Shown: one piece after another, positions 1 through 64,000 of the stretch
Layout of the letters: every line of letters starts with the position of its first letter
Numbering within the stretch: position 1 is the first letter of the stretch
Source of the DNA: a virus
Taxonomy: Duplodnaviria > Caudoviricetes
Length of the DNA stretch: 64,000 nucleotides
Strand: one strand, 5' to 3'
Virus record (IMG/VR): IMGVR_UViG_2551306498_000001
Coordinates: 5,042 to 69,041 of that record
Notes under the pieces: generated by a model
The model's database searches: none
Told to the model about the DNA's origin: nothing
What the model saw: the letters and a program-made list of their open reading frames with translations, nothing else
Position numbers and translations under genes: made by a program

Positions 1-2
1 CT

Positions 3-611
3 ACTATCAAAAAAGTCGTTGAAGATTACTTTGGCTCCTATGGAGATTTCCGTAAAGAGTTGGAAAACCAAGTAAAAGAACAACTCGAAATTGATATGAG
101 CAAACTTGGAATTGGCGGATACAATCTCATGGTTCTGAATGAAGTGAAGTCTCAATTGGAAACTGCACTGCATATTCAGGGCGTCCAAAAAATCAAAGAA
201 AATATGGAAAGGATGCTCGTTGGTGTCAAGTCAGAATACAAGTTATCTGAATTAGTTGAGGCTATGAAAAAGGACGAAAACGAGGATCGCGATAAAGATG
301 GCGAAAAAATAGGGTTCATTATTGAAGAGAGCGATTACGGTTACAAGCATATTTACTTTGATCCTGAAAGTGACGGGACAGAATCATGGCGCTCTAGCAG
401 ATCAAAATACAATTACAAGTATCAACTTCACTTAGATAAAGAGGGTCATGTCTATAATTCTAAAATTGATAGTCATGATTTATCTAAAAACAACGAGATC
501 ATGACATCATTTTATGACTTTGATAAATTAATGTTCCAAATTTTCGCGACAGGAGCGAAAGTTGTTGTCGATGAAGATGATGTAGATACCTATTACGGTG
601 ATGATTATTAA
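3..611 (+). CDS. Hypothetical phage early protein, 5'-truncated by the window edge
   Basis: The frame of track ORF 60..611 is open from base 3 (TIKKVVEDYFGSYGDFRKELENQ...). Acidic C-terminus; no family recognised. Confidence 0.7.
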   Translation, partial: TIKKVVEDYFGSYGDFRKELENQVKEQLEIDMSKLGIGGYNLMVLNEVKSQLETALHIQGVQKIKENMERMLVGVKSEYKLSELVEAMKKDENEDRDKDGEKIGFIIEESDYGYKHIYFDPESDGTESWRSSRSKYNYKYQLHLDKEGHVYNSKIDSHDLSKNNEIMTSFYDFDKLMFQIFATGAKVVVDEDDVDTYYGDDY

Positions 612-625
612 AGATTAATTTAGGA

Positions 626-1033
626 GTGACTGCATTGTCTCTACAAAAACAATATACATTAGGTGAGTTATACAGCCTAGCAGAACAGTGCAGTCACGAT
701 TATCCGGCTACACTGGCTCGGAAGATCGAGTTTTTGACCGAGGTACAGGTTATTTTGGGCCGTAGAGCTGCTGAAGCAGTGAGAGACTATAAACGTATCT
801 ACGCCCAGAGAAAGCGTGAGTATGCAGAAGCATACCTTGCTGCTGGCAAAGACAAAGCTCAGCGTGCGGAGCTGGCAATCATTGAGATTCGTCTTAAGGA
901 AGCTGATGCTGAGGCAGACAAGGTTCGCTGGCATAACGCAGTGGAAAGTAATGATCAGGTTATCAATTCGTTGAAATATAGCTTGAAGGTTCTTCTGGCG
1001 GAATTCAACAATCCAGCCAGTGGAAAGAGATAG
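626..1033 (+). CDS. Hypothetical helical/coiled-coil phage protein
   Basis: 135-aa ORF, RBS TAGGA upstream, co-oriented with the replication genes. Confidence 0.7.
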   Translation: MTALSLQKQYTLGELYSLAEQCSHDYPATLARKIEFLTEVQVILGRRAAEAVRDYKRIYAQRKREYAEAYLAAGKDKAQRAELAIIEIRLKEADAEADKVRWHNAVESNDQVINSLKYSLKVLLAEFNNPASGKR

Positions 1034-1051
1034 TAATCAGAATTTTCCGGG

Positions 1052-2086
1052 GTGAGGAGAGTGGCAAGTCCCCAGTTAAAGAATGGATTCATCGGGATTG
1101 CTAATGAAATATGGGATGAGATAATCAGCCGGAAGTTCACAGAAAGGCAACAAAAGATTCTCAAGCTGATTCTAAGGCTGTCGTATGGCTGCCAGAAGAA
1201 AGAGGCAGTTATCCCTCTCTTGAAGCATTTCGAACTATGTGGAGTACGCATACAGGACGCTAAAAAAGAGATCACTTACTTGGGACAATGTAAGGTAATT
1301 TATTGGGATGGCAAACAGGTCTATTCTCTCAACAAAAACTATGATGAATGGCGTGTCAGTCTTGTGAAAGAGTGGGATCGTGAAAAATTTTCAGAACTTA
1401 TCTCTTTAAATATAGGCAGTAAAAAAGTTACGAAAAGTGTAACTCCAGAAAGTGAAGAACAAGATGAAAGTTACGAAAAGTGTAACTCCGAAGTTACGAA
1501 AAGTGTAACTGATGAGTTACGAAAAGTGGAAGTCGAAGAGAGTCCAATCCCTTGTGGGAGTAAGGCTGAAGGCACCTCTAAAGACATGTTTAAAGACATT
1601 ATTAAAGTTGGTTGTTGTTTAACTGATCCCGATTCGGTATTTGAACCGTACACGGGAAACCCGGATTCTGTTCCTAAACCCGAAGCAGATACTGACTCTG
1701 ATCGGGAGGTTTCCCAAACGGAATATCGTAATCAAGTGGCAGCTCGTTATCTCCAGAGAAGAGGCAAGGGACTGGAGATAACCTTAAACGATGAAGATGC
1801 GGTTAAACAATTCATAGCTGAGAGGATTCCGCTCCAAACAGTTATCGATGGTATTGACCAATCGTTTGACAATTTTAAACCCAAGAACAAATGGGATCAG
1901 ATACGAAACCTGAGTTACTGCGCAACAGTTGTATATTCACTGCATGCCAAACGTGAGGTTTCAGACACAGCAGAAATTCAAATAACGACTCCCGTACCAA
2001 ATGCGCCGATTGAACCGGTATCTAACGTGACCGCAGATGATTTAAAACAAATGCTGGCTGATCTAAGGTCGAAGCAAGGAGAGTGA
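1052..2086 (+). CDS. Phage replication initiator (lambda O-like N-terminal domain)
   Basis: N-terminus 'PQLKNGFIGIANEIWDEII...RQQKILKLILRLSYGCQKK' is typical of phage replication protein O. Internal iterons; followed by a helicase loader. Confidence 0.85.
   Translation: MRRVASPQLKNGFIGIANEIWDEIISRKFTERQQKILKLILRLSYGCQKKEAVIPLLKHFELCGVRIQDAKKEITYLGQCKVIYWDGKQVYSLNKNYDEWRVSLVKEWDREKFSELISLNIGSKKVTKSVTPESEEQDESYEKCNSEVTKSVTDELRKVEVEESPIPCGSKAEGTSKDMFKDIIKVGCCLTDPDSVFEPYTGNPDSVPKPEADTDSDREVSQTEYRNQVAARYLQRRGKGLEITLNDEDAVKQFIAERIPLQTVIDGIDQSFDNFKPKNKWDQIRNLSYCATVVYSLHAKREVSDTAEIQITTPVPNAPIEPVSNVTADDLKQMLADLRSKQGE
1426..1528 (+). repeat. Iteron array (probable replication origin): AGTTACGAAAAGTGTAACT x3 plus one partial
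   Basis: Copies at 1426-1444, 1469-1487, 1492-1510, partial 1515-1528. Each has self-complementary ends AGTTAC/GTAACT; all lie inside the initiator gene, as in lambda ori. Confidence 0.8.
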
Positions 2087-2090
2087 GTAC

Positions 2091-3026
2091 ATGGGCAGCT
2101 TTCAGGAGGAACTCAAGGCACTAATTCCCCCAAGGTTTGCAGAAAGAAGGCAGGCAGCTATTCAGCAGATTGACAGGCATCCGGAAATCAAACGGCTCAG
2201 ACAAGCCTATCCTGATCGATCGGGAGACCTTACAAGCCCTAGAAGATACAGGGATGTATCCGAACATTTGGCTCAATGTGATGCATGCGAGACGTGCCCC
2301 GGTCTAATAGGATGTCAGAACGTCCAGAAGGGTCATAGGAGCGTTGAAGAACCGAGCCCAGATAAACAGGACGAGTTGGTGTTCAGGCTTAAAAAATGCG
2401 AGCTGTTGAAGTCTTACGAGCGGCAACAGGGCATAGGAGAACGAATTAAGAGTCACTTCATTCCTGAGCATATTTTGAACGCCACCTTTGACGACATTGA
2501 ACCTGATCCTCCGAGGATGGCAGCTATTGCGGGAGCAGTGAAGTTTTGTAGTGAATTTGTTCCCAAAGAAACGGTACAAGGATTGTATTTGTACGGCCCA
2601 ATGGGAGTGGGCAAGAGCTGTTTTGCCGGAGCTATCGCACGGGAGTTAGCTAAATGTGAAGTGGATGTCCTCATGGTGTACGTACCTGACTTTATCGAAG
2701 AGGTTAAGGATGCCATTGGCTCCAAAGAGAGCGTAGCAAAGAAACTGGATGCTCTCAGAACGGTACCAGTGCTTATCATGGATGATATTGGGGCAGAGTC
2801 GATGAGTGGTTGGGTAAGGGATGAAGTTATTGGTCCGGTTCTCCAGAGACGTATGGAGCGGTTGCCGACCATCTACACATCCAATCTAACGATACAAGAG
2901 TTGTTCAAACATTTTGCCAATGCCAAGGGATCTCAGGATGAGAAGAAGGCAGCTCGGATCATTGAGCGGATCGAACCATTTGTAAAGTTGCTGCCAGTAG
3001 GTGGAAGAAATAGACGGAGGGGATAA
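2091..3026 (+). CDS. DnaI/DnaC-like helicase loader ATPase
   Basis: Walker A GPMGVGKS, Walker B LIMDDIG, 'PTIYTSN' motif, N-terminal Cys cluster (CDACETCPGLIGC). Confidence 0.9.
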   Translation: MGSFQEELKALIPPRFAERRQAAIQQIDRHPEIKRLRQAYPDRSGDLTSPRRYRDVSEHLAQCDACETCPGLIGCQNVQKGHRSVEEPSPDKQDELVFRLKKCELLKSYERQQGIGERIKSHFIPEHILNATFDDIEPDPPRMAAIAGAVKFCSEFVPKETVQGLYLYGPMGVGKSCFAGAIARELAKCEVDVLMVYVPDFIEEVKDAIGSKESVAKKLDALRTVPVLIMDDIGAESMSGWVRDEVIGPVLQRRMERLPTIYTSNLTIQELFKHFANAKGSQDEKKAARIIERIEPFVKLLPVGGRNRRRG

Positions 3027-3030
3027 CCGA

Positions 3031-3174
3031 ATGTGCAAAACATGTAACGGTCAAAAGGTAACGTACCAGTTCAATGGTGCAATGATGATGTTGGGTCCGT
3101 GTCCAGCATGCAATCCTAATGCTAAAAGTGCTGTGAAGGAGGGAATCCGACCTTATGAAAATAGTCGTGGATAG
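3031..3174 (+). CDS. Small zinc-finger protein (47 aa, not in ORF track)
   Basis: MCKTCNGQKVTYQFNGAMMMLGPCPACNPN...: two CxxC motifs, RBS GGAGGG upstream. Confidence 0.65.
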   Translation: MCKTCNGQKVTYQFNGAMMMLGPCPACNPNAKSAVKEGIRPYENSRG

Positions 3175-4285
3175 TGAGCTGCTGGCAGAAGCCTTGGAAG
3201 ATGCAAGCAAGGCCATTGCAAGCAAGAACATTATGCCTATTCTGGATTGCTTCTTAATCGAGGCTGGTACAGAAGGTGTTAAGGTCACTGGAACGGATAC
3301 ACGTACAACGATACAGTCATACATTTTCAGTGAACACGTTCAAGTTGAATCGCCTGGTCAGATCGCACTCCCTAAGCTATCCCTTGAAGTAATCAAGAAA
3401 CTAAATGGTGATGTGAGCATTGAGAAAAAAGGCAACAACGCGATTATCATTTCTAGGAAGAAGGAAATTGACATGGGTGTATTTGATCCAGAAGAGTTTC
3501 CGAGGGTGCCTGACATTGATGACAGCGAGTTATTTGAGACTACAGGCAGAGAACTTAAACGGCTATTCAGAAAAGCGACTTATGCTGCTGATCCAACAGG
3601 GAAGAATGCGGCAATCCTGGCCGGAGCACATGTATACATCAATGACGGAGTATTTGGCATTGAAGCGACAGACCGGCACAGACTTGCAAAAACGGAGCAG
3701 CACACAGAAGTAGGTAACTTGGGTGGAGCTGTCATTGAGGCCAAGGCATTGGGTGAGTTGCAGAAGATAATCTTGGATAAAGACAATCTTGAATTCGGAT
3801 TCTCTAAATCTTCTACCGGGGCCGTGGTACATGTATTTGCGAGAACAGATCGTTTTACCTTTTACTCCCGAGTGTTGGAGGGGGCGTTCCCGGATGTGAG
3901 CCGGATGTCGATTGTGCCAGATGGTGTTACCGAGGTGATCGTAGATAAAGGAGAGATAATGAGTTGTCTTGACCTCGTATACACACTTGCCAAGGAAGAA
4001 AAGCATAACCAGATCGTCATCAGTATCACAGAGAATGAAGTGAGCATTCGCGGCAAAGGGAGAGAATCTGGAAAGGCAATTGAGAGTATAGTTCCAGTTT
4101 CGTTTAAAGGCGAAAATTTTGCCGTTGCCCTGAATTCCAAGTACTTCATAGATGCTATCAAAGCATTAGAAGGAGATAAGGTGACACTGGTTTTCCCTGG
4201 CAAGTTGAAGCCAATTTATATCTTGGATGAAAGTGACGAGAGATCACTCCACATTGTACTTCCTTATAGGACGGAAGAAGTGTAA
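3155..4285 (+). CDS. dnaN: DNA polymerase III beta sliding clamp (phage-encoded)
   Basis: 376 aa with beta-clamp motifs 'MPILDCFLIEA', 'EATDRHRL', 'SRVLEGAFPD', 'LNSKYFIDAIKAL', 'IVLPYR'. Confidence 0.92.
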   Translation: MKIVVDSELLAEALEDASKAIASKNIMPILDCFLIEAGTEGVKVTGTDTRTTIQSYIFSEHVQVESPGQIALPKLSLEVIKKLNGDVSIEKKGNNAIIISRKKEIDMGVFDPEEFPRVPDIDDSELFETTGRELKRLFRKATYAADPTGKNAAILAGAHVYINDGVFGIEATDRHRLAKTEQHTEVGNLGGAVIEAKALGELQKIILDKDNLEFGFSKSSTGAVVHVFARTDRFTFYSRVLEGAFPDVSRMSIVPDGVTEVIVDKGEIMSCLDLVYTLAKEEKHNQIVISITENEVSIRGKGRESGKAIESIVPVSFKGENFAVALNSKYFIDAIKALEGDKVTLVFPGKLKPIYILDESDERSLHIVLPYRTEEV

Positions 4286-4797
4286 TGAACAAATACAATG
4301 CAACCAAAGTGATCGTCACTGAAGACGGGACATTGTTCTCGGAATGGATCGTTAAAAAGCACAGTCTGGATATAACCGGTATACGATTCGATAGCATAGC
4401 TGAGGGAGAGTATTATCAGCTCCTTCTCCAGCAAAAGAGGTTTGGGGAGATTAAAGCCTTCGAATGTCATCCTAAATTTGTTCTTCAAGAGAAACCGAAG
4501 GTCACTTACACTGCTGACTTCCTAGTAACAGAATTAGATAACAGTCAACGGGTGGTGGATATTAAAGGAGTGGAGACCTCCACATTCCGAGTCAAACTGA
4601 AACTATTCCAAGCTAAATATCCGACTTTACCAATAGATATACTTGTTAAAAAGCGAGGAGAATTCATTCCTCTTGCACAATACAAGAAGGAAAAATCAGC
4701 GCGTAAACGGGCGGCGAATGCACTTAAAAAACGAGTAGATGAAGGGAGAAATCAAAATGAAAATCAAACATACCGTAATCAAAAACGAGGACATTAA
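4285..4797 (+). CDS. DUF1064-like PD-(D/E)xK nuclease-fold phage protein
   Basis: 'FDSIAEGEYY', 'FECHPKFVLQE', 'YTADFLV', 'VVDIKG' motifs. Confidence 0.75.
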   Translation: MNKYNATKVIVTEDGTLFSEWIVKKHSLDITGIRFDSIAEGEYYQLLLQQKRFGEIKAFECHPKFVLQEKPKVTYTADFLVTELDNSQRVVDIKGVETSTFRVKLKLFQAKYPTLPIDILVKKRGEFIPLAQYKKEKSARKRAANALKKRVDEGRNQNENQTYRNQKRGH

Positions 4798-5050
4798 TAA
4801 GCATCTTAACCAACAGGAGAAAGAAGACTTGCTGCGCTTGTTTCATAAAATTCAGTATGGTCGAGTTTCGGAGGGGAAAGTTGGGTTCAACATGTACCTG
4901 GTTGTAAATACAGACGAAACTTACGCTGAAGACGTTGTGCAGATCTTACAGGAAAACGGTCATTGGGGTCCAACACACGATCCAAATCAAATCGAGTTTC
5001 GGCAAGAGGGAGATACGATGGAGCTTCCAGAAGTTAAGAATCCCGTCTGA
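4757..5050 (+). CDS. Hypothetical protein
   Basis: ORF with RBS GGGAGA; start assigned at ATG 4757. Confidence 0.65.
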   Translation: MKIKHTVIKNEDINKHLNQQEKEDLLRLFHKIQYGRVSEGKVGFNMYLVVNTDETYAEDVVQILQENGHWGPTHDPNQIEFRQEGDTMELPEVKNPV

Positions 5051-5077
5051 ATGGAAATTAAAAAGGAGCACAGAGGT

Positions 5078-5290
5078 TTACTTATCCTCTTGCTCCTGCA
5101 CTATAAACAAATCTTCCACACCTATACCTAATGCTCTTGCAATAGTGAACAAATGTGTAGATTCATGACGAGTATTTCTATCAAATCGACTTAAGGTTCC
5201 CTGAGGAATACCGGTCATTTCTGATAATTGTTGTTGAGTAATCCCCTTTTCTTTTAAAAGAGGCATTAAATTAGGTTTCACGTTAATCAT
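5078..5290 (-). CDS. XRE-family HTH transcriptional regulator (70 aa)
   Basis: MINVKPNLMPLLKEKGITQQQLSEMTGIPQGTLSRF...IARALGIGVEDLF. RBS GAAAGGGTGG on the minus strand puts the start at 5290. Confidence 0.85.
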   Translation of the reverse strand: MINVKPNLMPLLKEKGITQQQLSEMTGIPQGTLSRFDRNTRHESTHLFTIARALGIGVEDLFIVQEQEDK

Positions 5291-5314
5291 AGCAGCCACC
5301 CTTTCAAAGAGATT

Positions 5315-5412
5315 ATACGATAACGAATATTTATTAGCAAGATGGATTGACTGAATATTCGATATCGTATATGATTGAGTCAAGAACAAATATACGTAAT
5401 ACGATAACGAAT
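5315..5412. promoter_or_regulatory. Three 14-bp operator-like sites spaced 42 bp apart in a divergent intergenic region
   Basis: ATACGATAACGAAT at 5315 and 5399. ATTCGATATCGTAT at 5357 is the reverse complement with one mismatch. Confidence 0.65.
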
Positions 5413-5435
5413 ATAATAATGGGGGCTGAATCACT

Positions 5436-5597
5436 TTGAGAAGAACTTACAAAGAAACACCATACTGGACCGATGGATATTGGGAATTTGAATACGACCT
5501 CACTTTACTTACCATCTGGATTAGAGAGTTGAAAGTTCGTCTGAGCGAACGGAAACAGGCCATTAGGCTCAGAGCGTTCACTGGATATGTCCAGTGA
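5436..5597 (+). CDS. Hypothetical 53-aa protein (not in track)
   Basis: TTG start after a GGGGG RBS; MRRTYKETPYWTDGYWEFEYDLTLLTIWIRELKVRLSERKQAIRLRAFTGYVQ. Confidence 0.55.
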   Translation: MRRTYKETPYWTDGYWEFEYDLTLLTIWIRELKVRLSERKQAIRLRAFTGYVQ

Positions 5598-5710
5598 GGT
5601 TGGCACCACTCAGAGGTAAAGGAAATATTTCCTTACCTCATCTAAGAAACGCTTTACTGGAACGATCAACATTGTACTGGAACTTAATAGTCAATTGGGA
5701 GGTGTGCTAT

Positions 5711-5890
5711 GTGACTGAAGCTGAGAAAGATGAATTCTCCGCAGCTTTATCTGAAAGGTATGCGCAGGTTAAACAATTAAGTTCTTCTAACAAAAAATTG
5801 ATAAGCACTTGGGATGCAGTGATTAGTGACTTGCCTCTCGATATAAAATCAAAGTTTGAAGAAAAACAGAGTCAACTTTCGGCTTTGTAA
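5711..5890 (+). CDS. Hypothetical protein
   Basis: GTG start after GGGAGG; C-terminal part of track ORF 5594..5890. Confidence 0.6.
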   Translation: MTEAEKDEFSAALSERYAQVKQLSSSNKKLISTWDAVISDLPLDIKSKFEEKQSQLSAL

Positions 5891-5903
5891 AGGAGGTTTG
5901 GAT

Positions 5904-6086
5904 ATGAGTGCCCTAAACTTGAACAATTTCGATGAACAACCCACTGAAGTGCAACAAGCCGTTGCTTTTTATGTTGGATACACAGTAAACGGAGTACAGG
6001 CCACTTCTCAGGAAAGACAGGCTCATTACGCTGTTTTAGAGCGTGTTGGATTGTTGGAACCTATAAAATCCGTAGTGGGTATGTAG
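5904..6086 (+). CDS. Hypothetical protein
   Basis: ATG after AAGGAGG; 60 aa. Confidence 0.65.
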   Translation: MSALNLNNFDEQPTEVQQAVAFYVGYTVNGVQATSQERQAHYAVLERVGLLEPIKSVVGM

Positions 6087-6135
6087 TGAATTAGGTTCAA
6101 AATATAAGCATAAGGACAGGGAAAGCGAAGGAAAG

Positions 6136-6813
6136 GTGGATGAAGAAATGGCCCATCAGACATTCTGGAAACCTGAGAAAAAAGTGAAAGAAAAGAAAAT
6201 GAGCAGCTTCGGGCGGAGTAAGAAAGACAAAAAGCCTGTACCGGAATGGAAGAAGGACATTTTAGCCCATCACCAATCCAGACCAGGCTCGAAAGAGCGC
6301 GGCGATTTTCCAAAAGAAGTCATAGCTGAACTTATCGAAGAATCAAACGGAATTTGTGAATGCTGCAAGATCGCGGAAGGGACGACTACTCACCATGTAT
6401 ATCCGCGAGGAAGGAAAGGGCGCGGAGTTAAAACCAACGGGCTGCGGCTCTGCTGGCCCTGTCATGATCGGATACAAACGAATGAGGAATTACTCCAGTT
6501 TTGGATATCTGCCTTCCGCGATAAGTATGGGGATCGATTCTGGTTCGATGAACAGGATTGGGGCGAGTACAACCTGAAACAAGAGGTACAGCAGAAAGCA
6601 GATCAGGAGAAACAGAACCGCCAGCAAACTTTAAACCCGGTAAAAGAACTTATCTCTTCTGCGGCAGGACGTTCGTTGAAAGCGAAAGAGGTTCGGCTTA
6701 TTGAAATGATGGATGATAAACAAATCGCAATATTCGAGACTTTGATTAACGATATCGTAAGAGTTGAAGAGAAGCATCAAGTTCCGTTTGGATACGGACA
6801 CTTCGATGATTAA
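6136..6813 (+). CDS. HNH endonuclease-domain protein
   Basis: 'CECCK...THHVYPRGRKGRGVKTNGLRLCWPCHDRI' has the HNH/CxxC pattern. Confidence 0.75.
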   Translation: MDEEMAHQTFWKPEKKVKEKKMSSFGRSKKDKKPVPEWKKDILAHHQSRPGSKERGDFPKEVIAELIEESNGICECCKIAEGTTTHHVYPRGRKGRGVKTNGLRLCWPCHDRIQTNEELLQFWISAFRDKYGDRFWFDEQDWGEYNLKQEVQQKADQEKQNRQQTLNPVKELISSAAGRSLKAKEVRLIEMMDDKQIAIFETLINDIVRVEEKHQVPFGYGHFDD

Positions 6814-6901
6814 TATGAAAATAATTCATATAACAACGAATGTATAACGTTATCTGGGGTTGTAGTTCCCCGGATAACAGAGGAAGGGAGACAAGACACA
6901 C

Positions 6902-8320
6902 ATGAAGGAAATCATAGTCGATAATTTCGCAGGCGGTGGCGGTGCCAGTACGGGAATTGAGTTGGCAACCGGTCGCAGCGTAGATATAGCAATCAATCAC
7001 GATCCGGCAGCTATCGCGATGCACGAGGTCAATCACCCTGAGACGGTCCATTATCAAGAGGATGTGTGGGAAGTTGATCCACGCGAGGTGTGCGCCGGCA
7101 GGCCGGTTGCATTGAATTGGCTCAGTCCTTCATGCACTCATCACAGTAATGCTGCTGCTGGAAAGCCGAAGAACAAGCAACTCAGGGGCCAAGCATGGCT
7201 TGCTGTTAAATGGGCAGCTACTGTAAGGCCAAGGGTTCAAATATTGGAGAACGTCAAAGAGTTTCAATCATGGGGTCCATTGCTTGAAAACGGACAGCCT
7301 GATCCAAAACGGAAGGCACTTACCTATAACACTTTCGTCAATGCGATGAAGCGGCAAGGATACCAGGTTGAAACCAAATTATTAAAAGCATGTGATTACG
7401 GGGCGCCAACCAGCCGAGAGAGATTTTTCATGGTAATGCGATCAGATGGCAAGCGGATTATGTGGCCTGAACCGACCCATGGCGATCCAAAATCACCAGA
7501 AGTTAAAAGTGGTTTGCTGAAACCTTGGAGGAACGCAGGAGAATGTATCGATTGGTCCATTGAATGCCCATCTATTTTCACTAGGGAAAAGCCTTTGGTG
7601 GAGAAGACATTAAAACGCATAGCAAGAGGGTTGCAGCGGTTCGTGATAGAAAACGAGAATCCCTATATCGTGCCTGATCATGCAGCTGTGAGCAATCTTG
7701 GAAACAGGGATGAATTGGTTATGGCTTTTCTCTCCAAGTATTACGGCGAGGTATCACCTACTGAGGCACGGGGACAGCGCTTGGATGAGCCAATGCACAC
7801 AATCAGTACGGCGAATCGTTTTGCGCTTGTCACAAGTCATCTGGTTAAGTTTCGCGGTGATAATTACGGCAGTGGTACAGACCAACCCTTGCCAACGATC
7901 ACAGCAGGCGGCATACACGCTGGAGAGGTTCGGGCGCTGCTCATTAAATACTACGGTGCCGGAGTGGGCCAGAGCCTTCACGATCCGATGCACACCATAC
8001 CAACTAAAGACCGATTCGGGTTGGTGCTTATCAAAGGAACGCCGTATCAAATCGTTGATATAGGGTTCCGAATGCTGAAGGCCCGTGAGTTGTACCCGGC
8101 ACAAGGATTCCCATCCAGTTACATTATTGACCGAGATGCACGAGGCAATAAATATCCTGCATCAGCTCAGGTAGCCCGTTGCGGCAACGCAGTTCCACCG
8201 CCATTTGCAGAGGCGATGTTCCGGGCGAATCTGCCGGAGCTTTGCACAGGATCGGGAAACAACCTGACGCTGGAACGTTACGCAGAACAGGAGCAAGGAC
8301 AAATGGCATTCAGCATGTAG
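6902..8320 (+). CDS. Orphan DNA (cytosine-5) methyltransferase
   Basis: Motif I 'DNFAGGGG', catalytic 'SPSC', 'ENVKEF', 'PTSRERFF', C-terminal 'CGNAVPP'. Confidence 0.92.
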   Translation: MKEIIVDNFAGGGGASTGIELATGRSVDIAINHDPAAIAMHEVNHPETVHYQEDVWEVDPREVCAGRPVALNWLSPSCTHHSNAAAGKPKNKQLRGQAWLAVKWAATVRPRVQILENVKEFQSWGPLLENGQPDPKRKALTYNTFVNAMKRQGYQVETKLLKACDYGAPTSRERFFMVMRSDGKRIMWPEPTHGDPKSPEVKSGLLKPWRNAGECIDWSIECPSIFTREKPLVEKTLKRIARGLQRFVIENENPYIVPDHAAVSNLGNRDELVMAFLSKYYGEVSPTEARGQRLDEPMHTISTANRFALVTSHLVKFRGDNYGSGTDQPLPTITAGGIHAGEVRALLIKYYGAGVGQSLHDPMHTIPTKDRFGLVLIKGTPYQIVDIGFRMLKARELYPAQGFPSSYIIDRDARGNKYPASAQVARCGNAVPPPFAEAMFRANLPELCTGSGNNLTLERYAEQEQGQMAFSM

Positions 8321-8349
8321 CACCCCATAACAGAGGAAGGAGCGGAGAT

Positions 8350-9150
8350 ATGAAGATGCCCAGGATTCTACACTACCCAGGGAGCAAATGGAGCATGACG
8401 GATTGGATTATCAGCCAGTTCCCTGATCACACCACATACTTGGAACCCTTCTTCGGTAGCGGAGCCATACTTTTTAATAAAAGCAGATCTATTCTCGAAA
8501 CGGTGAACGACCTGGACGGTGAGGTATCTAACCTGTTTCAGATCATTCGGGATCAGCCCGAAGAACTGGCCAGACTTATTCATTGGACTCCATATGCCCG
8601 AGAAGAGTATTACAAGGGCTATGAAACCGAAGGGGACGATATCGAACGGGCACGCAGATTCTTGGTCCGTTGCTGGATGGCCCGAGGCGGAAAAACAAGT
8701 GATCGGACAGGATGGAGGCACATCATTGATTTGAACGCACCTCATCCAGCTCGTGACTGGCAGAAGCTACCGGACAAAATCATGCAAGTGACGGACCGCC
8801 TAAGGGATGTGCAGATAGAATGTCAGCCTGCTGTGAAGCTGATTGAACGATATAAACGCCCCGAAGTCCTTATATATGCAGATCCACCATATATCCTATC
8901 AACTCGCAGTAAGCGGATGTATAAGAACGAAATGAATGAGGATGATCACACGGAACTACTTGACGCTTTAATGGATCATCCTGGACCGGTTGTACTTTCA
9001 GGATACGCGCATCCGATGTATGACGAGCGATTGGCAGAGTGGCGCAGGGAAACGAAGTCGGTCAAAGCAGAAGCTGGTCGGATCCGGACCGAGGTTTTAT
9101 GGATTAATCCGATAGCTGCTGGAAAAGTCGGACAGATGGCACTTTTTTAA
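8350..9150 (+). CDS. Orphan DNA adenine methyltransferase (Dam/D12 class)
   Basis: 'YPGSKW', 'YLEPFFGSGA', 'NDLD', catalytic 'DPPY'. Start at ATG 8350 after RBS, not the track's 8179. Confidence 0.92.
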   Translation: MKMPRILHYPGSKWSMTDWIISQFPDHTTYLEPFFGSGAILFNKSRSILETVNDLDGEVSNLFQIIRDQPEELARLIHWTPYAREEYYKGYETEGDDIERARRFLVRCWMARGGKTSDRTGWRHIIDLNAPHPARDWQKLPDKIMQVTDRLRDVQIECQPAVKLIERYKRPEVLIYADPPYILSTRSKRMYKNEMNEDDHTELLDALMDHPGPVVLSGYAHPMYDERLAEWRRETKSVKAEAGRIRTEVLWINPIAAGKVGQMALF

Positions 9151-9276
9151 CAGAGGAAGGGAATACCCTCCCTTCCCACCACACACTACAAAGTTAATAA
9201 AATTGGGAGGGTACCGCTCGATTTACATTTATTAGATAAATTATTGGGTTTAGGCCCACCAAAGGAGAGATAACAC

Positions 9277-9456
9277 TTGCCTGAAATTAAAAATGACATT
9301 GTATACGTTGTGAGAAATGAATCAACAGGTGATATCGAAATGGCGACCACCAATGACTTTGAAGCCTGGTGTTACTACCGTGATGTTCCAACGGTGTCGC
9401 TAAGTGTGTTCATCAAGAAAAACATGATTTCTTATTCACCGCCTTCAAACAAATAG
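9277..9456 (+). CDS. Hypothetical 59-aa protein (not in track)
   Basis: TTG after AAAGGAGA; MPEIKNDIVYVVRNESTGDIEMATTNDFEAW... Confidence 0.55.
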   Translation: MPEIKNDIVYVVRNESTGDIEMATTNDFEAWCYYRDVPTVSLSVFIKKNMISYSPPSNK

Positions 9457-9493
9457 CTGTGAGGCTCGGGCCTCTAACCAAGGAGGGATACAG

Positions 9494-9622
9494 ATGGGCT
9501 TCAAAGTTTTAGCGCCACATGAGGTTAAGTGCATGCAATGCCCTCGCAGGGTGAGAGTCTTCGGAAACAAGTCATATGTGGTATGTGACAAGTGCCTTCG
9601 TAAACAGTTTAGTAAAAAGTAA
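9494..9622 (+). CDS. Small zinc-ribbon protein (42 aa, not in track)
   Basis: MGFKVLAPHEVKCMQCPRRVRVFGNKSYVVCDKCLRKQFSKK; RBS AGGAGG. Confidence 0.6.
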   Translation: MGFKVLAPHEVKCMQCPRRVRVFGNKSYVVCDKCLRKQFSKK

Positions 9623-9640
9623 TTTTGGAGGGATATACAG

Positions 9641-9961
9641 ATGGACTATACAAAATTCACCGAAGATCTGAAAGCAGCACACAAGGCCGCAAAGGAAGCA
9701 ACAGAAGGCATGCAGGACGGAGGCACAGCCAATCTAGATAAGTTGTTCATCCGGTTGCCAAGAGCGCGGGAAACCAAGGTTCTGGAAGCGATAAAGGAAG
9801 CTGGTTTGTATTGCAGAGCTAAGAGCCGTTGGATCGGAGACGGATACATGATCACGGTTAGCGGAGCGCAGGGCAATGTCAGGGAGAAATCAGTCACCGT
9901 ATTTGCAACAGAAATGCACGAAAGAGGATATGAGATTATGCCGTATCGCCAAATGGATTAG
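9641..9961 (+). CDS. Hypothetical phage protein
   Basis: 106-aa ORF with RBS GGAGG. Confidence 0.7.
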   Translation: MDYTKFTEDLKAAHKAAKEATEGMQDGGTANLDKLFIRLPRARETKVLEAIKEAGLYCRAKSRWIGDGYMITVSGAQGNVREKSVTVFATEMHERGYEIMPYRQMD

Positions 9962-9965
9962 CAAG

Positions 9966-10154
9966 ATGGCAGGCATACCGATCAAGAGACGTCTGGCACG
10001 ATTCTACAGGCACCTTGAAGACGGAGACGAGGTGTTTGCCATCGCTGAGTGCCGGGACGGATACGTTTACTACAACCCAATAGACGGACGTGGAGAGTTG
10101 GAGAAGATGCTATCCCAGCAGTTCTTTATGGAGTATGAGTGGATTCAAGATTAG
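9966..10154 (+). CDS. Hypothetical protein
   Basis: ATG 9966 (MAGIPIKRRL...) within track ORF 9876..10154. Confidence 0.55.
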   Translation: MAGIPIKRRLARFYRHLEDGDEVFAIAECRDGYVYYNPIDGRGELEKMLSQQFFMEYEWIQD

Positions 10155-10166
10155 GGAGGAAGCAGC

Positions 10167-10346
10167 ATGAAACGGATCGTGTTCAGCCGGAACAAAGGCG
10201 TTGGGTATCAGACTTACAAGGAAACATTTGAATTTGATGATGATGTTACGGAAGAAGAAATAAACGAGGCCTATAAAGAATGGGTTTGGGAAGAAGTCGG
10301 GGACGAATTCACTTGGTATGAAGAAGGGGAGGAAGAACAGTCATGA
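10167..10346 (+). CDS. Acidic 59-aa phage protein (not in track)
   Basis: MKRIVFSRNKGVGYQTYKETFEFDDDVTEEEINEAYKEWVWEEV...; RBS GGGAGG; ATGA overlap with the next gene. Confidence 0.65.
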   Translation: MKRIVFSRNKGVGYQTYKETFEFDDDVTEEEINEAYKEWVWEEVGDEFTWYEEGEEEQS

Positions 10347-10579
10347 CAGAGGAACGCCTTCAAGAAATTAGAGCAATGGTTAACACGGGATTTATACCAG
10401 CTCCAGGTAATGCTACGGTGGCTCAACTGCTGGAATACTCAGATAGTTTGGATGTAGAGAACATCAGACTACGCAAGGCGCTCACGGATGCACTCAAGCT
10501 AATGGACAAAAAGTTTTACGGGATGGCACACAAGAACATTGTGGAGGCTTTGGGTCAGGAAGGAGAGGGGAACCAATGA
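10343..10579 (+). CDS. Hypothetical protein
   Basis: Translationally coupled (ATGA) 78-aa ORF. Confidence 0.65.
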   Translation: MTEERLQEIRAMVNTGFIPAPGNATVAQLLEYSDSLDVENIRLRKALTDALKLMDKKFYGMAHKNIVEALGQEGEGNQ

Positions 10580-10824
10580 AGGGCATCAAGACGATTCATA
10601 TTAACGATCTTCGCGCCGGACAGTACATTAACTTGAACGGTGAGGTGACGTCCTTGGAAAAAGTTAAGGTACTCATCGCATCAGGCGAAACACCTGTAAT
10701 CTACACAGTATCTGATCAGTATATCGAGAGAGCGTTGGATTCCCTGAGCACAACCCGTAAGGAGGGCTTGGAGTACCGGGACTTCCAGGAGGACGATCCC
10801 GAAGCACTGCGCATCCTGTACTGA
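10576..10824 (+). CDS. Hypothetical protein
   Basis: Coupled 82-aa ORF. Confidence 0.6.
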   Translation: MKGIKTIHINDLRAGQYINLNGEVTSLEKVKVLIASGETPVIYTVSDQYIERALDSLSTTRKEGLEYRDFQEDDPEALRILY

Positions 10825-10877
10825 AAAAAGAGGGATGAGGTCCTTTGGGCCTCTCCCTACTAAGGAGGATATAACAC

Positions 10878-10979
10878 ATGACATTCTTTGAATGGATGGA
10901 CGGAAATCCTGGAACAGCACTGCTGATGTGGCTGATTATGTTCCTTTCAATAGCAAGCTTCAGTTTCAAACGAAAATAA
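10878..10979 (+). CDS. 33-aa single-TM peptide (not in track)
   Basis: MTFFEWMDGNPGTALLMWLIMFLSIASFSFKRK; strong RBS TAAGGAGG. Confidence 0.55.
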   Translation: MTFFEWMDGNPGTALLMWLIMFLSIASFSFKRK

Positions 10980-10998
10980 GGGTGGGGAGGATATATAG

Positions 10999-11388
10999 AT
11001 GACAAAAACAGCGTTGACCCGGGAGCAAGTGTTGGAGATGGAGCCTGGCGAGGAAATTGATACATTGGTTGCGGAAAAGGTCATGTGTTGGAAAAGGCAT
11101 AAACCTGAGTCATGGGAAAATGAATACTGGGTTGATAAAGATGGATCGTTGATGTATGAGGTAAAAAAGTTTCAACCATCAAGGAATAAGCTCGATGCGT
11201 GGAAAGTCGCTGAAAGTTATCCTATTTGCAGGATTGAGCGACATGAAATATTCGTTGGGAACGTAAACCACGAAATCGAAATGTGGTCAGGATTCGACTA
11301 TATTGATCCCGTAAAAATTGAGGACAAAATCATGGAATTAGGTATTAGCAAGTGCGCATTAATCAATTCACTGAATTTCAATAACTAA
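10999..11388 (+). CDS. Phage ABA-sandwich-like domain protein
   Basis: 'EIDTLVAEKVMCWK...FQPSRNKLDAWKV' resembles the phage ABA sandwich family. Confidence 0.55.
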   Translation: MTKTALTREQVLEMEPGEEIDTLVAEKVMCWKRHKPESWENEYWVDKDGSLMYEVKKFQPSRNKLDAWKVAESYPICRIERHEIFVGNVNHEIEMWSGFDYIDPVKIEDKIMELGISKCALINSLNFNN

Positions 11389-11434
11389 TCCGCGTTATTG
11401 GCTGTACTGGACTTATAACATAGGAGGGATAGAC

Positions 11435-11605
11435 GTGAAATTACTACACATCGACAACGGGCAAGCAAAAAAGCTTGGTCAAATTATAGAGATGCTATCT
11501 GAAAAGGGATTTGAATCTATCAACCGCAGTGAAGCAATTGGGCACTGCATTGATTTCACTTACGAAATGATGAAAAAGCATGGGTCAAAATTAGACCGTA
11601 AATAA
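11435..11605 (+). CDS. Hypothetical 56-aa protein (not in track)
   Basis: GTG after TAGGAGG; MKLLHIDNGQAKKLGQIIEMLSEKG... Confidence 0.55.
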   Translation: MKLLHIDNGQAKKLGQIIEMLSEKGFESINRSEAIGHCIDFTYEMMKKHGSKLDRK

Positions 11606-11697
11606 TTGGCCGGAGGCGTCCGATTCGACCGAAATACTAAGCGAAGCGAGGCCGGATAAGGGTTTCTGGTCTCCCCAAATAGGAGGATATACAAACC

Positions 11698-11976
11698 ATG
11701 AGTAAAACAATCGACTTCCACAAAACCAGCAACATGGCAATTGAGATTAACGAAATGTATTGCTTCGCATGCGAGAGTGTTTTCTATGAACTGGATGGTC
11801 ATGAGCTTGATGATTGCCCTAAATGCGGACAAAACTTTGAGAATTACCAGCCAGATTGTAACGATGGAGACGATGACACCTACCTGTTAATTGTAGACCC
11901 GGTAACAGGCGTTCCAGCCGTTGTGAGACGTGATGGAGAGCCAGTGTTGGCTCCCAAGGAAGGAGCGGAACAATGA
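11698..11976 (+). CDS. Zinc-ribbon protein
   Basis: CFAC...CPKC; RBS TAGGAGG. Confidence 0.65.
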   Translation: MSKTIDFHKTSNMAIEINEMYCFACESVFYELDGHELDDCPKCGQNFENYQPDCNDGDDDTYLLIVDPVTGVPAVVRRDGEPVLAPKEGAEQ

Positions 11977-12128
11977 GTAAAGAGGTAATCACATATGCGT
12001 GCATGGACTGCGATGGGTTTTTCAGTCTAGTCGAACCGTCCTCCAGAGCTAACTTTTGTCCTTATTGTGGAGCGGACGAAACAAGCCAGTATTCATTTTC
12101 GAAGGTCGAGGAAGGAGCGGAACAATGA
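11973..12128 (+). CDS. Small zinc-ribbon protein (51 aa, not in track)
   Basis: MSKEVITYACMDCDGFFSLVEPSSRANFCPYCGADE...; ATGA overlaps on both sides. Confidence 0.6.
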   Translation: MSKEVITYACMDCDGFFSLVEPSSRANFCPYCGADETSQYSFSKVEEGAEQ

Positions 12129-12454
12129 AAGACTTGAATTTCGGAAAACCATTTGAGTGGCAAGAACTGAACGGCAAGACTCTTCAGATACTTGCTGGCA
12201 CAGAGAATGGAACATTGATCGTAGTAGGAAGAGATGTAGAATCGCATGATTTGTACGTCCTTCACACCAAAAGCGAAAAAGAAATGATCAAAGAAGATAT
12301 CCAAGCATACATGAAGCAACGAGAAAAACGATTGCAGGAAAAGAACCCGGGGCGCTTCCCTTCTAAGCTAAGAGCATTGTTTATTGATACAGATGAAAGT
12401 TTGTCTATATATCCAAAGGTTGAGGAAGGAGCGGATAAGCATGAGCCTGTATGA
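12125..12454 (+). CDS. Hypothetical protein
   Basis: Start MKDLNFGK at 12125 after GGAAGGAGCGG. Confidence 0.6.
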   Translation: MKDLNFGKPFEWQELNGKTLQILAGTENGTLIVVGRDVESHDLYVLHTKSEKEMIKEDIQAYMKQREKRLQEKNPGRFPSKLRALFIDTDESLSIYPKVEEGADKHEPV

Positions 12455-12821
12455 ATTCAAAGCAAGAGCGTGGGATACAGAAACGAAAGAAATGTCATAC
12501 GAGTTCTTGGAACGGAACTGGTTGAAGGTATGCATATGGTCACCGTACATGGTGTTAATGCTCTATTCCGGAATAAAGGACAGCAAAGGTAAGGATTACT
12601 ACGATGGCGATATCGTTAAAGTAAGTAAGTTGAATTTTGAGAGTAGCGGCCCTTTGCCTGAAAATCTGGTAGTGAGGTTATACGGAGGCATGTTCCAGTT
12701 ATTCAGAGGCAAGGAGCCTTTAATGGGCTTACATTTGGGATACATCGCTGACGGAGAAGTGATCGGAAATATCTACGAAAACCCTGAACTTTTGGGTGGG
12801 GAAGGAGTGGATACAGAATGA
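12441..12821 (+). CDS. YopX-family protein
   Basis: 'FKARAWD...LMLYSGIKDSKGKDYYDGDIVK...EVIGNIYENPELL'. Confidence 0.85.
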   Translation: MSLYEFKARAWDTETKEMSYEFLERNWLKVCIWSPYMVLMLYSGIKDSKGKDYYDGDIVKVSKLNFESSGPLPENLVVRLYGGMFQLFRGKEPLMGLHLGYIADGEVIGNIYENPELLGGEGVDTE

Positions 12822-13057
12822 GACAGTTTGGATTAACTTACGACGATGCCGTTGCAATACAATCCTGCCTGGTAATCGGGCTTGAGGCTCAGAAGATTAG
12901 ATATGATGAACACTGTCATGAAATGACTTTCCCTGATCGGATGGCAGCGCAATTGGACTCTTCACGAACCATGAAAAAGATTGCATACCTCAATAGCTTC
13001 ACCGGGGTCCATAGCAGACGGAGCCTGAAAAAGTTAGGGAAGCTGGTGGTGGAATGA
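12818..13057 (+). CDS. Hypothetical protein
   Basis: Coupled ORF. Confidence 0.6.
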   Translation: MRQFGLTYDDAVAIQSCLVIGLEAQKIRYDEHCHEMTFPDRMAAQLDSSRTMKKIAYLNSFTGVHSRRSLKKLGKLVVE

Positions 13058-13284
13058 ACAACCGAGTAGCTGGTTTGATAAATGAGTGGGAAGGCGTAGC
13101 TCCAGAGGATTTGATTGAAGCTATAAACGAACGTGATCAAGCAATGGAAGATCTGACTCAAATCAATGCCAAGATTGCATCCGACCGGGATCAGCTTAAG
13201 AGGGAACTTGAGTGGTTCGAAGATCGGTGCTTGGAATTGATGAGAGAAAAATGTAAACGGGAGATCCGGGAGGGAACGGCATGA
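13054..13284 (+). CDS. Hypothetical coiled-coil protein
   Basis: Coupled ORF. Confidence 0.6.
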   Translation: MNNRVAGLINEWEGVAPEDLIEAINERDQAMEDLTQINAKIASDRDQLKRELEWFEDRCLELMREKCKREIREGTA

Positions 13285-13913
13285 GCACAGAAGAAGTAGT
13301 AGTTATCACACCTAAGCAGGAAGACGTTGATGATACCAAAAAGATCATTCAATTAAACTTTTTTTCGGATGTGGATGAAGAAGATATCCGTAAAACCAAA
13401 TGGCTTCTTTGTAAATATGTGGACATGATTGACATCATTCAAAATTATGAGTACGCACTCAAGCAGATCGAGAATGGTATGTCAGCTTATGAGTTGTTGT
13501 CTGCGGAGGGAACGGTTGCGAAACGCGAATCAGGCCATGAACTGACTGCAGATGTCACGGCAAATGCAGTTATCATGAAAGACAAGCGTCACGCCAACTA
13601 CAAACTATATGTGTTCATTTCTAACAATGTCCGATTTGCTATAAACAATTTAAAAGATGTCCACGAGGGTGTGGTAGCAAAATTACTGTTCCTAGATGGT
13701 AAGAAGTATTTGAAAGCTCAAGAATACATGGAAAAAGGATATCGCAAGGACGTTCCTGGTATCGCAGCGACTACGTTTGCGGACAAAAGACGCAGAGCTA
13801 TAGCTAATATAGCTAACAGTCTGAAATTCAATCGAACGTTAGATTTTGTAACAATCGACTATGGAAGAGGTCGTAATAACGAAGGTGAGATTGGTTTAAT
13901 TATGCCAAGTTAG
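13281..13913 (+). CDS. Probable late-gene activator (ArpU/RinA-like)
   Basis: Last early gene before a terminator; C-terminal HTH-like 'IAATTFADKRRRAIANIANSL'. Position and pattern match ArpU/RinA-type regulators. Confidence 0.5.
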   Translation: MSTEEVVVITPKQEDVDDTKKIIQLNFFSDVDEEDIRKTKWLLCKYVDMIDIIQNYEYALKQIENGMSAYELLSAEGTVAKRESGHELTADVTANAVIMKDKRHANYKLYVFISNNVRFAINNLKDVHEGVVAKLLFLDGKKYLKAQEYMEKGYRKDVPGIAATTFADKRRRAIANIANSLKFNRTLDFVTIDYGRGRNNEGEIGLIMPS

Positions 13914-13921
13914 TCGTAAAC

Positions 13922-13969
13922 AATAAAACAAAGAGCAGTGATGGTATCCATCCTGCTCTTTGTTTTATT
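13922..13969. terminator. Intrinsic terminator closing the early operon
   Basis: 17-bp perfect inverted repeat AATAAAACAAAGAGCAG / CTGCTCTTTGTTTTATT. Confidence 0.8.
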
Positions 13970-14539
13970 TCAGATAGTTCTGGATGGATACAAACACATC
14001 CATCCAAAGCATCTAGCAAAGTCTTTTGTCCATTCCATGGTGTCCAAATGGGGCATTGCTCCAATCTCAATACGTTATGTAAATATATTAGTATTTAGGA
14101 GGGGTTATATGTTGTTTGCGAGAGGGATCGTTGAATTGTCATGCATGATCTTCCACAGTCGGGGACCGTCTGCCAGGGTACTTAACATAGTGAGTATAGG
14201 AGCGCCGACATTCGATGCGTATATTATACTAATTGCCATATCGCCATAACCATGAACTTTTGAGTACATAACCGTCCAGTAAAGGCGTACCTCAAGACGC
14301 GACTGGTGGAATTTAAGTATTAGTCCCCAAGAGTGCTACACTATCTACAAGTCTAACACAAAAAAATGTATTATATGTGACAATGAGTTTCCACGCTCCA
14401 GCGCTGATACTGATATGTGCAGCACGAATTGTTCCAATGAAAATAGAAGATGTAAAGGTAGCGAACTACAATAAGGGGTGTGTGTAAAAGGTTTATTAAG
14501 GTTGCGGGGAGATCCCAGAGTAAATTCTGGGGAAAAAGA

Positions 14540-14580
14540 TAAACAAAGGCACATGCTCTATCAGCATGTGCCTTTGTTTA
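14540..14580. terminator. Terminator of the lipoprotein gene
   Basis: 18-bp perfect inverted repeat TAAACAAAGGCACATGCT / AGCATGTGCCTTTGTTTA at the stop codon. Confidence 0.8.
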
Positions 14581-15360
14581 CTGTCCTTCAATTGTTACGT
14601 TATCTTTTTTAGTATCCGGACCGTCTGCTCTAAAACCAATAAATGAATCTTCAACCCTTGTTAATATACTTCGATCATCGCGCCAGATTAATCCTGAGTA
14701 TGTTTTATCTAATAATTTCTGTGTAAGCATGCCTGGTCCTATGTCTGATATAAGTGAGTGCGGCTCCTCACCTACAGTAGCAAAAACTATGTAATCATCA
14801 CCAACTTCTTGAACTTTACCGTTTTGCCCATTTGATTCTAATTCTTTTGCATATTCCTCTAGGGTTGAAAACCCTTTATCTTTATACCTGTCAGGGGTGT
14901 AGTTTTTTGATTTGTGTACCATTGTATAACCAGGTTCTAAAACAACTGCTAATGATTCAGTATTTTGTCCTACTCCATCTAAAGTGATGTCCAGCTTATA
15001 CTTCCCTGTATATGTAACGCTTGCTTTTTCTTTTACCAACTGAATAATTTCATCATCTGTAAGATTGATAATATCCCTCATATAAAGGTTTGCCCAGTTC
15101 GTATAAGCAGTTACTTCTCCGTTTGCAAAAACATAAACACCGTCAAAATAAGTCCTTCTTTCAGGATAAATATCCGTTGTAATCCAAACTGAATAATTTT
15201 CCAGTCCTTCACTTAGTGGCATGAAATCCTCTAGTGAATGGTCTTGAGGACCGTCTTGTCCCACTACATCGGCATCACTTTCTTTTCCTCCACAAGCTGC
15301 TAATAGCAATACAACAGCCATTATTAGCGTTAGTAACATCCATTTCTTACGCAAAATCAT
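14578..15360 (-). CDS. Lipoprotein moron
   Basis: Signal peptide II with lipobox LLAAC; antisense to the phage genes; has its own terminator. Confidence 0.8.
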   Translation of the reverse strand: MILRKKWMLLTLIMAVVLLLAACGGKESDADVVGQDGPQDHSLEDFMPLSEGLENYSVWITTDIYPERRTYFDGVYVFANGEVTAYTNWANLYMRDIINLTDDEIIQLVKEKASVTYTGKYKLDITLDGVGQNTESLAVVLEPGYTMVHKSKNYTPDRYKDKGFSTLEEYAKELESNGQNGKVQEVGDDYIVFATVGEEPHSLISDIGPGMLTQKLLDKTYSGLIWRDDRSILTRVEDSFIGFRADGPDTKKDNVTIEGQ

Positions 15361-15792
15361 TTCTTTACTCCTCCTTGAGTTTCTAAACCTGTTGTAAACA
15401 AGTATTGTAACAACACTAATATATCGGAAACTTTAATGGGAATTATTAGCTTTCGAAACATAAAAATTAAAAGTAGCCGCGTTGAAACATTATTCCCACA
15501 AATATTTGGGGTGGATATAAGATCATTAACGCAATAAAATGATCCATCAGTTTAAAAGCGTATGACCGACCAATCTAAGAGCAGAGCAATATACGTAATG
15601 AAAATAGGAGCTTCGGCCCTTTTTACATTACGTATATTATGGAAAGGATGGCGCTTGCGGAGTGGGGGCGATTAACACATCTAGAAAATATGAAGTAAAT
15701 ACGCAATTATAGCATGTTATCTTAAATACATATAAATAACGTAAATAAAAGGTCGCTCTCAGGAGCGGCCTTTTTGTATTGGAGGGAAGAGT

Positions 15793-15963
15793 ATGGATGG
15801 TCATTTTTACAGCAGAAATGAACCGGCTATTCCAAGAGTATCGGACAAGCAGCCGGAACAGTGTCGTGGGTGTGGATGGGGAACTTGGACAGGTGTAAAT
15901 CAATTATGCATTATGCCACGGTGTTGGAAAGGATCAGAAGAGTCAAAGAAGGTGATTGAATGA
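15793..15963 (+). CDS. Small Cys-rich protein (56 aa, not in track)
   Basis: MDGHFYSRNEPAIPRVSDKQPEQCRGCGWGTWTGVNQLCIMPRCWKGSEESKKVIE; RBS GGAGGGA; ATGA overlap with the recombinase. Confidence 0.65.
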   Translation: MDGHFYSRNEPAIPRVSDKQPEQCRGCGWGTWTGVNQLCIMPRCWKGSEESKKVIE

Positions 15964-16520
15964 GAAAGGTACAACCAATTCGCGACGAACGTATTATAGA
16001 TGGGATGAAGGAATACTTCTATATACGAAGCATGCGTAATTACTTATTTTTTTGTATGGGTATATACAGCGGACTTCGTGTTTCTGACTTACTTAGTCTT
16101 AGAGTGTGGCAAACTAAGGGAACTCACATAAGCATGGTTGAGCAAAAGAACAAGCATGCTAAAACATTTATAATTCATCCAAGTATTCGATCAGATTTGG
16201 ATGACTACACTGCGCACATGTTCCCGAATGATTGTCTATTTCCAAGCCGCCAAGTTAAAACAGTAAGTCGAATGCGGAAACAGCCGATTGATCGAACCAC
16301 TGCATATCGTTTTCTGAGTGAAGCAGCTCGTGAATTCAGATTGAAAGACATCGGTGTTCACTCGCTGCGGAAGACTTGGGCATACCGCCTTTATATGGAC
16401 GATCCAGAGAATTTAGCGTTACTAATGGAGATGTTCGGACACATCGATCCAAGAGAGACTTTGGACTATATTGGGTTAACTCAGGACATGATGGACAGAG
16501 CAATTCTGAAATTAAGGTGA
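15960..16520 (+). CDS. Small tyrosine recombinase (catalytic domain only)
   Basis: 'SGLRVSDLL' (R), 'HSLRKTW' (HxxR), 'MFGH', 'TLDYIG' (Y); 186 aa, just upstream of terS. Confidence 0.9.
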   Translation: MRKVQPIRDERIIDGMKEYFYIRSMRNYLFFCMGIYSGLRVSDLLSLRVWQTKGTHISMVEQKNKHAKTFIIHPSIRSDLDDYTAHMFPNDCLFPSRQVKTVSRMRKQPIDRTTAYRFLSEAAREFRLKDIGVHSLRKTWAYRLYMDDPENLALLMEMFGHIDPRETLDYIGLTQDMMDRAILKLR

Positions 16521-16522
16521 TA

Positions 16523-16643
16523 TGAGTGAAACATAAATCACCGTTTAGTGCACTCATTTAAATAATATGAGTACATTAGATGAAGAAACACGTTTTTTTA
16601 TGCCTGAAATGAGTGAAACAGAATTACCTTTATGTTTCAGTCA
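16523..16643. promoter_or_regulatory. Two 34-bp quasi-palindromic sites (candidate recombinase or activator sites)
   Basis: 16523-16556 TGAGTGAAACA-N12-TAGTGCACTCA and 16610-16643 TGAGTGAAACA-N12-TGTTTCAGTCA; also AATATGAGTACA at 16564 and 16661. Confidence 0.55.
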
Positions 16644-16782
16644 ACTTACATTATTTAGTGAATATGAGTACAGAACAACAGCCTACGATTCAGACGGAGG
16701 CTTATTTTGATTCGTAACGTTTGACTATTACTGACCTTAAATAGGAATTCCAACTCAATTACATGAAAGTGGTGATAATTTT

Positions 16783-17511
16783 GTGAGCAGAAAACAGAAT
16801 CCGAATCGGAAGAAAGCGTTCAAGATATGGAAAGATAGCGGCGCTGTGATGAAGCCGAAAGAGATTGCGGAAAAGTTGGGCATTACACCTGAATCAGTCC
16901 GAAAGTGGAAATCGCTTGATCAATGGGAAGGGAAGATGGCTAACGCTAAACCAGGTGCTCCTCGTGGCAATCAGAATGCTAAAGGTAACAGAGGGGGTAA
17001 AGGGGGGCCGCTGGGCAATCAGAAAGCTGTAACACATGGATTGTTCCGTAAGTTCGAGCCGCAAGATCCTGAGTACCTAGAACTCATAGATATTGTTCAG
17101 CAAATGGAACCGATAGATATGATCTGGCATAACATCACCCAGGGTTTCCGTAAAATCATTTGGGCGCAGCGTATTTTCTTCATCAAAGACAAAGAAGATA
17201 TGACCAAAGAGTTGAAAAGAGAGAAACCAGGTGAGTATGGAGATGAATACGAATGGGAAATTCAATTCGCTTGGGATAAATACGCTAGTTTCATCAAGGC
17301 AGAGGCTACGGTCATGCGTGAGATCAGGGGAGCTATCAAACAATTCCTTGATATCGCGCCGCAGGAAGATGAGCGAAGATTGAAACTGGATCAGATGCAG
17401 GCCAAAGTTGATAAAACCCGCCTTGAGATTGAGAAACTTAAGAACGGCGATGGAGATACCGAGGATGATCTGATCGAAGATTGGGTAAAGGCGGTGGAAA
17501 CTGGTGAGTAA
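16783..17511 (+). CDS. terS: Terminase small subunit
   Basis: N-terminal HTH (KEIAEKLGITPESVRKWKSLDQW), 'GAPRGNQNAKGN...HGLF' motif, upstream of terL. Confidence 0.88.
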   Translation: MSRKQNPNRKKAFKIWKDSGAVMKPKEIAEKLGITPESVRKWKSLDQWEGKMANAKPGAPRGNQNAKGNRGGKGGPLGNQKAVTHGLFRKFEPQDPEYLELIDIVQQMEPIDMIWHNITQGFRKIIWAQRIFFIKDKEDMTKELKREKPGEYGDEYEWEIQFAWDKYASFIKAEATVMREIRGAIKQFLDIAPQEDERRLKLDQMQAKVDKTRLEIEKLKNGDGDTEDDLIEDWVKAVETGE

Positions 17512-18958
17512 AGAGTCTCCGCAAACAAAACGCCGCTTTGCTGCATTCAAAAAACGCATTCCAGAGTACCGGAAGAACCCGGTTCTTTTTTGCGTGGAGC
17601 TACTGAAATTCACTCCTGATGAGTGGCAAGCAGAAGTGTTAATGGATATAGCGGGAAGCCCACGGGTGTCGGTGCGATCTGGACAAGGTGTTGGTAAGAC
17701 CGGCCTTGAGGCTGCGGTGGCATTATGGTTCCTGTCGTGCTTCCCGTTTCCGAAGGTTATCTGTACTGCACCGACTCGTCAGCAGTTGCACGATGTCTTG
17801 TGGGCAGAGATTAGCAAGTGGCAAGAGAAAAGCCCTTTGCTCAAACGGATACTCAAGTGGACGAAGACTAAGATTTACATGAGAAATTACGAGGAGCGCT
17901 GGTTTGCTACAGCCCGGACAGCAACTAAGCCAGAAAACATGCAGGGTTTCCATGAAGACTACATGCTTTTCATTGTGGACGAAGCTTCCGGGGTTGAAGA
18001 TCGTATCATGGAGGCTATCCTGGGAACGCTCTCAGGTGAATTCAATAAGCTGCTCATGTGTGGGAACCCAACTCGGACCAGTGGTGTATTCTATGACTCT
18101 CACAACCGAGACCGTGCGGATTACAATACACATAAAGTGTCCTGCTTAAACAGTCCTCGAACAAGCAAAGAGAACATAGCTATGCTTGAACGAAAGTATG
18201 GAAAAGGTTCTGATGTATGGCGTGTACGGGTGGAAGGGGAATTCCCTCGTGGAGAATCTGAAACTTTCATTGCTTTAGAAGTGGCTGAATTTGCTGCCAA
18301 AGATGTAACCCTAGAACCGATAGGAGATATCCTGACCATCGGCTGTGACGTTGCCCGTTTTGGTGATGACGAGACGTCAATGTACGCGGGGATAGGTCCT
18401 GTAACAGTTGGGCATCATCATCATTTCAAGAAAGATACAATGGTTACTGCTGGCTGGGTGTTGAATTTGATAAGAGAATTGTTGCCACAGTACCCAGAAG
18501 TCGTTCATACGAGAATCAGAATAGATGATACCGGTGTAGGTGGTGGTGTCACGGATCGTTTGAATGAGGTTATAGCAGAAGAAGGACTCCCGTATGAAGT
18601 CATTCCAATTAACAATGGATCATCATCTTTGGATGAACATTATGGAAACCTGGGCGCTGAAATGTGGGCTTATATAAAGGGGCAACTGGAACAAAATATG
18701 AGCAATTATATGAACAATGAGCAGGCAGTCCTACAACTTCCTGATGATGATATACTCACTTCTCAATTGACTACAAGAAAATGGTCAATGACCAGTAAGG
18801 GGAAGATACTCCTTGAAAGCAAGAAGGACATGAAAAAACGTGGTCTCAAGTCACCAGATAGAGCGGACGCATATGTTCTCACCTTCGGTGAATATATGCT
18901 GGGAGCACATCAATCTATAATGCTTCCGTCAATAAGTAGTGTGTCAATAAAAAGATAA
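17504..18958 (+). CDS. terL: Terminase large subunit
   Basis: Walker A 'SGQGVGKT', Walker B 'FIVDEAS', nuclease 'GCDVARFGDD' and 'SPDRADA'. Confidence 0.95.
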   Translation: MSKESPQTKRRFAAFKKRIPEYRKNPVLFCVELLKFTPDEWQAEVLMDIAGSPRVSVRSGQGVGKTGLEAAVALWFLSCFPFPKVICTAPTRQQLHDVLWAEISKWQEKSPLLKRILKWTKTKIYMRNYEERWFATARTATKPENMQGFHEDYMLFIVDEASGVEDRIMEAILGTLSGEFNKLLMCGNPTRTSGVFYDSHNRDRADYNTHKVSCLNSPRTSKENIAMLERKYGKGSDVWRVRVEGEFPRGESETFIALEVAEFAAKDVTLEPIGDILTIGCDVARFGDDETSMYAGIGPVTVGHHHHFKKDTMVTAGWVLNLIRELLPQYPEVVHTRIRIDDTGVGGGVTDRLNEVIAEEGLPYEVIPINNGSSSLDEHYGNLGAEMWAYIKGQLEQNMSNYMNNEQAVLQLPDDDILTSQLTTRKWSMTSKGKILLESKKDMKKRGLKSPDRADAYVLTFGEYMLGAHQSIMLPSISSVSIKR

Positions 18959-19127
18959 ACTGAAGATTAAATCTCCCAATCATATAGTGGGGATAATAAA
19001 AAAGAGCATAGCATCACCTTCAAGGATTGTGGGATGCTATGGCCCACGAAAGTGACGTTAAATTGACGATATGTTTGCAATCGAATGACCCTGAAACAGC
19101 AATAAATTAGGCACATAGAGAAGTTAA

Positions 19128-19181
19128 GCCCTCTCCAGTGTGCCTAGTGCTCGTTACAGTACTAGGCACACTGGAGAGGGC
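19128..19181. repeat. Long GC-rich inverted repeat (21-bp perfect stem)
   Basis: GCCCTCTCCAGTGTGCCTAGT (19128-19148) / ACTAGGCACACTGGAGAGGGC (19161-19181); no U tract. Confidence 0.85.
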
Positions 19182-19444
19182 CCGACAAGAATCTTTTGAA
19201 ATCTTGAAGATGTGGCGTTGTGGATGTGGGGAAAGCGGGTAAGATCACCGTTAAAAATATATATCATAAGTAAACTGAAAAACAATTTGAAAACGACGCA
19301 AAAACGTGTTTTTTTGTAACTCATGAGTTTTATTTATGTATCTCTAGGTATATTGATCTGTATTAGGATTACGTTTATAGGAAAAATGTGCTATTATATT
19401 CTCGTAAATTGTCTTATTTACTATTTTTAAACCTTGGGGGAAAA

Positions 19445-20761
19445 ATGATGCAATTACTAACCGAAAGTTATGCGATTACTGGGGCATGGGTTGTTAACAC
19501 GTATAAGTCTATTCAAAGTTTCAATCTAAATGAAGCAGTCTTCGATCCATACGAATCAGTTATTATTTCTGCAAAGGTTAGTATGCTGTTGTCTCCTATG
19601 CGAAGATTGGGTAGAGTAAATGCTACTCAATTTGATATTTACAGGAAAATGGCAGGATTAAAACCTAGAGAATGCACTGATGTATTAAAAATTCTTGAAC
19701 AGATGGAAGCAGTACAAATAAGCTGGAGTGGTTCTGCTTTAGATGATGTTCCTCTGACTTCTATAACAGTGAGAAAAACCGATAAAGTGGACATCCTTTC
19801 AGTAACAGGAGAGCTATTCGAAAAGCTAAATCCTAGTGTCCAAGCTAAGTTGACCATTCATATGTTGCAAGAAACTTTAAAAATTCCGATACCAAAAGAT
19901 TTATTGATTGATTTGCTAACCCATAAAGGATATCCAGAGCAACTGATTAAAATAACGTTAAAACATATGCTTGTTTTAAATATTTTATCGGAGACAAAGG
20001 ATACAATCCAGGGCAACGCATTAATTTATAATCCTAATGCTTTTCAAGCAAACGCAAGTGATGTGTTTGTGACAATAAATGATTTGAATCCTAATGAAAA
20101 ACAAGAAGCACTTGATATTTTGGAGCATGTAAGATCTAATCCTGGTACTCCTCTACGCAGTGATTTCAATCAAAATACGGTGGGACTACTTATTAAGTGT
20201 GGATTAATTGATTCATCTCGTATTGTAACAAGTAGAGGGAAAATGAAGCAAGACTTTGTTACAGCGCCATATATTTGGGGAGCTTTAGGAGCAAACGAAT
20301 TAAGCAGTGATGTATTAGATGATGCTAAATTGTTCCTAAATTGTTTGAGGTTTGGCCAACTGTTTTCACAAACTGGTAGAGGGAGAATAAATGATCCTTC
20401 AGTTTTGATTAATGCTCTCCTTGAAAAAGGGACAGTTGGTCCTGCAACGGCAATCGGTGAGGACTACCCGATGCCTTTAGCACGAGGTATAGTTAGTGTA
20501 GTAGAATCTAGACTGCAGCCAGGTAGATACTTCATGGAATTAAAAAAAGAAGATGTTGTTCAAACAGTGTATGAGGTTCTTGATACAAAAGGCGTCTTAC
20601 CTACTCCAATTAATGATGCAGAAATTGCTACAAAATTGAAGCAGCAAGGAAATTTCATTTCATCGGAACAAGTTCGAATTACAAGTCCGCTGCCAGCCCA
20701 ATTGGAACAAGAACGAGATAGTCTTGTGTTTTGTTTACGTACACATCGTAAGGGGCGATAA
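19445..20761 (+). CDS. Uncharacterised ~438-aa cargo protein (gene 1 of a two-gene operon)
   Basis: Long AT-rich ORF; start at ATG 19445 after GGGGG; ends 1 bp before the next start. Confidence 0.8.
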   Translation: MMQLLTESYAITGAWVVNTYKSIQSFNLNEAVFDPYESVIISAKVSMLLSPMRRLGRVNATQFDIYRKMAGLKPRECTDVLKILEQMEAVQISWSGSALDDVPLTSITVRKTDKVDILSVTGELFEKLNPSVQAKLTIHMLQETLKIPIPKDLLIDLLTHKGYPEQLIKITLKHMLVLNILSETKDTIQGNALIYNPNAFQANASDVFVTINDLNPNEKQEALDILEHVRSNPGTPLRSDFNQNTVGLLIKCGLIDSSRIVTSRGKMKQDFVTAPYIWGALGANELSSDVLDDAKLFLNCLRFGQLFSQTGRGRINDPSVLINALLEKGTVGPATAIGEDYPMPLARGIVSVVESRLQPGRYFMELKKEDVVQTVYEVLDTKGVLPTPINDAEIATKLKQQGNFISSEQVRITSPLPAQLEQERDSLVFCLRTHRKGR

Positions 20762-20762
20762 C

Positions 20763-22511
20763 ATGAAAAAGGATTTTAAACCTAAAAGTCTTAGAAAAAA
20801 GCAAGATAAAATAAATGTGTCAGAAAATGATAATCAAAATAGTAAAAAAGCAACTAAAACAGTAAGTGTACTCCCTGTAAAGGAGAGCCATGTAGAGGAC
20901 ACACCTTTAGAGAAAGAGAGCCATGTAGAGGACACACCTTTAGAGAAAGAGAGTCATGTAGAGGACACACCTTTAGAGAAAGAGAGCCATGTAGAGGACA
21001 CACCTTTAGAGAAAGAGAGTCATGTAGAGGACACACCTTTAGAGAAAGAGAGCCATGTAGAGGACACACCTTTAGAGAAAGAGAGTCATGTAGAGGACAC
21101 ACCTTTAGAGAAAGAGAGTCATGTAGAGGACACACCTTTAGAGAAAGAGAGCCATGTAGAGGACACACCTTTAGAGAAAGAGAGTCATGTAGAGGACGCC
21201 TCTACAGGGAGGGAGAGCTCTGTAGAAGACAGTATTTTAGCGAATTCCCCCCCTTTTGAGGATGCTTCGACAAAAAGATCAACTCTTGAGAGTAACAGCG
21301 GTAAAAGATATGAAGCTGAGAAAGTGGAAACTAAGCAAGTGGGAGCTAAGTCTAGTGAAAGTTCTGTGACTATCGGTACAAGAATTCCACGAGTTCAGCT
21401 AGTAATTGGAGACCCACTGGAATACAGAGTTGCTAGAATGTTTATGATGCAAGGATATTTTGTTAGACGAGGAATCAATATCTACACTACAGGATACATT
21501 GATACTGCAACTGATGTAGATGTTCTAGCAATTAAATATTCGGATTCATTTGGTAGAGTTATGGCGATTTCTGAATGTAAGTCCGGTGAAAGTAAACCTC
21601 TAGATAGAATCTTCTGGTTATCTGGATTGAAGAATTATTTAAATGCCAACAGGGCCTTGTTAGTAAGAAAGCCAACACGTTGGAATATCAAAGACTTTGC
21701 GAAAGAGACAGGCGTTGAAGTTATTGACAATGATTATATAGATAAGCTAGAAGAAATCTTAGAAATAAACAAGGATAAATGGTTAGGTTATACAGATAGA
21801 GAATTTTTTGTTCAAAGAAAGAATGCATGGAATGAAATTTTAAGAAAAGATCCTCTACTTAGTGAACTGTTCCATACATTAAGTGGAGAAGCAAGATTTA
21901 ATGAGCCATTTGGTGCAATAAATTATTATGTACACCACATGAGATCATTAACAAAACTTTATCACCGTACAGGCTATGGTGATAAAAAATCATTGATTAA
22001 GTATTTACTAGCAGATGCATCGTCACAATTAATTATATTTTTTATGGAGATATGCAAATCAACGTTTGATTTGACATCTACCGATAGGAAGGGATTTGTT
22101 TCTAAAAAATTAACTCATGGTGAAATGGATCCAAGTCTAACTCAAAGAATATTCGATCATGCATACTACCTTTCAAAACAAGCTGCATCATATTATTCAG
22201 GGGAACCAGTAGAAATGGATCGGAGCATGTTTAGTATGCCTGAGCCTGATTATTCTGATGATTTGATCGCGTTTATAGAATATCTTATTTCTAGAATGTC
22301 TTTTGTGTCGCATCTACCTTACAGTTGTGATCTACTATTAGCAGAATCTTTTGTGAAGGATAATTATCATTTTAAGCTTAAGGACAATATTGACAGCACC
22401 TTGCTTGTTAGAACTTTACAGGGGTTAGACCAGTATATAAAAATGTTAGTGAAGTTAGACTGTTTGCCTATTCAAGTTCTGGATATTATAGGAAAGCAGT
22501 TAAATAAGTAA
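20763..22511 (+). CDS. Repeat-containing protein with PD-(D/E)xK (restriction-endonuclease-like) domain
   Basis: 'LEYRVARMF...TDVDVLAIK...ISECKSG' fits E...D...ExK; N-terminal 11-aa tandem repeats. Confidence 0.7.
   Translation: MKKDFKPKSLRKKQDKINVSENDNQNSKKATKTVSVLPVKESHVEDTPLEKESHVEDTPLEKESHVEDTPLEKESHVEDTPLEKESHVEDTPLEKESHVEDTPLEKESHVEDTPLEKESHVEDTPLEKESHVEDTPLEKESHVEDASTGRESSVEDSILANSPPFEDASTKRSTLESNSGKRYEAEKVETKQVGAKSSESSVTIGTRIPRVQLVIGDPLEYRVARMFMMQGYFVRRGINIYTTGYIDTATDVDVLAIKYSDSFGRVMAISECKSGESKPLDRIFWLSGLKNYLNANRALLVRKPTRWNIKDFAKETGVEVIDNDYIDKLEEILEINKDKWLGYTDREFFVQRKNAWNEILRKDPLLSELFHTLSGEARFNEPFGAINYYVHHMRSLTKLYHRTGYGDKKSLIKYLLADASSQLIIFFMEICKSTFDLTSTDRKGFVSKKLTHGEMDPSLTQRIFDHAYYLSKQAASYYSGEPVEMDRSMFSMPEPDYSDDLIAFIEYLISRMSFVSHLPYSCDLLLAESFVKDNYHFKLKDNIDSTLLVRTLQGLDQYIKMLVKLDCLPIQVLDIIGKQLNK
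20883..21197 (+). repeat. In-frame 33-bp tandem repeat (VNTR): 9 full units plus a partial
   Basis: GAGAG(C/T)CATGTAGAGGACACACCTTTAGAGAAA = ESHVEDTPLEK; the only variation is a synonymous C/T. Confidence 0.95.
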
Positions 22512-22698
22512 AACAAAAGAGAGACGTCACATTAAGGCGTCTTTTTTGTATCCAAAAGGAGGCTGCATCATATGGAAGATACATTCGTCTAGGGTAATTC
22601 TACAAAATAGATTCATCAAAGACTTATAAAACGAAGCATCCGCGGAGAGGAAACACATTCAAAATGTCGAAATATGAATATCTAAGGAGAGTGATTAT

Positions 22699-23088
22699 GT
22701 GAATCCAAATCAAGAGAAAGATCAATTAATCAATACACTATATCATTTCAAACGGATCATGCATTTTTCTTATTCTGATGCATGTGAGGCTTATAATACA
22801 TTGGAGAAGCATGATGAAACGACGATTTATATCGTTGCTCAAGGTTACTTGTCCATGTCTCAACAATGCCATATAGAGTTGTTAAGAATTTATCGGGAGA
22901 AGGAATTGGACCGAGGAGAAATAGAAAGTTATATTAAAGCTTATGAAAGTTATATCTTTGAGTTAAAACAAGTCATTACTGACAAGGATACAAACACATC
23001 TTGGTTAAGCAGCACGCATGACAGTTTAATTGAAGCATGGAAATCAACTGATGCGTTCATTCAACAGTGGATCAATAATACGATTTAG
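22699..23088 (+). CDS. Hypothetical helical cargo protein
   Basis: 129 aa; RBS AAGGAGAG; followed by terminator AGCACC..GGTGCTTTTT. Confidence 0.7.
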   Translation: MNPNQEKDQLINTLYHFKRIMHFSYSDACEAYNTLEKHDETTIYIVAQGYLSMSQQCHIELLRIYREKELDRGEIESYIKAYESYIFELKQVITDKDTNTSWLSSTHDSLIEAWKSTDAFIQQWINNTI

Positions 23089-23338
23089 TATCACTAGCAC
23101 CCATCGTGGTGCTTTTTCTTTTGCCTTCATATGACAGAATGTGAGCCGTTCTGAGCTCGTTTATATGAGAACGTTCGGTTTGCAAGGGATCAGTCGATTG
23201 AAGAGCGGAAGACAGCGTCTGAGCGAGCGTACGCATGCATATGATGGTCACTTAACATTGAAACCAACTCAACAAAAATAAGGTTCTTGACTTCATTCTT
23301 TTAATTGTATGATACTGGAAATATAATTTGGAAATGGG

Positions 23339-23740
23339 GTGATGGTGATGTCGAAAAAAGTACATGAAGAAACAAATCAAGATTTTATTTCTATGGTATC
23401 CAAACAATTTGAATACAATGATTCAGCATCTTATGAACTCTTACAAGCTTTAAGGGATTATGAAATACCGGGTGATCTAACTGCGTTCGAAATATCAGAA
23501 CATATCTATAATCTTAATTGGGATAATTATGATGTTATTTCCCTTTCTACTAAATCAGGGCTCATCGGAAAATACCATGGAGAAAGCAAAGAGAACCTTA
23601 GAAGTAGGAGTCATTTACCACCATATACAAGAAGCTATGGAATTAAAGCTGGAATTTACTTAGTATCCATTTTAGAAAAGAATGATGATGATTATCGTAG
23701 TATTGATTTAATTCGAGAGCATAGAGTAAATTCTCTGTGA
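23339..23740 (+). CDS. Hypothetical cargo protein
   Basis: 133-aa ORF downstream of a sigmaA-like promoter. Confidence 0.65.
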   Translation: MMVMSKKVHEETNQDFISMVSKQFEYNDSASYELLQALRDYEIPGDLTAFEISEHIYNLNWDNYDVISLSTKSGLIGKYHGESKENLRSRSHLPPYTRSYGIKAGIYLVSILEKNDDDYRSIDLIREHRVNSL

Positions 23741-23775
23741 CATGCCTTAAAACTATTAATCAAGGAGGAATTTCA

Positions 23776-24024
23776 ATGCCAAAGTTTGTAGTTGGAGATC
23801 AGATCCATTTTTACGAAGGGCCAATGAAAATCGCCGAGTTATCAGTTGAAGAGGTTGATAGCGAATCTTACAATTGGCTTTATCATCTGGAACCTGGTGA
23901 TGAAATCTTTGGAAAGATTCGTCCAAAGCGAACTGTGGCTTCTGTCACGAAAGTCAAAGATGGCCTATCGGAAGAAGAAAATAGGTATTCCGATGGTATT
24001 TACCATGTACATCTAAGAAAATAA
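23776..24024 (+). CDS. Hypothetical cargo protein
   Basis: ATG 23776 after AAGGAGG; terminator at 24034-24056. Confidence 0.65.
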   Translation: MPKFVVGDQIHFYEGPMKIAELSVEEVDSESYNWLYHLEPGDEIFGKIRPKRTVASVTKVKDGLSEEENRYSDGIYHVHLRK

Positions 24025-24138
24025 CTATTGCGTAAGCACCTTAGGGTGCTTTTTTTGTTGCCCCTTATATCAACTTGACCAACCTCACTTATTGTCTGAT
24101 ACTGGAAGATGTATTAGAAATAGATTGGGAGTGGTCGG

Positions 24139-24855
24139 ATGAAGAAGAAGTATATTGCAATAATTGCTATAGGGATTTTTCTAATATGGGCTGGTTCAGC
24201 AGCGGCGATTTATAGATGGGTAGGGGATGATGATCGCGGAACATTTGGGGATATGTTTGGGGCGGTCAACGCATTATTTTCGGGTTTCGCATTTGCCGGG
24301 TTGATTTACACCATTGCAGTGCAGCGACAAGAGTTGTCACTACAACGAGAAGCTACGGAGATGCAGACCGAAGAATTGAAGTTACAGCGAGAAGAAACGG
24401 CTCGATCTGCTGACCAATTGGAGGATCAGAAAAACTTACTGAATCTCCAAACAGCAATGGGAATTGTTAATGATCTCATCCAAACTAAAAATAGACGAGC
24501 TGAAGAAATTCAGTACTATTTAAACGGAGAATATTATACGGGATATAACGGAATTTTTAGGATGCTGACACATGATCAATATCTAGGAGGAGTGAAGCCT
24601 ACAGAGAACTCCTATTTCATACAAAGTTACCTTAATACATTCTTTTTTATATTAGATTTTATTGCAGGATATAAACTTCAAAATGATCAAAAGGACCTCT
24701 TGGATAATCTTTTAAACATGAATATGACAGACGATGAAGTTATGCTGATTTATATGGCAGTAGAACAAAACCAACAGAGATTAATAATGCTTAAGGTTCA
24801 TGGATTCTATCCGCGGCACCAGAAAATAACTGGGCAAACAGTGAAGCTATCCTAG
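24139..24855 (+). CDS. Membrane-anchored protein resembling putative abortive-infection (putAbiC-like) proteins
   Basis: Two TM segments with 'GTFGDMFGAVNALFSGFAFAGLIYTI', then a QR.EL coiled coil and a helical C-terminal domain. Confidence 0.55.
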   Translation: MKKKYIAIIAIGIFLIWAGSAAAIYRWVGDDDRGTFGDMFGAVNALFSGFAFAGLIYTIAVQRQELSLQREATEMQTEELKLQREETARSADQLEDQKNLLNLQTAMGIVNDLIQTKNRRAEEIQYYLNGEYYTGYNGIFRMLTHDQYLGGVKPTENSYFIQSYLNTFFFILDFIAGYKLQNDQKDLLDNLLNMNMTDDEVMLIYMAVEQNQQRLIMLKVHGFYPRHQKITGQTVKLS

Positions 24856-24901
24856 TAAAAGGATGGCTTTTTAATGGTATAAATTTATGGAGGTAATTGA
24901 T

Positions 24902-25057
24902 ATGAACATCAGAATCGTGCTAATCGATCAGATTAATGCAGCAGCATACAACCCCTTGGTTGACTTTCAGCCAGACGACCTCGAATATGAGAAGCTTCGC
25001 CGCAGCATAGAGGAACGAACGTACTGGGCATATGGCCGCGGTCATCAGCGATACAAG
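24902..25057 (+). pseudogene. Remnant of a ParB-like phage gene
   Basis: MNIRIVLIDQINAAAYNP.VDFQPDDLEYEKLRRSIEE, then frameshifted NERTGHMA/GHQRYK. Matches the ParB N-terminal pattern 'YNPR.D..P.D.EYEKL..SI..F...WN.RTG..VGGHQR'. Confidence 0.75.
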
Positions 25058-25238
25058 AAAATGGTCAATGACCAGCAAAGGTAAGATGCTCCTTGAAAGT
25101 AAGAAGGACATGAAGAAGCGCGGATTAAAATCACCAGACAGAGCTGACGCTTATGTTCTCACCTTCGGTGAATATTTGCTGGGGGTACCTCAGTCTATAA
25201 TACTTCCGACAATAAGTAGTGTAACCGTAAAAATATGA
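25052..25238 (+). pseudogene. Duplicated 3' end (187 bp) of terL
   Basis: Aligns without gaps to 18772-18958. Encodes TRKWSMTSKGKMLLESKKDMKKRGLKSPDRADAYVLTFGEY...; many differences are synonymous. Confidence 0.92.
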
Positions 25239-25571
25239 ACAGAGTGATTTTTTCTAGGTTAATATAAGATGATAAATGGGGAATTGACTTGGTAGTTTAC
25301 TTTTTAACAGACTAGCGATTAATCAACACCCGCAATAATAACTCCACCGAGCAAATTGATTTAAAATGTTGTGAGGAGGATGGGAACGAGAGGAACGGTA
25401 GTCTCACGATGAAGAAAATATTCTCTAATCAAACTGAAGTAATTAGCCAATCTGTTTGAGGAACTAGTCCAAAGCGCTCAGTAATACATATTAAAAAGAA
25501 TCCGTCAGTAATATTCCCAATGAAAGAATCTATACTTTTTTGTGAACATTTCCGATATATAAATTAAGGGA

Positions 25572-26282
25572 GTGATTACAATAAATAAGAAGTATACTGA
25601 ATATCCAAGTGCTTCAAAATACTTGAGTAAAGAATATGAGTTGAAAACGAAGTGGTATAAGCCAAAAAGTAAAATAAACTTAGAAAAAATAGAAACTCTT
25701 AAAGATAAATTAAAAGAAGATCTTTCATTAAGTGAATTAATGATTTTGAAAATTGATTTAGATACTGATCTAGAACAATCTAAAGGATTTGCTCCTGTGG
25801 TATCTACATTTGCAGTAGTAGTTACAATTATGAGCCTTGTTTTTAATAACTCTACCAACTCTAGTAACAGGCTGAATGACCAACTTAGCAATTTAACTGA
25901 AAAATTGAACAATATGCAGTTTGAGTCACTTCCACTCAAAGAAAAGATAGTTAAATTTTCTGATTATGCTCTTGAACAAATAGATAGTTTATCATTAATT
26001 TCAATGAAAACGACAATTAATTCCATTTCTATGGGAATGTTGGCTGTTTGCCTGATTATAATGGGGCTTTACTATTATGACTCGATCAAAACAGCTGCAC
26101 TATTAAGCTCCATTGTTTCTCAATCTTATGACGAAAAAGAAAAAGAGGAAGAGCAAGAAAAAGAACTCCATAAAATAGAGGAACTGAATAAAGAAAGATT
26201 TGAATTGAATCATGTAATTCTAAAAAAGGAGGAATTTGAACGAAAAAAAATAAGACTTCCTAATAATAAAGGAAAATATTGA
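25572..26282 (+). CDS. Membrane protein (2 TM plus charged coiled-coil tail)
   Basis: 236 aa; RBS AAGGGAG; hydrophobic segments near aa 72-92 and 150-172. Confidence 0.7.
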   Translation: MITINKKYTEYPSASKYLSKEYELKTKWYKPKSKINLEKIETLKDKLKEDLSLSELMILKIDLDTDLEQSKGFAPVVSTFAVVVTIMSLVFNNSTNSSNRLNDQLSNLTEKLNNMQFESLPLKEKIVKFSDYALEQIDSLSLISMKTTINSISMGMLAVCLIIMGLYYYDSIKTAALLSSIVSQSYDEKEKEEEQEKELHKIEELNKERFELNHVILKKEEFERKKIRLPNNKGKY

Positions 26283-26479
26283 TTGTCGATTATTTGGAGT
26301 AACGTTGAATGATGAGCCTTTACTAAAATTTAGAAATGATAGTTTTGTATTTTGAATATCAGGGCGAGAATGAAACATCTCTGAGGTGGACCTTTTCTCG
26401 CTTCTCTAATTGATTCAGTGAATTTAATAATGATTGTCGGAACGTGCTTAGGTTAATCTACTCATTTAAAGAAATGATA

Positions 26480-26960
26480 ATGGCAAGACGGAAAAGCAAG
26501 GATAAGCAGGAAGCAGAAGTGTTCCAAGGATTGACTGGAATGGGATGTTGGGAGTTATTGTATTAATGATCAGCATTCAACTTAAACGAGCTGAATGTCT
26601 TATGTGGTCCAGGATAGTAGAAATTGATAATATGGACGGAGTACGGTTTGAGCATCATCTTAATCATTTGTTTCGATCTTAGGGATACAAAGTAGAAGTT
26701 AAAAAGCATCCGGTTATTTTGGGGCGGATCTTATTATGTTAAAGAAGAACAACGAATTGTGCAGTAATAGCCAAGCGTTATAAAAATGTAGGTTTGAGAG
26801 TTGTGCAGGAAGTCCAAGGGGCTAAGGCACACTATAAGCTATGGTCATTACTAACAGTAGTTTAATTCAGTAGGATTATGTGCTTGCAAAATCAATCGGA
26901 GTCAGACTGATCAAGATCAACAGAAATAAACTTTGAAGATGATCTTGGCAATGAAATAGA
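26480..26960 (+). pseudogene. Degraded Mrr-like restriction endonuclease
   Basis: Fragments across frames: MARRKSKDKQE; EIDNMDGVRFEHHLNHLFRS*GYKVEV; FGADLIM; AKRYKNVGLRVVQEVQGAKAHY; MVITNSS; LAKSIGVRLI. Several stops and frameshifts. Confidence 0.75.
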
Positions 26961-27073
26961 GAGTAACTGGTATAAAAAACTTTGAAGCGTAAAGACGAGG
27001 GCATGATTGAGCGCAGCATTTTTTGCTGCAGACTGTACGGCCGCCGATCTTTAAATTTTTGAAGGAGGTACAC

Positions 27074-27322
27074 ATGGACGTTATAAACGATTCAATAGAA
27101 AAGTCATTTACAGACGTTTCGATGGCAATGATTGAAGCATTAGGAATTTATTTGGTTTTACCAATCATAGTAGCAGCTGTTTTAGTTAGGTTTGTTTTTA
27201 GATTGAGAGGCCCAGCTTTTAAACTTGTATATGGAATTATAGCATTTGGTTGCTTGTACCTCTTTGTTTATAAGGGCATTCCTCATTTTCAGATCGCGTA
27301 TGAAAGCAGATTATCTAAATAA
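27074..27322 (+). CDS. Small 2-TM membrane protein
   Basis: ATG 27074 after GAAGGAGG; followed by a terminator-like hairpin with a T run (~27333-27368). Confidence 0.7.
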   Translation: MDVINDSIEKSFTDVSMAMIEALGIYLVLPIIVAAVLVRFVFRLRGPAFKLVYGIIAFGCLYLFVYKGIPHFQIAYESRLSK

Positions 27323-27383
27323 TACATATCACAGCCAAAGTCGTTCCTTCACTGGATCGGCTTTTTTTATTTTAGGAATTGAA

Positions 27384-27520
27384 GTGATCAGCAGCAGAAG
27401 ACGGAAGAAGCATTGTGTTCGTCCCAAAAAGTAGCCAAAAAAGGAATGCAAAGGTTGTGCATGGGTAGATGGTATGTAGTAAAGCAGTTCTGTAGTAGGC
27501 CTGAATGCCCGAAGGAAGGA
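27384..27520 (+). pseudogene. Remnant paralogue of the small Cys-rich gene at 15793
   Basis: K*PKKECKGCAW ... KQFCSRPECPK compared with the intact KQPEQCRGCGW ... NQLCIMPRCWK. Confidence 0.55.
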
Positions 27521-27543
27521 ATTTCCTCTTGATTGTCGAATTA
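27515..27543 (+). promoter_or_regulatory. Sigma-H-like promoter
   Basis: GAAGGAATTT-N11-GTCGAAT fits the B. subtilis sigmaH consensus RNAGGAWWW-N11/12-RNNGAAT; lies upstream of the 27584 gene. Confidence 0.45.
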
Positions 27544-27583
27544 GCTTATTTAGATATTATTTTTTTATTTAGGAGGAATTATT

Positions 27584-27805
27584 ATGGAACTGCATTCAGA
27601 ACAAGTGAGATCCGGCATGATTAATGGCAAAATGTACTCAGGATTTTTTACACTTTTGCCTGATGGTCAATACATGGCAACTGTTGTTGGACATGAAACA
27701 AGCGAAAACGGATTTGGCGAGCACCACACTGAAATGTGCAACAGTAAAGAAGAAGCAGTTGCTACGATCAATGAGATTTGGGGGAAGATTGGGCGAGCTA
27801 ATTAA
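27584..27805 (+). CDS. Hypothetical cargo protein
   Basis: 73 aa; RBS AGGAGG. Confidence 0.7.
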   Translation: MELHSEQVRSGMINGKMYSGFFTLLPDGQYMATVVGHETSENGFGEHHTEMCNSKEEAVATINEIWGKIGRAN

Positions 27806-27880
27806 ATAAAATAATTCTTAAGTCGACCAAAATTTAAATATCAGAGAAAGACTATTTTAACAAGGAGTAGTGAAGGGATT

Positions 27881-28165
27881 ATGGAGCGAAAAGAAATTTT
27901 GATTGGAAATAAAAAGTATGAGTTGTTGTCTTTTGAAAATATCCAACATATAGATTTTGATGGTCAGGAAATGGATGCGGTATCTGTCTTTTTCAAAGTA
28001 GAGACACAAGAAGAATGTATGGATACAGCAAATTTGTACAGTTCTCGTAAGCATTATTCTGTCAAGCTCCCAGATGAGGATACATTTTACGGACTTTCTG
28101 TTTCTGCTTCTTCTGGAAGTGAAAATGATAGAGTATATTCAGTCCATGTTGTTTTCGGGATATAA
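27881..28165 (+). CDS. Hypothetical cargo protein
   Basis: 94-aa ORF. Confidence 0.65.
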   Translation: MERKEILIGNKKYELLSFENIQHIDFDGQEMDAVSVFFKVETQEECMDTANLYSSRKHYSVKLPDEDTFYGLSVSASSGSENDRVYSVHVVFGI

Positions 28166-28275
28166 CTCAAGATTAAGTATCTTTCTTGGTTGTGCTGTTT
28201 GTTTGCGAATTTATTAAAAGTAATGGAAACAAAATATCACAACGCCCTTTTTATGTTTTAATTTGAGTATAGAAA

Positions 28276-28395
28276 TTGGAGTTACAAGTTATACCGATCA
28301 ATCAAATTAATGAAATCAGCTTAGAACGATCGCCTGGAACGAATGTACCGGTAAATGCTAGGAGTCATCAACGGCATAAGATTATATTGAAATAA
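28276..28395 (+). pseudogene. Second, more decayed ParB-like remnant
   Basis: (M)ELQVIPINQIN ... IAWNECTG ... SHQRHKIIL across frameshifts. Confidence 0.55.
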
Positions 28396-28481
28396 CTGGT
28401 TTATATTAAACTGTAGGTATCTATAACGGAAGTAGGTATCTTAAGTCGAGTTTTATTAGTCTATTTTAGGGAGCTGATTTG

Positions 28482-29633
28482 ATGGGGAAATTCATTGCAT
28501 TAAAAGTTGGTCAAGGAGATTCATTCTATCTTGAACATGAGGAAACATCTATTTTAGTAGATGGCGGAAGAGCACAAGAATATTTTCCTGATCTTTTTGA
28601 AGCTACAACTAGCAAGGATAAAGTTGATATTATTGTCTGTACACATAGTGATGCTGATCATGCATATGGTATACTGGGATTTTTAAAAAGTCATCTTACT
28701 TGTAAAGAGGTTTGGTTACCAGGAATTTGGACAGACAGACTTCAAGATTTGCTTGAAAGTGAAAATAAATTTATTGAAGAATTAGTTAGTAGGATTGATT
28801 CTTTAGGTAATGATGACACTGAGTTTAAATTAGAAGAGTATGGTGATATCCATTCAGAAAAAATACATACTAAATTGAAAGAAACCAATGGTATGGATGA
28901 AAAACCAATATCCTTAATAATGGACAGAATAGAGGAATCTTATTCTGATGTTGATTTCAAATTAGAATTAACACTTAATCATTACTCTTATCTTCCAATT
29001 ATTTGGAAAGATAGGGGCTCATTTAAATGGGACTTATTTGTAGAAGCGATTGATACGGCTAAAATCATAAAGGAAATTGCTTCTCAAGCTTATCATAAAG
29101 GAGCCTTAATTAGATGGTTTCAGTATGATGATAGAAGAAGTGAGGGTGGGGAAAAAGGGACTTTAGTGCCAATAAACTCTATTGAAATTATTAAAGTCTC
29201 ACCACGAAAATTAGATGCGCTAGAATATCTCTCTCTTTCCCGTGCCAACAAGCTTAGCCTTGTATTTCACTCTGAAGGAAATGATAATACCCCTGCAGTA
29301 TTATTTTCGGCAGATTCAGATTTGTCGTTTAATCAAGAAATACCTTGGACGAATGGAATGATAATAACTGCAGCACACCATGGGGCTGAGAGCAATAAAG
29401 GGTTTTACGATAGATATGAACTTGATAAAGGGACTAAGTATATTAAACCAATATGGGTTCGAAGTGATGGGAAATATGCAAAGAGACCTGGGAATTGGTT
29501 TACCTCTATTACATCTGACTCTAAATTCTGTACCTTATGTCGTGGTGGTGGAAAAATAAAGCAAAATGTCCATTTAGGCATTGTTAACTCTAATTGGTCG
29601 GCAATATCTACAAATCTCTGTAGTTGTAAATGA
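28482..29633 (+). CDS. Metallo-beta-lactamase-fold hydrolase (ComEC/Rec2-like, stand-alone)
   Basis: 'VGQGDSF', 'LVDGG', 'THSDADH' (HxDxDH), 'AHHG'. Confidence 0.85.
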   Translation: MGKFIALKVGQGDSFYLEHEETSILVDGGRAQEYFPDLFEATTSKDKVDIIVCTHSDADHAYGILGFLKSHLTCKEVWLPGIWTDRLQDLLESENKFIEELVSRIDSLGNDDTEFKLEEYGDIHSEKIHTKLKETNGMDEKPISLIMDRIEESYSDVDFKLELTLNHYSYLPIIWKDRGSFKWDLFVEAIDTAKIIKEIASQAYHKGALIRWFQYDDRRSEGGEKGTLVPINSIEIIKVSPRKLDALEYLSLSRANKLSLVFHSEGNDNTPAVLFSADSDLSFNQEIPWTNGMIITAAHHGAESNKGFYDRYELDKGTKYIKPIWVRSDGKYAKRPGNWFTSITSDSKFCTLCRGGGKIKQNVHLGIVNSNWSAISTNLCSCK

Positions 29634-29969
29634 ATGAGATAGTTGAACTTGATGTTGTTTACAGAATGTATGATGAAAAGAAATGCTTTGTAGTGAAATA
29701 AGGCATAAAGGTGAAAGTGGCCAAAACCACTCTACTAACAAAGCAGTGTTAAGAATGAAAACAAGATGCTAGACACATTGTTACGAAATATGATGTGGTT
29801 GAAAAGGTACTGTGAAGGGTGACTGTCTCGTTCCTTCTTTGTTGGGGGGATTAATAAGAGGTTGTCCATTAAATCCGTAGTAACACTATAGTAACTCGAT
29901 GATATTATAAATCCATAGAAGTATGAAGAACTTTAGAAGGTAAGGAAACTTTTCCTGCCTTCTATTTTT

Positions 29970-31445
29970 ATGTCTGGAGGTGAAACATTGAAATGGTATC
30001 ATAAAGCCATTTATTCATTTGCGAATTCAGTTCTTCCGGCTGCCGTAAAGCGGCAGATGATGGGTATTGGTAGAATGACCTCGCCAAGGTCATCAAACGG
30101 ATGGGATATATTCAATTGGCTCCCGAAAAAGTACCAGAGAGCTCATAACATTGATCTGACTAAACTCCAAAACCATACAGCCGAGGAATTGCTTGAGATT
30201 CTTGTGTCTGTTCATCCCGATATTTCGCATGCGCTCTACAACTTTCTGCGTATGGGAGACACGCCACTTACATTTACAGCAAAGAAGCAGAGTGGCAGTG
30301 ACGATAAGAATGGGCAGAGATCGTTAGATGCAATCAAGAACTTACTGGATTCTCCACTTCCCTCACCTGGTTATCAGCATGGAAGGTCGTTGGACAAGCT
30401 TGATACGATTCAGCGGATGATGATCATGGTACGTGGGGCTTGTGCTGGTGAAGTAGTTCTTAACGATCGTTGTAACGATGTGATTGATATCATACCTGTT
30501 GACCCTGCGACGATTTGGTTTAGGAGAGAAGAGGGGACGAATCGACTTGTGCCTTGGCAATACATCAAGAATCCACGACCTCGTACTGGCGAAGAATGGT
30601 ATGGTCAGTATAAGAAGATCGATACGCCGACATTCATTTATGAAGAGTTCGATCCGATGATAGATGATCCGTATGGGCGAACACCGATATTACCTGTTCT
30701 TCAAGCGGTGTTTTTTCATTTACAGGTTTTGCAGGATTTGAAGGCAGTTGTTCACAATCAGGGATACCCAAGATTGGATATTTCCGTGGTTGAGGAAGTC
30801 TTATTAAAAAACATGCCAAATCAATATAAGAATAATCCTGCTGGTCAACAAAAGTGGTTGACTGAACGTATGAGTGAAATTATGGGGCATTTTAATTCGC
30901 TAAATCCAGATGACGCTATGATTCATTGGGATAGTGTGAAAGTTGAATATCTCAAGGGTGGCAATTCAGGACCGATGATCGACATCAAAAAATTGATTGA
31001 TATTATTGATACTCAGATGGCAACCGGATTGAAGACTTTGCTCACATTACTGTCTAGGCATCAAGGTTCCACTGAGACATACAGCTCCGTGGATACTCAA
31101 ATATATATCAAGTCTGTAGAGTCCGCACGGAACGTAACCAAGCGTTTCTGGAAGCGGGCTTTTTCTATGGCTGCTAGAGTACGTGGTATTCAAACGCTTG
31201 TTCAAGCAGATTATGCTCCGATTGATTTGCGTTCCGAGATGGAACGAGAACGAGATTTAAGAGCGAAGCTGAACAACTATGTGCTTGCAGAAAAGGAACG
31301 TTACATCACGTCTAGGGAAGCTGCTACAGAGGCTAGATGGATAATAGGTCTTGATCCTAACATTCCGCTTGAGTTAATTACAGAACTGGAGAACAAACGC
31401 TCTACTGCTCAAACACAGCCTCTTGTCACTCCGCAGAATGAGTGA
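29970..31445 (+). CDS. Portal protein
   Basis: 491 aa, first gene of the head module, 'DDPYGRTP' motif; start may be TTG 29988. Confidence 0.8.
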   Translation: MSGGETLKWYHKAIYSFANSVLPAAVKRQMMGIGRMTSPRSSNGWDIFNWLPKKYQRAHNIDLTKLQNHTAEELLEILVSVHPDISHALYNFLRMGDTPLTFTAKKQSGSDDKNGQRSLDAIKNLLDSPLPSPGYQHGRSLDKLDTIQRMMIMVRGACAGEVVLNDRCNDVIDIIPVDPATIWFRREEGTNRLVPWQYIKNPRPRTGEEWYGQYKKIDTPTFIYEEFDPMIDDPYGRTPILPVLQAVFFHLQVLQDLKAVVHNQGYPRLDISVVEEVLLKNMPNQYKNNPAGQQKWLTERMSEIMGHFNSLNPDDAMIHWDSVKVEYLKGGNSGPMIDIKKLIDIIDTQMATGLKTLLTLLSRHQGSTETYSSVDTQIYIKSVESARNVTKRFWKRAFSMAARVRGIQTLVQADYAPIDLRSEMERERDLRAKLNNYVLAEKERYITSREAATEARWIIGLDPNIPLELITELENKRSTAQTQPLVTPQNE

Positions 31446-31483
31446 GTTGGCAAGTTTACTATATCAAGGAGGTGAAAAACCAA

Positions 31484-32797
31484 ATGGCAAAACCGTCTGT
31501 GGAGCAACTGTCAAAAATTAATCAAAAGGCACTTGTCCCTCTTACCGAAGAACAAGTCCATGTTTTCCAGGCAAGGATCATCGGAACGAAGAGGATTGAT
31601 AAGTACAAAATGAAAATAACTCCAAACTTTCTTCGTAAGATGGCTGATCAAGTCAAAGAAGGTGTGGCCCTGCTAGTGGACCATCCATGGCAAAAGTGGG
31701 AATCACTCTCTTTCCCATATGGCAGGACCTTCGACAGCCGTATTGTTGAGGAGAATGGGGAACTGGAGCTATACGGTGACCATTACATGGCTAAGGGTCT
31801 TGAAGCAAATGGGATATCCACGGACCAATTGGCTACTGGTATTGATGCGGGTACGATCTTCGACACATCAGCTGGCTTTATATCCACGAAGCATACCTGT
31901 TGCATATGCGGTGGGGATTACTACCGAAATCCTGATTGTACGCATATCAGGGGATTTGAATACGATGGCAAAGAATGTCTTGTTCTTGCTGATGACGGTT
32001 ACATCATGGAAAACTCAATTGTATTCGATGGAGGCTATGAGGGAGCTGGCATCACGCGTGGTTCCCTTTCGTCAAAAATTCAAGAAGATAATGAGGTCCA
32101 GCAGCAAACTGAATATGAACCACTCCCCTTAGATGCGAAGTCGCTGGATGGCGATGGACGCGTCTTTTATTTTTTCAGCAACAAAGGCGGCATGAACGCT
32201 TTTGTATCCAAACAGCACCAAACATTAGAACAGGCCAAAATACAGGCCGAAGGAGATGACACTGTGACAGAAGAACAAAAGGCTGCTTTGGCAGTATCAC
32301 AAACTCAAACAATCGCGCTGACTGCTGCGAATAGTGTACTCGGACAAGTCCGGGCTGTGCTGGGTGTTGAAAATGATGCGGACATTACCTCAAAGTTGGC
32401 TACACTTAGCGCTCAGGCTGCTGATGGTGCAGTCTACAAGACAAAGGTTACGGAGCAAGCTTGCGGCGCTGGTGTACGTGCGTTGGGAGAAGCGTTTAAT
32501 ACGGAAACCATGAAAGCTATGCTGTCCCACTTGCCAGTATCTGAGATTGAAAAAATTGGCGCGACTTACGAAGCTCAGGCTCAAGCTGCATTGGGTGGTG
32601 GTGGTCGTCATACCGAAGGTGATAACCCTGATCTTCCTGCAGGAGCTGCCAATGGAACAGCGCCAACTAACGCGCAGGCTGCTGGTCAAAAGTCACCAGA
32701 ACAACTCCAAACAGAGGCGAAGGAAATGGCTAGAGCTGATGCTATAGCTGCCCTCAAAAATACCGGCAGAAGTAATCTGCTGAAGGAGGATAAGTAA
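31484..32797 (+). CDS. Prohead protease/scaffold fusion
   Basis: N-terminal protease-like region ('LLVDHPW', 'DTSAGF', CCICG..C.H) and an Ala-rich helical scaffold C-terminus; between portal and decoration/capsid genes. Confidence 0.7.
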   Translation: MAKPSVEQLSKINQKALVPLTEEQVHVFQARIIGTKRIDKYKMKITPNFLRKMADQVKEGVALLVDHPWQKWESLSFPYGRTFDSRIVEENGELELYGDHYMAKGLEANGISTDQLATGIDAGTIFDTSAGFISTKHTCCICGGDYYRNPDCTHIRGFEYDGKECLVLADDGYIMENSIVFDGGYEGAGITRGSLSSKIQEDNEVQQQTEYEPLPLDAKSLDGDGRVFYFFSNKGGMNAFVSKQHQTLEQAKIQAEGDDTVTEEQKAALAVSQTQTIALTAANSVLGQVRAVLGVENDADITSKLATLSAQAADGAVYKTKVTEQACGAGVRALGEAFNTETMKAMLSHLPVSEIEKIGATYEAQAQAALGGGGRHTEGDNPDLPAGAANGTAPTNAQAAGQKSPEQLQTEAKEMARADAIAALKNTGRSNLLKEDK

Positions 32798-32798
32798 T

Positions 32799-33167
32799 AT
32801 GATTGGATCTCAATACAACGGTGCTCCGGGACCTGGTCAGATTAACACACAGGAATTTGTTGAAGTTCTTGCTTCCACGGACTTGCAAGCGCGGATTCCT
32901 GGTGGCGTGTTGCTTGCAAAAGGGAACGGAGTAATTAAGAAAGGTACTGTCCTTGGAAGGGTAACAGCTACTAATAAATTCGTTCCCTATCTCTCTTCAG
33001 CATCCGATGGTTCGCAAGACGCTGTTTGCATTTTGGACAATGATCAGGATACTACGCTTACCGATATGGGCGCTTCAGCGTGGATTGCTGGTATTTTCAC
33101 TGAATCTAAAATTACAGGCATTGATGCAGCGGCTAAAACAGCGCTGAAGCTTTGCTACTTTGTATAA
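32799..33167 (+). CDS. Head decoration protein (lambda D-like)
   Basis: 'GVIKKGTVLGRVTATNKFVPY...ASDGSQDAVCIL'. Confidence 0.85.
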   Translation: MIGSQYNGAPGPGQINTQEFVEVLASTDLQARIPGGVLLAKGNGVIKKGTVLGRVTATNKFVPYLSSASDGSQDAVCILDNDQDTTLTDMGASAWIAGIFTESKITGIDAAAKTALKLCYFV

Positions 33168-33182
33168 GGGGGAACAACATAA

Positions 33183-34196
33183 ATGGCAAACGTACTCGAC
33201 CCGTACTTCCTTACGGAAGTCGTTCAGAACATTCGGACAGATATTAACAGTTTTCGAGGTGCTCAAATCCTGACAAATGGTGTGGATTTCAAACCAGAAC
33301 TCGGGCTGACAATTAAATATGACGTTACTTACGACGATACCGGCATGACTCCACCTACTGGACTCAATGATCCCTCACCGATCCATGCCGCTCCTGTTGT
33401 GAAACAAATGGAATTCACCAACCAGGAATGGCGTGAGAAGGCAATCATTGATCGAGAAAAGATTGCTACTCTTCGTAAGCCGGGCACGAGCCTTGAGCAA
33501 ACTTGGGGCGAAGAATACATGATTGAAAAAATGGTGAATCTCAACCAACGTCTTGAAACTCGATTCGAGTGGATGCGTTGGCAATCACTTACAGGCAGCC
33601 TTGTTGTTCCAGCAACTGCGAATAAACCTTCTCGGACAATCGACTACGGCGTTCCGGCAAATAACAAGCCTACAGCTGATGTCCTTTGGAACAATATCGC
33701 AACTGCTGATCCTTTGAAAAATCTTGATGAATGGCTTCTTAGATTCCGGGGGAGTGGCGCAAGAGGTGTTAAAGTTGTAGCTAATAAAAAAGTAGACAGT
33801 TACCTGAAGCAAAACGAAAAAATCCGCGATCTGATCAAATTCACTTACGGCAAAGATATTGTAACGGATGGTTCGCTTTCAGAAATCGTCAGCCAAAACC
33901 TGAATGGTCTTCAATACGAAGTGTATGATGGTGGATACATTGACGATACAGGAACGTTCTACCCGTTTATCCCTGACAACGCTGTAATCATCATTGGTCA
34001 AGGCATGACAGGTTCTATCATGGACCTAGTGACGAGCCCGAACAACTACGAAGACATCTTTACTGGTCACACAGGAAAATTCGCACTCGCTAAACTTATT
34101 CAAGGCGACCCTGACCAATGGCAAGTAATTAACGGGGCAACTGTGCTGCCACGTTTGAAATACGTCAACTGGCACATTTTTGCTACAGTGGCGTGA
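33183..34196 (+). CDS. Major capsid protein (capsid E family)
   Basis: 337 aa after the decoration gene; 'RLETRFEWMRWQSL', 'IDYGVP', 'ADPLKNL'. Confidence 0.9.
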   Translation: MANVLDPYFLTEVVQNIRTDINSFRGAQILTNGVDFKPELGLTIKYDVTYDDTGMTPPTGLNDPSPIHAAPVVKQMEFTNQEWREKAIIDREKIATLRKPGTSLEQTWGEEYMIEKMVNLNQRLETRFEWMRWQSLTGSLVVPATANKPSRTIDYGVPANNKPTADVLWNNIATADPLKNLDEWLLRFRGSGARGVKVVANKKVDSYLKQNEKIRDLIKFTYGKDIVTDGSLSEIVSQNLNGLQYEVYDGGYIDDTGTFYPFIPDNAVIIIGQGMTGSIMDLVTSPNNYEDIFTGHTGKFALAKLIQGDPDQWQVINGATVLPRLKYVNWHIFATVA

Positions 34197-34210
34197 GGGA
34201 GGAATGACCT

Positions 34211-34621
34211 ATGACGATTGTAAAAGTTTTGGTTGATGCTGTTGGGGAATACAACGCAGGGGACATCGTAAAAGATGCCCCTGATGGACTTATTGAGATT
34301 GCTAAAAAGCAAGTTCGCAATGCGGCAACCGGAAAGTTGTTAGCCGAGATTATTGTGGGAGATGTGGGTTCTACAGACACACCCTCCGAACGAGAACAAA
34401 AACTCCAGGAAGAATTGGACGAATCGAAGAAGCGGGAAGAGGACCTGTTGGCTCAGATTGCCGAACTGCAATCTGTTATGCATGATGGAGATTCGGACGA
34501 TGTATTGAAAGATCTGAAATCAACAGCAAAGGACCTGAAGATCCAAGGCTATACCAAGATGGATGCCGACGAGTTGAAGAAAGCTATCGATTCGGTTGGT
34601 GGTGATAATGATGGCAAATAA
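34211..34621 (+). CDS. Head-associated protein with C-terminal Rho-N/HeH-like domain
   Basis: 'LKDLKSTAKDLKIQGYTKMDADELKKAI'. Confidence 0.65.
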   Translation: MTIVKVLVDAVGEYNAGDIVKDAPDGLIEIAKKQVRNAATGKLLAEIIVGDVGSTDTPSEREQKLQEELDESKKREEDLLAQIAELQSVMHDGDSDDVLKDLKSTAKDLKIQGYTKMDADELKKAIDSVGGDNDGK

Positions 34622-35051
34622 GATCCTCACTACGGAAACGTATCATGAGGAAATTAGAGGGCGTCTAGGTATCGGTGAAGATGTAATAACCGACTCCAAC
34701 ATAGACGCTTTTTCTGTTTTGCCAATTGGTGAGGCACGGATTGTAAAGTTAGTTCCAGACTACGCTGATTTGACTGGAGATGACCAAGCCTATGTATATG
34801 CAGCAGCTATTTGTATGGTTGCTGCTATACTGGCTCCATCTATGGCTGCGAGAATCAAAAAAACGATGAAAGATTTCGATTTCTCTTTCGAAAATCAGGC
34901 AGTCAATTGGGATAGACGTGCCTCACAACTGGTTGATGAGGCAAATGAGTTCATTGGCTTGATCTCAAGTTTTCAAGAGACCTTGGATGCTCCATTATTT
35001 TTGTTGTCTGGTCCCACGAGGAGAAGGAAAGGCGGAGTTTCTAATGTTTAA
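34596..35051 (+). CDS. Head-tail adaptor
   Basis: Position after the capsid genes; 151 aa. Confidence 0.6.
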   Translation: MVVIMMANKILTTETYHEEIRGRLGIGEDVITDSNIDAFSVLPIGEARIVKLVPDYADLTGDDQAYVYAAAICMVAAILAPSMAARIKKTMKDFDFSFENQAVNWDRRASQLVDEANEFIGLISSFQETLDAPLFLLSGPTRRRKGGVSNV

Positions 35052-35619
35052 AGATTTCGCTCATAGACATTCTCCCTGTACTGTAAATGGGGAACCGGAT
35101 AAAGTCATTCTGTCCAGAGAAACAAAGGCGACTACGGTTCTTGGTAAAGAGTACATGTACAATGGCCTTTTTGCTCCTAAGTCGTCTGTATTACCTGGGG
35201 ATGTCGTACAGAATGACATGACTCTCTTGGTTCAAACTCTCCGTTTCACCGCAACCAAAGACAAATACTGCTCCTTGATCAAAACAAACGTTACCACGGA
35301 AGTACAACGGTACATGCAGGAATATGATGAGAATGACAATCCAAAGGGCAAACCGGAGTTTACACCTGTTGCCGATGAAGTTGTTGGGTTTGCTCAACAC
35401 GTCACTGCGCAGCTCAAGCAAGAAGAACCTGGTCTTTTATCAACAACATCACTGGTTCTACTTTTGCAGACCAATGTGGATGTCAGAGAACCAAGCGACC
35501 CGGCGCTGATGAGTCCAGACCGCATTTTGATTACTGGAAAGAAATATCAAGTGGATGTAGTAGATCGGATCAAGTATCCGAATCTTCTGCACATTCAGTT
35601 ATGCGAGGACCGGCGATGA
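35044..35619 (+). CDS. Head closure/connector protein
   Basis: Start MFKDFAHR at 35044; assigned by synteny. Confidence 0.55.
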   Translation: MFKDFAHRHSPCTVNGEPDKVILSRETKATTVLGKEYMYNGLFAPKSSVLPGDVVQNDMTLLVQTLRFTATKDKYCSLIKTNVTTEVQRYMQEYDENDNPKGKPEFTPVADEVVGFAQHVTAQLKQEEPGLLSTTSLVLLLQTNVDVREPSDPALMSPDRILITGKKYQVDVVDRIKYPNLLHIQLCEDRR

Positions 35620-36194
35620 TTACCGGTTATGATGCTGAACGTGCAGCAAGAGACTTGGAAAACAAGTTGGCGGTTGAAATCACAGGTCTAACGAAAATCG
35701 TATTACTTACTGCGAAGACCGGCATTCGGTACTATCCTGCTGTCCGTGAGCGGTTGGAGATGAAAATGATCGTGCTAGCGAACCAAATGATTTCAGGAGA
35801 CATCACTGCTGATTACTGGCAAGCCTGGCTGGAACAGTTCGGTAAAGGATCACTTATGGCTGGACCGAGTCAAAACCCCGGCTTAGTCAGCTACATTAAC
35901 AGTGAGGCGTGGAACAAGCTGAGATCAAAGGGTAGCCGGGTAGTCGTAGGCCGGGGTAGAGGTACTTACAGAGCTATCGATGGCACAATTAAAAAGTCCA
36001 AAGGCGGATACGCAGGTGTAGATTTGGAGGAGTTGGCAGAACGTGGGGATCTTGATCCTTCGTTCAAAGCCACTCCTCCTACTTATTTTATGCGTATAGC
36101 TCTTGAATCCAATCGTGATCGAATATTAAACGGGATTAGTCGTGTCATTACCGAGTTTCCATATCATCGTTACTTCAGGGAGGTGAGAGATTGA
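35616..36194 (+). CDS. Neck/tail completion protein
   Basis: Synteny; 'WLEQFGKGS', 'PPTYFMRIAL'. Confidence 0.55.
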   Translation: MITGYDAERAARDLENKLAVEITGLTKIVLLTAKTGIRYYPAVRERLEMKMIVLANQMISGDITADYWQAWLEQFGKGSLMAGPSQNPGLVSYINSEAWNKLRSKGSRVVVGRGRGTYRAIDGTIKKSKGGYAGVDLEELAERGDLDPSFKATPPTYFMRIALESNRDRILNGISRVITEFPYHRYFREVRD

Positions 36195-36625
36195 GTCTTC
36201 AATTGTTGGATGCAGTTCAGCATGCGCTTAAAGGTGATGCCGAACTCATGGAGTTACTTGAGCTTGACTCATCTTCACCTTCCGAGGAGGTAGTGAAGAG
36301 GTTAACGAAGGGAATGGAGCCTGAAATCACTGTAAGTCATGAAACTGTTCCTCATATCTGCCAATATGTGATGCCAGGGCGCTTTTCTCCGAATCAATTA
36401 GTCTTCGAAGGAAAGTTTTGCTTAGATTTTTATGCTGGGAATGGTTATGCCGCGAAGCTGCTGTTTGAAAGAGCGTTTTGTATTTTACACGATAAACGGA
36501 TTACGATGCCAGGTTGGGCGACATACCTCTGCGTATTAACGTATGATGCTGATTTTGCAACTGGAATACAAGGTGTCAAAGGATATAAGGCCATATTTGA
36601 TGTGGACTATCTCCGGATGAATTGA
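36191..36625 (+). CDS. Tail terminator protein
   Basis: Synteny, just before the tail tube gene. Confidence 0.55.
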   Translation: MSLQLLDAVQHALKGDAELMELLELDSSSPSEEVVKRLTKGMEPEITVSHETVPHICQYVMPGRFSPNQLVFEGKFCLDFYAGNGYAAKLLFERAFCILHDKRITMPGWATYLCVLTYDADFATGIQGVKGYKAIFDVDYLRMN

Positions 36626-36634
36626 GGTGAGGAT

Positions 36635-36841
36635 ATGTCTGAAAAACAAACTGAAGTAACAGATAACAAGCCGGAACTTAAGGAAGAATTTCCTGAGCTA
36701 GAGAAGTTGATTCGAGAAAAGATTCGTCTTGCACAAAAACTCGGATTGATGGATGGCAAGGAACCGGTTGAAGGATATGAAAAATCGAAGGAATACAAAA
36801 GAATTGAAGAGATTGATGCACGGCTCTGGGAGCTAGTGTAA
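36635..36841 (+). CDS. Hypothetical protein
   Basis: 68 aa; RBS GAGGTGAGG. Confidence 0.65.
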   Translation: MSEKQTEVTDNKPELKEEFPELEKLIREKIRLAQKLGLMDGKEPVEGYEKSKEYKRIEEIDARLWELV

Positions 36842-36868
36842 TCAACTTTATACCCAAGGAGGATAAAT

Positions 36869-37639
36869 ATGAGACCACTCGTTTTTGATGGCGTAGGAAC
36901 AATCGTAGCCCGTAATTTGGATAACACAATTAAGTACGTTGAGGACAAGGTAACAAAGGTTACGTTACAACTGCAATTTGACTGGCAGGCGGTTATGGGC
37001 GGCGACAGTGGTTATGCTTTTCACTACACCGCAGGGGACCTTCAAGACAAAGTAAGTATTGAAGTTCCGCGTTATTCAGCAGCTATTGCCGATATGTCTC
37101 AAGGGGGTAAAACAGAGAAAGGGTCTATTACCTTTGATGAAACAGAGACAGCATTCCTGAAATCAGGTGGTTATAAGCTTGCTTTTGGTAATACGCTCGT
37201 CGAGGATAGTGACGAAATATATCTGAAAGACCCTGATACAGATGCGTTGACACCACTTACCCGAGTAGCATCAACACCTACAGATCAACAGTACACCATT
37301 ACTGCAGAAGGATTAATTGAATCAACGGCTGCAAATAACGGAAAAGAACTGCTTGTGACTTATGTTTGGACTGAACAAGGAACGGAGACTTCTTTCAGCG
37401 GAACTCGCCGTCCTACTGCATTCAAATTCACACATCGTTTTAAACTGATTGACGATAAAACAAACAGCGAAATTCAATGCCAACTTACAATCTTCAAGGC
37501 TTTGGGCGGCGGTACGCTTGACGTTTCTCAGGAGCGTAAGAAAGCTAATACGTCTACCATGGATTTGCAAGTTATGGAGCCGGATCGTACACCGGAAAAT
37601 CCGAACGGTTATGCAATGACAATCAAGTTCGGAATTTAA
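36869..37639 (+). CDS. Major tail (tube) protein
   Basis: 256-aa beta-rich protein, followed by a terminator and the chaperone genes; no sheath gene present. Confidence 0.75.
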   Translation: MRPLVFDGVGTIVARNLDNTIKYVEDKVTKVTLQLQFDWQAVMGGDSGYAFHYTAGDLQDKVSIEVPRYSAAIADMSQGGKTEKGSITFDETETAFLKSGGYKLAFGNTLVEDSDEIYLKDPDTDALTPLTRVASTPTDQQYTITAEGLIESTAANNGKELLVTYVWTEQGTETSFSGTRRPTAFKFTHRFKLIDDKTNSEIQCQLTIFKALGGGTLDVSQERKKANTSTMDLQVMEPDRTPENPNGYAMTIKFGI

Positions 37640-37714
37640 ACCATCACACTCAACCCTGCCGGTAATCGGTGGGGTTCTTTTTTTGGTAAAAAATATATTT
37701 CAATTCAAAGGAGA

Positions 37715-38101
37715 ATGAACATGAGCGAAATTGAACAAGCAGTTGAAACCCAAGAAGAGAAAACGTTGGACCAGACTTTAAACATTGGCAGCACCGTACG
37801 TTTGGCTGAAGGTATCCAAAAGACAATCAAGGTCGGGACAATAAAGTTGATCCGGGAAGTTCGGCAGCATGCGAAGAACCTCAAAGGTATTCGTTTTAGT
37901 TATGTAATTGGACGTGATCCCATTGAAGCAACGCAAGTTGGTGAGCAGGATATTCCAGCCATTGATTGTCCATCTATTGAGCAGGCGTATCAAAAAGCGT
38001 TCGATCTGATCTTTGTTGAGGGTCTAACGGATGAAGAATATGAGCAAGTGGACATGGAGGGCATCCAGGCATTGGATGATGTTTTGGACCGATTTCTATA
38101 A
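37715..38101 (+). CDS. Tail assembly chaperone (gpG-like)
   Basis: Lies between tail tube and tape measure genes. Confidence 0.75.
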   Translation: MNMSEIEQAVETQEEKTLDQTLNIGSTVRLAEGIQKTIKVGTIKLIREVRQHAKNLKGIRFSYVIGRDPIEATQVGEQDIPAIDCPSIEQAYQKAFDLIFVEGLTDEEYEQVDMEGIQALDDVLDRFL

Positions 38102-38384
38102 GGAGTCTTTTCCTCCTGATTACGATGACGATGATGAGGATTCGGATGAAGGTGAAGTAGATCAACCAGGAACAGACTGGATGGGTCTATGGGCACTCTG
38201 TATCAGCAACGGAATATCTGATACAGAGTGGCCTAATATGACCATACCTAAAATACGAGCACTTATGAATGAAAAACAGCGGTCTCGTGAATTCGAAATC
38301 ACTCTTCATGGCGGTTCGGTTGAAAATAAAAAGCCGAAGAAAGCAAAATACTTATCCGATCTTGGTTTCTTCCAGCCAAGGTAG
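38093..38384 (+). CDS. Tail assembly chaperone extension (gpT-like), probably reached by frameshift
   Basis: Overlapping +1 frame ORF (track 38031..38384) with no strong RBS; junction CGA TTT CTA TAA. Confidence 0.55.
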
Positions 38385-38396
38385 GAAGGAGGCAAT

Positions 38397-41300
38397 ATGG
38401 CAGAGGGTACGAACAGGGATGTTGTTGCTGCGCGGATAAAATTAGACACCGGTACAGTGCTACAATCATTTAAAAACATTGATACGGGTGCTAAAGGTAA
38501 TGCTGATGCGTTCAAGGCGCTGAATGCTGAGTTATCATCCGCTGAGAAGTCATACAAGAATATATCATCAGCAATGGATAAGATGGCCTTAACTGCGGAT
38601 CAACGCCGCCAAAAGATACTCGCTGAAGTTGAAGCTCAACATAAGCAAAAACTTGCTCAAACTGCCTTGCTTGGTGCGAGGGCTCAACAGTTGGAGCAAA
38701 CCAATCGCTTGATTGATGCTAAAATGCAGGCTCAGCAAGCCTTGATCAAAAGGCGTAATCAACAGATTGAGCAATCCGAACGTGAACATCAACAAAAGAT
38801 GCAGATTCTTCAGAATCGTTCTGTTAAGACCGGGCAGGAGGCAGCAAAGGCAACGGGGACAGGAACGGATGACCGGACTAGAGAGCGCGTACTACAAGAG
38901 GAACAGAAGATTCGCATGGCCTTGACTGAGCGACAACGTCAAGAGGAAGCTCTCAGGGAAAAAGTGTTACAAGAGGAACAACGGATCAGACAAGCCTTGT
39001 CACAAACTGAACAGCAAACCAAACGGATGGGGTCCACAATGGATGCTGTCTCTAAAAGTTGGATTGGTAGAATAGGAGACATGGCTTCACATGCCGTTGT
39101 CTTCCATACGATGTACAAAGCGATGCACGAAGTCACCCAGGCCATGAAAGAGGGCTTGGTGGATATTGAATCCAACATGGCGGGGTACGTCCAGACCAAC
39201 GAACACTATTTTGTTCATTTTGAAGATGGAACGAACAAGATGGTTATGGATACACAAAAGCTCAACCGTGAGACGAAAGCTTTCATTCAAACGGCCCATG
39301 AACTTGGATCAAACATTCTGGATGTTACGGAATCAGCTCGTCTCTGGGGCCGGATGTACAAAGATGTTAACGTTGTTCAAGAGCTTGTGCGTCAATCTAC
39401 CAAGTTGTCCACGGTGGACATGGTTGAGCTTGAGGACGCTACCAAGTCCATGGAATCTGTAATGTCTCAATATGGAGTCCATATCACCAATGCCAATGAA
39501 GCCATGGTTATCGGTAACCGGGTTCTGGATTCCTGGTCTAAGGTAGCACACGATACGATGGCTCCTGCTCGTGACTTGGGAGCTGCTTTTCAGAGAACCG
39601 GTAAGATTGCTGCTGAGACTGGCGTATCCTTTGACGTAATGAACGGGCTGATCTCCTCCGGTGTGCGGAATACAGCCTTATCCGGGGAGAACTTGGGTAA
39701 CATGTGGAAAACGGTTCTCGGTACAATCCGGACGGATAAAGCTGTGGATGAGATTGAACGTCTTGGTGTCAAAACCAAAGAGGTTGTCGATGGCGTTGAA
39801 CAATGGCGTAAAGCCGAAGATATTCTATTGGATTTGTCCATCCAGGTGACAGACAAAAACTATGACCTCACACAATCCTATGCGGATATCTCTCGGGGTG
39901 TCTATCAGTATGCGAAACTGGCTGCCTCTCTTAATGTAGGGGATATTTTGCTTGGTACGGCTGCATCTGTAGGTTCTACAGGCTCTACAATGCAATACCT
40001 TACGGTTCAGATGGATACAATCCAGCGGAAGGCTGCACAGACCAAGACATCTCTCCTAGAGATTTTTAACACGGCTGGAGAAGACGGCCTTCGTCAGATG
40101 ATTAAAGACGTACTAGACAGTATAGATCAACTCCTGATCGGATTAACTAAAATACCAACAGGTATTTATGCTGCAACTGCGGGTTTGACTGGTCTATTAC
40201 TTGCGTATAAAGCGTTGCGCGGCCCTGTTATGGCTGTAGTCGCTGCAATTGAAGTGCTAAATGCGGCTAAAGCGAAAGAAGCTGCTACAACGGTTGCTGG
40301 TACAGCGGCTACGGCTGCAAACAGTGCTGCGAATACAGTCAATATCGTTTCCAGTGAAGGAGTCATCGTCTCTACTGTACAACAGACTGCTGCAAGGGAA
40401 GCGCAAGTAGTCGCTACAGGAGCAGCTACTGTGGCTACTAGTGCCCTGAGTAAAGCGCAAGCGACAGCAACAATAACGATGGCCGCAGCAACTGCTGGAT
40501 TATCTTTACTCGTAGGGGCAATTGCAATATTTGCATTTAAGAGTGGAGAGGCTGAAAAAGCAGAACGAGAAAGAATACAGAGTTTGAAAGATAGCGATTC
40601 TGCTAGTCAACAAATGATTAGTCAATACCAGCGGCAGATTGATTTACTCCCTAAAATGGTGAAAGCGCATAGCTCGCTAAAACAGATGATAGATAGCGGT
40701 ACGATGTCTTCAAGTAAACAAGAGCAAGCTACACGACAACTTGACGAAGTACACAAAGCACTCGTGATGACGATCGGAGAAGAGGGTGTGGCTCAACTCG
40801 AAGCAGCTGGGTACACCGAAGAGGCAACTCAAAAGCAAATCGACATTTTGAAAGGAAGAACAAGCGAGCAAATAGATTTGCGTAAAAAGAACTTGGAAGA
40901 TCAAAAAAAGTCTTTTGAATCTCAATTAGTTGCAAATGAACAGGCGATAGCGGAAACTCAAAAGAAAATTGATGGTGTAAAGAATAGCATCAATACTATT
41001 GGCCCAAGCTTCAATAGAAATCGTATTTTAGATGAGTTGGAATCACAAATGAATTCACTTGTTTCAAAACAAATGGAATTGAATTCATCTTCAAACGAGA
41101 CTACTTCACAATTAAGCGAAATGTCATTAGAGACAATAGAAGCAACCAAGGCGAATGATGCGTTAGCAGGAATCAATGGAAAAGTATCTGATACCATAGA
41201 TGAGTTGAAAGAAAAATTAATAGAACAAACGAAAATATTACGAGAGTCCGTGCAGACAAGTATTTCTTCGGTATCCGAACTAAATCAAGTGGCAGATACA

Positions 41301-44300
41301 CTCTCCAAGGGTCAGTCTTTAAGTGCATCTTCTGTGGCGGATTTGATAATGAAATATCCAGAACTTGCTTCTCAAATACGAAAAACAACAGATGGATGGA
41401 TATTTGAGGGTCAAATCATCGAGAAGTTAAGACAAGCTAAAATCAAAAAGTCCATCGATGATTTAAGAACCGAACGAGATGCAACTAGATCGGTTGCTTT
41501 GGAAAGTATGAGGCGTATCTCGATTTACGGATCTGAGTTTTCGGCTATCACGAGTTTTGCGGAAGCTAGACAAAAACTTGCAGAGATTGAAAGTGGAATA
41601 GCGTCAGAGGAAAAAAAGGCCGCTGATATTGGGAAAACGAACTTAATGACACAAGGAATGGCTAATCTTCTTCAGCAGAAATCAAACGAAATTACTCAAG
41701 AGAAACGAGATAAGCTAAATCAGTTGAATGAAATAATAAAAGAATATGCTGGTCAACTTCAGTTGAGTAACGATCAGATTGAGGCTATGACTAAACTCCT
41801 GAATGACGATACGCTTGGGGTTGAGGATAACAACAAAGTTCGCAAAGAAACCGTAGAAATCATGACGGAATTGCAGAAAGCGATCGAAGGGTATAACAAA
41901 GCACTTGAAAAATTGGATTCCCAGCAGAAGCGTGTTGCGAAGTCATCCAAAGAATACCTTGATATACTGGCTGAGAAGCGTAAAGCGTTGCTGGAGGAGC
42001 AGAAACTTTACGAACAAGGATACAATGATCCCTCTCAACTCGTGTCCTCTCAAACGGAGATTACGACAAGCGGTGGGCCTTCTTCAGACATCACACGAAT
42101 GTTGTCCACTGCCGTCGACCTGGCTAACTCCGGTGTGATGAGATACAAGCAAATAGGCGGTGAATTTACAGGCTCATTTGATGACTTCAAACAAAGAGCA
42201 TATTCAGACTGTTCTCAGTTTGTGCAGGAGATGTTTGAAACGATCGGAGTACAGGTACCACGTACAGCAGCTCAACAAGCTAAAGCTGGAACTGCGGTAT
42301 CAAAGAAAAACTTACAAGTTGGAGACCTCGTCTTCTTTAATACGAATGGTAAGGACAACTCTCACGTTGGGATTTACATGGGAGACAGTAAGTTTATTCA
42401 GATGGGTGAATCCGGATTAAAGGTTTCGGATTTAAATAATAGCTATTGGGGACCAAAGTACAATGGCGCAACTCGTATTCCGGGGCTTTCGACAGACACT
42501 GCCTACCCGACATCCACTAGTACGCAAACGACCTCTAGCGGAGTGGCATATGTAGGCAAGTACGCTGCCGAGATTAATGCTGCTGCTAATCAATTTAATG
42601 TTGACCCCTACCTTGTCGCTGCTGTGATCCAACGCGAATCAACTTTTGGAGCCAAGGGTGTAACAAATGTCATGCAAGTTAATGGCATGACTAATGCGAC
42701 AGTAAAACAGAGTATTGACGCAGGTACTAAGATGCTCTCCGAATTACTGAAGAAATCAGGTGGAGATGTCGCCATGGCTCTGGGCGGATACAACATGGGA
42801 TCGGGAATTATTGATTGGTTCAAAAAGTCTGGTGGGTACAATAAAGCTGATATGGCCGCGTATTCAGAGAAATACAAGAAAGTTTATAAAAGCAATGTAT
42901 ACGGAGATGTAGGGTATGTTGATAAAGTATTGGCTGATTATTCTCCACAAAAGTCCAGTACAACTACACAACCTACACAGAAGCAATTAAAGGATGCAAA
43001 AAACACTGCTGATAGCGAACTGCTTCGGATTAGTGATGAACTTTATAATATTGATGTTTCAGAACTTGAGAGTAAACTCGGAATCAAAGATATGAAAATC
43101 TCTGACAAAGAGTTGTCTTTAAAACAATCGGAAGCACGGCAGAAGAACATGAAGAAAGACTCCCAAGAGTACAAAGCCGAATACGAGCTTCAATTGAAAC
43201 TCAAAACTGAAATACAGAAACTGATGCAGGAGCAGCGTCAGATGATCGAACAATCCGGGCTGAAATCAGATGAGTTGACTAATAAGCGGCGAAGCCTGAC
43301 TGAGAAAATTGGGGATGTGCAGTCCGAGAAAGAAGACATGAAGGATCAGTATGCCAGCGACCAATTTGATACCGCACAGGCCAATATGGAAGCGCGTGTT
43401 GAACGCATGCGTCAACAAGGCCGTTCCGAGATGGAAATGACCAAGACGCAACTTCAGTTTTATCAGGGACAACTCAAAAATACTGCCCTAACTGAGGAAC
43501 AGCGTGTTGAATCAGCTAAACAAGTGTATGACTTGACGAACAAGGTTACGGATCTGAAATTTAAAAATTCAACGAATTGGATTGATAAACAAACAGATCA
43601 GATGGAACGTCAAGGTAAGTCTGAGGTTGAGATTTATCAAATGCAGGCCGAGGCTTACAACAGGATGCGAAACGATACCACTCTAAAAGCAGAACAACGA
43701 GCTGAAGCAGAGAAAATGTATCAAGATACTTCCAATAAACTGATTTCGTCTAGGTACGAGTACTCGGAAAAGTGGATTAACAAAGAAGCTACGAAGATGG
43801 AAATGTCCGGTGCTCAAAAAGTTGACATCATGAAGTGGGAGCTTCAAGAGTTTCTGAAGATGCAAGCTGATAAGACGATGTCTTCTGAACAGCTATGGGA
43901 TCTAGAACAGAAAATATATAAGCAGCGTAATGATCTGGATAAGGAGTACTATTCTGCTGCTGAGAAACGAATTAATCACTTGAAGGCGATCGGTGAAATG
44001 ACTACCGAACAAGAACTTGCCGAGTATATGAAACTTCAAGCTTCTTACCTGGTAGGAAGCGATCAACGGATGGATGCAGATGAGAAGGTCTACGATCTAA
44101 AGAAAAAACTCATGGACGAAATGACCAAAGCTGTATCCGAATCGGTAACCAAGCAGAAAAAGTTACTGGACAATGCGAGAGATGAGGAGATTAAACGTAT
44201 CCAGGCAGAGAAGGATGCTTTCACCTCGGCTCAAGAGGCCAAAATCAAAGCCATTGATGATCTGATTCAAGCCATGGAGCGAAGTAACGATCAGGATGAC

Positions 44301-45263
44301 TATGAGAGATTACGTGCGGAGAAAGTAGCACGTCTGGAAAAACTTCAGTCCGCTGTTGGACCAGAAGGTATTGAAGAGCGGAAACAGGTTCAGAAGGATA
44401 TTGAGGATATGGATCGTGAACACGGGCGTAAGCTTGCGAAACAAGCGCTTGAAGATCAGAAAACGGCGTTGCAAGAGGAAAAAACAACTCGCGAAAAGGA
44501 TTTTGACGATAAAATCCAAGATGCTAAATCTCATTATGATAATCTTTCTTCCGCTTTTGATGAATTTTCTTCGAATACTGAGCTGTCTGCTGAGAATTTG
44601 AAAAACATTCAGATTTTGAAGGAGAGCGAGAAAAACGAAACGATACTGGGAATGCTTGATGCATTTGTTTTGGAATATCAGAGCCGTCTTGATCAGATTG
44701 CTGCAGCAAGTGCTTCACTTGGAGTGACTGATGTCTCTGGGGGAGCTTTGGCTCCAGGAACCGCTTCGAAGGACTCTGCATATCAAAAGGAAATTGATCT
44801 TTACACCTATAACGCTAATAAGGATGCTTGGGATGCAGCTAAAGCTCGTGGCGATGCTGAAACCATGCGACTCCTTCAAGAACAAAACGATGCCATTCGT
44901 AAGAAATATGGAATCGATAAAGATACAGGTAAACTCCAACATTTTAGTGAAGGGGGAGTAGTCAAAGGTCCTCGTGGGGCAGCGGTACCAGTAATCGCAC
45001 ACGCTGGAGAAGCTATCCTCAATGACCGACAACAGGATTCGTTGTTTAATCTCCTAAACCTACGAATGCACAGACTAGACTTCACAATGCCTGAATTCTC
45101 AGTTCCTCAAGGTTCAAACGGAGTAAATCCGGAGAGAACCAGTAATCAATTCGTAATTAAATCAGGAGATACTTATATCGCGGACGAATCGGCTGCGAAG
45201 GTCTTCTGGAGTGAACGCGATAATTTGATGCGGAGGATGCAGGCAAGGGGAGGTAAAGGCTGA
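38397..45263 (+). CDS. Tape measure protein with NlpC/P60 peptidase and SLT lytic transglycosylase domains
   Basis: 2288 aa; helical TMP core; 'SDCSQFV...GDLVFF...HVGIY' (~42140-42480); 'AAVIQRES...ALGGYNMG...YVDKVL' (~42560-42935). Confidence 0.93.
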   Translation: MAEGTNRDVVAARIKLDTGTVLQSFKNIDTGAKGNADAFKALNAELSSAEKSYKNISSAMDKMALTADQRRQKILAEVEAQHKQKLAQTALLGARAQQLEQTNRLIDAKMQAQQALIKRRNQQIEQSEREHQQKMQILQNRSVKTGQEAAKATGTGTDDRTRERVLQEEQKIRMALTERQRQEEALREKVLQEEQRIRQALSQTEQQTKRMGSTMDAVSKSWIGRIGDMASHAVVFHTMYKAMHEVTQAMKEGLVDIESNMAGYVQTNEHYFVHFEDGTNKMVMDTQKLNRETKAFIQTAHELGSNILDVTESARLWGRMYKDVNVVQELVRQSTKLSTVDMVELEDATKSMESVMSQYGVHITNANEAMVIGNRVLDSWSKVAHDTMAPARDLGAAFQRTGKIAAETGVSFDVMNGLISSGVRNTALSGENLGNMWKTVLGTIRTDKAVDEIERLGVKTKEVVDGVEQWRKAEDILLDLSIQVTDKNYDLTQSYADISRGVYQYAKLAASLNVGDILLGTAASVGSTGSTMQYLTVQMDTIQRKAAQTKTSLLEIFNTAGEDGLRQMIKDVLDSIDQLLIGLTKIPTGIYAATAGLTGLLLAYKALRGPVMAVVAAIEVLNAAKAKEAATTVAGTAATAANSAANTVNIVSSEGVIVSTVQQTAAREAQVVATGAATVATSALSKAQATATITMAAATAGLSLLVGAIAIFAFKSGEAEKAERERIQSLKDSDSASQQMISQYQRQIDLLPKMVKAHSSLKQMIDSGTMSSSKQEQATRQLDEVHKALVMTIGEEGVAQLEAAGYTEEATQKQIDILKGRTSEQIDLRKKNLEDQKKSFESQLVANEQAIAETQKKIDGVKNSINTIGPSFNRNRILDELESQMNSLVSKQMELNSSSNETTSQLSEMSLETIEATKANDALAGINGKVSDTIDELKEKLIEQTKILRESVQTSISSVSELNQVADTLSKGQSLSASSVADLIMKYPELASQIRKTTDGWIFEGQIIEKLRQAKIKKSIDDLRTERDATRSVALESMRRISIYGSEFSAITSFAEARQKLAEIESGIASEEKKAADIGKTNLMTQGMANLLQQKSNEITQEKRDKLNQLNEIIKEYAGQLQLSNDQIEAMTKLLNDDTLGVEDNNKVRKETVEIMTELQKAIEGYNKALEKLDSQQKRVAKSSKEYLDILAEKRKALLEEQKLYEQGYNDPSQLVSSQTEITTSGGPSSDITRMLSTAVDLANSGVMRYKQIGGEFTGSFDDFKQRAYSDCSQFVQEMFETIGVQVPRTAAQQAKAGTAVSKKNLQVGDLVFFNTNGKDNSHVGIYMGDSKFIQMGESGLKVSDLNNSYWGPKYNGATRIPGLSTDTAYPTSTSTQTTSSGVAYVGKYAAEINAAANQFNVDPYLVAAVIQRESTFGAKGVTNVMQVNGMTNATVKQSIDAGTKMLSELLKKSGGDVAMALGGYNMGSGIIDWFKKSGGYNKADMAAYSEKYKKVYKSNVYGDVGYVDKVLADYSPQKSSTTTQPTQKQLKDAKNTADSELLRISDELYNIDVSELESKLGIKDMKISDKELSLKQSEARQKNMKKDSQEYKAEYELQLKLKTEIQKLMQEQRQMIEQSGLKSDELTNKRRSLTEKIGDVQSEKEDMKDQYASDQFDTAQANMEARVERMRQQGRSEMEMTKTQLQFYQGQLKNTALTEEQRVESAKQVYDLTNKVTDLKFKNSTNWIDKQTDQMERQGKSEVEIYQMQAEAYNRMRNDTTLKAEQRAEAEKMYQDTSNKLISSRYEYSEKWINKEATKMEMSGAQKVDIMKWELQEFLKMQADKTMSSEQLWDLEQKIYKQRNDLDKEYYSAAEKRINHLKAIGEMTTEQELAEYMKLQASYLVGSDQRMDADEKVYDLKKKLMDEMTKAVSESVTKQKKLLDNARDEEIKRIQAEKDAFTSAQEAKIKAIDDLIQAMERSNDQDDYERLRAEKVARLEKLQSAVGPEGIEERKQVQKDIEDMDREHGRKLAKQALEDQKTALQEEKTTREKDFDDKIQDAKSHYDNLSSAFDEFSSNTELSAENLKNIQILKESEKNETILGMLDAFVLEYQSRLDQIAAASASLGVTDVSGGALAPGTASKDSAYQKEIDLYTYNANKDAWDAAKARGDAETMRLLQEQNDAIRKKYGIDKDTGKLQHFSEGGVVKGPRGAAVPVIAHAGEAILNDRQQDSLFNLLNLRMHRLDFTMPEFSVPQGSNGVNPERTSNQFVIKSGDTYIADESAAKVFWSERDNLMRRMQARGGKG

Positions 45264-45820
45264 TGATTGACGCTACAGCGGACGGTAAGTCTTTCCGATC
45301 AATTGGTCTTGGTTTAAAAAAACACAACATCCCGGTTTTGCCGCCAACGAGGGACTACAGTCTCGAAATTGCAGGACGGGATGGAGAGATCGATTTTGGT
45401 AGCACCTATGGTCCAAGATTAATTAACCTAGAGTGTATCGTCATGGCTGATGATACTACCCTTGACTATCAAAGAAGAGTCGCCCAAGTGGCGGCTCTTT
45501 TTAATGCAAAAAAAGGGGATATCGTATTCACTTTCGATGATTTACCAGGAAGGAGATACATCGGAAGATATGCTGGCACTCTTGATATTGAAAAGATTCT
45601 TTTTGATGGAGAACTGACAATCCCGATCAAGATGGGAGAACATCCTTTTCCGGAAAGTGATGAAAACATGCTGGAGGAGACAATCGTTAATTCACCTGAG
45701 ACTATAAAAGTTGTGTCATTGGGGGACGAACGTGCCAGTCCTGTAATTGTTCTAACTAACACAGGCTCCAATACGATTCAAAGTTTCAGGCTTCAGAATG
45801 AATATTTATTAGAGGGGTGA
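45263..45820 (+). CDS. Distal tail (Dit)-like protein, N-terminal part
   Basis: 'IAGRDGEIDFGSTYGPRLINLEC...FDDLPGRRYIGRY'; directly after the TMP. Confidence 0.75.
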   Translation: MIDATADGKSFRSIGLGLKKHNIPVLPPTRDYSLEIAGRDGEIDFGSTYGPRLINLECIVMADDTTLDYQRRVAQVAALFNAKKGDIVFTFDDLPGRRYIGRYAGTLDIEKILFDGELTIPIKMGEHPFPESDENMLEETIVNSPETIKVVSLGDERASPVIVLTNTGSNTIQSFRLQNEYLLEG

Positions 45821-46266
45821 ACATCTTGGCGAATATCGGCAAATATTTAGCAAACAAAATCCTTAACGCCACAGCTCGCGGCGAACAATTTGTGTTTCCT
45901 GAGAAACTGTACGTGGCTTTGTATACATCTAACCCGACATGGAATGACACAGGGCAGGAAGTGAGCGGGGGCGCATATGCGCGGAAAGATATTTTATTTG
46001 ACGCACCGGCTCAGGCGACTGTTAGAGAATACCACCCTAAAACCGGAGCCCTGAGCGATATTCAGAAGATGGTCATTAAGTCTTCCGCAGATGTCGCCTT
46101 TGATGTGGCTTCAGGCGATTGGGGCGTGGTTACGCACTTCGCTTTGCGGGATGCAGCAACTGGCGGGAATTTATATTACTTCGGTGAGCTGGAGTCACCT
46201 CGCAGTATTCTGAGTAACGACATATTTAAATTTTTGGCAAGCCAAGTTGAAATCCGTTTGAATTAA
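45817..46266 (+). CDS. Tail fibre/baseplate-associated protein
   Basis: 'LYVALYTSNPT...EVSGGAYARK...WGVVTHFALRDAATGGNLYYFGEL'. Confidence 0.7.
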   Translation: MNILANIGKYLANKILNATARGEQFVFPEKLYVALYTSNPTWNDTGQEVSGGAYARKDILFDAPAQATVREYHPKTGALSDIQKMVIKSSADVAFDVASGDWGVVTHFALRDAATGGNLYYFGELESPRSILSNDIFKFLASQVEIRLN

Positions 46267-46279
46267 GGAGGAATGACCT

Positions 46280-47431
46280 TTGCTTGGAAGCATGTACCCA
46301 GCAGCGGCCAATAGCAGGCAAACCGAATTGGCTGCTGCAATCAATGACACACAAACCAGCTTTACAGTATTGGATGGATCTGTTTTGCCTCCTGCACCGA
46401 ACCAACTGACGCTAGGGACGGATGAATCTGCTGAAACGATACTTTACACCGGAAAGAGCGGAAACGAGATTACAGGCGTAACACGAGGGTTTGAGGGCGT
46501 GGCTAAATCGTGGGTTGCCGGAACTAAACTGGCAAGGTATTTCACGGCTTACGATCATGATACATTCCGAGACAACATAGAGGATCTTGACGAGCGACTG
46601 AACAATATCCCTGCGCCTCAGGATGCTTCATTGACTGAAAAAGGGATTGTACAGCTCTCCAGCGCTACTGGATTGGATATCGAGGACCAGGCGGCCACAC
46701 CGAAAGCGATTAAGACGGTGAATGACTCTCTTGCCACACATACGTCTGGCACATCAGTTCATGGAGCTGTAAGTGCAGCAACAGCTAATCGCCTGATTAT
46801 TCGAGACGCTTCTGGTAGAGCTCAGATCGCTACTCCAAGCGCAGCGGCAGATATAGCTAGGCTGGATACGGTAACCGGACAGGTAGGCACGTTGGCGGAT
46901 TTGCAAACAACCGTTAAAGGAAATGCAGTCGCCGCTATCAATGAGCTTTTTCAGTCTGGCGTTAATGCAAAGCAAGGCGTCGTGGATGCCATTAACGCTA
47001 TGGGAGGTAGTGCATCCACATCTGATACATGGGCAACGCTTGCAACTAAAATTCAATCAATAAACACAGGTAAAAAGTTCGCTAGCGGTACGACTACATC
47101 GACAACGAGTACTTTCAGAAACTTCACAGACAGTGCTGGTAATACCGCTAGTGGTAGATACGTTCAGGTTTCTGGAATCTCATTCAGGCCCCGGTCCATA
47201 TTACTTACAAAAAATACAGACAATTATACTGAATTTGGGTATTACCGAACGATTGCCGCGGGTAGCAGTGCATATGGAATTGGTATAGATGTGTTACGGG
47301 GACCTATAAGAGTATATGAACGTCCCGGTACTGTTACAGCAACCAATGACGCATACATTAATGATTCTGGATTCTTGTTGCCTGCACAACTAAGCGGTGG
47401 CGCATACACTTGGTATGCCTACGGAGATTAA
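46280..47431 (+). CDS. Tail fibre / receptor-binding protein
   Basis: Fibre repeat 'QDASLTEKGIVQLSSAT...AATPKAIK'; variable Ser/Thr-rich C-terminus. Confidence 0.8.
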   Translation: MLGSMYPAAANSRQTELAAAINDTQTSFTVLDGSVLPPAPNQLTLGTDESAETILYTGKSGNEITGVTRGFEGVAKSWVAGTKLARYFTAYDHDTFRDNIEDLDERLNNIPAPQDASLTEKGIVQLSSATGLDIEDQAATPKAIKTVNDSLATHTSGTSVHGAVSAATANRLIIRDASGRAQIATPSAAADIARLDTVTGQVGTLADLQTTVKGNAVAAINELFQSGVNAKQGVVDAINAMGGSASTSDTWATLATKIQSINTGKKFASGTTTSTTSTFRNFTDSAGNTASGRYVQVSGISFRPRSILLTKNTDNYTEFGYYRTIAAGSSAYGIGIDVLRGPIRVYERPGTVTATNDAYINDSGFLLPAQLSGGAYTWYAYGD

Positions 47432-47443
47432 AGGAGGAGCATT

Positions 47444-47845
47444 ATGTTCATTGGAATGAAAATATACTATGAGATGTCGACAGGTAACGTCATCTTGAAC
47501 ACTGGCGAACGTTTGGGTGATGTTGCACCAACAACTAAAGAGCAAGACTTCTCCACTTACATCCCATTGAATGATCGCGTACCTAATACGGTCGGTGTGC
47601 TCGAACTCGAGTACGGAGAGTGCCGCTCAGATTATGAATCGGGCGGTTACATTAGCAGGGTTGATCTTGAAACACTCCAACCGCTATTCACCTATCCTGA
47701 TCCAATCGATCCAGAGACACCACAAGAGCCACGTCCGGCACTCAGTAAACAGGTGGATCAGTTAGCTGCAGAAAGCAATGCAAACCAATTGGCACTCATG
47801 GAGCTTCACATGATGTTGCTTGGCGAGATGACAGATGCGGAATAA
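47444..47845 (+). CDS. Tail fibre assembly-associated protein
   Basis: 'KIYYEMSTGNVILNTGER' type; follows the fibre gene. Confidence 0.6.
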   Translation: MFIGMKIYYEMSTGNVILNTGERLGDVAPTTKEQDFSTYIPLNDRVPNTVGVLELEYGECRSDYESGGYISRVDLETLQPLFTYPDPIDPETPQEPRPALSKQVDQLAAESNANQLALMELHMMLLGEMTDAE

Positions 47846-47900
47846 TCTAGCCAGACTGCTGATACGTTGGGCTGTAGCACTCATGAGAGGGGGTGACACT

Positions 47901-48032
47901 ATGTTAGTTGTATACGTAATGATGATTCATAAAGGCTTGATTAAGCTGGAGCAAGTACCAGCAGGCAGCCGGGATAAAGTAGCCGCAGCATTGGCTGATG
48001 GAGACATGGACCAAAACGGTAATATTGTGTAA
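47901..48032 (+). CDS. Small XkdX/CD1375-like phage protein
   Basis: MLVVYVMMIHKGLIKLEQVPAGSRDKVAAAL; start 47901 after GAGGGGG. Confidence 0.55.
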   Translation: MLVVYVMMIHKGLIKLEQVPAGSRDKVAAALADGDMDQNGNIV

Positions 48033-48071
48033 CAGGCGCTCCGATATAGGAGCGCTATTTTTTATGGAGAG

Positions 48072-48602
48072 GTGAGGGCCATGTTTAACAGAGGGGCTTT
48101 TAACCGCATGGCCTTTAACCGCCAAATATCCGTATTCGTCTTTGGCCGGGCAGTTGCTGACATATCAGGATCTGCTGTAGCTGCTGCAACGATGGAAATG
48201 ACGGGTTCGGCGGTTATGGATGTCAATGTGGGAGCGGCGGGGGATTTTGTCCGTGAAATCTCATTTGCGGCTGTTATGGATGTAGCTGCTGGAGCTAAGG
48301 CGGATTTCATTCGAGAGATTACCAAACGGGCGATTATGAATGTTGGTTTCGGTGCAGTTGCCAAAGGGAGTCGGTACCATGTGGAGTTTTTGGAATTCGC
48401 GGGACCATTTAAACCTGGTGATCAAGTTGTTATCGATGCCAATTCGTACAAGATAACTCAAAATGGAGTTAATGCTTCACATTTACTTGAAGGTGATTTT
48501 TTTGATTTAAACCTTGGAGAAAACAATCTCACATGGACAGATCCTGAAACAGGCAGAAACGTACTGATCCGTGTTACACATAGAGACAAATTCCTGTATT
48601 AA
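48072..48602 (+). CDS. Dit-like C-terminal domain protein
   Basis: 'PGDQVVIDANSYKITQNG...GDFFDLNLGENNL...RVTHRDKFLY' is the typical Dit C-terminus; just before Tal. Confidence 0.65.
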   Translation: MRAMFNRGAFNRMAFNRQISVFVFGRAVADISGSAVAAATMEMTGSAVMDVNVGAAGDFVREISFAAVMDVAAGAKADFIREITKRAIMNVGFGAVAKGSRYHVEFLEFAGPFKPGDQVVIDANSYKITQNGVNASHLLEGDFFDLNLGENNLTWTDPETGRNVLIRVTHRDKFLY

Positions 48603-48614
48603 TTGAGGTGTGAT

Positions 48615-50837
48615 ATGCCTAACCCAACAATGAAAGTATTTGATAAGAACATCCGGCGTGTAGGTACGTTGATTGATAGTTCAGATATACAACGAAGAAG
48701 ACGTATTAACAGTGACTATGAGGTAACATTTATGGTCCCAATGACCTCAGATGATTACCGCGAAAAAATAGCAATCAAAGGCCACGTTCAAGACGAACGG
48801 GGCCAATTTTATGTTATTCAGTCTAGAAGCCGGTCCCGTGAAGGTCGTAAGCTCATGGCTTCAATTTATTGCAACCACATTATGTTCAAACTGAATGATT
48901 TTAAGTTTCCTTATGCCTCATATATTGACGAAGCTTATGGAGTACATCTCAACGAACTGACGGAGTTAATTACAAAAGCTACAGGCGGGAGATTTACATT
49001 CGTTATTCACGATACGTTTGATCTACATGACGTTAAGGATTTTGGGCGAGGTACATGTCTTGAAGCTCTGAACCGGATTGTAGAGATGTACGAATGTGAG
49101 GTTGAACCTGACAATTTCGTTATTAACCTCAAAAAGAGAATTGGATCAGACCACGGCTTACAGTACCGGCTTAAAAAGAATATCGTATCCAGTTCCTTCA
49201 AGGACAAAGGCGAATCCCTCGTTACCCGGATGTTTGCTCAAATGAAGGATGGCCGGACATTCATCGGTATGGATGCTTCCTTGCTGACGGATCTGGAGAG
49301 AAGTCTATTGTCGAGCATACCAGGAACAATTGTGAATGGTAAACTGGCGGTCAACTATCTAATATCACCATTTGCTCAATATTGGGCGAGTGATTCGGTT
49401 CCATTTTACGATGGAGAAATTATTGAACAAGATATCGAAGAAGCAGAGGACTTGCTGAAGGCTACACGTAAGGCGCTGCTTGAGCAGGAGGTTGTTTCTC
49501 TGGAGGCAACCATATCCACGGCAGACTTGTTCAAAATCGATCACACCGAACCTAAACCTCATTTAGGTGATGATGTCATGTGTATCGACCCGGACATGGG
49601 GATGAACCGGATGAAGGCTCGTATTACAGAACTTACCGAGTATCCATATAGTATGGATAAGCATGCTGAACCAACAATCTCCAATTTGAACTTGAGGGAC
49701 TATGATGACATCATAAGTGACCTGGAACGAAATAAGAATATTACCAACAACCTGTTTTCAAACGGGAAGATCCGGACGGATGTTTTTGAATCTTTTGCCA
49801 AGCAAGCGGTCATTGACATCAACAACAGCAAAACCGAGCTGATCTACCCACCAGAAGGCGGGATACTGGCTCAAGAAAAGACGAATCCTCTGGAACAAGT
49901 CAGATTCACTTCTAAAGGTGTAGGCATATCCACTGATGGATGGAAGTCAATAAGAGCAGCAATCACAGCGCGGGGTGTTGTTGCGGAGCAAGTAATAGGC
50001 CAACTAGGTAACTTTGTCTCCATGCTGATCGGTAATGGTGAGGACATTGTACAGATCAACACGAATGGTATTGCAGCAGGGGCCTCGTCATTTAATAGCG
50101 CACCTTTCAGACTAAATATGAAAGGTGACTTGATAGCGAATAGCTTAACAGCGAACTATGCCAATATCGAATATTCCAACTTTAAAAACGGGGCCATCGT
50201 CGGTTCCTCAATAAACGTAGGCAATGGGATGTTCACAGTTACTTCAGGCGGGATAATGTCGGCTGTAGGAGCAAACTTCTCTGGCTCTATAACAGCCTCT
50301 ACTGTAACAGGAACAAATATCAATGGCGGTACAATTACCGGTGCTTTAATTCGTACAGCAGCAAGTGGTAGGAGAATAGAACAAGACTCTCAAGGATTCC
50401 GTTCATATGATGCCGGTAATCGAATACGTATTCAAATCGCAACAACAGATGACGCTGCTGCTGCGGCAATTATCTGGAGAGATACAAACGGATCTTCAGT
50501 AGGCGAGATAAATTCATATCAATCTAGTGGACAACTCACGATATTTAGTAATAACTTGTTTCTTGGATCAAATAATACTGGTAATCCTATTCGTTTACAG
50601 GGGGCGACTACATTTGGTGGTGCGGCTTATTTAAGAAGTGGAGCAGTTTATGGTTTAAACATCACAGATGTATCCGGCCTTCAAACAATGCTGAATTCTC
50701 TTCAAACAAAGATTGATTCTTTGCAGGCGGCCTACAACAACCACAGACATAACGTAACTACTGCTCATCACAATCATGGTAATAATGCAAACAATCCAAA
50801 TACTGGTGGTGGAACCTTCACAACATCTACTCCGTAA
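48615..50837 (+). CDS. Baseplate hub/tail spike (Tal, prophage endopeptidase-tail family)
   Basis: 'EPDNFVINLKKRIGSDHGLQYRLKKNI', 'VTRMF'; beta-rich C-terminus ending in a His-rich tip. Confidence 0.85.
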   Translation: MPNPTMKVFDKNIRRVGTLIDSSDIQRRRRINSDYEVTFMVPMTSDDYREKIAIKGHVQDERGQFYVIQSRSRSREGRKLMASIYCNHIMFKLNDFKFPYASYIDEAYGVHLNELTELITKATGGRFTFVIHDTFDLHDVKDFGRGTCLEALNRIVEMYECEVEPDNFVINLKKRIGSDHGLQYRLKKNIVSSSFKDKGESLVTRMFAQMKDGRTFIGMDASLLTDLERSLLSSIPGTIVNGKLAVNYLISPFAQYWASDSVPFYDGEIIEQDIEEAEDLLKATRKALLEQEVVSLEATISTADLFKIDHTEPKPHLGDDVMCIDPDMGMNRMKARITELTEYPYSMDKHAEPTISNLNLRDYDDIISDLERNKNITNNLFSNGKIRTDVFESFAKQAVIDINNSKTELIYPPEGGILAQEKTNPLEQVRFTSKGVGISTDGWKSIRAAITARGVVAEQVIGQLGNFVSMLIGNGEDIVQINTNGIAAGASSFNSAPFRLNMKGDLIANSLTANYANIEYSNFKNGAIVGSSINVGNGMFTVTSGGIMSAVGANFSGSITASTVTGTNINGGTITGALIRTAASGRRIEQDSQGFRSYDAGNRIRIQIATTDDAAAAAIIWRDTNGSSVGEINSYQSSGQLTIFSNNLFLGSNNTGNPIRLQGATTFGGAAYLRSGAVYGLNITDVSGLQTMLNSLQTKIDSLQAAYNNHRHNVTTAHHNHGNNANNPNTGGGTFTTSTP

Positions 50838-50880
50838 TGTATCATAATAGGAAAATAGAACCAATTGCGGAGGTATAGAC

Positions 50881-51459
50881 ATGAAGAAGTTTGCACACAA
50901 AGTTGCGTATATTGCTGGTGGTTTCATCATCGGCATAGTTTTTTCGACACCAGCAGGATCATTTGCTGATGCGGTTAAAAGTATGGTCGGCAAAAAGGTA
51001 ACTGGCGAATATACAATTGTAGTTGATGGCAAAAAATTATCGGACAAGGGAGCTGTCATTGACAATAAAGCGAACGTTCCAGCGCGTGCCCTGTCTGAAG
51101 CATTAGGAGCTGATGTTTCAGTGAGCGGAAAGACTATAAACATTACATCTGAAGGTGAAGGATCGAACGTGTCTGGTTCGGGTATTACGACCATTGATAC
51201 TTCACCCTCAAGTAACAAGTATATTGGCTATTCGAAATCAAGTTTGCAAGATTTAAGGAAAAGTACAGTGGATAATATTCTCACGCCAACTACAGCGGGT
51301 AGAGAACAATTAGGAAAAGGATTAGAAGAGGCTAAAAAGACAGGAGATCCATCAATTATAGAACAAGCTGAGAAAAGAGTTGCTGAATATGATGCTGAGA
51401 TAGCGAAATATGAAGCAGAATTAAAACTAATTGATGAAGCATTACTTACTGCTAAATAG
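50881..51459 (+). CDS. Secreted protein with copper-amine-oxidase-like stalk domain
   Basis: Signal peptide (..PAGSFA); 'ANVPARALSEALGADV..SGKTINI'. Confidence 0.7.
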   Translation: MKKFAHKVAYIAGGFIIGIVFSTPAGSFADAVKSMVGKKVTGEYTIVVDGKKLSDKGAVIDNKANVPARALSEALGADVSVSGKTINITSEGEGSNVSGSGITTIDTSPSSNKYIGYSKSSLQDLRKSTVDNILTPTTAGREQLGKGLEEAKKTGDPSIIEQAEKRVAEYDAEIAKYEAELKLIDEALLTAK

Positions 51460-51618
51460 ATTAAGTCTCTGAGGGTTCGTTATCGACGGACTCTTTTTTT
51501 TGTTTGTGTGACTATAAATACGTAGCCACTCCGTAACAAAGATAAAAGATAATAAATACATGAAGCCCTATTCCTTAATTGGAAGGGGCTTATTTTCGTA
51601 TAGAGAGGAGGAAAGGTC

Positions 51619-51822
51619 TTGGCAAAGATGACACATACACTCCAAGTTGAAATGGATTTGAATAAACCGGTTGAAGAATTGACACAGGTGATTACTACTG
51701 TTCTTAGCTCGCATCCACTTAATCAAAAAGAGATTCTGACAGCTTTAGATTTGGAGATCGGGAATGCACTAGCAGCAATTGAGATTCAAGAACAAAAAGA
51801 TAAACAAGAAGTTGTTGAATAG
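51619..51822 (+). CDS. Hypothetical protein
   Basis: 67 aa; RBS GGAGGA. Confidence 0.65.
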   Translation: MAKMTHTLQVEMDLNKPVEELTQVITTVLSSHPLNQKEILTALDLEIGNALAAIEIQEQKDKQEVVE

Positions 51823-51862
51823 GTCAGGAAATTTATCCTGAACAGAGAGATGGGGGATTAAT

Positions 51863-52165
51863 TTGACTGACACAACTATAAGTGAGGTGAACAGTGTTGT
51901 GGAAGAGACTACAAAAGTTCTTATGGGTATCCAGGTTCAATTGGCCCGGATGGAAAAGACACTTGAAGGAGTACCGGCAATGGCTGCCACGTTGGAAGCT
52001 ACACGGGATCTGGCAAAGGAAGCTATGCAATCCACCAAATCAGCCCATCACAGGCTCGATAAGATTGAGAATGCTCAAACCTGGTTGTGGAGGACTATTG
52101 CAACAACACTGATTGGTATAGCTATCGGAGCAATTGTTCTAATTTTGAAGACAGGAGGAGTGTAG
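51863..52165 (+). CDS. XhlA-like coiled-coil/TM lysis protein
   Basis: Coiled coil then 'RLDKIENAQTWLWRTI' and a C-terminal TM; upstream of the holin. Confidence 0.7.
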   Translation: MTDTTISEVNSVVEETTKVLMGIQVQLARMEKTLEGVPAMAATLEATRDLAKEAMQSTKSAHHRLDKIENAQTWLWRTIATTLIGIAIGAIVLILKTGGV

Positions 52166-52168
52166 AAA

Positions 52169-52438
52169 ATGGATTGGAGTACTGTATTTTCACTTATTGA
52201 TCCTAAGTTATTTATTGTATTGGCTGCATGCTGGGTACTTGGTATTGGCATAAAGCGCATCCCGAAGATTCCGGACTGGACCATTGTTTTCATCGTGACT
52301 GCATTCGCTATTGTTATTACAAGTTGGACGCTTGGCTGGTCTCCTGAATCGCTTATCCAGGGAATATTGGTTGGAGCATTTGCGGTGTTCGGTAACCAGG
52401 TGATTAAGCAAGCGAAGAAAGGAACAGAACAGTCATGA
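52169..52438 (+). CDS. Holin
   Basis: 89 aa, 3 TM, 'KIPDWTIVFIV...IQGIL....VFGNQVIKQ'; directly before the endolysin. Confidence 0.85.
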   Translation: MDWSTVFSLIDPKLFIVLAACWVLGIGIKRIPKIPDWTIVFIVTAFAIVITSWTLGWSPESLIQGILVGAFAVFGNQVIKQAKKGTEQS

Positions 52439-53307
52439 TCTCAAAGGGGAATTTCTTGCTACTTGAGCCATCCGAATTTAAAGGGTGGCTCGACAAACAG
52501 ACAATCACCAGAAGCATAGACAAACTTCAAGTCCATCATACTGCTGCGCCTAACTATTCCACTCGTCAAATAGTCAATGGAGTAGCTAAACAAGATGTCT
52601 GGAAATGTCTTGAGGGAATGAGAGCGTACCATCTGTCACAGGGATGGTCTGGTACAGGTCAAAACATAACTGTACTTGAGGATGGACGTATTGCTATCAG
52701 TTTAGATCGGAATCTCAATAAAACGCCTGCGGGAATCAAGGGAGCAAATACAGGCGCTTTGTGTATAGAAATTATAGGTAACTTTGATCAAGGTGGAGAC
52801 ACAATGACTGTTGCGCAGAAACAAGCTGTAGTCCACCTATACGCTTGTCTCGCACTAAAACTAAACATACCTGTTGATACATCTCATATCGTATATCATG
52901 CCTGGTATACAGCTTCTGGAGCGTGGCTGGGAGATTATAAAAAGGGTCAATCAAGGAAGACATGTCCAGGAACCAAATTCTTCGGTGACGGGAATACACG
53001 ATCTGCTGCTGAGCGAGGATTTATTCCGGCTATCAAAGTAAAACTTAAGCGAATTAAAGAAGGGAATGGAAATCCAATGACATCAGAAGAAAAGAAACAA
53101 ATCGAGGAATTGAAGGCTACTGTTGAATCTCAGTCCAAGTGGATCAACGCTCAGAAAGCCAAGGAGAACATGGAGTGTCCAAAATGGGCAGAATCAGCAT
53201 ATGAGTATTACAAGGACTATTTGTCGGATAAAACTGGAAGTTACGACTTTTGGAGACAACTTGTGATTAGTTATCGAAAAGAAAATAAAGTGAAAATTAT
53301 TCTATGA
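52435..53307 (+). CDS. Endolysin, N-acetylmuramoyl-L-alanine amidase (Amidase_2)
   Basis: 'VHHTA', 'CIEIIGNFD', 'YHAW', 'KTCPG'. Confidence 0.9.
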   Translation: MISKGNFLLLEPSEFKGWLDKQTITRSIDKLQVHHTAAPNYSTRQIVNGVAKQDVWKCLEGMRAYHLSQGWSGTGQNITVLEDGRIAISLDRNLNKTPAGIKGANTGALCIEIIGNFDQGGDTMTVAQKQAVVHLYACLALKLNIPVDTSHIVYHAWYTASGAWLGDYKKGQSRKTCPGTKFFGDGNTRSAAERGFIPAIKVKLKRIKEGNGNPMTSEEKKQIEELKATVESQSKWINAQKAKENMECPKWAESAYEYYKDYLSDKTGSYDFWRQLVISYRKENKVKIIL

Positions 53308-53316
53308 TGAATGCTC

Positions 53317-53355
53317 AATCCCCTATCGGTCTCATGACGGTAGGGGGATTTTTTT
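53317..53355 (+). terminator. Intrinsic terminator after the lysis genes
   Basis: AATCCCCTATCG...CGGTAGGGGGATT followed by a T run. Confidence 0.8.
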
Positions 53356-53404
53356 GTTTCAAGAATATAATTCGGAATATTTAACGGAATAATTTACGTG
53401 AATT

Positions 53405-53433
53405 TTGACAAATGAATAAGTATAAAATATAAT
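53405..53433 (+). promoter_or_regulatory. Consensus sigmaA promoter
   Basis: TTGACA-N17-TATAAT exact. Confidence 0.85.
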
Positions 53434-53449
53434 ATCCTTATATAAGGAG

Positions 53450-54088
53450 GTGGGTTGCTTGGAGGCGCTTTTAAAAGCAGATGCTATCGAAATTCTTGAA
53501 CCATATATAGTTAGAATCAAAGAAGCAGTTTCCATTGCTGTAATGGAATATTTTTTAGGAAATGAGTATGCCTTAACTAGGCATAAGCATAGCGCTAGAA
53601 CAGCAGCTTCTATATGTCATGATAATATTAAAGATCAAATAAAAATGAAATTTGAAGATCTCCCCAAGACTAGAATTAAGGAGAGAAGCGGTCTTTTCAT
53701 GTTGATTATCGAGGAAAAGATAATACTTCGCTTCAAAAAGTTCGATGGGAATTTGATGTCATCAGGTATAGCAACTAATCAAGCGATGGCATACGATTTA
53801 CATGACACGGTTCAGTTAGAACTAGACGGCATGCCTGCAAATGGACTCCTTTACGTAGGTTATACACTAAACAGCCTCCAATCAAATATCGACGGAGTAT
53901 TTATTACAAGTCGGTATGGAAATGTTAACATATGGGACTGGGAAGTCACCAACGAAGGTGAAATTCCAACTATACAACCAGTATTGTTTCCGCAACCTAC
54001 AACCACAGAAACTACAACTAAGAAAAGAAGAGTTCGGGCAAAAGACAAATCTATTAGCGCTGGTGATATGAATGCAATTAACGAATAG
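53450..54088 (+). CDS. Uncharacterised protein (candidate toxin), partner of the HTH-Zn peptidase
   Basis: 212 aa ('LRFKKFD...TNQA...LYVGY...IWDW'); overlaps the next gene; start may be TTG 53459. Confidence 0.75.
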   Translation: MGCLEALLKADAIEILEPYIVRIKEAVSIAVMEYFLGNEYALTRHKHSARTAASICHDNIKDQIKMKFEDLPKTRIKERSGLFMLIIEEKIILRFKKFDGNLMSSGIATNQAMAYDLHDTVQLELDGMPANGLLYVGYTLNSLQSNIDGVFITSRYGNVNIWDWEVTNEGEIPTIQPVLFPQPTTTETTTKKRRVRAKDKSISAGDMNAINE

Positions 54089-55151
54089 TGTTGATTATAA
54101 CAATCAATTGGTTGTTTTAGCGAGGGAGTCAAGATTCATTAGCCAAAGTGAATTGGCTAATAAACTCGGGTTTTCGCAGGGGAAATTATCCAAAATTGAA
54201 AATGGGCTAATTTCCATAACGCAAGATGAACTGAACAAAATATCTGAGGCGTTAAACTACCCTAACAACTTTTTTCAAAGAGAAGAAAAGGTATATGGCG
54301 TGGGATTGAGTGAGTTTTTTCACAGAAAAAAACAAGCTGTTCCTCAAAAAGTTTTAAGTACAATTTATGCAAAATTGGAATTACGCAGAATGGAAATTCA
54401 AACTTTGCTCAAATCGGTGGATACGGATGATCCAGCATTTTTTCATATGGACCCTGAGAAATATGACGGTGATATTGAGATGATAGCACAAACGGTTCGA
54501 GCGGCTTTAAAAGTTCCGAACGGTCCTATTCACAATGTGGTGGATATCTTAGAGGATGCAGGAGCTGTGGTTATTCCTTTTGATTACGGTGGTGCCAATA
54601 TAGATGCCATTTGTTTATCTAATCCTGGCGTTCCCCCTCTAATTTTCACAAATTTCGATCGTCCAATGGATAGGATCAGATTCACTCTATGTCATGAATT
54701 AGGTCACATCATTATGCACAGGAAACCTCCTACAGAAGATGTGGATATCGAAGAACAAGCTGATCGTTTTTCTTCGGAGTTTCTTATGCCTAGAAAGGAA
54801 ATATCACATTATTTAAGCGGAGTTAATATCCAAAAATTAGCTGCACTTAAACCCTACTGGAAGGTGTCAATGAATGCTCTTTTGAAAAGAGCGGTTGACT
54901 TAAATAAAATAACGGAAAGACAATCACGTTATTTATGGACTCAAATGGGGAAATCAGGGTACCGTGTAAAAGAGCCTGCTGAACTCGATTTGCCTTACGA
55001 AAAGCCATCTATGCTGGAAGAGATTATTCAAGTACATCAGAAAGATCTACGCTATACTCCAAAAGATCTGAGTTCAGCTACTTTCCTAAGTCAATCTGAA
55101 TTTGAAGAATTATATCCAGTTGAAGCTCCACGAATTAGGCTTATAAAATAA
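54072..55151 (+). CDS. XRE HTH fused to ImmA/IrrE-family Zn metallopeptidase
   Basis: N-terminal HTH (ISQSELANKLGFSQGKLSKIENG); 'RFTLCHELGH' (HExxH); 'EEQADRFSSEFLMP'. Confidence 0.92.
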   Translation: MQLTNSVDYNNQLVVLARESRFISQSELANKLGFSQGKLSKIENGLISITQDELNKISEALNYPNNFFQREEKVYGVGLSEFFHRKKQAVPQKVLSTIYAKLELRRMEIQTLLKSVDTDDPAFFHMDPEKYDGDIEMIAQTVRAALKVPNGPIHNVVDILEDAGAVVIPFDYGGANIDAICLSNPGVPPLIFTNFDRPMDRIRFTLCHELGHIIMHRKPPTEDVDIEEQADRFSSEFLMPRKEISHYLSGVNIQKLAALKPYWKVSMNALLKRAVDLNKITERQSRYLWTQMGKSGYRVKEPAELDLPYEKPSMLEEIIQVHQKDLRYTPKDLSSATFLSQSEFEELYPVEAPRIRLIK

Positions 55152-55214
55152 TTTGTCCATTGAAAACAAGGTCAGCAGAGAGACCTTGTTTTCAATGTAG
55201 ATAGGGGATATCCG

Positions 55215-55964
55215 ATGAAACAAGAACAATTAGATGAATTTCAAAATAAAATGACGTTACTTTTTGATTTATTAGAGGCAAACGAAAAGTTTAAGAAACC
55301 CGAAAATGGTAAGGTGGACAGTTTGGTGTTCCATCTATACTCTAAGGCTAGAAGATTGTTTATGACTTGCCATTTTATATTAAAATCGCCAATGGAATGT
55401 AACTATTTAGAAGCCATGCCTTTAATTCGGATTTTATGCGAGACCTATCTACACATTGCATACATAGAAAAAAATATAAAGAGTGAATCAATCTATAATG
55501 AGTATGAAAACTTAGGTAAATTAAACAGGTGGAAGATGGGATACTACCTTAAAAAATGGGGAGATGATAGACTGGGTGGTTTGCATCCTGACTACGAAGG
55601 TTATGTACAAGAGCATTATTCAAGAAAGCAAAAACCAGCGGTTCCTGATAACCTATTAAAATTTTATAAGTTAGCCCAGGCTGTTGGAAGATATGACTTC
55701 TATATCGAAATTTATTCTGTCCTAAGCAGTTATATCCACTATGATCCCACTACACTATCCAATTACGGAAGCACATTAAATGGATCATTTGTGTTCAACA
55801 AAATGACCTACGATGAACATCTTGATAAAGCAACTAGAAAACATTTAATTATGATAATGCTACTACTGATTCAGTCAATTATAAATATATTTAAGTTAGA
55901 CGAATTCGAAAGAAAAGAATTTAATACTCTAGCGAAAGAATGGGAAAAAGTAAAAGTAATTTAA
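55215..55964 (+). CDS. DUF5677-like (HEPN-like) protein
   Basis: 'AMPLIRILCETYLHIAYI' and 'YSVLSSYIH' pattern; preceded by a hairpin at ~55158-55197. Confidence 0.6.
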   Translation: MKQEQLDEFQNKMTLLFDLLEANEKFKKPENGKVDSLVFHLYSKARRLFMTCHFILKSPMECNYLEAMPLIRILCETYLHIAYIEKNIKSESIYNEYENLGKLNRWKMGYYLKKWGDDRLGGLHPDYEGYVQEHYSRKQKPAVPDNLLKFYKLAQAVGRYDFYIEIYSVLSSYIHYDPTTLSNYGSTLNGSFVFNKMTYDEHLDKATRKHLIMIMLLLIQSIINIFKLDEFERKEFNTLAKEWEKVKVI

Positions 55965-56075
55965 AAGAGGGCAGTCTCTATGCTACCCCCCTAACAGATG
56001 AAATCCAATCGTAATCATTTTAAATAGTTTTAATATACAACTTTAATCGTTACGAGTTATCCTTAAATCGCAAGC

Positions 56076-56130
56076 AAGTTAAGCAAAAAGAGCAGTAGGG
56101 TCCAACCTCACCGCTCTTTTTGCTTAACTT
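56076..56130. terminator. Bidirectional terminator
   Basis: 18-bp perfect inverted repeat between convergent genes. Confidence 0.8.
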
Positions 56131-56795
56131 ATCTCATAAATCAATTCTTCATTGTTATTCCGCACATTACCGACTTCCTTTTGTACCTCGTAAGCTCGCA
56201 TCTCAGACGCTTGATATGGCTTCAAAAGGCCAAGCAAAGACTGAACATTGTCATTATCTCTCCCAAGCCATTCCAACTCATCCTCGGGTCTTAAGATAAC
56301 CGGCATACGATTATGAATGTTTTCCATAAGACTATTTGGTTCAGTGGTGATAATGGTGCAAGTACTCAGTTTGTTACCGTCCGGATCTGTCCAAGTATCA
56401 TACAAGCCGGCAAGAGAGAATAAGCTGTCATCTTTCATCAGAATACGCATTGGTTGCTTTTCCGTTCCTTCCTTACGCCACTCATAAAATCCGTTCGTGG
56501 GGATGATGCAGCGTTTGGAGCTGATTAGACGTTTGAAGGAAGTCTTCTCGGTTAACGTCTCAGCACGGGCATTAATCATCTTGTTACCGATCTTGTCATC
56601 CTTGGCCCATGAAGGAACGAGTCCCCATCGGAGCGCACCCAATCGATTACCGTCTTTGCTGCCAATAATTGTAGGAATGTACTGCATGGGCGCTGCATTG
56701 TAATTAGGCTTGTAGTCAAAGCCATCAGCTATAGATGCATAGTACCTGTCCATTATCGCGTCTAAGGGGTCAGTGATCGTAAATCTACCACACAT
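56124..56795 (-). CDS. SOS response-associated peptidase (SRAP/HMCES family)
   Basis: Starts MCGRF (catalytic Cys2); 'YNAAP', 'WGLVP', 'INARAET', 'IHNRMPVIL'. Confidence 0.95.
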   Translation of the reverse strand: MCGRFTITDPLDAIMDRYYASIADGFDYKPNYNAAPMQYIPTIIGSKDGNRLGALRWGLVPSWAKDDKIGNKMINARAETLTEKTSFKRLISSKRCIIPTNGFYEWRKEGTEKQPMRILMKDDSLFSLAGLYDTWTDPDGNKLSTCTIITTEPNSLMENIHNRMPVILRPEDELEWLGRDNDNVQSLLGLLKPYQASEMRAYEVQKEVGNVRNNNEELIYEIS

Positions 56796-56831
56796 ACAAA
56801 GCACCTCCTGTATTGTCTTTACAATATATAA

Positions 56832-57689
56832 TCACACGATAAATTGATCAAACACAGGGATACGCAGCAAGCCTGATTTGGTCCAGTTGCGCATTTTAAC
56901 TCTGGCCTGAATACGAGGTTCAAGGTAAACGTTGTTCTTGTCTTCACCTGTTATCAGCTGCTGGCAAACTCCACGAAATGCTTGCTTATGTTTTGGACTC
57001 GGGCCATGCTCAATAATCCCTACCGGGCGCATCTTGCCTGACGGATCTGGAACAGCAGCGAGCCATCCAAACTCAGATTTCTTGTATCCTGTGATGAACA
57101 CATCAGCGTAGGACCAGTTAATAACCTTCAACCAATCCTTGGACCGTCTGCTGACGTACTGGCTGTCTTTGCGCTTGCCAACCACACCTTCCATACCCAT
57201 AGTCTCTATCTGAGCATATAGATCTTCTCCAGCCCCTTCTATATGGGGCACTACTCCAAAGTTAGGGGAAGGAAGAGGTAGGTTGTGTAGGATCATCTTG
57301 CGTTCCATAAGAGATAGCTTACGTAGATCCCGGCCTTGGTAGAAAAGAATATCAAATATAGCAAATGTGGCAGGCAGTTTATGAGTGAGCTGCGTTATCT
57401 TGCTGGTCTGCTTTGTACTGAATCTACTCATAACTGCTTCAAAGTCGTTAAGCCCTGTCTCTGGATCAGTGCAAGCGACCTCGCCGTCCAAGATAACATC
57501 AGAGTCAAACGGCAGAAGTAATTCCGGGTACTGACGGGTACAGTCGTTGTTGTGACGAGTGAATAGCCGGACTTCTCCGGCTTGTAGCGAATATATCAAC
57601 CGGTGACCGTCAACTTTAGGTTCAAAAATGAATTCTGAATGTGAGAAGGGACCCGGTGCTGTTCCTAATAACATAGGACTGATAAACAT
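56832..57689 (-). CDS. ATP-dependent DNA ligase
   Basis: Motif I 'EPKVDGHR', 'LDGEV', 'FDIL', 'EGVVGKRKDSQY', 'DWLK'. Confidence 0.92.
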   Translation of the reverse strand: MFISPMLLGTAPGPFSHSEFIFEPKVDGHRLIYSLQAGEVRLFTRHNNDCTRQYPELLLPFDSDVILDGEVACTDPETGLNDFEAVMSRFSTKQTSKITQLTHKLPATFAIFDILFYQGRDLRKLSLMERKMILHNLPLPSPNFGVVPHIEGAGEDLYAQIETMGMEGVVGKRKDSQYVSRRSKDWLKVINWSYADVFITGYKKSEFGWLAAVPDPSGKMRPVGIIEHGPSPKHKQAFRGVCQQLITGEDKNNVYLEPRIQARVKMRNWTKSGLLRIPVFDQFIV

Positions 57690-57759
57690 AAAAACACCTC
57701 AACCCAATTATAGCGGTTTGCCATAAAGGATAGAGGCGGTAAGTTGTGGAACTGTGATT

Positions 57760-58044
57760 TTAATGCTGTAATGATTTTTCAATGATCTGTTCTAAAGTTA
57801 AATCTTTGTTATTAATCCACCAAGCTGCAGAAGTCTTTTCTTGGAGTGGACCTAAACTCACCAGAGTAAGATCTTTGTCATAAGCCTGATTGAAAAATCT
57901 GATTCTTATATCTCTCGCCCATTTAATTTGAGCTACAGAACCTTTGAGGTCTGGTATGTTATAGTGACTCTCAATTTCACTTGCTAAGTTATTTAAATAA
58001 TCTTCCATCTCTTTGGAGTGTACAATCTTAACCAAGGTAATCAC
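57760..58044 (-). CDS. Hypothetical protein
   Basis: 94 aa; 'LKGSVAQIKWARDIR...AAWWI'. Confidence 0.65.
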   Translation of the reverse strand: MITLVKIVHSKEMEDYLNNLASEIESHYNIPDLKGSVAQIKWARDIRIRFFNQAYDKDLTLVSLGPLQEKTSAAWWINNKDLTLEQIIEKSLQH

Positions 58045-58224
58045 CTCGTTTTTAGTTTATAAGGATTATTTGTATCGTTTAGAAGAGTTTCTTCATACTG
58101 ATTAGCCAATTTTTATAGAATATCTTTTTCATTCTTCTTTCTCCTGATATAGTAATAATTAACAATATGACTAGTCTATCAGAACTAGGTATATTTTTCT
58201 ATTAAATTGTATGGGTGTGAAAAA

Positions 58225-58437
58225 GTGAATACATATAGAGTATTGCAAACAGACACAGAATTCCTAGTGGCAGCATTATCCCAGACACGCGTATCAGTCT
58301 GGTTTGTCTTACCTGACCGAGAACGTATTATGGACTATGGTGGGTTATTGGAAGCGTACAGTGATGTGTCCGTAAAAATCGCTGGAAATCGATACTTTAG
58401 AGACAAGTTTGAATTTAGAGCGGAGAGAGGTAGGTAA
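58225..58437 (+). CDS. Hypothetical protein
   Basis: GTG start inside track ORF 58207..58437. Confidence 0.55.
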   Translation: MNTYRVLQTDTEFLVAALSQTRVSVWFVLPDRERIMDYGGLLEAYSDVSVKIAGNRYFRDKFEFRAERGR

Positions 58438-58677
58438 ATGGTTAATCTTAAGAGCATTATTGATGAGGAATTGAGGAAGAGGTTTAGTGAAGCAAGAGCG
58501 GCCGGTAGCGAATACCTGGATGTTATTTCAGGGGATATACATAAGGAACTTGGTTTCAAAAACCGAATGCCTTCTTGTTGTCATGCTATGAGAGAAATGA
58601 TGAAGATGGGCGATGCCATTTTAGAAGCACCACCTAAAGGTGATGGAGCAAAGTTTAAAGTCCGCTATTTCTTGTAA
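58438..58677 (+). CDS. Small winged-helix-like protein
   Basis: 'VISGDIHKELGFKNRMPSCCHAMR'. Confidence 0.6.
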   Translation: MVNLKSIIDEELRKRFSEARAAGSEYLDVISGDIHKELGFKNRMPSCCHAMREMMKMGDAILEAPPKGDGAKFKVRYFL

Positions 58678-58786
58678 ACCTTAACACAAAAAAGAGCAGG
58701 AGGGGGAACCTCACTGCTTTTTATTCACTATGAACTGCACAGATACAGTCAAACATACTTACTATTTTATTATTATCTACAAAAAA

Positions 58787-59098
58787 TTACTCCACCTTCA
58801 TTACAGTACCTTTATAGTTTCCGTAATATAATCCGTTTGAATAGGTAGTTGATAATAGTGGTAGCTCTCCATACCAACCGTTTTGATAATAACTGTATGT
58901 TGGTGGAACAAACTCTGGTTTTCCGTATTTATTATTTTCATCATGAAAAATCACAGTTTTATACGTCGACTGAATTGTAATACTTTGTGTAGCTACAGAA
59001 TCTTGAGCTGAGGATTGGGCAGCAGCAAATGATGCTGGAACAGCAATACTTGCTACAATAGCAGTAAGTGCTCCGAGTGTGATCAGTTTCTTTTTCAT
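58787..59098 (-). CDS. Small secreted protein
   Basis: Sec signal peptide (..ASFA); Tyr/Gly-rich mature domain. Confidence 0.75.
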   Translation of the reverse strand: MKKKLITLGALTAIVASIAVPASFAAAQSSAQDSVATQSITIQSTYKTVIFHDENNKYGKPEFVPPTYSYYQNGWYGELPLLSTTYSNGLYYGNYKGTVMKVE

Positions 59099-59324
59099 GT
59101 AAATACCTCCTAAGTTTTATGAAGATAATCGTGATACTTTACTTTCTAAAAATACCATATAATACAATGTAAAAATATGACATGTATCACGTCGTATTTA
59201 GTCTTTAGCACCTCTTGAGATTTACTAAAGTTAATTCGGTTAAGATGTTACTACTCTCTCTCCCATGAGTGCTACTATAAAAATACCTAGTCTGTGTGAC
59301 TGGGTATTTTTGTTGTTGATTAAA

Positions 59325-59336
59325 GAACGTATGTTC
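59325..59336. promoter_or_regulatory. LexA (Cheo/SOS) box within a sigmaA promoter
   Basis: AGAACGTATGTTCG (GAAC-N4-GTTC) between TTGATT (59316) and TATAAT (59340). Confidence 0.8.
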
Positions 59337-59363
59337 GCATATAATATTCATGAGGTGATTTAC

Positions 59364-59648
59364 ATGCTAACGGATTATCAACGAAAGGTCCTTCGGATCT
59401 TATATAACTACAAAGGTGGACGGCGTAGGTTTCCTACAATCCATGAACTTACAGTTAAAACGGGTAAGCATAAGCCGGAGGTCTTGGCTGCTCTGGACGC
59501 TCTTGTGGCTGCGGAATACATACATTGGGAAGACAGGTCTGACACGGCCAACATAGTGATCTTGGAAGGCTGGGAACGTGAGGGAGAACGTCCCAAGGTG
59601 GACCACACACCATCGTCTGGGAACATTGACTATTGGACTCAATATTAA
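59364..59648 (+). CDS. Small winged-helix-like SOS-inducible protein
   Basis: MLTDYQRKVLRILYNY...PTIHELTVKTGK; ATG 59364 after GAGGTG. Confidence 0.7.
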   Translation: MLTDYQRKVLRILYNYKGGRRRFPTIHELTVKTGKHKPEVLAALDALVAAEYIHWEDRSDTANIVILEGWEREGERPKVDHTPSSGNIDYWTQY

Positions 59649-59660
59649 GGGGGGCTTATC

Positions 59661-59993
59661 ATGCGTAGCAGACTGAAGGAAAACGGGTTGTATGAGACAT
59701 CCAGGATGATTATGCCTGAACATAGAGAGGCATGGTTGGCTCAATGTGAACAACAGAAGAGACGCGGTAAGCCAGATCTGGACGATCAAGAGATACAACA
59801 GATCAGTGAAGTTTTAGTGGAGTCCTATAGTAGTAGCCGCACAGTTGATCTGGTGTTATTCAGCCCATTCGATGATGAGGATGTTTCCGGGATAGTTGTT
59901 GGACTAAATACGTCTCATCATAGAGTTAAGTTGATGTTAGAAGAAGAATATAGATGGATTCAGCTTGCGGAAATTATATCTGCATCTGTATAG
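59661..59993 (+). CDS. YolD-like protein
   Basis: 'SRMIMPEHREA', 'KPDLDDQEIQQI'. Confidence 0.85.
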   Translation: MRSRLKENGLYETSRMIMPEHREAWLAQCEQQKRRGKPDLDDQEIQQISEVLVESYSSSRTVDLVLFSPFDDEDVSGIVVGLNTSHHRVKLMLEEEYRWIQLAEIISASV

Positions 59994-60075
59994 CATTTGT
60001 ATGAATTTGGCTATGGAATTGCCACGTTGTCCTTTATAATAACTTTAAAAGTTATTTTAATTAGGATGGTGCCAA

Positions 60076-60738
60076 GTGGGGGTAATTGCTTATATCTTGA
60101 TAGGTGCATTTGATGTATTTGCTGTCCTGGCACTGATGTTGAGGCTTTATCGTTTGCCAGTAAGGGATAGATTTTGGGAAAAAATCATCTTTTCTGTTCT
60201 GGCCGCAGTAGCATCATATTTCATAAGGATTGTAATTGGAATACCTATGATAGATACTGCTGTGTTAATGCTCCTAGTTATACTATTTATGCGTTATGTA
60301 CTGGAGATCAAACTATTTTACGCGGCTCTCATGTCTAGCGCAGGTATGAGCGCGTATGTTGCTATTCAATTAGCGTTAGCTATGGGTTACATGGCTATCG
60401 GTGGCAATGCGCAGGCCGTTATAGTTGAGACGCATGGATACAAAGTTCAATTGCTTCAAATTACAGCGATATGTATTGCGTACATTGTCTCGTCGATAAT
60501 GACGCTGTTCCGTTGGGGATTCTCATTTGTACCTCTACCACCGCACGATTTCAATATTGAATTGGACTACTCTAAGAACAAGGGTCTTTTGATTACAACT
60601 ATCGGTGTTCTAATCTTCATTTCATTCGCTATGGTGTTATTGCTGAATTACATGATTGTGTTGTTGGTTCCAGCAGCCTTGCTGAGCTTCGGTATATCAT
60701 ATTATTTTTCAAACCGGAGGGATCTCCAAATTGATTGA
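60076..60738 (+). CDS. Polytopic (~7 TM) membrane protein, AgrC-sensor-like, with no kinase domain
   Basis: 220 aa, almost entirely hydrophobic, 'GFSFVPLPPHDF' loop; first gene of the agr-like operon. Confidence 0.7.
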   Translation: MGVIAYILIGAFDVFAVLALMLRLYRLPVRDRFWEKIIFSVLAAVASYFIRIVIGIPMIDTAVLMLLVILFMRYVLEIKLFYAALMSSAGMSAYVAIQLALAMGYMAIGGNAQAVIVETHGYKVQLLQITAICIAYIVSSIMTLFRWGFSFVPLPPHDFNIELDYSKNKGLLITTIGVLIFISFAMVLLLNYMIVLLVPAALLSFGISYYFSNRRDLQID

Positions 60739-61219
60739 ATTGGTATCACGTAAGTTTGCAATGTCAGTTAAACGTGCATATCCGCCGGCCAATGAGGAAG
60801 TAATAGCTTATGAGGTGGGACGGCAACTAAATCTTTATTCTATTGTTATATTGACAATAGTTTTTTCATTGTTAATAGGTCAATTAATTGGGTCGATTGT
60901 TGCCATGTGCACCTTTGCATTTGCCAGAAAAATTACTGGTGGGTTACACCTTAAGTTGACTCTGTGTACAATAGTTACTGTGTCATTATTCATAATAGCA
61001 CCTGTAATTCCCATGAGCACATTTAGTGTGGTAATATTAAGCGTGCTAGTATCCTTTTTTTACATGGGACTTAGAAGAGAACAGTCACGTTGGTTGATAG
61101 TGATCGTCAGCCTGGCTAACGTGAACATTCTTTCTTCAGAAATTACACTTGTGCTTATGGCGCAATTATTGTTGGTATGGGCGGCCAAGATAAAAGGAGG
61201 TGAAAACGTACATGAATGA
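60731..61219 (+). CDS. agrB: AgrB-family peptide-processing membrane protein
   Basis: 'MIELVSRKFAMSVKR...EVIAYEV', 'FARKITGGLH...LC' carrying the catalytic His/Cys pair of AgrB; multiple TMs. Confidence 0.8.
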   Translation: MIELVSRKFAMSVKRAYPPANEEVIAYEVGRQLNLYSIVILTIVFSLLIGQLIGSIVAMCTFAFARKITGGLHLKLTLCTIVTVSLFIIAPVIPMSTFSVVILSVLVSFFYMGLRREQSRWLIVIVSLANVNILSSEITLVLMAQLLLVWAAKIKGGENVHE

Positions 61220-61343
61220 AAAAATTGCCAAAATGTTATCTCTTAAAATCGAGCAAGATGCAGCCGATAAAGTAGATAGCAAGAAAGTGTTCATCGGATC
61301 ACAACCAGTTCCGGAGGCGCTTAAAAAGAAGAAGCAAAAGTAG
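61212..61343 (+). CDS. AgrD-like autoinducer propeptide (43 aa, not in track)
   Basis: MNEKIAKMLSLKIEQDAADKVDSKKVFIGSQPVPEALKKKKQK; RBS AAAGGAGGTG; overlaps the agrB stop; P-x-x-L tail like AgrD. Confidence 0.65.
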   Translation: MNEKIAKMLSLKIEQDAADKVDSKKVFIGSQPVPEALKKKKQK

Positions 61344-61351
61344 AGTGAATT

Positions 61352-61717
61352 ATGGATGAATTAAAGCATCATGTGGCTGGATCAAGAACGGTTGATGGCA
61401 AAGAAATTGGAGAGTATGATTTCTATAGTTTAGCGGAACTTTGTTACATAGATATGTTCTCTCCTAAAAAGAACTACCTTGTCCCTCACTATCATACGAA
61501 GCAATTATCCTTCAGTGATATTCGCACGTTTGAAGCATCTAAAAAGCTTTATCCGAATCTGGTGCAATTAGATAGTGGTTTACTAGTTAACATGGATCAA
61601 GTAGAGAAGATAGAGGAAACGAGGTTCGGCCTAATGGCTCACTTTTACGGTGGACTTCAACGAGAAATAGCGAAGAACAAGATCCACTTGGATTTTGTTA
61701 AAGACAAGCTGAAATGA
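61352..61717 (+). CDS. Stand-alone LytTR DNA-binding domain protein (no receiver domain)
   Basis: 'LVQLDSGLLVNMDQVEKIE' matches the LytTR 'F.R.H.S.LVN...I..I' region; 121 aa. Confidence 0.65.
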   Translation: MDELKHHVAGSRTVDGKEIGEYDFYSLAELCYIDMFSPKKNYLVPHYHTKQLSFSDIRTFEASKKLYPNLVQLDSGLLVNMDQVEKIEETRFGLMAHFYGGLQREIAKNKIHLDFVKDKLK

Positions 61718-61747
61718 ACCCGAGTTCTTCGAGAATCGGGTTTTTTT
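61717..61747 (+). terminator. Terminator of the agr-like operon
   Basis: AACCCGA...TCGGGTT followed by a T run. Confidence 0.8.
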
Positions 61748-61971
61748 GTACCATGAATTAACAAAAGTGTCAAGAAATTTCGATACTAGGTACGAAATAC
61801 TGAAAGCATCAGGGGATAGACGACACTCTTCGACATATTCCACTATTTTCATGTGCTATGCTTTATTTGGAAGTAGAGGGGAGGGGTTGAAAGAAGTTGT
61901 TAGATGATTTTCACTATAAAAAGTATCTACCCGTCGATACTTTTTCCCGGGGGGGCGCCTGCTTATAGGCG

Positions 61972-62190
61972 TTAGGGTTCGATATGCCAGATATACAAAT
62001 CCTCAGCGTGGCAGTCGAGGATTTTCGATATAAGAACAGCGGCTTCGTAAGGCATTGGCTCACGATTATTGGCCCAGTTAGAGATACGTTGTGGCGTATA
62101 CCTGGTTCTCCGAGATAACTGTGCTTGAGTCGTACGAGCCTCCTTAATCCTAACTTTAAGCAGACATCTGCCCCGGGAGATTTTACTCAC
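61972..62190 (-). CDS. XRE-family HTH regulator (72 aa)
   Basis: 'TTQAQLSRRTRYTPQRISNWANN...ISKILDCHAEDLY'. Confidence 0.85.
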   Translation of the reverse strand: MSKISRGRCLLKVRIKEARTTQAQLSRRTRYTPQRISNWANNREPMPYEAAVLISKILDCHAEDLYIWHIEP

Positions 62191-62311
62191 TTCTTATTCT
62201 CCTTATATGGGGTAAGACTATTTAGTTTCGAGAGACATTATAACATGGTGGTAATATCAGGTAAACCCTATACTATGACAGCACATCACATACATCGTGG
62301 GAGAGATAATT

Positions 62312-62509
62312 ATGCAAAGTCCGGAGAGAGATTTTTTCCAAATAAAAGATACTGACAAATTCAAATTTATTCTTGAAGGAGGAACCGTAGAAGAGTTGAA
62401 AGTAGGGAACATGTTGGAGAAAGAGTGGGAGTATGATGGGAAGAAAATATCCAATAAAAACTTAGTGAAAATTCTCAATTTTATTAAGAACATAACCTTA
62501 GCGGATTGA
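62312..62509 (+). CDS. Hypothetical protein
   Basis: MQSPERDFFQIK...; RBS GGGAGA. Confidence 0.55.
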   Translation: MQSPERDFFQIKDTDKFKFILEGGTVEELKVGNMLEKEWEYDGKKISNKNLVKILNFIKNITLAD

Positions 62510-62686
62510 GGCCAATAAAATGCTTTGGATCAAAGTTTCCTAAGCTATTTATTGACCGCATTTTGACCGCGCATTCTGAAGAAATAGGAATAATTAAAAG
62601 AATATATAGTTTATGATTTTTATGAAAACCGTAGTGAATACTATATAAAAGTATTTAAAAATACGTAGAAAATGATACTGGCTTTG

Positions 62687-62740
62687 TATAGAACACAAGT
62701 CCACCAATGGGAACGCGATCAATATATTACGTTGTACTAA
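62687..62740 (+). other. glnA: Attachment-site core: isolated 3' end of glnA
   Basis: Translates YRTQVHQWERDQYITLY*, matching the Bacillales glutamine synthetase C-terminus (B. subtilis ..RTQVHPWEREQYMSQY). No upstream glnA; next to the integrase 3' end. Confidence 0.8.
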
Positions 62741-62778
62741 TTGAAAAAACCTTGTAACTACGGGGTTTTGAAGAAATG

Positions 62779-62844
62779 AACCGGGGGACGTTTTGGGAAG
62801 ATTGCACTTCTATTGAGGTTGCGTCCCCCAAACGTCCCCCGGTT
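62779..62844. repeat. Candidate integrase arm-type sites (GGGGGACG repeats forming a 19-bp inverted repeat)
   Basis: AACCGGGGGACGTTTTGGG (62779-62797) / CCCCAAACGTCCCCCGGTT (62826-62844), 1 mismatch. Confidence 0.6.
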
Positions 62845-64000
62845 TTTGATTTTCTGATCCAAAAATACGGGAAGTGTACTCTTCATACTTATCAATGTTC
62901 CGCTTTTCTAGCTTTTTAGAAATATGAGCATACACATCTGATGTAATTTGCACACTGCCATGCCCAAGCCGCTCTTGTACAAATTTTATATCAGCCCCAG
63001 CTTCAAGCATCATCACAGCATAGGTATGTCTCAAGGAATGAATTGTTAATTCCTCACTCAAACCAGCCTTTCTCAAAATCCTCTTTGAAGCATTAAAGAG
63101 ACTGGATTTAGGCATCGGACTACCATCATTCCTGCACAAGACCAGATTTAAATCGTGTCTGTACATGGACTCCCCTAAATTGATCTTATTTTGATTCTGC
63201 CATGAAGCATGGTACCTCAAATCATTTATGATGCCGTTACTTATACTAATGGTGCGTGTAGATTTTTTGGTTTTTGTATCTCCGAAAAGTTCATCCTCGT
63301 TTGCGGCTTGAAAATCGAGTGTTTCATCCACGCGGATCGTCTTTTCTTTGAAATTGATATCCGACCACTTGAGAGCGGCAGCTTCACCTTTTCGTAAACC
63401 CGTTTCAATGAGCACTTTGAAGAAAATCCAATAAATGTACGCATCACCTCGAGCCGTATGAAGAAATTGGGGAATGTCCTCTGAATCAATGAATTGGATC
63501 GTCTTCTTTTTGTACTCTCCTTTAATAATTGAACCTTTACATGGATTTCGTAATATTTCCCCTTGAATCAAAGCATGCTCTATGGCTGAGTATACAGTGG
63601 AGTTGATGATCTCGATCGTGCGCTTGCTGAGTCCCTTTTTAAATAAAGAGTCCAAAAAGACTTGATACATATCTGGTTTCAAATCCTGAAGCATAAGACG
63701 CTTAAAGTAAGGTTGGATATGGGTGTTTAAGTTATTCTCATGTTGTTTGATCGTATTCTTTCGTACAACTCCTTTTTTGTAGTTATCTATCCAATTTCGA
63801 ATGTAATCGACCAAAGGAATGTCTGTCTGTTCAAACCCTTGCTTTAGCTGCCTTAAAAATTCAGCAGCAGCTAGTTCAGCCTCTGGTTTAGTTCGAAAAC
63901 CAGCCTCGGATTTCTCTTTTTGTTGTTGAGTGAACGGATCGGTGTACTTTAACCGATACCTCCAGCCACTTTTCAATTTCTTGAAACTTGCCAATTTCAT
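62810..64000 (-). CDS. int: Tyrosine integrase with N-terminal arm-binding domain
   Basis: 'GWRYRLKY...EAGFRTKPEAE', 'TGLRKGEA', 'HSLRHTY', 'RLGH', 'DVYAH'. Confidence 0.95.
   Translation of the reverse strand: MKLASFKKLKSGWRYRLKYTDPFTQQQKEKSEAGFRTKPEAELAAAEFLRQLKQGFEQTDIPLVDYIRNWIDNYKKGVVRKNTIKQHENNLNTHIQPYFKRLMLQDLKPDMYQVFLDSLFKKGLSKRTIEIINSTVYSAIEHALIQGEILRNPCKGSIIKGEYKKKTIQFIDSEDIPQFLHTARGDAYIYWIFFKVLIETGLRKGEAAALKWSDINFKEKTIRVDETLDFQAANEDELFGDTKTKKSTRTISISNGIINDLRYHASWQNQNKINLGESMYRHDLNLVLCRNDGSPMPKSSLFNASKRILRKAGLSEELTIHSLRHTYAVMMLEAGADIKFVQERLGHGSVQITSDVYAHISKKLEKRNIDKYEEYTSRIFGSENQKPGDVWGTQPQ

Follow-up and report, generated by a model that had tools for sequence, protein, structure and literature searches.

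The window, by which is meant the whole 64,000-nucleotide stretch of viral DNA that was analysed, contains two long open reading frames separated by a single nucleotide, hereafter gene 1 and gene 2. Both lie on the plus strand between the large terminase gene and a distant portal gene, and the features of the locus are as follows, with position 1 being the first letter of the window.

17504..18958, plus strand: large terminase gene (terL), context; left edge of the cargo island
18959..19444, plus strand: leader of 486 nt between the terL stop and the gene 1 start
19445..20761, plus strand: gene 1, ATG to stop, translated to 438 aa
20763..22511, plus strand: gene 2, ATG to stop, translated to 582 aa
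20883..21197, plus strand: 33-bp tandem repeat, 9.5 copies, in-frame, encoding KESHVEDTPLE units in the gene 2 N-terminal tail
~22517..22547, plus strand: predicted intrinsic-terminator-like RNA hairpin with U-run, closing the gene 1/gene 2 unit
29970..31445, plus strand: portal gene, context; right edge of the ~11 kb cargo island

Unit layout and phage context

The preliminary description of this DNA had reported two long AT-rich ORFs 1 nt apart, ending in a terminator-like hairpin and placed right after terL, and each of these points was borne out. Both ORFs are present at the lengths given above, and the unit has a GC content of 0.36-0.38, compared with 0.43-0.50 in the flanking phage genes. 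The predicted hairpin has a 12-bp stem followed by the U-run (-15.3 kcal/mol, z = -4.89, 0 of 200 shuffled sequences as stable) and was missed by a simple terminator scan. The gene directly upstream is a true large terminase gene, the product of which shares 58-62% identity with the TerL proteins of phiEf11, CDKM9 and phiCD27 and gives a weak match to Terminase_3. The best homologues of gene 1 and gene 2 were found at E-values of 1e-262 and 1.7e-237, respectively, and both genes are annotated as hypothetical in RefSeq; they are genuine genes and not chance ORFs.

The three phages that share the same TerL do not carry the pair, and in each of them the portal gene directly follows terL, whereas in the window a portal homologue (30-36% identity to annotated portal proteins) is encountered only from position 29970, followed by homologues of head decoration protein D and major capsid protein E. 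The pair belongs to a low-GC cargo region of ~11 kb that separates terL from the portal gene; the pair interrupts the head-morphogenesis operon and lies outside the phage core. The island, which has a terminator of its own, also contains another defence-like gene, with an MBL fold, and is partly flanked by a duplicated terL tail. Its position between terL and the portal gene, with the duplicated tail as a partial bracket, points to a moron hotspot within a head-morphogenesis operon of Paenibacillus phages, and the pair is carried by the Paenibacillus prophage as a moron.

The leader is predicted to form a near-perfect RNA hairpin of 24 bp at 19128-19181 (-53 kcal/mol, z = -9), which occurs once in the genome; Rfam matches to it scored below gathering and were rejected as generic miRNA-hairpin noise. 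A candidate extended -10 promoter (TG-n-TATTAT) was read by eye at ~19389-19397, and a promoter consensus scan of the leader returned no plus-strand site. The sequence GGGGGA stands immediately 5' of the gene 1 ATG.

Features of the two predicted proteins

The gene 2 protein is divided into three parts.

Residues 1-205: acidic low-complexity tail, disordered
Residues ~214-340: PD-(D/E)xK nuclease domain (Mrr_cat/Card1-type)
Residues ~340-582: conserved all-helical domain of ~240 aa

The E...DxD...ExK nuclease motif reported earlier is present and conserved, as E220, D251-x-D253 and E271-x-K273. All 70 gene 2 homologues compared, which come from many phyla, have the motif E..TDxD..(D/E)xK and keep E220, T250, D251, D253, (D/E)271, K273, R282 and G288. 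Structural comparison of the AF2 model (residues 200-582, pLDDT 91.1, pTM 0.88) with Foldseek and VIA-align placed the nuclease domain in the restriction-endonuclease-like core fold. AF1548 (PDB 1y88, archaeal) was the best structural match (Z 11.0, rmsd 2.9 A over 114 residues), at 15% sequence identity; it differs from gene 2 in its length of 184 aa and in having no partner or function assigned to it. VC1899 (Z 10.0), Can2 (Z 9.2), AspBHI (Z 8.9), Cdn1 (Z 8.7), MspJI (Z 7.7) and FokI (Z 7.5) were also matched. The original PD-(D/E)xK call is thus upheld by the fold and by the invariant catalytic motif, and the predicted active site, of the Mrr_cat/Card1 type, is intact. The remainder of the model is all-helical, in agreement with the long helical domain first described; structural matches to this C-terminal domain reached Z <= 6 against generic helical bundles, and none was considered convincing.

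The Pfam model Mrr_cat (PF04471) did not match the window gene 2 at E <= 1 and matched 3 of 69 homologues (best E = 5.7e-6); in a neighbouring Atlas cluster it is found in 26% of members. No CARF match was obtained for the window protein, in which the nuclease domain is flanked N-terminally by the low-complexity repeat and C-terminally by helices. Neither the Paenibacillus silvae homologue (92% identical), in its annotated form, nor any other homologue has the 33-bp repeat (TRF score 595, 97% matches), which is therefore strain-specific and outside the conserved core.

Gene 1 had been put forward as a protein of no recognised family with the motif GTVGPATAIGEDYP. The motif is present at residues 329-342, the conservation peak covers residues 321-341 including the motif GPATAIGEDY, and Pfam, NCBIfam, PHROG and PADLOC all gave no match. 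In the wider gene 1 family, 0 of 32 members matched Pfam or PADLOC, and PDB-sequence profile searches returned no match for either the gene 1 or the gene 2 family.

According to the AF2 model (pLDDT 86.5, pTM 0.84), the gene 1 protein is a multi-winged-helix array belonging to an undescribed family, with one unit structurally aligned: residues 130-198 superimpose on Rpa2 (Z 10.3, rmsd 1.5 A over 62 residues) and also align with cullin WHB and many wHTH regulators. Three further winged-helix units are suggested by the secondary-structure pattern of the model and by weak Foldseek matches, which include the multi-winged-helix proteins RPC82/RPC62, STK19 and ScpB. Tandem winged-helix architecture is shared with RPC82/RPC62, STK19, TFIIIC tauB, ScpB and cullin WHB at the fold level only (Foldseek E = 1e-3 to 0.1, whole-chain rmsd very high), with no sequence relationship, and the resemblance is uninformative on function. 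Among the viral structures of BFVD, weak wHTH-type rows only were returned. With pI values of 5.6-8.1, none of the gene 1 domains is markedly basic, and they may therefore serve as protein-binding scaffolds instead of DNA readers. Comparison with DpdG (PF28110), which is listed in the literature as a Dpd/BRIGADE component, gave an Atlas feature score of 0.76, under the 0.9 lead threshold; the Pfam copy, perhaps older than the model, gave no match.

Pairing, distribution and relation to known systems

A gene 2 homologue lies directly 3' of the gene 1 homologue wherever downstream DNA exists, in 77 loci drawn from many phyla, a set that does not include those of the closest homologues, from P. 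silvae, P. odorifer and Granulicella. The co-occurrence is very strong. In 66 of these loci gene 2 was detected by HMM, and the remainder carry a divergent gene 2 subfamily, which was also the only group to emerge when 451 neighbours were clustered for a third conserved gene. Of 57 loci, 34 show a 1-nt overlap between the stop and start codons and 11 a 4-nt overlap, the pairwise identities of the gene 1 and gene 2 proteins are correlated (Spearman 0.91), and a natural fusion of 808 aa spans both proteins. The two genes are inherited as a unit and are probably translated as one.

The pair was found in 3 of 93 genomes of the genus and in 1 of 400 other sampled genomes of the phylum, and spans Bacillota, Bacteroidota, Pseudomonadota, Acidobacteriota, Verrucomicrobiota, Deinococcota, Cyanobacteriota and others. 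Its phylogeny is at odds with taxonomy, the window copy from Paenibacillus being ~40% identical to copies from Acidobacteriota/Verrucomicrobiota compared with ~28% to other Paenibacillus copies, and its genomic context is variable. Mobile carriers comprise 21 plasmids and 10 IMG/VR contigs and include predicted prophages; among isolated phage genomes none had the pair. Neighbouring genes of defence type include type I R-M, a DUF1156 methylase with HEPN-DUF499, pAgo, MADS, LmuB and TPR-CHAT, and mobile-element neighbours include integrases and TraG/TrwC. Many of the nearest neighbours are housekeeping genes, such as those for ribonucleotide reductase, AcrB, ABC and MFS transporters and xanthine dehydrogenase. 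At six loci that were inspected, the pair was not flanked by terminal inverted or direct repeats in any consistent way.

Neither window protein matched any system component in PADLOC-DB v2.0.0 (5027 models, covering systems described up to 2023). When 101 family members were searched, the only PADLOC models matched were the generic PD_DExK (three members, all gene 2 homologues), which is described as 'PD_DExK, same family as the one fused to CARF (1XMX)', and CARF3 (one member, a marginal match at E = 2.4e-4). Literature searches by accession and descriptive terms returned no description of the pair. As the gene 1 family has no model in Pfam, NCBIfam, PHROG or PADLOC and both genes are hypothetical in RefSeq, an established function would provide an annotation for several hundred bacterial protein clusters.

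The pair differs from classical R-M systems (types I-III) in that no methyltransferase is conserved with it, N6_N4_Mtase occurring in 2 of 137 nearest neighbours. With the Mrr/Type IV (Mrr_cat, PF04471) and MspJI/AspBHI enzymes it has in common a PD-(D/E)xK core, the lack of a cognate methyltransferase and the combination of a nuclease with a winged-helix or other reader module. In those enzymes, however, the reader is a fused N-terminal domain, whereas in the pair the candidate reader stands as a protein of its own, ~430 aa long and of an undescribed family, and gene 2 has in addition the conserved ~240-aa helical domain, for which these searches gave no clear structural match. The nearest folds to the nuclease domain are found in Card1/Can2/Cdn1 and VC1899, which are CARF-fused and belong to type III CRISPR signalling, and the Card1-type fold together with the PADLOC PD_DExK (1XMX) matches suggests that the domain evolved as a regulated effector. 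Unlike Card1 and Can2, the pair has no CARF or SAVED domain, and cyclase and CRISPR genes are not conserved nearby, so that regulation would have to lie in gene 1 or in the helical domain.

Proposed function and alternatives

The preferred reading, held at about even confidence, is that the two genes make up a self-contained module, spread by horizontal transfer, and encode a methylase-less anti-phage or anti-mobile-DNA nuclease complex. This reading is based on the strict adjacency, overlap coupling, co-inheritance and natural fusion of the genes and on the invariant active site, on fold matches to restriction and CRISPR-ancillary nucleases, and on the patchy, rare distribution across phyla with mobile carriers, defence-gene neighbours and a low-GC island. 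The two proteins would form a stoichiometric complex in which the winged-helix array of gene 1 may recognise a phage factor or a feature of invading nucleic acid, be it modified bases, ends or replication structures, and would thereby position or license the gene 2 nuclease, with the helical domain as a putative coupling or oligomerisation module. Host DNA would be spared because the licensing signal is missing, a methylase-less logic resembling that of Type IV restriction. The acidic tail of repeats seen in the Paenibacillus copy was presumably acquired in that lineage only. A more specific proposal, advanced tentatively and at somewhat short of even confidence, is that the pair represents a new multi-phylum defence family, in which a previously undescribed four-winged-helix protein, as the sensing or targeting subunit, licenses an Mrr/Card1-type nuclease with neither a methylase nor a nucleotide signal; if true, this would be a new way of distinguishing foreign from self DNA. 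Should the pair protect against phages, it would constitute a compact two-gene defence system with a new sensor or targeting protein family, and would place the nuclease domain of Mrr, MspJI and CRISPR-ancillary nucleases in a new kind of partner architecture.

The preliminary description had proposed a sensor/effector or toxin/antitoxin defence pair, and this interpretation stood in part: it is supported by the co-occurrence, by the nuclease fold and by the finding of no housekeeping-family match for either protein, while no PADLOC v2 system was matched and the neighbourhoods are only partly defence-like. The many housekeeping neighbours, the lack of marked basicity in the gene 1 domains, the structural alignment of just one of the proposed winged-helix units and the absence from isolated phages were likewise counted against the preferred reading. 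From the sequence the sensor/effector and toxin/antitoxin arrangements are indistinguishable; the fusion and the large proteins incline towards a two-subunit enzyme over a classical toxin/antitoxin pair.

In a toxin/antitoxin or abortive-infection arrangement, which is considered unlikely, gene 2 would act as a nuclease toxin of no specificity that gene 1 keeps inactive until infection or loss of the element frees it, resulting in cell death or in stabilisation of the plasmid or prophage. The order of the genes, with the putative neutraliser first, and their translational coupling resemble type II toxin/antitoxin operons, plasmids and prophages are among the carriers of the pair, the pair lacks a methylase that could shield self DNA, and Card1, Can2 and Cdn1, among the closest nuclease folds, are switch-activated collateral nucleases. 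However, the proteins (~430 and 340-580 aa) far exceed classical toxin/antitoxin partners, the covalent fusion better suits a two-subunit enzyme than a labile antitoxin, and the two genes are conserved to the same degree.

A non-defence role in DNA processing by mobile elements, with a site- or structure-specific nuclease and a targeting subunit acting in recombination, homing or replication, is judged improbable. It is consistent with the occurrence of the pair on plasmids and prophages, in ICE-like regions (TraG, TrwC) and in tRNA-flanked islets, and replication initiators and partition/condensin subunits are found among multi-winged-helix proteins; but the pair often stands alone among housekeeping genes, no other mobile-element gene is conserved with it, and the six loci lack consistent terminal repeats. 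In the window, moreover, it is low-GC cargo with its own terminator within the head operon, and relatives sharing the phage's TerL do not have it.

A cellular DNA-repair or housekeeping nuclease complex is very unlikely: NucS/EndoMS and SfsA also match the PD-(D/E)xK fold, at lower scores, but the pair is rare in the genus and in the phylum, its context is variable and its phylogeny conflicts with taxonomy.

The two-gene unit and its setting in the prophage

The pair of genes studied here lies in a low-GC cargo island between the large terminase and portal genes of the Paenibacillus prophage. The coding features of this region are as follows.

16783-17511, small terminase gene (terS)
17504-18958, large terminase gene (terL), product 58-62% identical to TerL of phiEf11, CDKM9 and phiCD27
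19445-20761, gene 1, ATG to stop, 438 aa
20763-22511, gene 2, ATG to stop, 582 aa
28479-29633, MBL-fold gene, 384 aa, in the same cargo island as the pair
29970 (start), portal homologue, with homologues of head decoration D and major capsid E after it

The two genes are separated by 1 nt and have a GC content of 0.36-0.38, versus 0.43-0.50 for the phage structural genes on both sides. Directly 3' of gene 2, RNA folding gives a 12-bp stem followed by a U-run (-15.3 kcal/mol, z = -4.9), which was not flagged by a simple consensus terminator scan. The leader 5' of gene 1 is 486 nt long and contains a 24-bp near-perfect inverted repeat (19128-19181; -53 kcal/mol, z = -9), located 170 nt past the terL stop. 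This hairpin occurs once in the genome, has no adjoining U-run, and could be a terminator, a recombination site or a regulatory site. By our own reading the leader also carries a putative extended -10 element.

In phages with related TerL proteins (phiEf11, CDKM9 and phiCD27) terS, terL and the portal gene adjoin one another. Since the portal homologue of the prophage starts only at 29970, approximately 11 kb of low-GC cargo (18959-29969) separates it from terL, and this may represent a moron hotspot within the head-morphogenesis operon or a sign of a non-viable prophage. The terL 3' end (192 bp, 18772-18963) is repeated 6.3 kb downstream (25052-25243, 85% identity), bracketing the first 6 kb of the island, pair included, which suggests that this part of the cargo probably arrived by recombination at a terL tail. 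A tyrosine-recombinase-domain ORF of 186 aa (15960-16520) is located just upstream of terS, an odd site and size for a phage integrase.

Linkage and distribution of the pair

Relatives of gene 1 were found at 77 loci when one genome per species was scanned, and these loci belong to the Bacillota, Bacteroidota, Alpha-, Beta-, Gamma- and Deltaproteobacteria, Acidobacteriota, Verrucomicrobiota, Deinococcota, Cyanobacteriota, Chloroflexota, Nitrospirota and Chlamydiia. Wherever sequence past gene 1 is available, a relative of gene 2 comes next on the same strand; 66 of these were found by HMM, and the remainder form one divergent subfamily with the same catalytic motif in the alignment. Among 57 loci, the stop and start codons overlap by 1 nt in 34 and by 4 nt in 11, and pairwise identity values for the two proteins correlate tightly (Spearman 0.91, a figure inflated by shared ancestry). 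The two genes are also joined in P0168, an 808-aa JGI metagenome protein that has gene 1 at residues 17-411 and gene 2 from residue 423; this natural fusion is known from one 3.1-kb contig and two member sequences, and may be an assembly or frameshift artefact. No third conserved gene was seen among the neighbours of the loci scanned.

Of 93 species genomes of the genus, 3 have the pair, as does 1 of 400 further genomes sampled across the phylum; it is single-copy in the genome carrying the prophage. The prophage copy shares 92% identity with a Paenibacillus silvae protein and approximately 40% with copies from the Acidobacteriota and Verrucomicrobiota, whereas identity to copies of other Paenibacillus species is only about 28%, which points to horizontal transfer. 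Copies were detected on 21 plasmids, from Clostridium perfringens, Vibrio parahaemolyticus, Rubrobacter and actinobacteria, as well as on 10 IMG/VR contigs, and in none of the isolated phage genomes. It is well supported that the pair is a real, self-contained and translationally coupled two-gene unit that moves horizontally. One copy (locus L037) lies on a 6.5-kb contig binned to a Promethearchaeota (Asgard archaeon) MAG, which reflects either transfer between domains or faulty binning.

Predicted structures and conserved residues

The preliminary description had reported the motif GTVGPATAIGEDYP in gene 1 and a nuclease motif in gene 2, and both were recovered, the latter as E220, D251-x-D253 and E271-x-K273. 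The first ~205 residues of the gene 2 protein are an acidic, low-complexity tail made up mostly of a 33-bp in-frame tandem repeat (20883-21197, 9.5 copies, 97% matches) encoding KESHVEDTPLE units. The repeat is absent from the other gene 2 homologues, some of which have disordered C-terminal tails instead, and its absence from even the closest homologue indicates a recent strain-specific expansion. For the conserved core (residues 200-582) AF2 produced a high-confidence model (pLDDT 91.1, pTM 0.88), in which the N-terminal domain of ~125 residues has the PD-(D/E)xK fold, with VIA-align matches to AF1548 (Z 11.0), VC1899 (Z 10.0), Can2 (Z 9.2), AspBHI (Z 8.9), Cdn1 (Z 8.7), MspJI (Z 7.7) and FokI (Z 7.5). 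Foldseek ranked these matches identically (E = 1e-3 to 1e-1). G216, E220, R236, T250, D251, D253, an acidic residue at 271, K273, R282 and G288 are kept in all 70 of 70 homologues from many phyla, so purifying selection acts on the active site. Three homologues match Pfam Mrr_cat and three match the PADLOC model "PD_DExK (as fused to CARF, 1XMX)". The helical domain that follows (~240 residues) is conserved across the family and had no convincing structural relative by VIA-align. An exhaustive profile search with gene 2 returned 572 cluster representatives (50% identity, E <= 1e-3), and the best matches listed, fragments aside, span both domains at lengths of 340-610 aa.

The AF2 model of the gene 1 protein (pLDDT 86.5, pTM 0.84) predicts four consecutive units, each of three helices and a beta-hairpin. 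Residues 130-198 form a textbook winged helix, for which Rpa2 is the best match (Z 10.3, rmsd 1.5 A over 62 residues) and next in rank come the cullin WHB, MecI/BlaI, MarR-type regulators and the MCM winged helix; the winged-helix call was made by structural alignment for this unit and by secondary-structure pattern for the other three. The whole chain gave weak Foldseek matches to the multi-winged-helix scaffolds RPC82/RPC62, TFIIIC tauB, STK19 and ScpB. Conservation peaks at residues 321-341, inside the fourth unit, where all 62 sequences share G332, T335, A336, I337, G338, D340 and Y341. With pI values of 5.6-8.1 the domains are close to neutral, so protein binding is as possible a role as DNA binding. 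It is well supported that the pair encodes a nuclease of the Mrr/Card1 type with an intact active site, together with a multi-winged-helix partner.

Proposed function, alternatives and neighbouring genes

The pair had been proposed as a candidate anti-phage system, and we likewise infer a defence role. A two-subunit enzyme is favoured, because a covalent fusion exists, because the two proteins are both large and conserved to the same degree, and because the nuclease fold matches include modification-dependent enzymes. Gene 1 would read a foreign-DNA feature or phage factor and thereby license the gene 2 nuclease, a methylase-less logic that may be likened to Type IV restriction. A toxin-antitoxin or abortive model, in which gene 1 restrains gene 2 as a collateral nuclease, is a serious rival to the two-subunit enzyme. 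A mobile-element role outside defence is less likely, and a housekeeping role is very unlikely.

The 137 nearest neighbours of the pair are a heterogeneous mix. Defence or conflict genes among them are type I R-M (HsdR), a DUF1156 methylase with HEPN-DUF499 (locus L018), pAgo (2), MADS mad3 and mad8 (3), LmuB (2), type II and III methylases, PDC-M19B, TPR-CHAT and a MORC-like ATPase. Mobile-element genes are represented by integrases, TraG and TrwC. Plain housekeeping genes occur as well, namely ribonucleotide reductase, AcrB, ABC and MFS transporters and xanthine dehydrogenase. Judged by these neighbour lists, the pair resembles an accessory islet that frequently inserts into defence or mobile regions.

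No published description of the pair was found in the literature searched, nor any family model for it in Pfam, NCBIfam, PHROGs or PADLOC v2, with systems named up to 2023 covered. Searches of Pfam, NCBIfam, PHROG and PADLOC with 32 diverse gene 1 family members returned no match, the Atlas clusters have no Pfam 38.1 family, and RefSeq annotates both plasmid-borne genes as hypothetical. The general logic of a reader with a PD-(D/E)xK effector is already known; the gene 1 partner family and the architecture of the pair appear to be new, though a prior description is possible.

In a deltaproteobacterial MAG (L018:1944-10294), a DUF1156 methyltransferase and a HEPN(Swt1)-DUF499 protein are followed 7 nt downstream on the same strand by the pair, which may there be embedded in a larger defence operon. 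In the prophage island, the N-terminus of the 384-aa MBL-fold protein matches the MBL domains of the PADLOC models RTasMBL (DRT), LmuA and Avs1a (E = 1e-14 to 1e-10), making its gene a candidate second defence gene of the island.

Follow-up and report, generated by a model that had tools for sequence, protein, structure and literature searches.

The arbitrium system (AimR-AimP-AimX) of SPbeta-like phages operates through a linear hexapeptide that is imported by Opp and recognized by a cytoplasmic TPR receptor. In the 2006 work of Ellermeier et al. on Bacillus subtilis, the membrane protein SdpI was reportedly found to sense secreted SdpC and to sequester SdpR without phosphorylation. Since 2014, phage-encoded agr genes have been held up as a sign that phages might use host-type quorum sensing; to our knowledge none has been experimentally tested, and the usual objection to them is that a response regulator is missing.

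In the LytTR regulatory systems (LRS) of Streptococcus mutans (HdrRM and BrsRM), a membrane protein inhibits the regulator, and autoregulation proceeds via direct repeats in the operon's own promoter (PMC6193735). The agr locus of P. polymyxa makes Pp-AIP (PMC12180512). Among phages, the cassettes of Abouo, Davies, and Emery, with membrane proteins devoid of a kinase domain, were noted by Hargreaves in 2014 (PMC3901668), and the cassette described here is consequently not new as a sequence observation. The literature searched contained no description of its wiring, that is, a stand-alone LytTR protein combined with a peptide with a lysine core.

Here we analyze a 64,000-nucleotide stretch (the window; positions 5,042 to 69,041 of IMG/VR record IMGVR_UViG_2551306498_000001) that takes in most of a 68-kb Paenibacillus prophage with an intact four-gene cassette of this type. 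We regard the cassette as a prophage-borne, kinase-free Agr-type peptide-signalling module, and assign this reading a probability of roughly 0.55.

Cassette layout and prophage setting

The prophage is bounded by a direct repeat of the 3' end of glnA (43 bp identical, or 56 bp with 2 mismatches) and carries terminase, portal, major head, tail, and endolysin genes. Its own integrase adjoins attL, approximately 5 kb left of the window start, where the order following the attL copy is int1, a CI-like repressor gene, and a Cro-like gene. Features of the right end, along with attL, are as follows (coordinates refer to the window).

-5214 (5.2 kb left of the window): attL, repeat copy ending an intact glnA
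59265-59648, plus strand: small winged-HTH protein; likely true start ATG 59367; weak matches to Pfam HTH_36/DnaD_N; phrog_3502
59661-59993, plus strand: YolD-like protein; Pfam YolD, 5.7e-18
59995-60075, plus strand: putative cassette leader/promoter region, from alignment
60076-60738, plus strand: 7-TM protein, 220 aa; GTG start, RBS AGGATGG
60731-61219, plus strand: AgrB-family membrane peptidase, 162 aa, short form; TTG start
61212-61343, plus strand: AgrD-like precursor, 43 aa; strong RBS AAAGGAGGTG
61352-61717, plus strand: stand-alone LytTR protein, 121 aa
61719-61747, plus strand: intrinsic terminator closing the operon; inverted repeat forming hairpin CCCGA...TCGGG, then T7
61972-62190, minus strand: XRE/Cro-type HTH protein, 72 aa; Pfam HTH_26/HTH_3; convergent with the cassette
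62297-62509, plus strand: 70-aa ORF, divergent from the XRE gene
62685-62740, plus strand: attR, copy of the last 17 codons of glnA plus stop
62810-64000, minus strand: tyrosine integrase belonging to an adjacent remnant element; 38% identity with the integrase of the prophage

The earlier note had described four tightly coupled genes closed by a terminator, and all of these ORFs were recovered at 60076-61717 with the terminator at their end. Overlaps of 8 nt join the agrB start to the 7-TM stop and the peptide ORF to the agrB stop, providing translational coupling. The four ORFs are real coding genes under purifying selection, with dN/dS values of 0.04-0.31 across the cassette (versus four related alleles, where dS was estimable), including 0.05 for the 7-TM gene, 0.17-0.26 for the 43-aa ORF (versus related alleles), and 0.09, from a single comparison, for the LytTR gene. 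Neither a kinase nor a phospho-receiver is encoded in the cassette, Rfam returned nothing near it, and no further AgrB or agr genes, nor a second AgrD-like gene, were found elsewhere in the host genome.

The cassette lies between the att repeats, on the same element as the structural and endolysin genes listed above, and occurs in isolated phages as well; the proposal that it is phage-borne, as opposed to host core DNA lying beyond attR, is thereby upheld. The XRE gene and att core indeed follow downstream. One correction concerns the integrase at 62810-64000: it sits to the right of attR, and is therefore outside the prophage and no part of the cassette. Beyond it are an APH gene, an IS transposase, and then the host genes aldH and lexA. 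In the circular form of the phage, the cassette adjoins attP, the prophage integrase, and the CI/Cro switch.

Upstream, a sigma-A-like promoter (59316-59345, promoter scan) precedes the winged-HTH gene. This gene and the YolD-like gene are conserved neighbours of the cassette; the YolD-like gene is syntenic in related loci L004-L022, and no terminator separates it from the cassette. Downstream, the XRE gene is preceded by a minus-strand promoter (62265-62237). The 70-aa ORF has no family match and turned up elsewhere solely in L025, a near-identical IMG/VR contig. A megablast search of 56-64 kb against the phage collection returned zero matches.

AgrB, the peptide precursor, and the LytTR protein

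Assignment of the second gene to AgrB was confirmed by PF04647 (32.5 bits versus a cut-off of 23, E 6.7e-08), which all close homologues carry, and by a match to phrog_10353. The GGLH..C motif pointed out previously reads GGLHLKLTLC. Invariant residues are R66, G70, G71, H73, and C79; H73 and C79 are conserved in all 17 cassette AgrBs compared and align with the His/Cys of chromosomal AgrBs, although His-Cys spacing in this subgroup is 6 residues, not 7.

The precursor consists of an N-terminal helix, a core (K-V-F-I), and a tail (G-S-Q-P-V-P-E-A-L-K-K-K-K-Q-K), and contains zero Cys. Its charged tail with conserved Pro and Leu, encoded directly after agrB, makes it AgrD-like, and its homologue in Abouo is named 'cyclic lactone autoinducer peptide' in RefSeq. 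No Pfam or NCBIfam family, curated AgrD models included, matched the window peptide at E values up to 1. The motif K-x-φ-φ-G-x-x-[P/K]-x-P-x-E-L-K (φ, hydrophobic) is common to 34 distinct homologous peptides, and its tail register agrees with that of the characterized P. polymyxa AgrD, ICFGLF|YEPVNPK (PMC12180512), which was located through two sites of a degenerate ICFGLF DNA pattern whose matches are mostly chance.

The lysine of this motif, invariant in the family, sits where a ring-forming Cys is normally found. The residue preceding it varies (K, M, A, R, E, F, N, G, or L), being Cys in one of the 34 peptides, while Cys at any position occurs in three. The earlier note had suggested a cyclic peptide, against the background that AgrB matures AgrD into cyclic (thio)lactones. 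Given that neither Cys nor Ser is conserved in the peptide family, a classical (thio)lactone is unlikely; a Ser-lactone through the D-S-K-K of D-S-K-K-V-F-I-G was also rejected, the Ser being absent from close relatives, as from locus L007 and Harrison.

If AgrB (His73/Cys79) acts as its homologues do, it would cut the charged C-terminal tail off the 43-aa precursor; the most likely site is the bond that links the invariant Gly to the second hydrophobic residue. The short peptide so released would have as its core the invariant Lys plus three residues (K-V-F-I here), and, with no conserved Cys or Ser, would be a linear peptide or a ring closed via the side chain of the Lys. Closure as a lactam would entail resolution of the AgrB acyl-enzyme by the invariant Lys, one residue C-terminal of the usual Cys, and would give a 16-membered ring, equal in size to the classical thiolactone.

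These features also bear on a toxin-immunity or exclusion function in place of communication, whereby the processed cationic peptide would act against sensitive cells or incoming phages, immunity would come from the 7-TM protein (perhaps with SdpI-like signalling), and the LytTR protein would regulate expression. The cassette is self-contained, passes between phages and chromosomal islets, and undergoes allelic replacement, much as bacteriocin-immunity or defence cassettes do; it lies in the prophage accessory region past the lysis genes, beside other cargo; and LytTR regulators and LRS control streptococcal bacteriocins (PMC6193735). The conserved core, however, is no longer than four to five residues, and the tail corresponds to the AgrD tails removed by AgrB, such that the product would be autoinducer-sized and not bacteriocin-sized, and the precursor bears no double glycine or other bacteriocin-type leader. 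We consider this the least probable of the explanations weighed here.

The fourth gene had been called LytTR, and this identity is backed by fold and homology, while the Pfam score of the window protein itself falls short (PF04397, 17.4 bits, under the cut-off of 22.6). The AlphaFold2 model (pLDDT 87) displays a LytTR fold only, without a receiver domain. The top 10 Foldseek matches are all LytTR domains (TM 0.61-0.74, probability 1.00), among them 3d6w, AgrA (4g4k, 3bs1, and 4xqj), and ComE (4cbv), and PF04397 is matched by 12 of the 13 aligned family members (best 6e-13). Distant cassettes encode a tandem LytTR protein, likewise without a receiver. RefSeq (Harrison and Abouo records) and PHROGs label the gene 'peptidase', and in the phage records its role went unrecognized.

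The seven-helix membrane protein

The first gene encodes a protein modelled by AlphaFold2 as 7 long helices (pLDDT 76), with the N-terminus out and the C-terminus in according to K+R counts per loop, and with a conserved cytoplasmic loop, GFSFxxxPPHDF. It matches phrog_15604 (2.6e-42) and no Pfam or NCBIfam family. Foldseek of the model against the PDB gave nothing at E<=0.001, and the best hit in a wide VIA-align search (Z 8.0) was within the chance range for helical models. When PDB sequences were searched using profiles from the LytTR, 7-TM, and AgrB alignments, only chance-level matches emerged, and the ESM Atlas gave unnamed clusters only.

The possibility that this protein is an AgrC that has shed its kinase was dropped. 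The family comprises 260 clusters, and all 150 of those listed are stand-alone proteins of 80-291 aa (mostly 215-240 aa), with no kinase-fused or kinase-length relatives among them; moreover, comparison with the N-terminal 230 aa of an in-genus AgrC yielded an hhalign probability of 1.3%.

The family is, on the other hand, homologous to membrane proteins preceding chromosomal agrB-agrD (hmmsearch 6e-15, hhalign 97%) at loci that have neither LytTR nor kinase, and the 7-TM protein could thus serve in processing, export, or immunity, not sensing. In staphylococci, leader removal or transport is performed by MroQ or an exporter. By analogy, the 7-TM protein may be a biosynthetic or export partner of AgrB-AgrD, with the LytTR protein a plain transcription factor controlled otherwise. 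Its gene is the most constrained of the four (dN/dS 0.05), whereas variability is the norm for a receptor whose signal diversifies, and the dissimilarity to the in-genus AgrC sensor domain points the same way. Yet no protease or transporter signature was detected, polar loop residues S150, H157, and D158 are missing from the LytTR-less subfamily even though it retains AgrBD, and a cassette so constituted would be sensor-less in a host with no other agr genes. A biosynthetic or export role is, in our estimation, unlikely, albeit less so than toxin-immunity.

In the phage-type subfamily, the PPHDF loop and LytTR occur together in 54 loci, and the loop is absent in 11 loci without a detected LytTR gene. 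Use of the loop as a marker of a LytTR partner was abandoned, as type-3 chromosomal cassettes possess LytTR without it.

Under the signalling-module reading, the 7-TM protein is a candidate peptide receptor and LytTR anti-activator. Exported peptide would be sensed at its outer face and, there being no kinase or receiver, the protein would hold the stand-alone LytTR protein at the membrane or release it, in the manner of HdrRM/BrsRM and SdpI/SdpR; the freed LytTR protein would then act on promoters. The most specific version of this scheme, in which a lysine lactam peptide and a 7-TM receptor free the bare LytTR protein without phosphotransfer and thereby set phage lysogeny or induction, would bring in both a novel sort of Agr peptide and a novel sort of receptor; it appears improbable as a whole, ranking between the export-partner and toxin-immunity explanations.

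Recurrence, alleles, and comparison with known systems

Four-gene synteny is kept in 17 loci of the genus, 28 IMG/VR contigs, and 5 isolated phages (Paenibacillus larvae phages Harrison and Paisley, and Brevibacillus phages Abouo, Davies, and Emery); a profile search of genome contigs with a smaller alignment and a narrow pattern yielded 5 loci only. Among the hosts of the cassette are Paenibacillus and Brevibacillus from soil or associated with bees. Paenibacillus chromosomes commonly carry agr cassettes without a kinase, and in genomes of the polymyxa group the same cassette type stands between host genes as an islet of 3 kb, some islets being decayed. The cassette thus recurs in prophages and phages but is not exclusive to them, and its function may not be specific to phages.

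The switch from one cassette allele to another falls exactly on the 7-TM start codon, in a phage backbone that is otherwise 82-91% identical, a pherotype-like pattern. The winged-HTH protein is 70-91% identical in related loci with diverged cassettes, and identity of the XRE protein tracks the cassette alleles (93% in L005, 78% in L007, and 40% in L010). Immediately upstream, the leader contains an invariant TATAAT (60035-60040) without a good -35, a TGGC-N9-GCCA element (60008-60024), and a palindrome, ATAACTTTAAAAGTTAT (60039-60055). Over 77 nt it is 93.5% identical to that of a P. amylolyticus prophage, although identity between the cassette proteins of the two is as low as 31-38%, and conservation of the putative promoter between such different LytTR alleles argues against simple autoregulation. 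No LytTR-type direct repeats (9 bp, 18-24 bp period) were found upstream of the cassette; one AT-rich repeat pair upstream of the HTH gene was not above chance.

This diversity, reminiscent of aimR/aimP pherotypes, and the co-divergence of the small XRE gene with the cassette are what might be expected of dedicated, arbitrium-like communication between phages, in which peptide from lysogens or infected cells is read via the 7-TM and LytTR proteins and biases lysogeny or restrains induction. Gene order lends further weight: in addition to the arrangement in the circular phage, Harrison has the order cassette, two small genes, integrase, HTH, and Cro, and Abouo has integrase, cassette, regulators, CI-like, and Cro. 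Against this stand the cassettes that reside between host genes, outside prophages, and the finding of no LytTR sites near the phage switch or around the cassette. A role in phage communication, as proposed in the earlier note, is plausible but unproven; the dedicated, arbitrium-like form of it we rate as doubtful, though ahead of the other alternatives.

The nearest relatives of the cassette are those of Abouo (gp44-47), Davies, Emery, and Harrison/Paisley (HARRISON_38-41), which share its four genes and their order, with a peptide of ~42 aa and a LytTR protein of ~120 aa, and which all adjoin the lysogeny module. Their 7-TM proteins are 26-38% identical over at least 87% of the length, and the peptide motif is shared (K-V-F-L-G-S-Q-P-L-P-K-E-L in Harrison, K-F-G-L-G-S-P-E-I-P-E-E-L in Abouo), whereas host species, phage backbone, and integration site (glnA here) differ.

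With canonical agr systems (Staphylococcus and the P. polymyxa locus) the cassette shares the AgrB His/Cys, an output domain of LytTR type, and a small precursor that starts with a helix and has a charged tail of the form P-x-x-L; it differs in having neither histidine kinase nor receiver, and in having an invariant Lys in place of the ring Cys/Ser. The latter allows for a definite chemical prediction, namely a lactam or linear peptide. Phage phiCDHM1 of Clostridioides difficile is likewise temperate and carries agrB and agrD near its lysogeny/integrase region, but encodes a full AgrC kinase and no regulator, the converse of the cassette (PMC3901668). As in the LRS of S. mutans, a stand-alone LytTR protein is paired with a co-operonic membrane protein in the absence of phosphotransfer components (PMC6193735). 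The regulator comes first in HdrRM and BrsRM, however, and the membrane protein first in the cassette (PMC6193735); the membrane proteins have no sequence relation, the promoter direct repeats were not found at the cassette, and the AgrB/AgrD pair encoded in between would supply the defined ligand that LRS lack. Resemblance to SdpC-SdpI-SdpR is confined to the proposed logic, the protein families being unrelated and SdpC being a toxin to which SdpI is also the immunity protein.

Since the family has no kinase and brings its own output protein, LytTR, it represents a compact four-gene system in which to ask how a peptide signal reaches DNA without phosphorylation. Arbitrium similarly comprises a phage-encoded secreted peptide, a cognate receptor beside the lysogeny module, and allelic pherotypes. 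Unlike arbitrium, the cassette has no RRNPP/TPR receptor (none was found in any cassette or flanking protein using Pfam, NCBIfam, and PHROGs), in agreement with the earlier note, and would instead combine AgrB maturation, sensing at the membrane, and a LytTR DNA-binding part. Should the module control lysogeny, temperate phages would have a second system of communication by peptides, one with a mechanism unrelated to that of arbitrium.

Prophage setting of the cassette

The earlier note had placed a four-gene agr-like cassette near the right end of the window, and the following features were read from the ORF listing and raw sequence.

Features of the cassette
60076-60738, plus strand: gene 1, 220-aa seven-helix (7-TM) membrane protein
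60731-61219, plus strand: gene 2, 162-aa protein, TTG start, 8-nt overlap with the gene 1 stop
61212-61343, plus strand: gene 3, 43-aa ORF, RBS AAAGGAGGTG, 8-nt overlap with the gene 2 stop
61352-61717, plus strand: gene 4, 121-aa protein
61719-61747: operon-closing hairpin and T-run

All four genes are translationally coupled and, when compared with four related alleles, under purifying selection (dN/dS 0.04-0.31; 0.17-0.26 for the 43-aa ORF). Given this coupling, the terminator and the selection, the cassette is real, intact and well conserved, and lies where it had been placed.

A direct repeat of 43 bp exact (56 bp with two mismatches), corresponding to the last 17 codons of glnA, occurs at window positions -5214 and 62685 and nowhere else in the 6.66-Mb genome. 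The left copy terminates an intact glnA; an integrase gene and that of a 244-aa CI-like repressor come next, both on the minus strand, and then a Cro-like gene. The DNA between the repeats carries genes for terminase, portal, major head, tail and endolysin. Because the repeats enclose these phage genes, the cassette, ~940 bp from the right repeat (attR), is carried as cargo near the right border of a ~68-kb prophage, and the earlier reading of it as phage-borne was correct. Its proposed position beside an att/integrase end holds for the att site but not for the integrase: the tyrosine integrase at 62810-64000 lies beyond attR on the right, shares 38% identity with the integrase of the phage itself, and is left over from a second element at this att site. 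Beyond it are an APH-family kinase gene, an unknown ORF and an IS (rve) transposase, followed by host aldH, lexA and metH. The glnA 3'-end att site is occupied in tandem (window 62685-64000 and positions 1-9000 of locus L001); no third att copy was found with 12-mers within 150 kb. Excision and circularisation would place the cassette immediately upstream of attP and the integrase of the phage itself.

Between the lysis region and the cassette, minus-strand genes for an SOS-response-associated peptidase-like protein (phrog_1599) and an ATP-dependent DNA ligase (56124-57689) form a conserved pair, 85-91% identical in P. amylolyticus prophages. The ORF at 59265-59648, listed as 127 aa, probably starts at ATG 59367 and encodes 93 aa; this ATG is preceded by a good sigma-A-type promoter (TTGATT-18-TATAAT, 59316-59345), and the promoter by a hairpin with a 16-bp stem (59277-59313).

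Cassette proteins and predicted peptide

Gene 2 matches Pfam AgrB at 32.5 bits, above the curated cut-off of 23, which bears out its description as AgrB-like. Across 17 aligned cassette homologues, R66, G70, G71, H73 and C79 are invariant, and the conserved residues align with their equivalents in chromosomal Paenibacillus AgrBs. The LytTR assignment of gene 4 stands on fold and family but not on its own Pfam LytTR score (17.4 bits, under the 22.6 cut-off): 12 of 13 aligned homologues match the profile (best 6e-13), and with its AlphaFold model (pLDDT 87) the ten best Foldseek matches are all LytTR domains (TM 0.61-0.74), the LytTR matches including B. cereus 3d6w, AgrA 4g4k/3bs1/4xqj and ComE 4cbv. 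The 121-aa LytTR fold has no receiver domain attached, and cassettes further removed have a tandem LytTR of ~240 aa in its place.

The 7-TM protein has no match in Pfam or NCBIfam. Its model comprises seven long helices, and Lys/Arg counts per loop over 17 homologues place the N-terminus outside and loops 1, 3 and 5 and the C-terminus inside, with a conserved GFSFxxxPPHDF motif in loop 5. A profile search of 1.84 billion representatives returned 260 clusters; all 150 matches listed from these are stand-alone proteins, mostly of 215-240 aa, and none is a relative of kinase length. For a match with the sensor half of a canonical AgrC of this genus, hhalign returned a probability of 1.3%, and two fold searches with the model yielded no convincing relative.

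In almost all related loci the peptide gene sits between agrB and the LytTR gene. The motif K-x-φ-φ-G-[A/S]-x-[P/K]-x-P-x-[E/A]-L-K is common to 34 distinct peptides, a set pre-selected on K...G, and unfiltered listings of the skipped loci give the same motif. Cys is present in 3 of the 34, and the invariant Lys is followed by T, V, S, E, F, G or I; the particular serine that had been proposed as the ring nucleophile is missing from the peptides of phage Harrison and of locus L007, which makes a (thio)lactone unlikely. For comparison, the AgrD of a polymyxa-group canonical agrBDCA locus reads ...G-I-C-F-G-L-F-Y-E-P-V-N-P-K and encodes Pp-AIP, determined by experiment to be ICFGLF (PMC12180512). 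This agrB-agrD-agrC-agrA set (198, 57, 448 and 259 aa; L097 3160-5999) lies within a lantibiotic gene cluster in polymyxa-group genomes. Since ICFGLF precedes YEPVNPK, Pro falls at +3 and +6 past the cleavage site in this characterised system. The peptide of viral contig L049, N-C-K-E-V-I-G-L-P-Q-A-P, would if cut before Gly have both a canonical five-residue Cys ring and the Pp-AIP Pro register, and in this register ring position 2 is taken by the invariant Lys of the family, with any residue at the Cys position. We infer from these alignments that AgrB would cut the precursor before Gly, leaving a mature peptide that may be linear or ring-closed through Lys. By arithmetic on known structures, an amide from Lys-Nζ to the C-terminus over K-x-φ-φ would close a ring of 16 members, matching the classical thiolactone in size. 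The cassette probably yields a short AgrB-processed peptide; a Lys-lactam is an unlikely form for it.

Recurrence, exchange and chromosomal relatives

The 7-TM protein was found by tblastn in P. larvae phages Harrison and Paisley and in Brevibacillus phages Abouo, Davies and Emery. In annotated phage records the same four genes adjoin the lysogeny module, the Abouo peptide is annotated 'cyclic lactone autoinducer peptide', and three cassette proteins have PHROGs entries (phrog_15604, phrog_10353 and phrog_15081). The LytTR gene is labelled 'peptidase' in RefSeq and PHROGs (Harrison gp41, L023 7294-7650; Abouo gp47, L024 6312-6680; phrog_15081). The Davies, Emery and Abouo cassettes have already been listed, and their membrane proteins noted as kinase-domain-free (Hargreaves et al. 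2014, PMC3901668); later reviews restate that phage agr sets come without a regulator, a claim that the 'peptidase' label may explain. Our literature search found no paper recognising the LytTR partner or the lysine core, and no functional data for the family. The cassette is also present on 28 IMG/VR contigs, mostly at contig ends, and in full in 17 fetched genus loci; an AgrB relative occurs in 42 of 93 species genomes of the genus, and the 7-TM family in 16 of 401 sampled genomes of the class, across three families.

In P. amylolyticus prophage L059, the backbone shows 82-91% nucleotide identity up to 59744 and the cassette promoter/leader 93.5% (window 59995-60071; L059 4904-4980), with homology ending exactly at the 7-TM start codon. 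The cassette proteins are 31-38% identical, the XRE protein (window 61972-62190, minus strand) 40%, and the L059 LytTR is tandem. This looks like cassette replacement via recombination at conserved flanks, and by the identity pattern the cassette and small XRE gene behave as a unit of specificity that can be exchanged while the promoter in front of it stays conserved. An invariant TATAAT and two palindromic elements mark this promoter, which lacks a usable -35. Positions 60039-60055, between the -10 box and RBS, form a perfect palindrome, ATAACTTTAAAAGTTAT, a possible operator or 5'-UTR hairpin; its counterpart in L011, a related locus, is ATATCTTTAAAAGATAT, with both arms changed and symmetry kept. 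Simple autoregulation is disfavoured because the promoter is constant across divergent LytTR alleles and a scan near the cassette found no LytTR-type direct repeats, which suggests that a backbone or host factor may control it.

Cassettes of this type occur in prophages and phages, but also in host chromosomes, where a 3-kb islet lies between pspA-like genes and moeA/mobB in four polymyxa-group genomes (two intact, two decayed). A second, chromosomal layout beside rsmD/coaD (L053-L057) comprises a homologous 210-aa membrane protein, AgrB and a 43-aa AgrD ending ...SYVYVYQGDTPEELLK, with neither kinase nor LytTR at the locus. It is chiefly such LytTR-less homologues that speak for the 7-TM protein as a possible processing or export partner, serving peptide production rather than sensing. 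A third layout, also kinase-free, has a 216-aa membrane protein, AgrB, an AgrD ending ...S-L-S-W-I-H-S-P-E-P-P-E-E-L-L-K (ASLSWIHSPEPPEELLK) and a 131-134-aa LytTR above the Pfam cut-off.

Third-layout cassettes (glnA-lexA region)
L083, 2918-4641: adjoins a phage-type cassette
L087, 3309-5025
L090, 3147-4868

The PPHDF loop co-occurs with LytTR inside the phage-type branch; as a marker of a LytTR partner it is broken by the third layout, and for this reason we do not rely on it. The islets and the second and third layouts make kinase-free wiring a general trait of Paenibacillaceae agr-type loci, of which the phage cassettes are one branch. Decaying cassettes occur in L084, L086 and L011 (split AgrB; fragmented, frameshifted or truncated LytTR); besides being gained, the module is also lost.

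Comparison with known signalling systems

Our main reading, to which we give a probability of about 0.45, is that the 7-TM protein may act as a peptide receptor gating LytTR without phosphorylation, by analogy with LytTR regulatory systems (HdrRM/BrsRM) or B. subtilis SdpI/SdpR. Rival readings make the 7-TM protein the processing or export partner mentioned above, or take the cassette to be a toxin-immunity module or a dedicated phage-phage signal. That its output bears on lysogeny or induction, as the earlier note had suggested, is plausible but less likely than not.

As sequence, the cassette adds one more member to a type known from isolated phages. Taken as a system, it is a previously undescribed form of agr signalling. 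It resembles the LytTR regulatory systems and SdpI/SdpR in the proposed control of a regulator by a membrane protein without phosphorylation, and differs from canonical agr in having no kinase, no receiver domain and a lysine in place of the cysteine.

Follow-up and report, generated by a model that had tools for sequence, protein, structure and literature searches.

In a Paenibacillus prophage, the small open reading frame behind agrB codes for a true AgrD-like precursor, a member of a lysine-type sub-family. We put the probability at roughly 0.45 that the adjacent AgrB cuts the peptide between Ile28 and Gly29 and that Lys25 closes a K-V-F-I lactam, a proposal drawn from sequence comparison and from analogy with S. 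aureus. Positions refer to the window, by which we mean the whole stretch of 64,000 nucleotides of viral DNA that was analysed; the operon genes, the ribosome-binding site, the peptide segments and the terminator given below lie on its + strand.

A conserved precursor gene coupled to agrB

The reading frame runs from an ATG at 61212 to a TAG at 61341–61343 and, as read from the window sequence, specifies 43 residues (MNEKIAKMLSLKIEQDAADKVDSKKVFIGSQPVPEALKKKKQK). The features on which the original prediction had been built are all present in the sequence, namely a strong ribosome-binding site (RBS), an overlap with the agrB stop, the absence of Cys, a charged leader and a poly-Lys tail. The Shine-Dalgarno sequence AAAGGAGGTGA (61193–61203) is read directly 8 nt before the ATG and inside the 3′ end of agrB; we take it to match the anti-Shine-Dalgarno sequence over 11 nt, and homologous loci carry RBS-like sequences at the equivalent place. 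The ATG overlaps the AgrB stop codon (TGA, 61217–61219) by 8 nt on the same strand, and placement of the peptide gene after agrB is common to all related loci. The peptide contains no Cys, carries a net charge of +5 over its whole length and ends in KKKKQK after QPVPEAL. The AgrD models of Pfam and NCBIfam miss it, with no family reported at E ≤ 1.

A search of 401 Paenibacillaceae genomes with the AgrB protein gave a match in 222, and in every one of the approximately 30 best-matching loci an ORF of 40–46 residues, alignable with the window peptide, overlaps or directly follows the AgrB stop. The small ORF is under purifying selection, with dN/dS of 0.14–0.28 in 10 of 12 pairs (those with computable dS). 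Furthermore, a family profile built from 27 peptides and run against 1.84 billion representative proteins (E ≤ 0.001) retrieved 56 clusters at 50% identity, nearly all Cys-free, of which 55 keep a K-x3-G motif. From the synteny and alignment across some 30 loci, the dN/dS values and the 56 profile clusters, we conclude that the ORF is a real, conserved and selected coding gene, translationally coupled to AgrB. This bears out the earlier proposal of an unannotated AgrD-like precursor coupled to AgrB. The RefSeq annotation of ten family members, all in Paenibacillus records, reads "hypothetical protein" in each case. Ala17, Lys25, Gly29 and Pro34 are invariant in the family alignment (Gly29 among K-x3-G peptides), and Ala6 and Leu37 occur in at least 90% of members.

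Several members depart from the common pattern. P0047 has Met at the otherwise invariant Lys position (GRMFVIGARPLP), and P0056 has a Cys directly after the Gly (KTWYGCIKIP). P0060, a 206-aa database protein ending in ...KTLLGAQKLPAELENLKKETK, joins AgrB and AgrD in one frame, either as a natural fusion or because the overlap was read through. At locus L028 (G005:C22) two AgrB genes lie side by side, each with its own Lys-type peptide gene behind it, and at L025/L060 (G040:C6) extra matches to the membrane protein and AgrB lie downstream of the first cassette, with no clear second peptide ORF.

The leader (M1–K24, 61212–61283) consists of a cationic, predicted amphipathic helix, in which the alignment places the near-invariant Ala6 and the invariant Ala17, and then a basic linker. 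Lys-type precursors have a mean net charge of +7.6 and leaders with a GRAVY of −0.53 that contain no membrane-like stretch; the leaders of Cys- and Ser-type neighbours are hydrophobic, with a GRAVY of about +1.1. The helical moment of the cationic Lys-type leaders, which have no hydrophobic stretch, is comparable to that of the Cys and Ser types, averaging 1.60 across the family versus 1.34–1.38. The leader had been described as charged rather than amphipathic; the charge is a true family trait, but the leader is also predicted to be amphipathic. MAFFT placed AgrB N-termini (MIE.LSRK.A.SIKRA.P) on Lys-type leaders (MK.KLAR.LS..L.KSA.KS), aligning window positions 60731–60790 with 61212–61270, and both are cationic amphipathic helices. 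The resemblance could be chance, or the leader could mimic or derive from the AgrB N-terminus.

Register of the conserved lysine and the AgrB partner

With 60 further AgrB loci added, 97 non-redundant AgrB-adjacent peptides were anchored on the Pro of their C-terminal P-x-x-L. The nucleophile lies at −10 from this Pro in 46 of the 97 (13 Cys-type and 33 Ser-type peptides). Lys lies at −9 in 51/51 Lys-type peptides and in 0/46 of the Cys and Ser types. Position −10 of the Lys type is variable (R, K, A, N, T, L, E, P and others; Lys24 in the window peptide), and position −5 is Gly in 49 of the 51. In S. aureus AgrD, with C28, P38 and cleavage at M32|D33 (residue numbers from PMC10196373), the cut falls at −6|−5. 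The tail register of the window peptide (P34-E-A-L37) is common to Cys/Ser-type AgrDs and to S. aureus AgrD, although the tail is basic, not acidic. The canonical Cys (rarely Ser) at −10 is absent from the window peptide, and the invariant Lys25 at −9 is found instead. Lys25 is the proposed ring-closing nucleophile of a predicted core, K25-V26-F27-I28 (61284–61295), which is followed by the recognition tail G29-SQPVPEALKKKKQK and stop codon (61296–61343), with AgrB predicted to cut at I28|G29; the alignment finds Pro34 of this tail invariant and Leu37 nearly so.

Judged by sequence, Lys at −9 recurs in a second lineage. L033 (KPWA|HSPEAPKEL) and L034 (KPAA|YSPEIPKEL) combine it with a canonical-looking tail and form a subtype with the pattern KP-x-A-[H/Y]-SPE-x-PKEL. 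Gp46 of Brevibacillus phage Abouo likewise has Lys at −9, together with Gly at −5. By our own count, ring closure through Lys would involve 7 atoms plus 3 × 3, or 16, and closure through Cys 4 atoms plus 4 × 3, also 16. The side chain of Lys exceeds that of Cys by three atoms, so a nucleophile shifted one residue toward the cut keeps a 16-atom ring, and we regard this equal ring size as the strongest argument that Lys functionally replaces Cys or Ser. A Thr or Ser just after the Lys was also considered as the nucleophile and rejected, since only about half of the members have one and the window peptide has Val.

Ser-type AgrDs (T-A-S-x4 | [YHN]-Q-x-x-x-P-E-E-L-L; L035, L036 and many of L075–L123) outnumber Cys-type AgrDs in the Paenibacillaceae loci read, by 33 to 13, or 32 to 9 without the outgroup. 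Ser lactone autoinducing peptides (AIPs) are called rare in the literature. Several changes between Ser and Cys labels are seen along the AgrB tree.

The partner enzyme (60731–61219) is a short-form AgrB-family membrane cysteine peptidase of 162 aa whose PF04647 score, 32.5 bits, exceeds the cut-off of 23. Its R66, G70-G71, H73 and C79 include the equivalents, R66/G71/H73/C79, of the required S. aureus AgrB residues R70/G75/H77/C84 (PMC10196373). Arg, Gly-Gly, His, Thr (T77) and Cys are invariant across 27 AgrB homologues, and R-x3-GG-x-H...C is retained in the AgrBs of all three peptide types. The profile match and the conserved catalytic Arg, Gly-Gly, His and Cys identify the upstream ORF as a true AgrB, and it is the sole one in this 6.66-Mb Paenibacillus genome. 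A sequence search for a solved AgrB structure found none.

The AgrB also co-varies with peptide type at the sequence level, although common ancestry confounds this pattern. A branch with 97% SH-aLRT in the maximum-likelihood tree separates the AgrBs of K-x3-G peptides from those of Cys and Ser types together with the two KP-subtype AgrBs, those of L033 and L034, which are sister to all other members of the Cys/Ser clade; the peptide label changes on the tree number 2 for Lys, 5 for Ser and 5 for Cys. Ahead of the catalytic Cys, (L/I)-T-x-C is found in 45 of 49 K-x3-G AgrBs, and the position is variable elsewhere. The suggestion of a co-evolved processing enzyme finds a counterpart in an AgrB from a separate tree branch with its own active-site loop signature. 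The H-x5-C spacing that had been singled out in this AgrB is read correctly (H73-x5-C79, one residue shorter than in S. aureus) but is a sub-clade trait and not a mark of the chemotype: among Lys-type AgrBs it is x5 in 16/51, x6 in 34/51 and x7 in one, and the 34 with H-x6-C rule it out as a marker. Cys- and Ser-type AgrBs have x6 in all but one, which has x7.

Set beside S. aureus AgrD/AgrB, the window has in common a small precursor gene right after agrB, the AgrB Arg, Gly, His and Cys, the Pro-x-x-Leu tail, a cut five residues before the Pro (predicted for the window) and a hydrophobic pair before that cut. It differs in lacking Cys, with Lys at −9 where S. aureus has Cys at −10, in a basic rather than acidic tail, in a cationic and soluble rather than hydrophobic leader, in the H-x5-C of its AgrB and in a cassette without an AgrC kinase or an AgrA receiver domain.

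Proposed ring closure and competing explanations

In the proposed mechanism, Cys79 of AgrB would attack the I28–G29 bond, the equivalent of S. aureus M32|D33 and, as placed by analogy, five residues before the anchor Pro. This would free the basic tail GSQPVPEALKKKKQK and leave the remainder bound to AgrB in a thioester. In place of a Cys thiol or a Ser hydroxyl, the epsilon-amine of Lys25 would resolve the acyl-enzyme and yield a four-residue, 16-membered K-V-F-I ring with an isopeptide (lactam) bond from Lys N-zeta to the Ile28 carbonyl. The cationic leader would next be trimmed by some protease, and the peptide exported. We infer every step after translation from sequence and analogy. Sortase pilin assembly and transglutaminases offer a precedent in which Lys amines resolve thioacyl-enzymes, and the recurrence of Lys at −9 in L033/L034 and in Abouo gp46 favours the lactam. 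A lysine amine is mostly protonated and would need activation, and P0047, with Met at the Lys position, also speaks against it. Moreover, the cut site is placed by analogy; cleavage after Gly29 would give a 19-membered ring. The invariant Lys could instead serve receptor binding, leader processing or AgrB recognition. As the leader is not hydrophobic, its presentation to AgrB at the membrane may differ from the S. aureus model.

A precursor free of Cys cannot form a thiolactone, and the sequence bears out the earlier point that the ring would need some other closure. The closure named there was a lactone through Ser23 within D-S-K-K-V-F-I-G, and aligning the small ORFs downstream of AgrB homologues, the check that had been suggested for it, found the ORF conserved and P-x-x-L kept but no conserved Ser. 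In favour of this closure, AIPs with a lactone formed through Ser are described (PMC8251862), Ser-type AgrDs are common in Paenibacillaceae (33/97), and two residues ahead of Lys25 the window peptide indeed carries a Ser. This Ser, however, lies at −11 instead of −10, and apart from the window only L003 and L004, its closest relatives among the loci read, retain it, while Lys25 is invariant. L005 (EDAKVFIG) and L006 (TTNKVFIG) have no equivalent, and neither do most other members; no hydroxyl residue is conserved between leader and Pro. With an S. aureus-like cut, moreover, Gly29 would be the first residue of the removed tail and no part of the ring. We regard a lactone ring S-K-K-V-F-I(-G) as very improbable.

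A possible, though doubtful, reading is that no ring forms. AgrB would remove only the C-terminal tail, and hydrolysis of the acyl-enzyme would release, as the signal, a linear cationic peptide with Ile28 (or Gly29) as its last residue, Lys25 being kept for receptor binding or N-terminal processing. The family offers no Cys or conserved Ser/Thr for a (thio)ester, the precursors are as strongly basic as the mean charge given above indicates, and many linear Gram-positive pheromone precursors are highly basic; the Met of P0047 would also be accommodated. Hydrolysis would nevertheless leave unexplained why two separate lineages hold a Lys precisely one residue closer to the cut than Cys or Ser, and why a hydrophobic pair precedes the cut as in AIP rings, and the AgrB retains the full catalytic set for transfer chemistry. 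The soluble, cationic, non-membrane-inserting leader, the absence of a recognisable exporter or kinase receptor from the cassette and an uninformative membrane-protein fold would in turn suit a peptide that is not an exported signal, acting inside the producer as an AgrB-processed regulator of the membrane or LytTR protein, or as a membrane-active cationic prophage peptide. We consider this unlikely, given that, within this bacterial family, ordinary AgrDs of the Cys and Ser types, whose leaders are hydrophobic, come with an identical cassette architecture and that AgrD-like tail recognition is kept. The Cys-type AIP of P. polymyxa, ICFGLF, is a proven extracellular signal (PMC12180512).

The Lys25 lactam would stand apart from the nearest characterised products. 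Ser-lactone AIPs are described for the S. intermedius group, for E. faecalis (GBAP) and for H. thermocellum (cited in PMC8251862). These and the Ser-type Paenibacillaceae AgrDs resemble the window peptide in their Cys-free precursors and AgrB-family processing, and the Paenibacillaceae ones also in their cassette (membrane protein, AgrB, AgrD and often a LytTR-only protein). They differ in that their Ser is conserved at −10 and their AgrBs fall in another branch of the tree; the Lys type has no conserved Ser. Clostridial homodetic cyclopeptide AIPs arise by an S-to-N acyl shift (PMC8251862). Together with synthetic lactam AIP analogues, they have in common with the proposed product an all-amide macrocycle from an AgrB-made acyl intermediate. 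The clostridial peptides, however, need an N-terminal Cys, a thiolactone intermediate and a head-to-tail amide, whereas the amide proposed here would form directly through the Lys side chain.

A kinase-less prophage cassette and its relatives

The cassette lies within the prophage, between lysis genes and integrase, and opens with a multi-helix membrane protein of 220 aa (60076–60738; phrog_15604 'membrane protein', 2.6e-42) whose stop overlaps the AgrB start. Irrespective of peptide type, a homologue stands directly upstream of AgrB in 19 of the 20 loci whose 10-kb flanks were examined and in the majority of the remaining Paenibacillaceae loci read. The AF2 model (pLDDT 72.5) has 8 helices, 7 of them long. 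The protein gave no match and no kinase domain against Pfam and NCBIfam, no match to the PDB by sequence, and only unnamed clusters in the Atlas. Compared with known structures, the model returned only generic helical-bundle matches (best Z 8.0, the rest below 7). No CPBP-type or other protease motif is conserved in the protein. We infer that the membrane protein is a candidate sensor or partner of the LytTR protein.

Downstream of the peptide gene, a stand-alone LytTR DNA-binding protein of 121 aa without a receiver domain is encoded at 61352–61717. Its Pfam LytTR match (PF04397) is 17.4 bits, below the cut-off of 22.6; the AF2 model (pLDDT 88.9) identifies a LytTR fold, as the Foldseek top 10 are all LytTR domains (3d6w, AgrA 4g4k/4xqj/3bs1 and ComE) at probability 1.0, with TM 0.6–0.73 for LytTR-only chains and a clear gap to the next match. 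An intrinsic-terminator-like hairpin with a T-run (61712–61747; inverted repeat AAATGAACCCGA / TCGGGTTTTTTT) closes the four-gene operon. Neither an AgrC histidine kinase nor an AgrA receiver (REC + LytTR) is present in the window operon, and the conserved cassette holds no other modifying enzyme and no recognisable exporter. Sensing would do without a kinase; by analogy with the LytTR Regulatory Systems described below, the likely sensor is the membrane protein and the likely regulator the LytTR protein that lacks a receiver. The prophage would thereby bring its host its only agr-like system.

Related cassettes vary around this plan. In L053 (5653–6387), L055 (5652–6380) and L049 the downstream regulator is a tandem LytTR-LytTR protein of 242–245 aa, again without a receiver, and in L053 a further LytTR gene of 130 aa follows it. 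In prophage-borne cassettes the stretch upstream of the membrane-protein gene contains a conserved palindrome-like TGGCTATGGAATTGCCA and, after it, TATAAT (window 60006–60052; also L043, L044, L049 and L050). By its sequence it is a candidate operator/promoter, unlike the direct repeats usual for LytTR proteins. The cassette is flanked, at 59265–59993 and 61972–62190 (− strand), by genes for an HTH protein, a YolD-like protein (PF08863, 65 bits) and an XRE repressor. These flanking genes are syntenic in the closest loci (L043–L045 and L049), which argues that the whole block travels together in related prophages.

Similar cassettes are found in P. larvae phages Harrison and Paisley and in Brevibacillus phage Abouo, where AgrB stands beside a membrane-protein gene and adjoins the integrase. 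As read out, Harrison (gp38–41) and Abouo (gp44–47) have the four genes in the same order, and Harrison gp40 (...KVFLGSQPLPKEL) is of the K-x3-G type; AgrB identity is approximately 35%. In the phage papers, 'accessory gene regulator B' appears only as a table entry (PMC5056774, PMC4168068). Harrison gp40 is annotated as hypothetical, and only Abouo gp46 carries the name cyclic lactone autoinducer peptide. Harrison gp41 (L063:3148–3501) and Abouo gp47 (L064:3151–3516), and likewise phrog_15081, are labelled 'peptidase' in GenBank and PHROGs but are LytTR domains (Pfam, 29 bits, above the cut-off), and the label is likely a propagated misannotation. The LytTR Regulatory Systems of S. mutans (HdrRM/BrsRM, PMC6193735) resemble the cassette in pairing a receiver-less LytTR regulator with a multi-pass membrane protein and in having no phosphorelay. 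They differ from it in that the window gene order is reversed and interrupted by agrBD, that the window membrane protein has no Pfam family where HdrM has DUF2154, and that no peptide ligand or AgrB is described there; in those systems the cognate membrane protein inhibits the regulator.

To our knowledge, all characterised agr signals are closed via Cys or Ser, some of them rearranging to head-to-tail amides. In the open literature searched, we found no account of a lysine-based, lactam or isopeptide AIP, nor any of AgrD in Brevibacillus; the AIPs it yielded were only thiolactones, lactones and products of S-to-N rearrangement. Paenibacillus has a single characterised AIP, the Cys-type ICFGLF (PMC12180512). 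As the Lys-type peptides whose annotation was consulted are labelled hypothetical proteins, genome mining that recognises AgrD by a Cys or Ser may count too few of the agr systems of Paenibacillaceae.

We advance only tentatively the wider idea that Paenibacillaceae and their temperate phages may use an undescribed class of agr signal, a 16-membered lysine side-chain amide made by AgrB, with phosphorelay-free sensing by a seven-helix protein that would control a bare LytTR regulator. In this prophage, the cell-to-cell channel would then belong to the phage rather than to its host. A natural Lys-closed lactam, if true, would be a third ring chemistry of the same enzyme family, would make AgrB an isopeptide-forming transpeptidase and would provide chemically stable, hydrolysis-resistant natural AIP scaffolds. 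The kinase-less cassette, found with Cys-, Ser- and Lys-type peptides and in phages of honey-bee pathogens, is a tractable model for a LytTR regulator under peptide control without phosphorylation, and for phage-owned peptide communication outside the arbitrium type.
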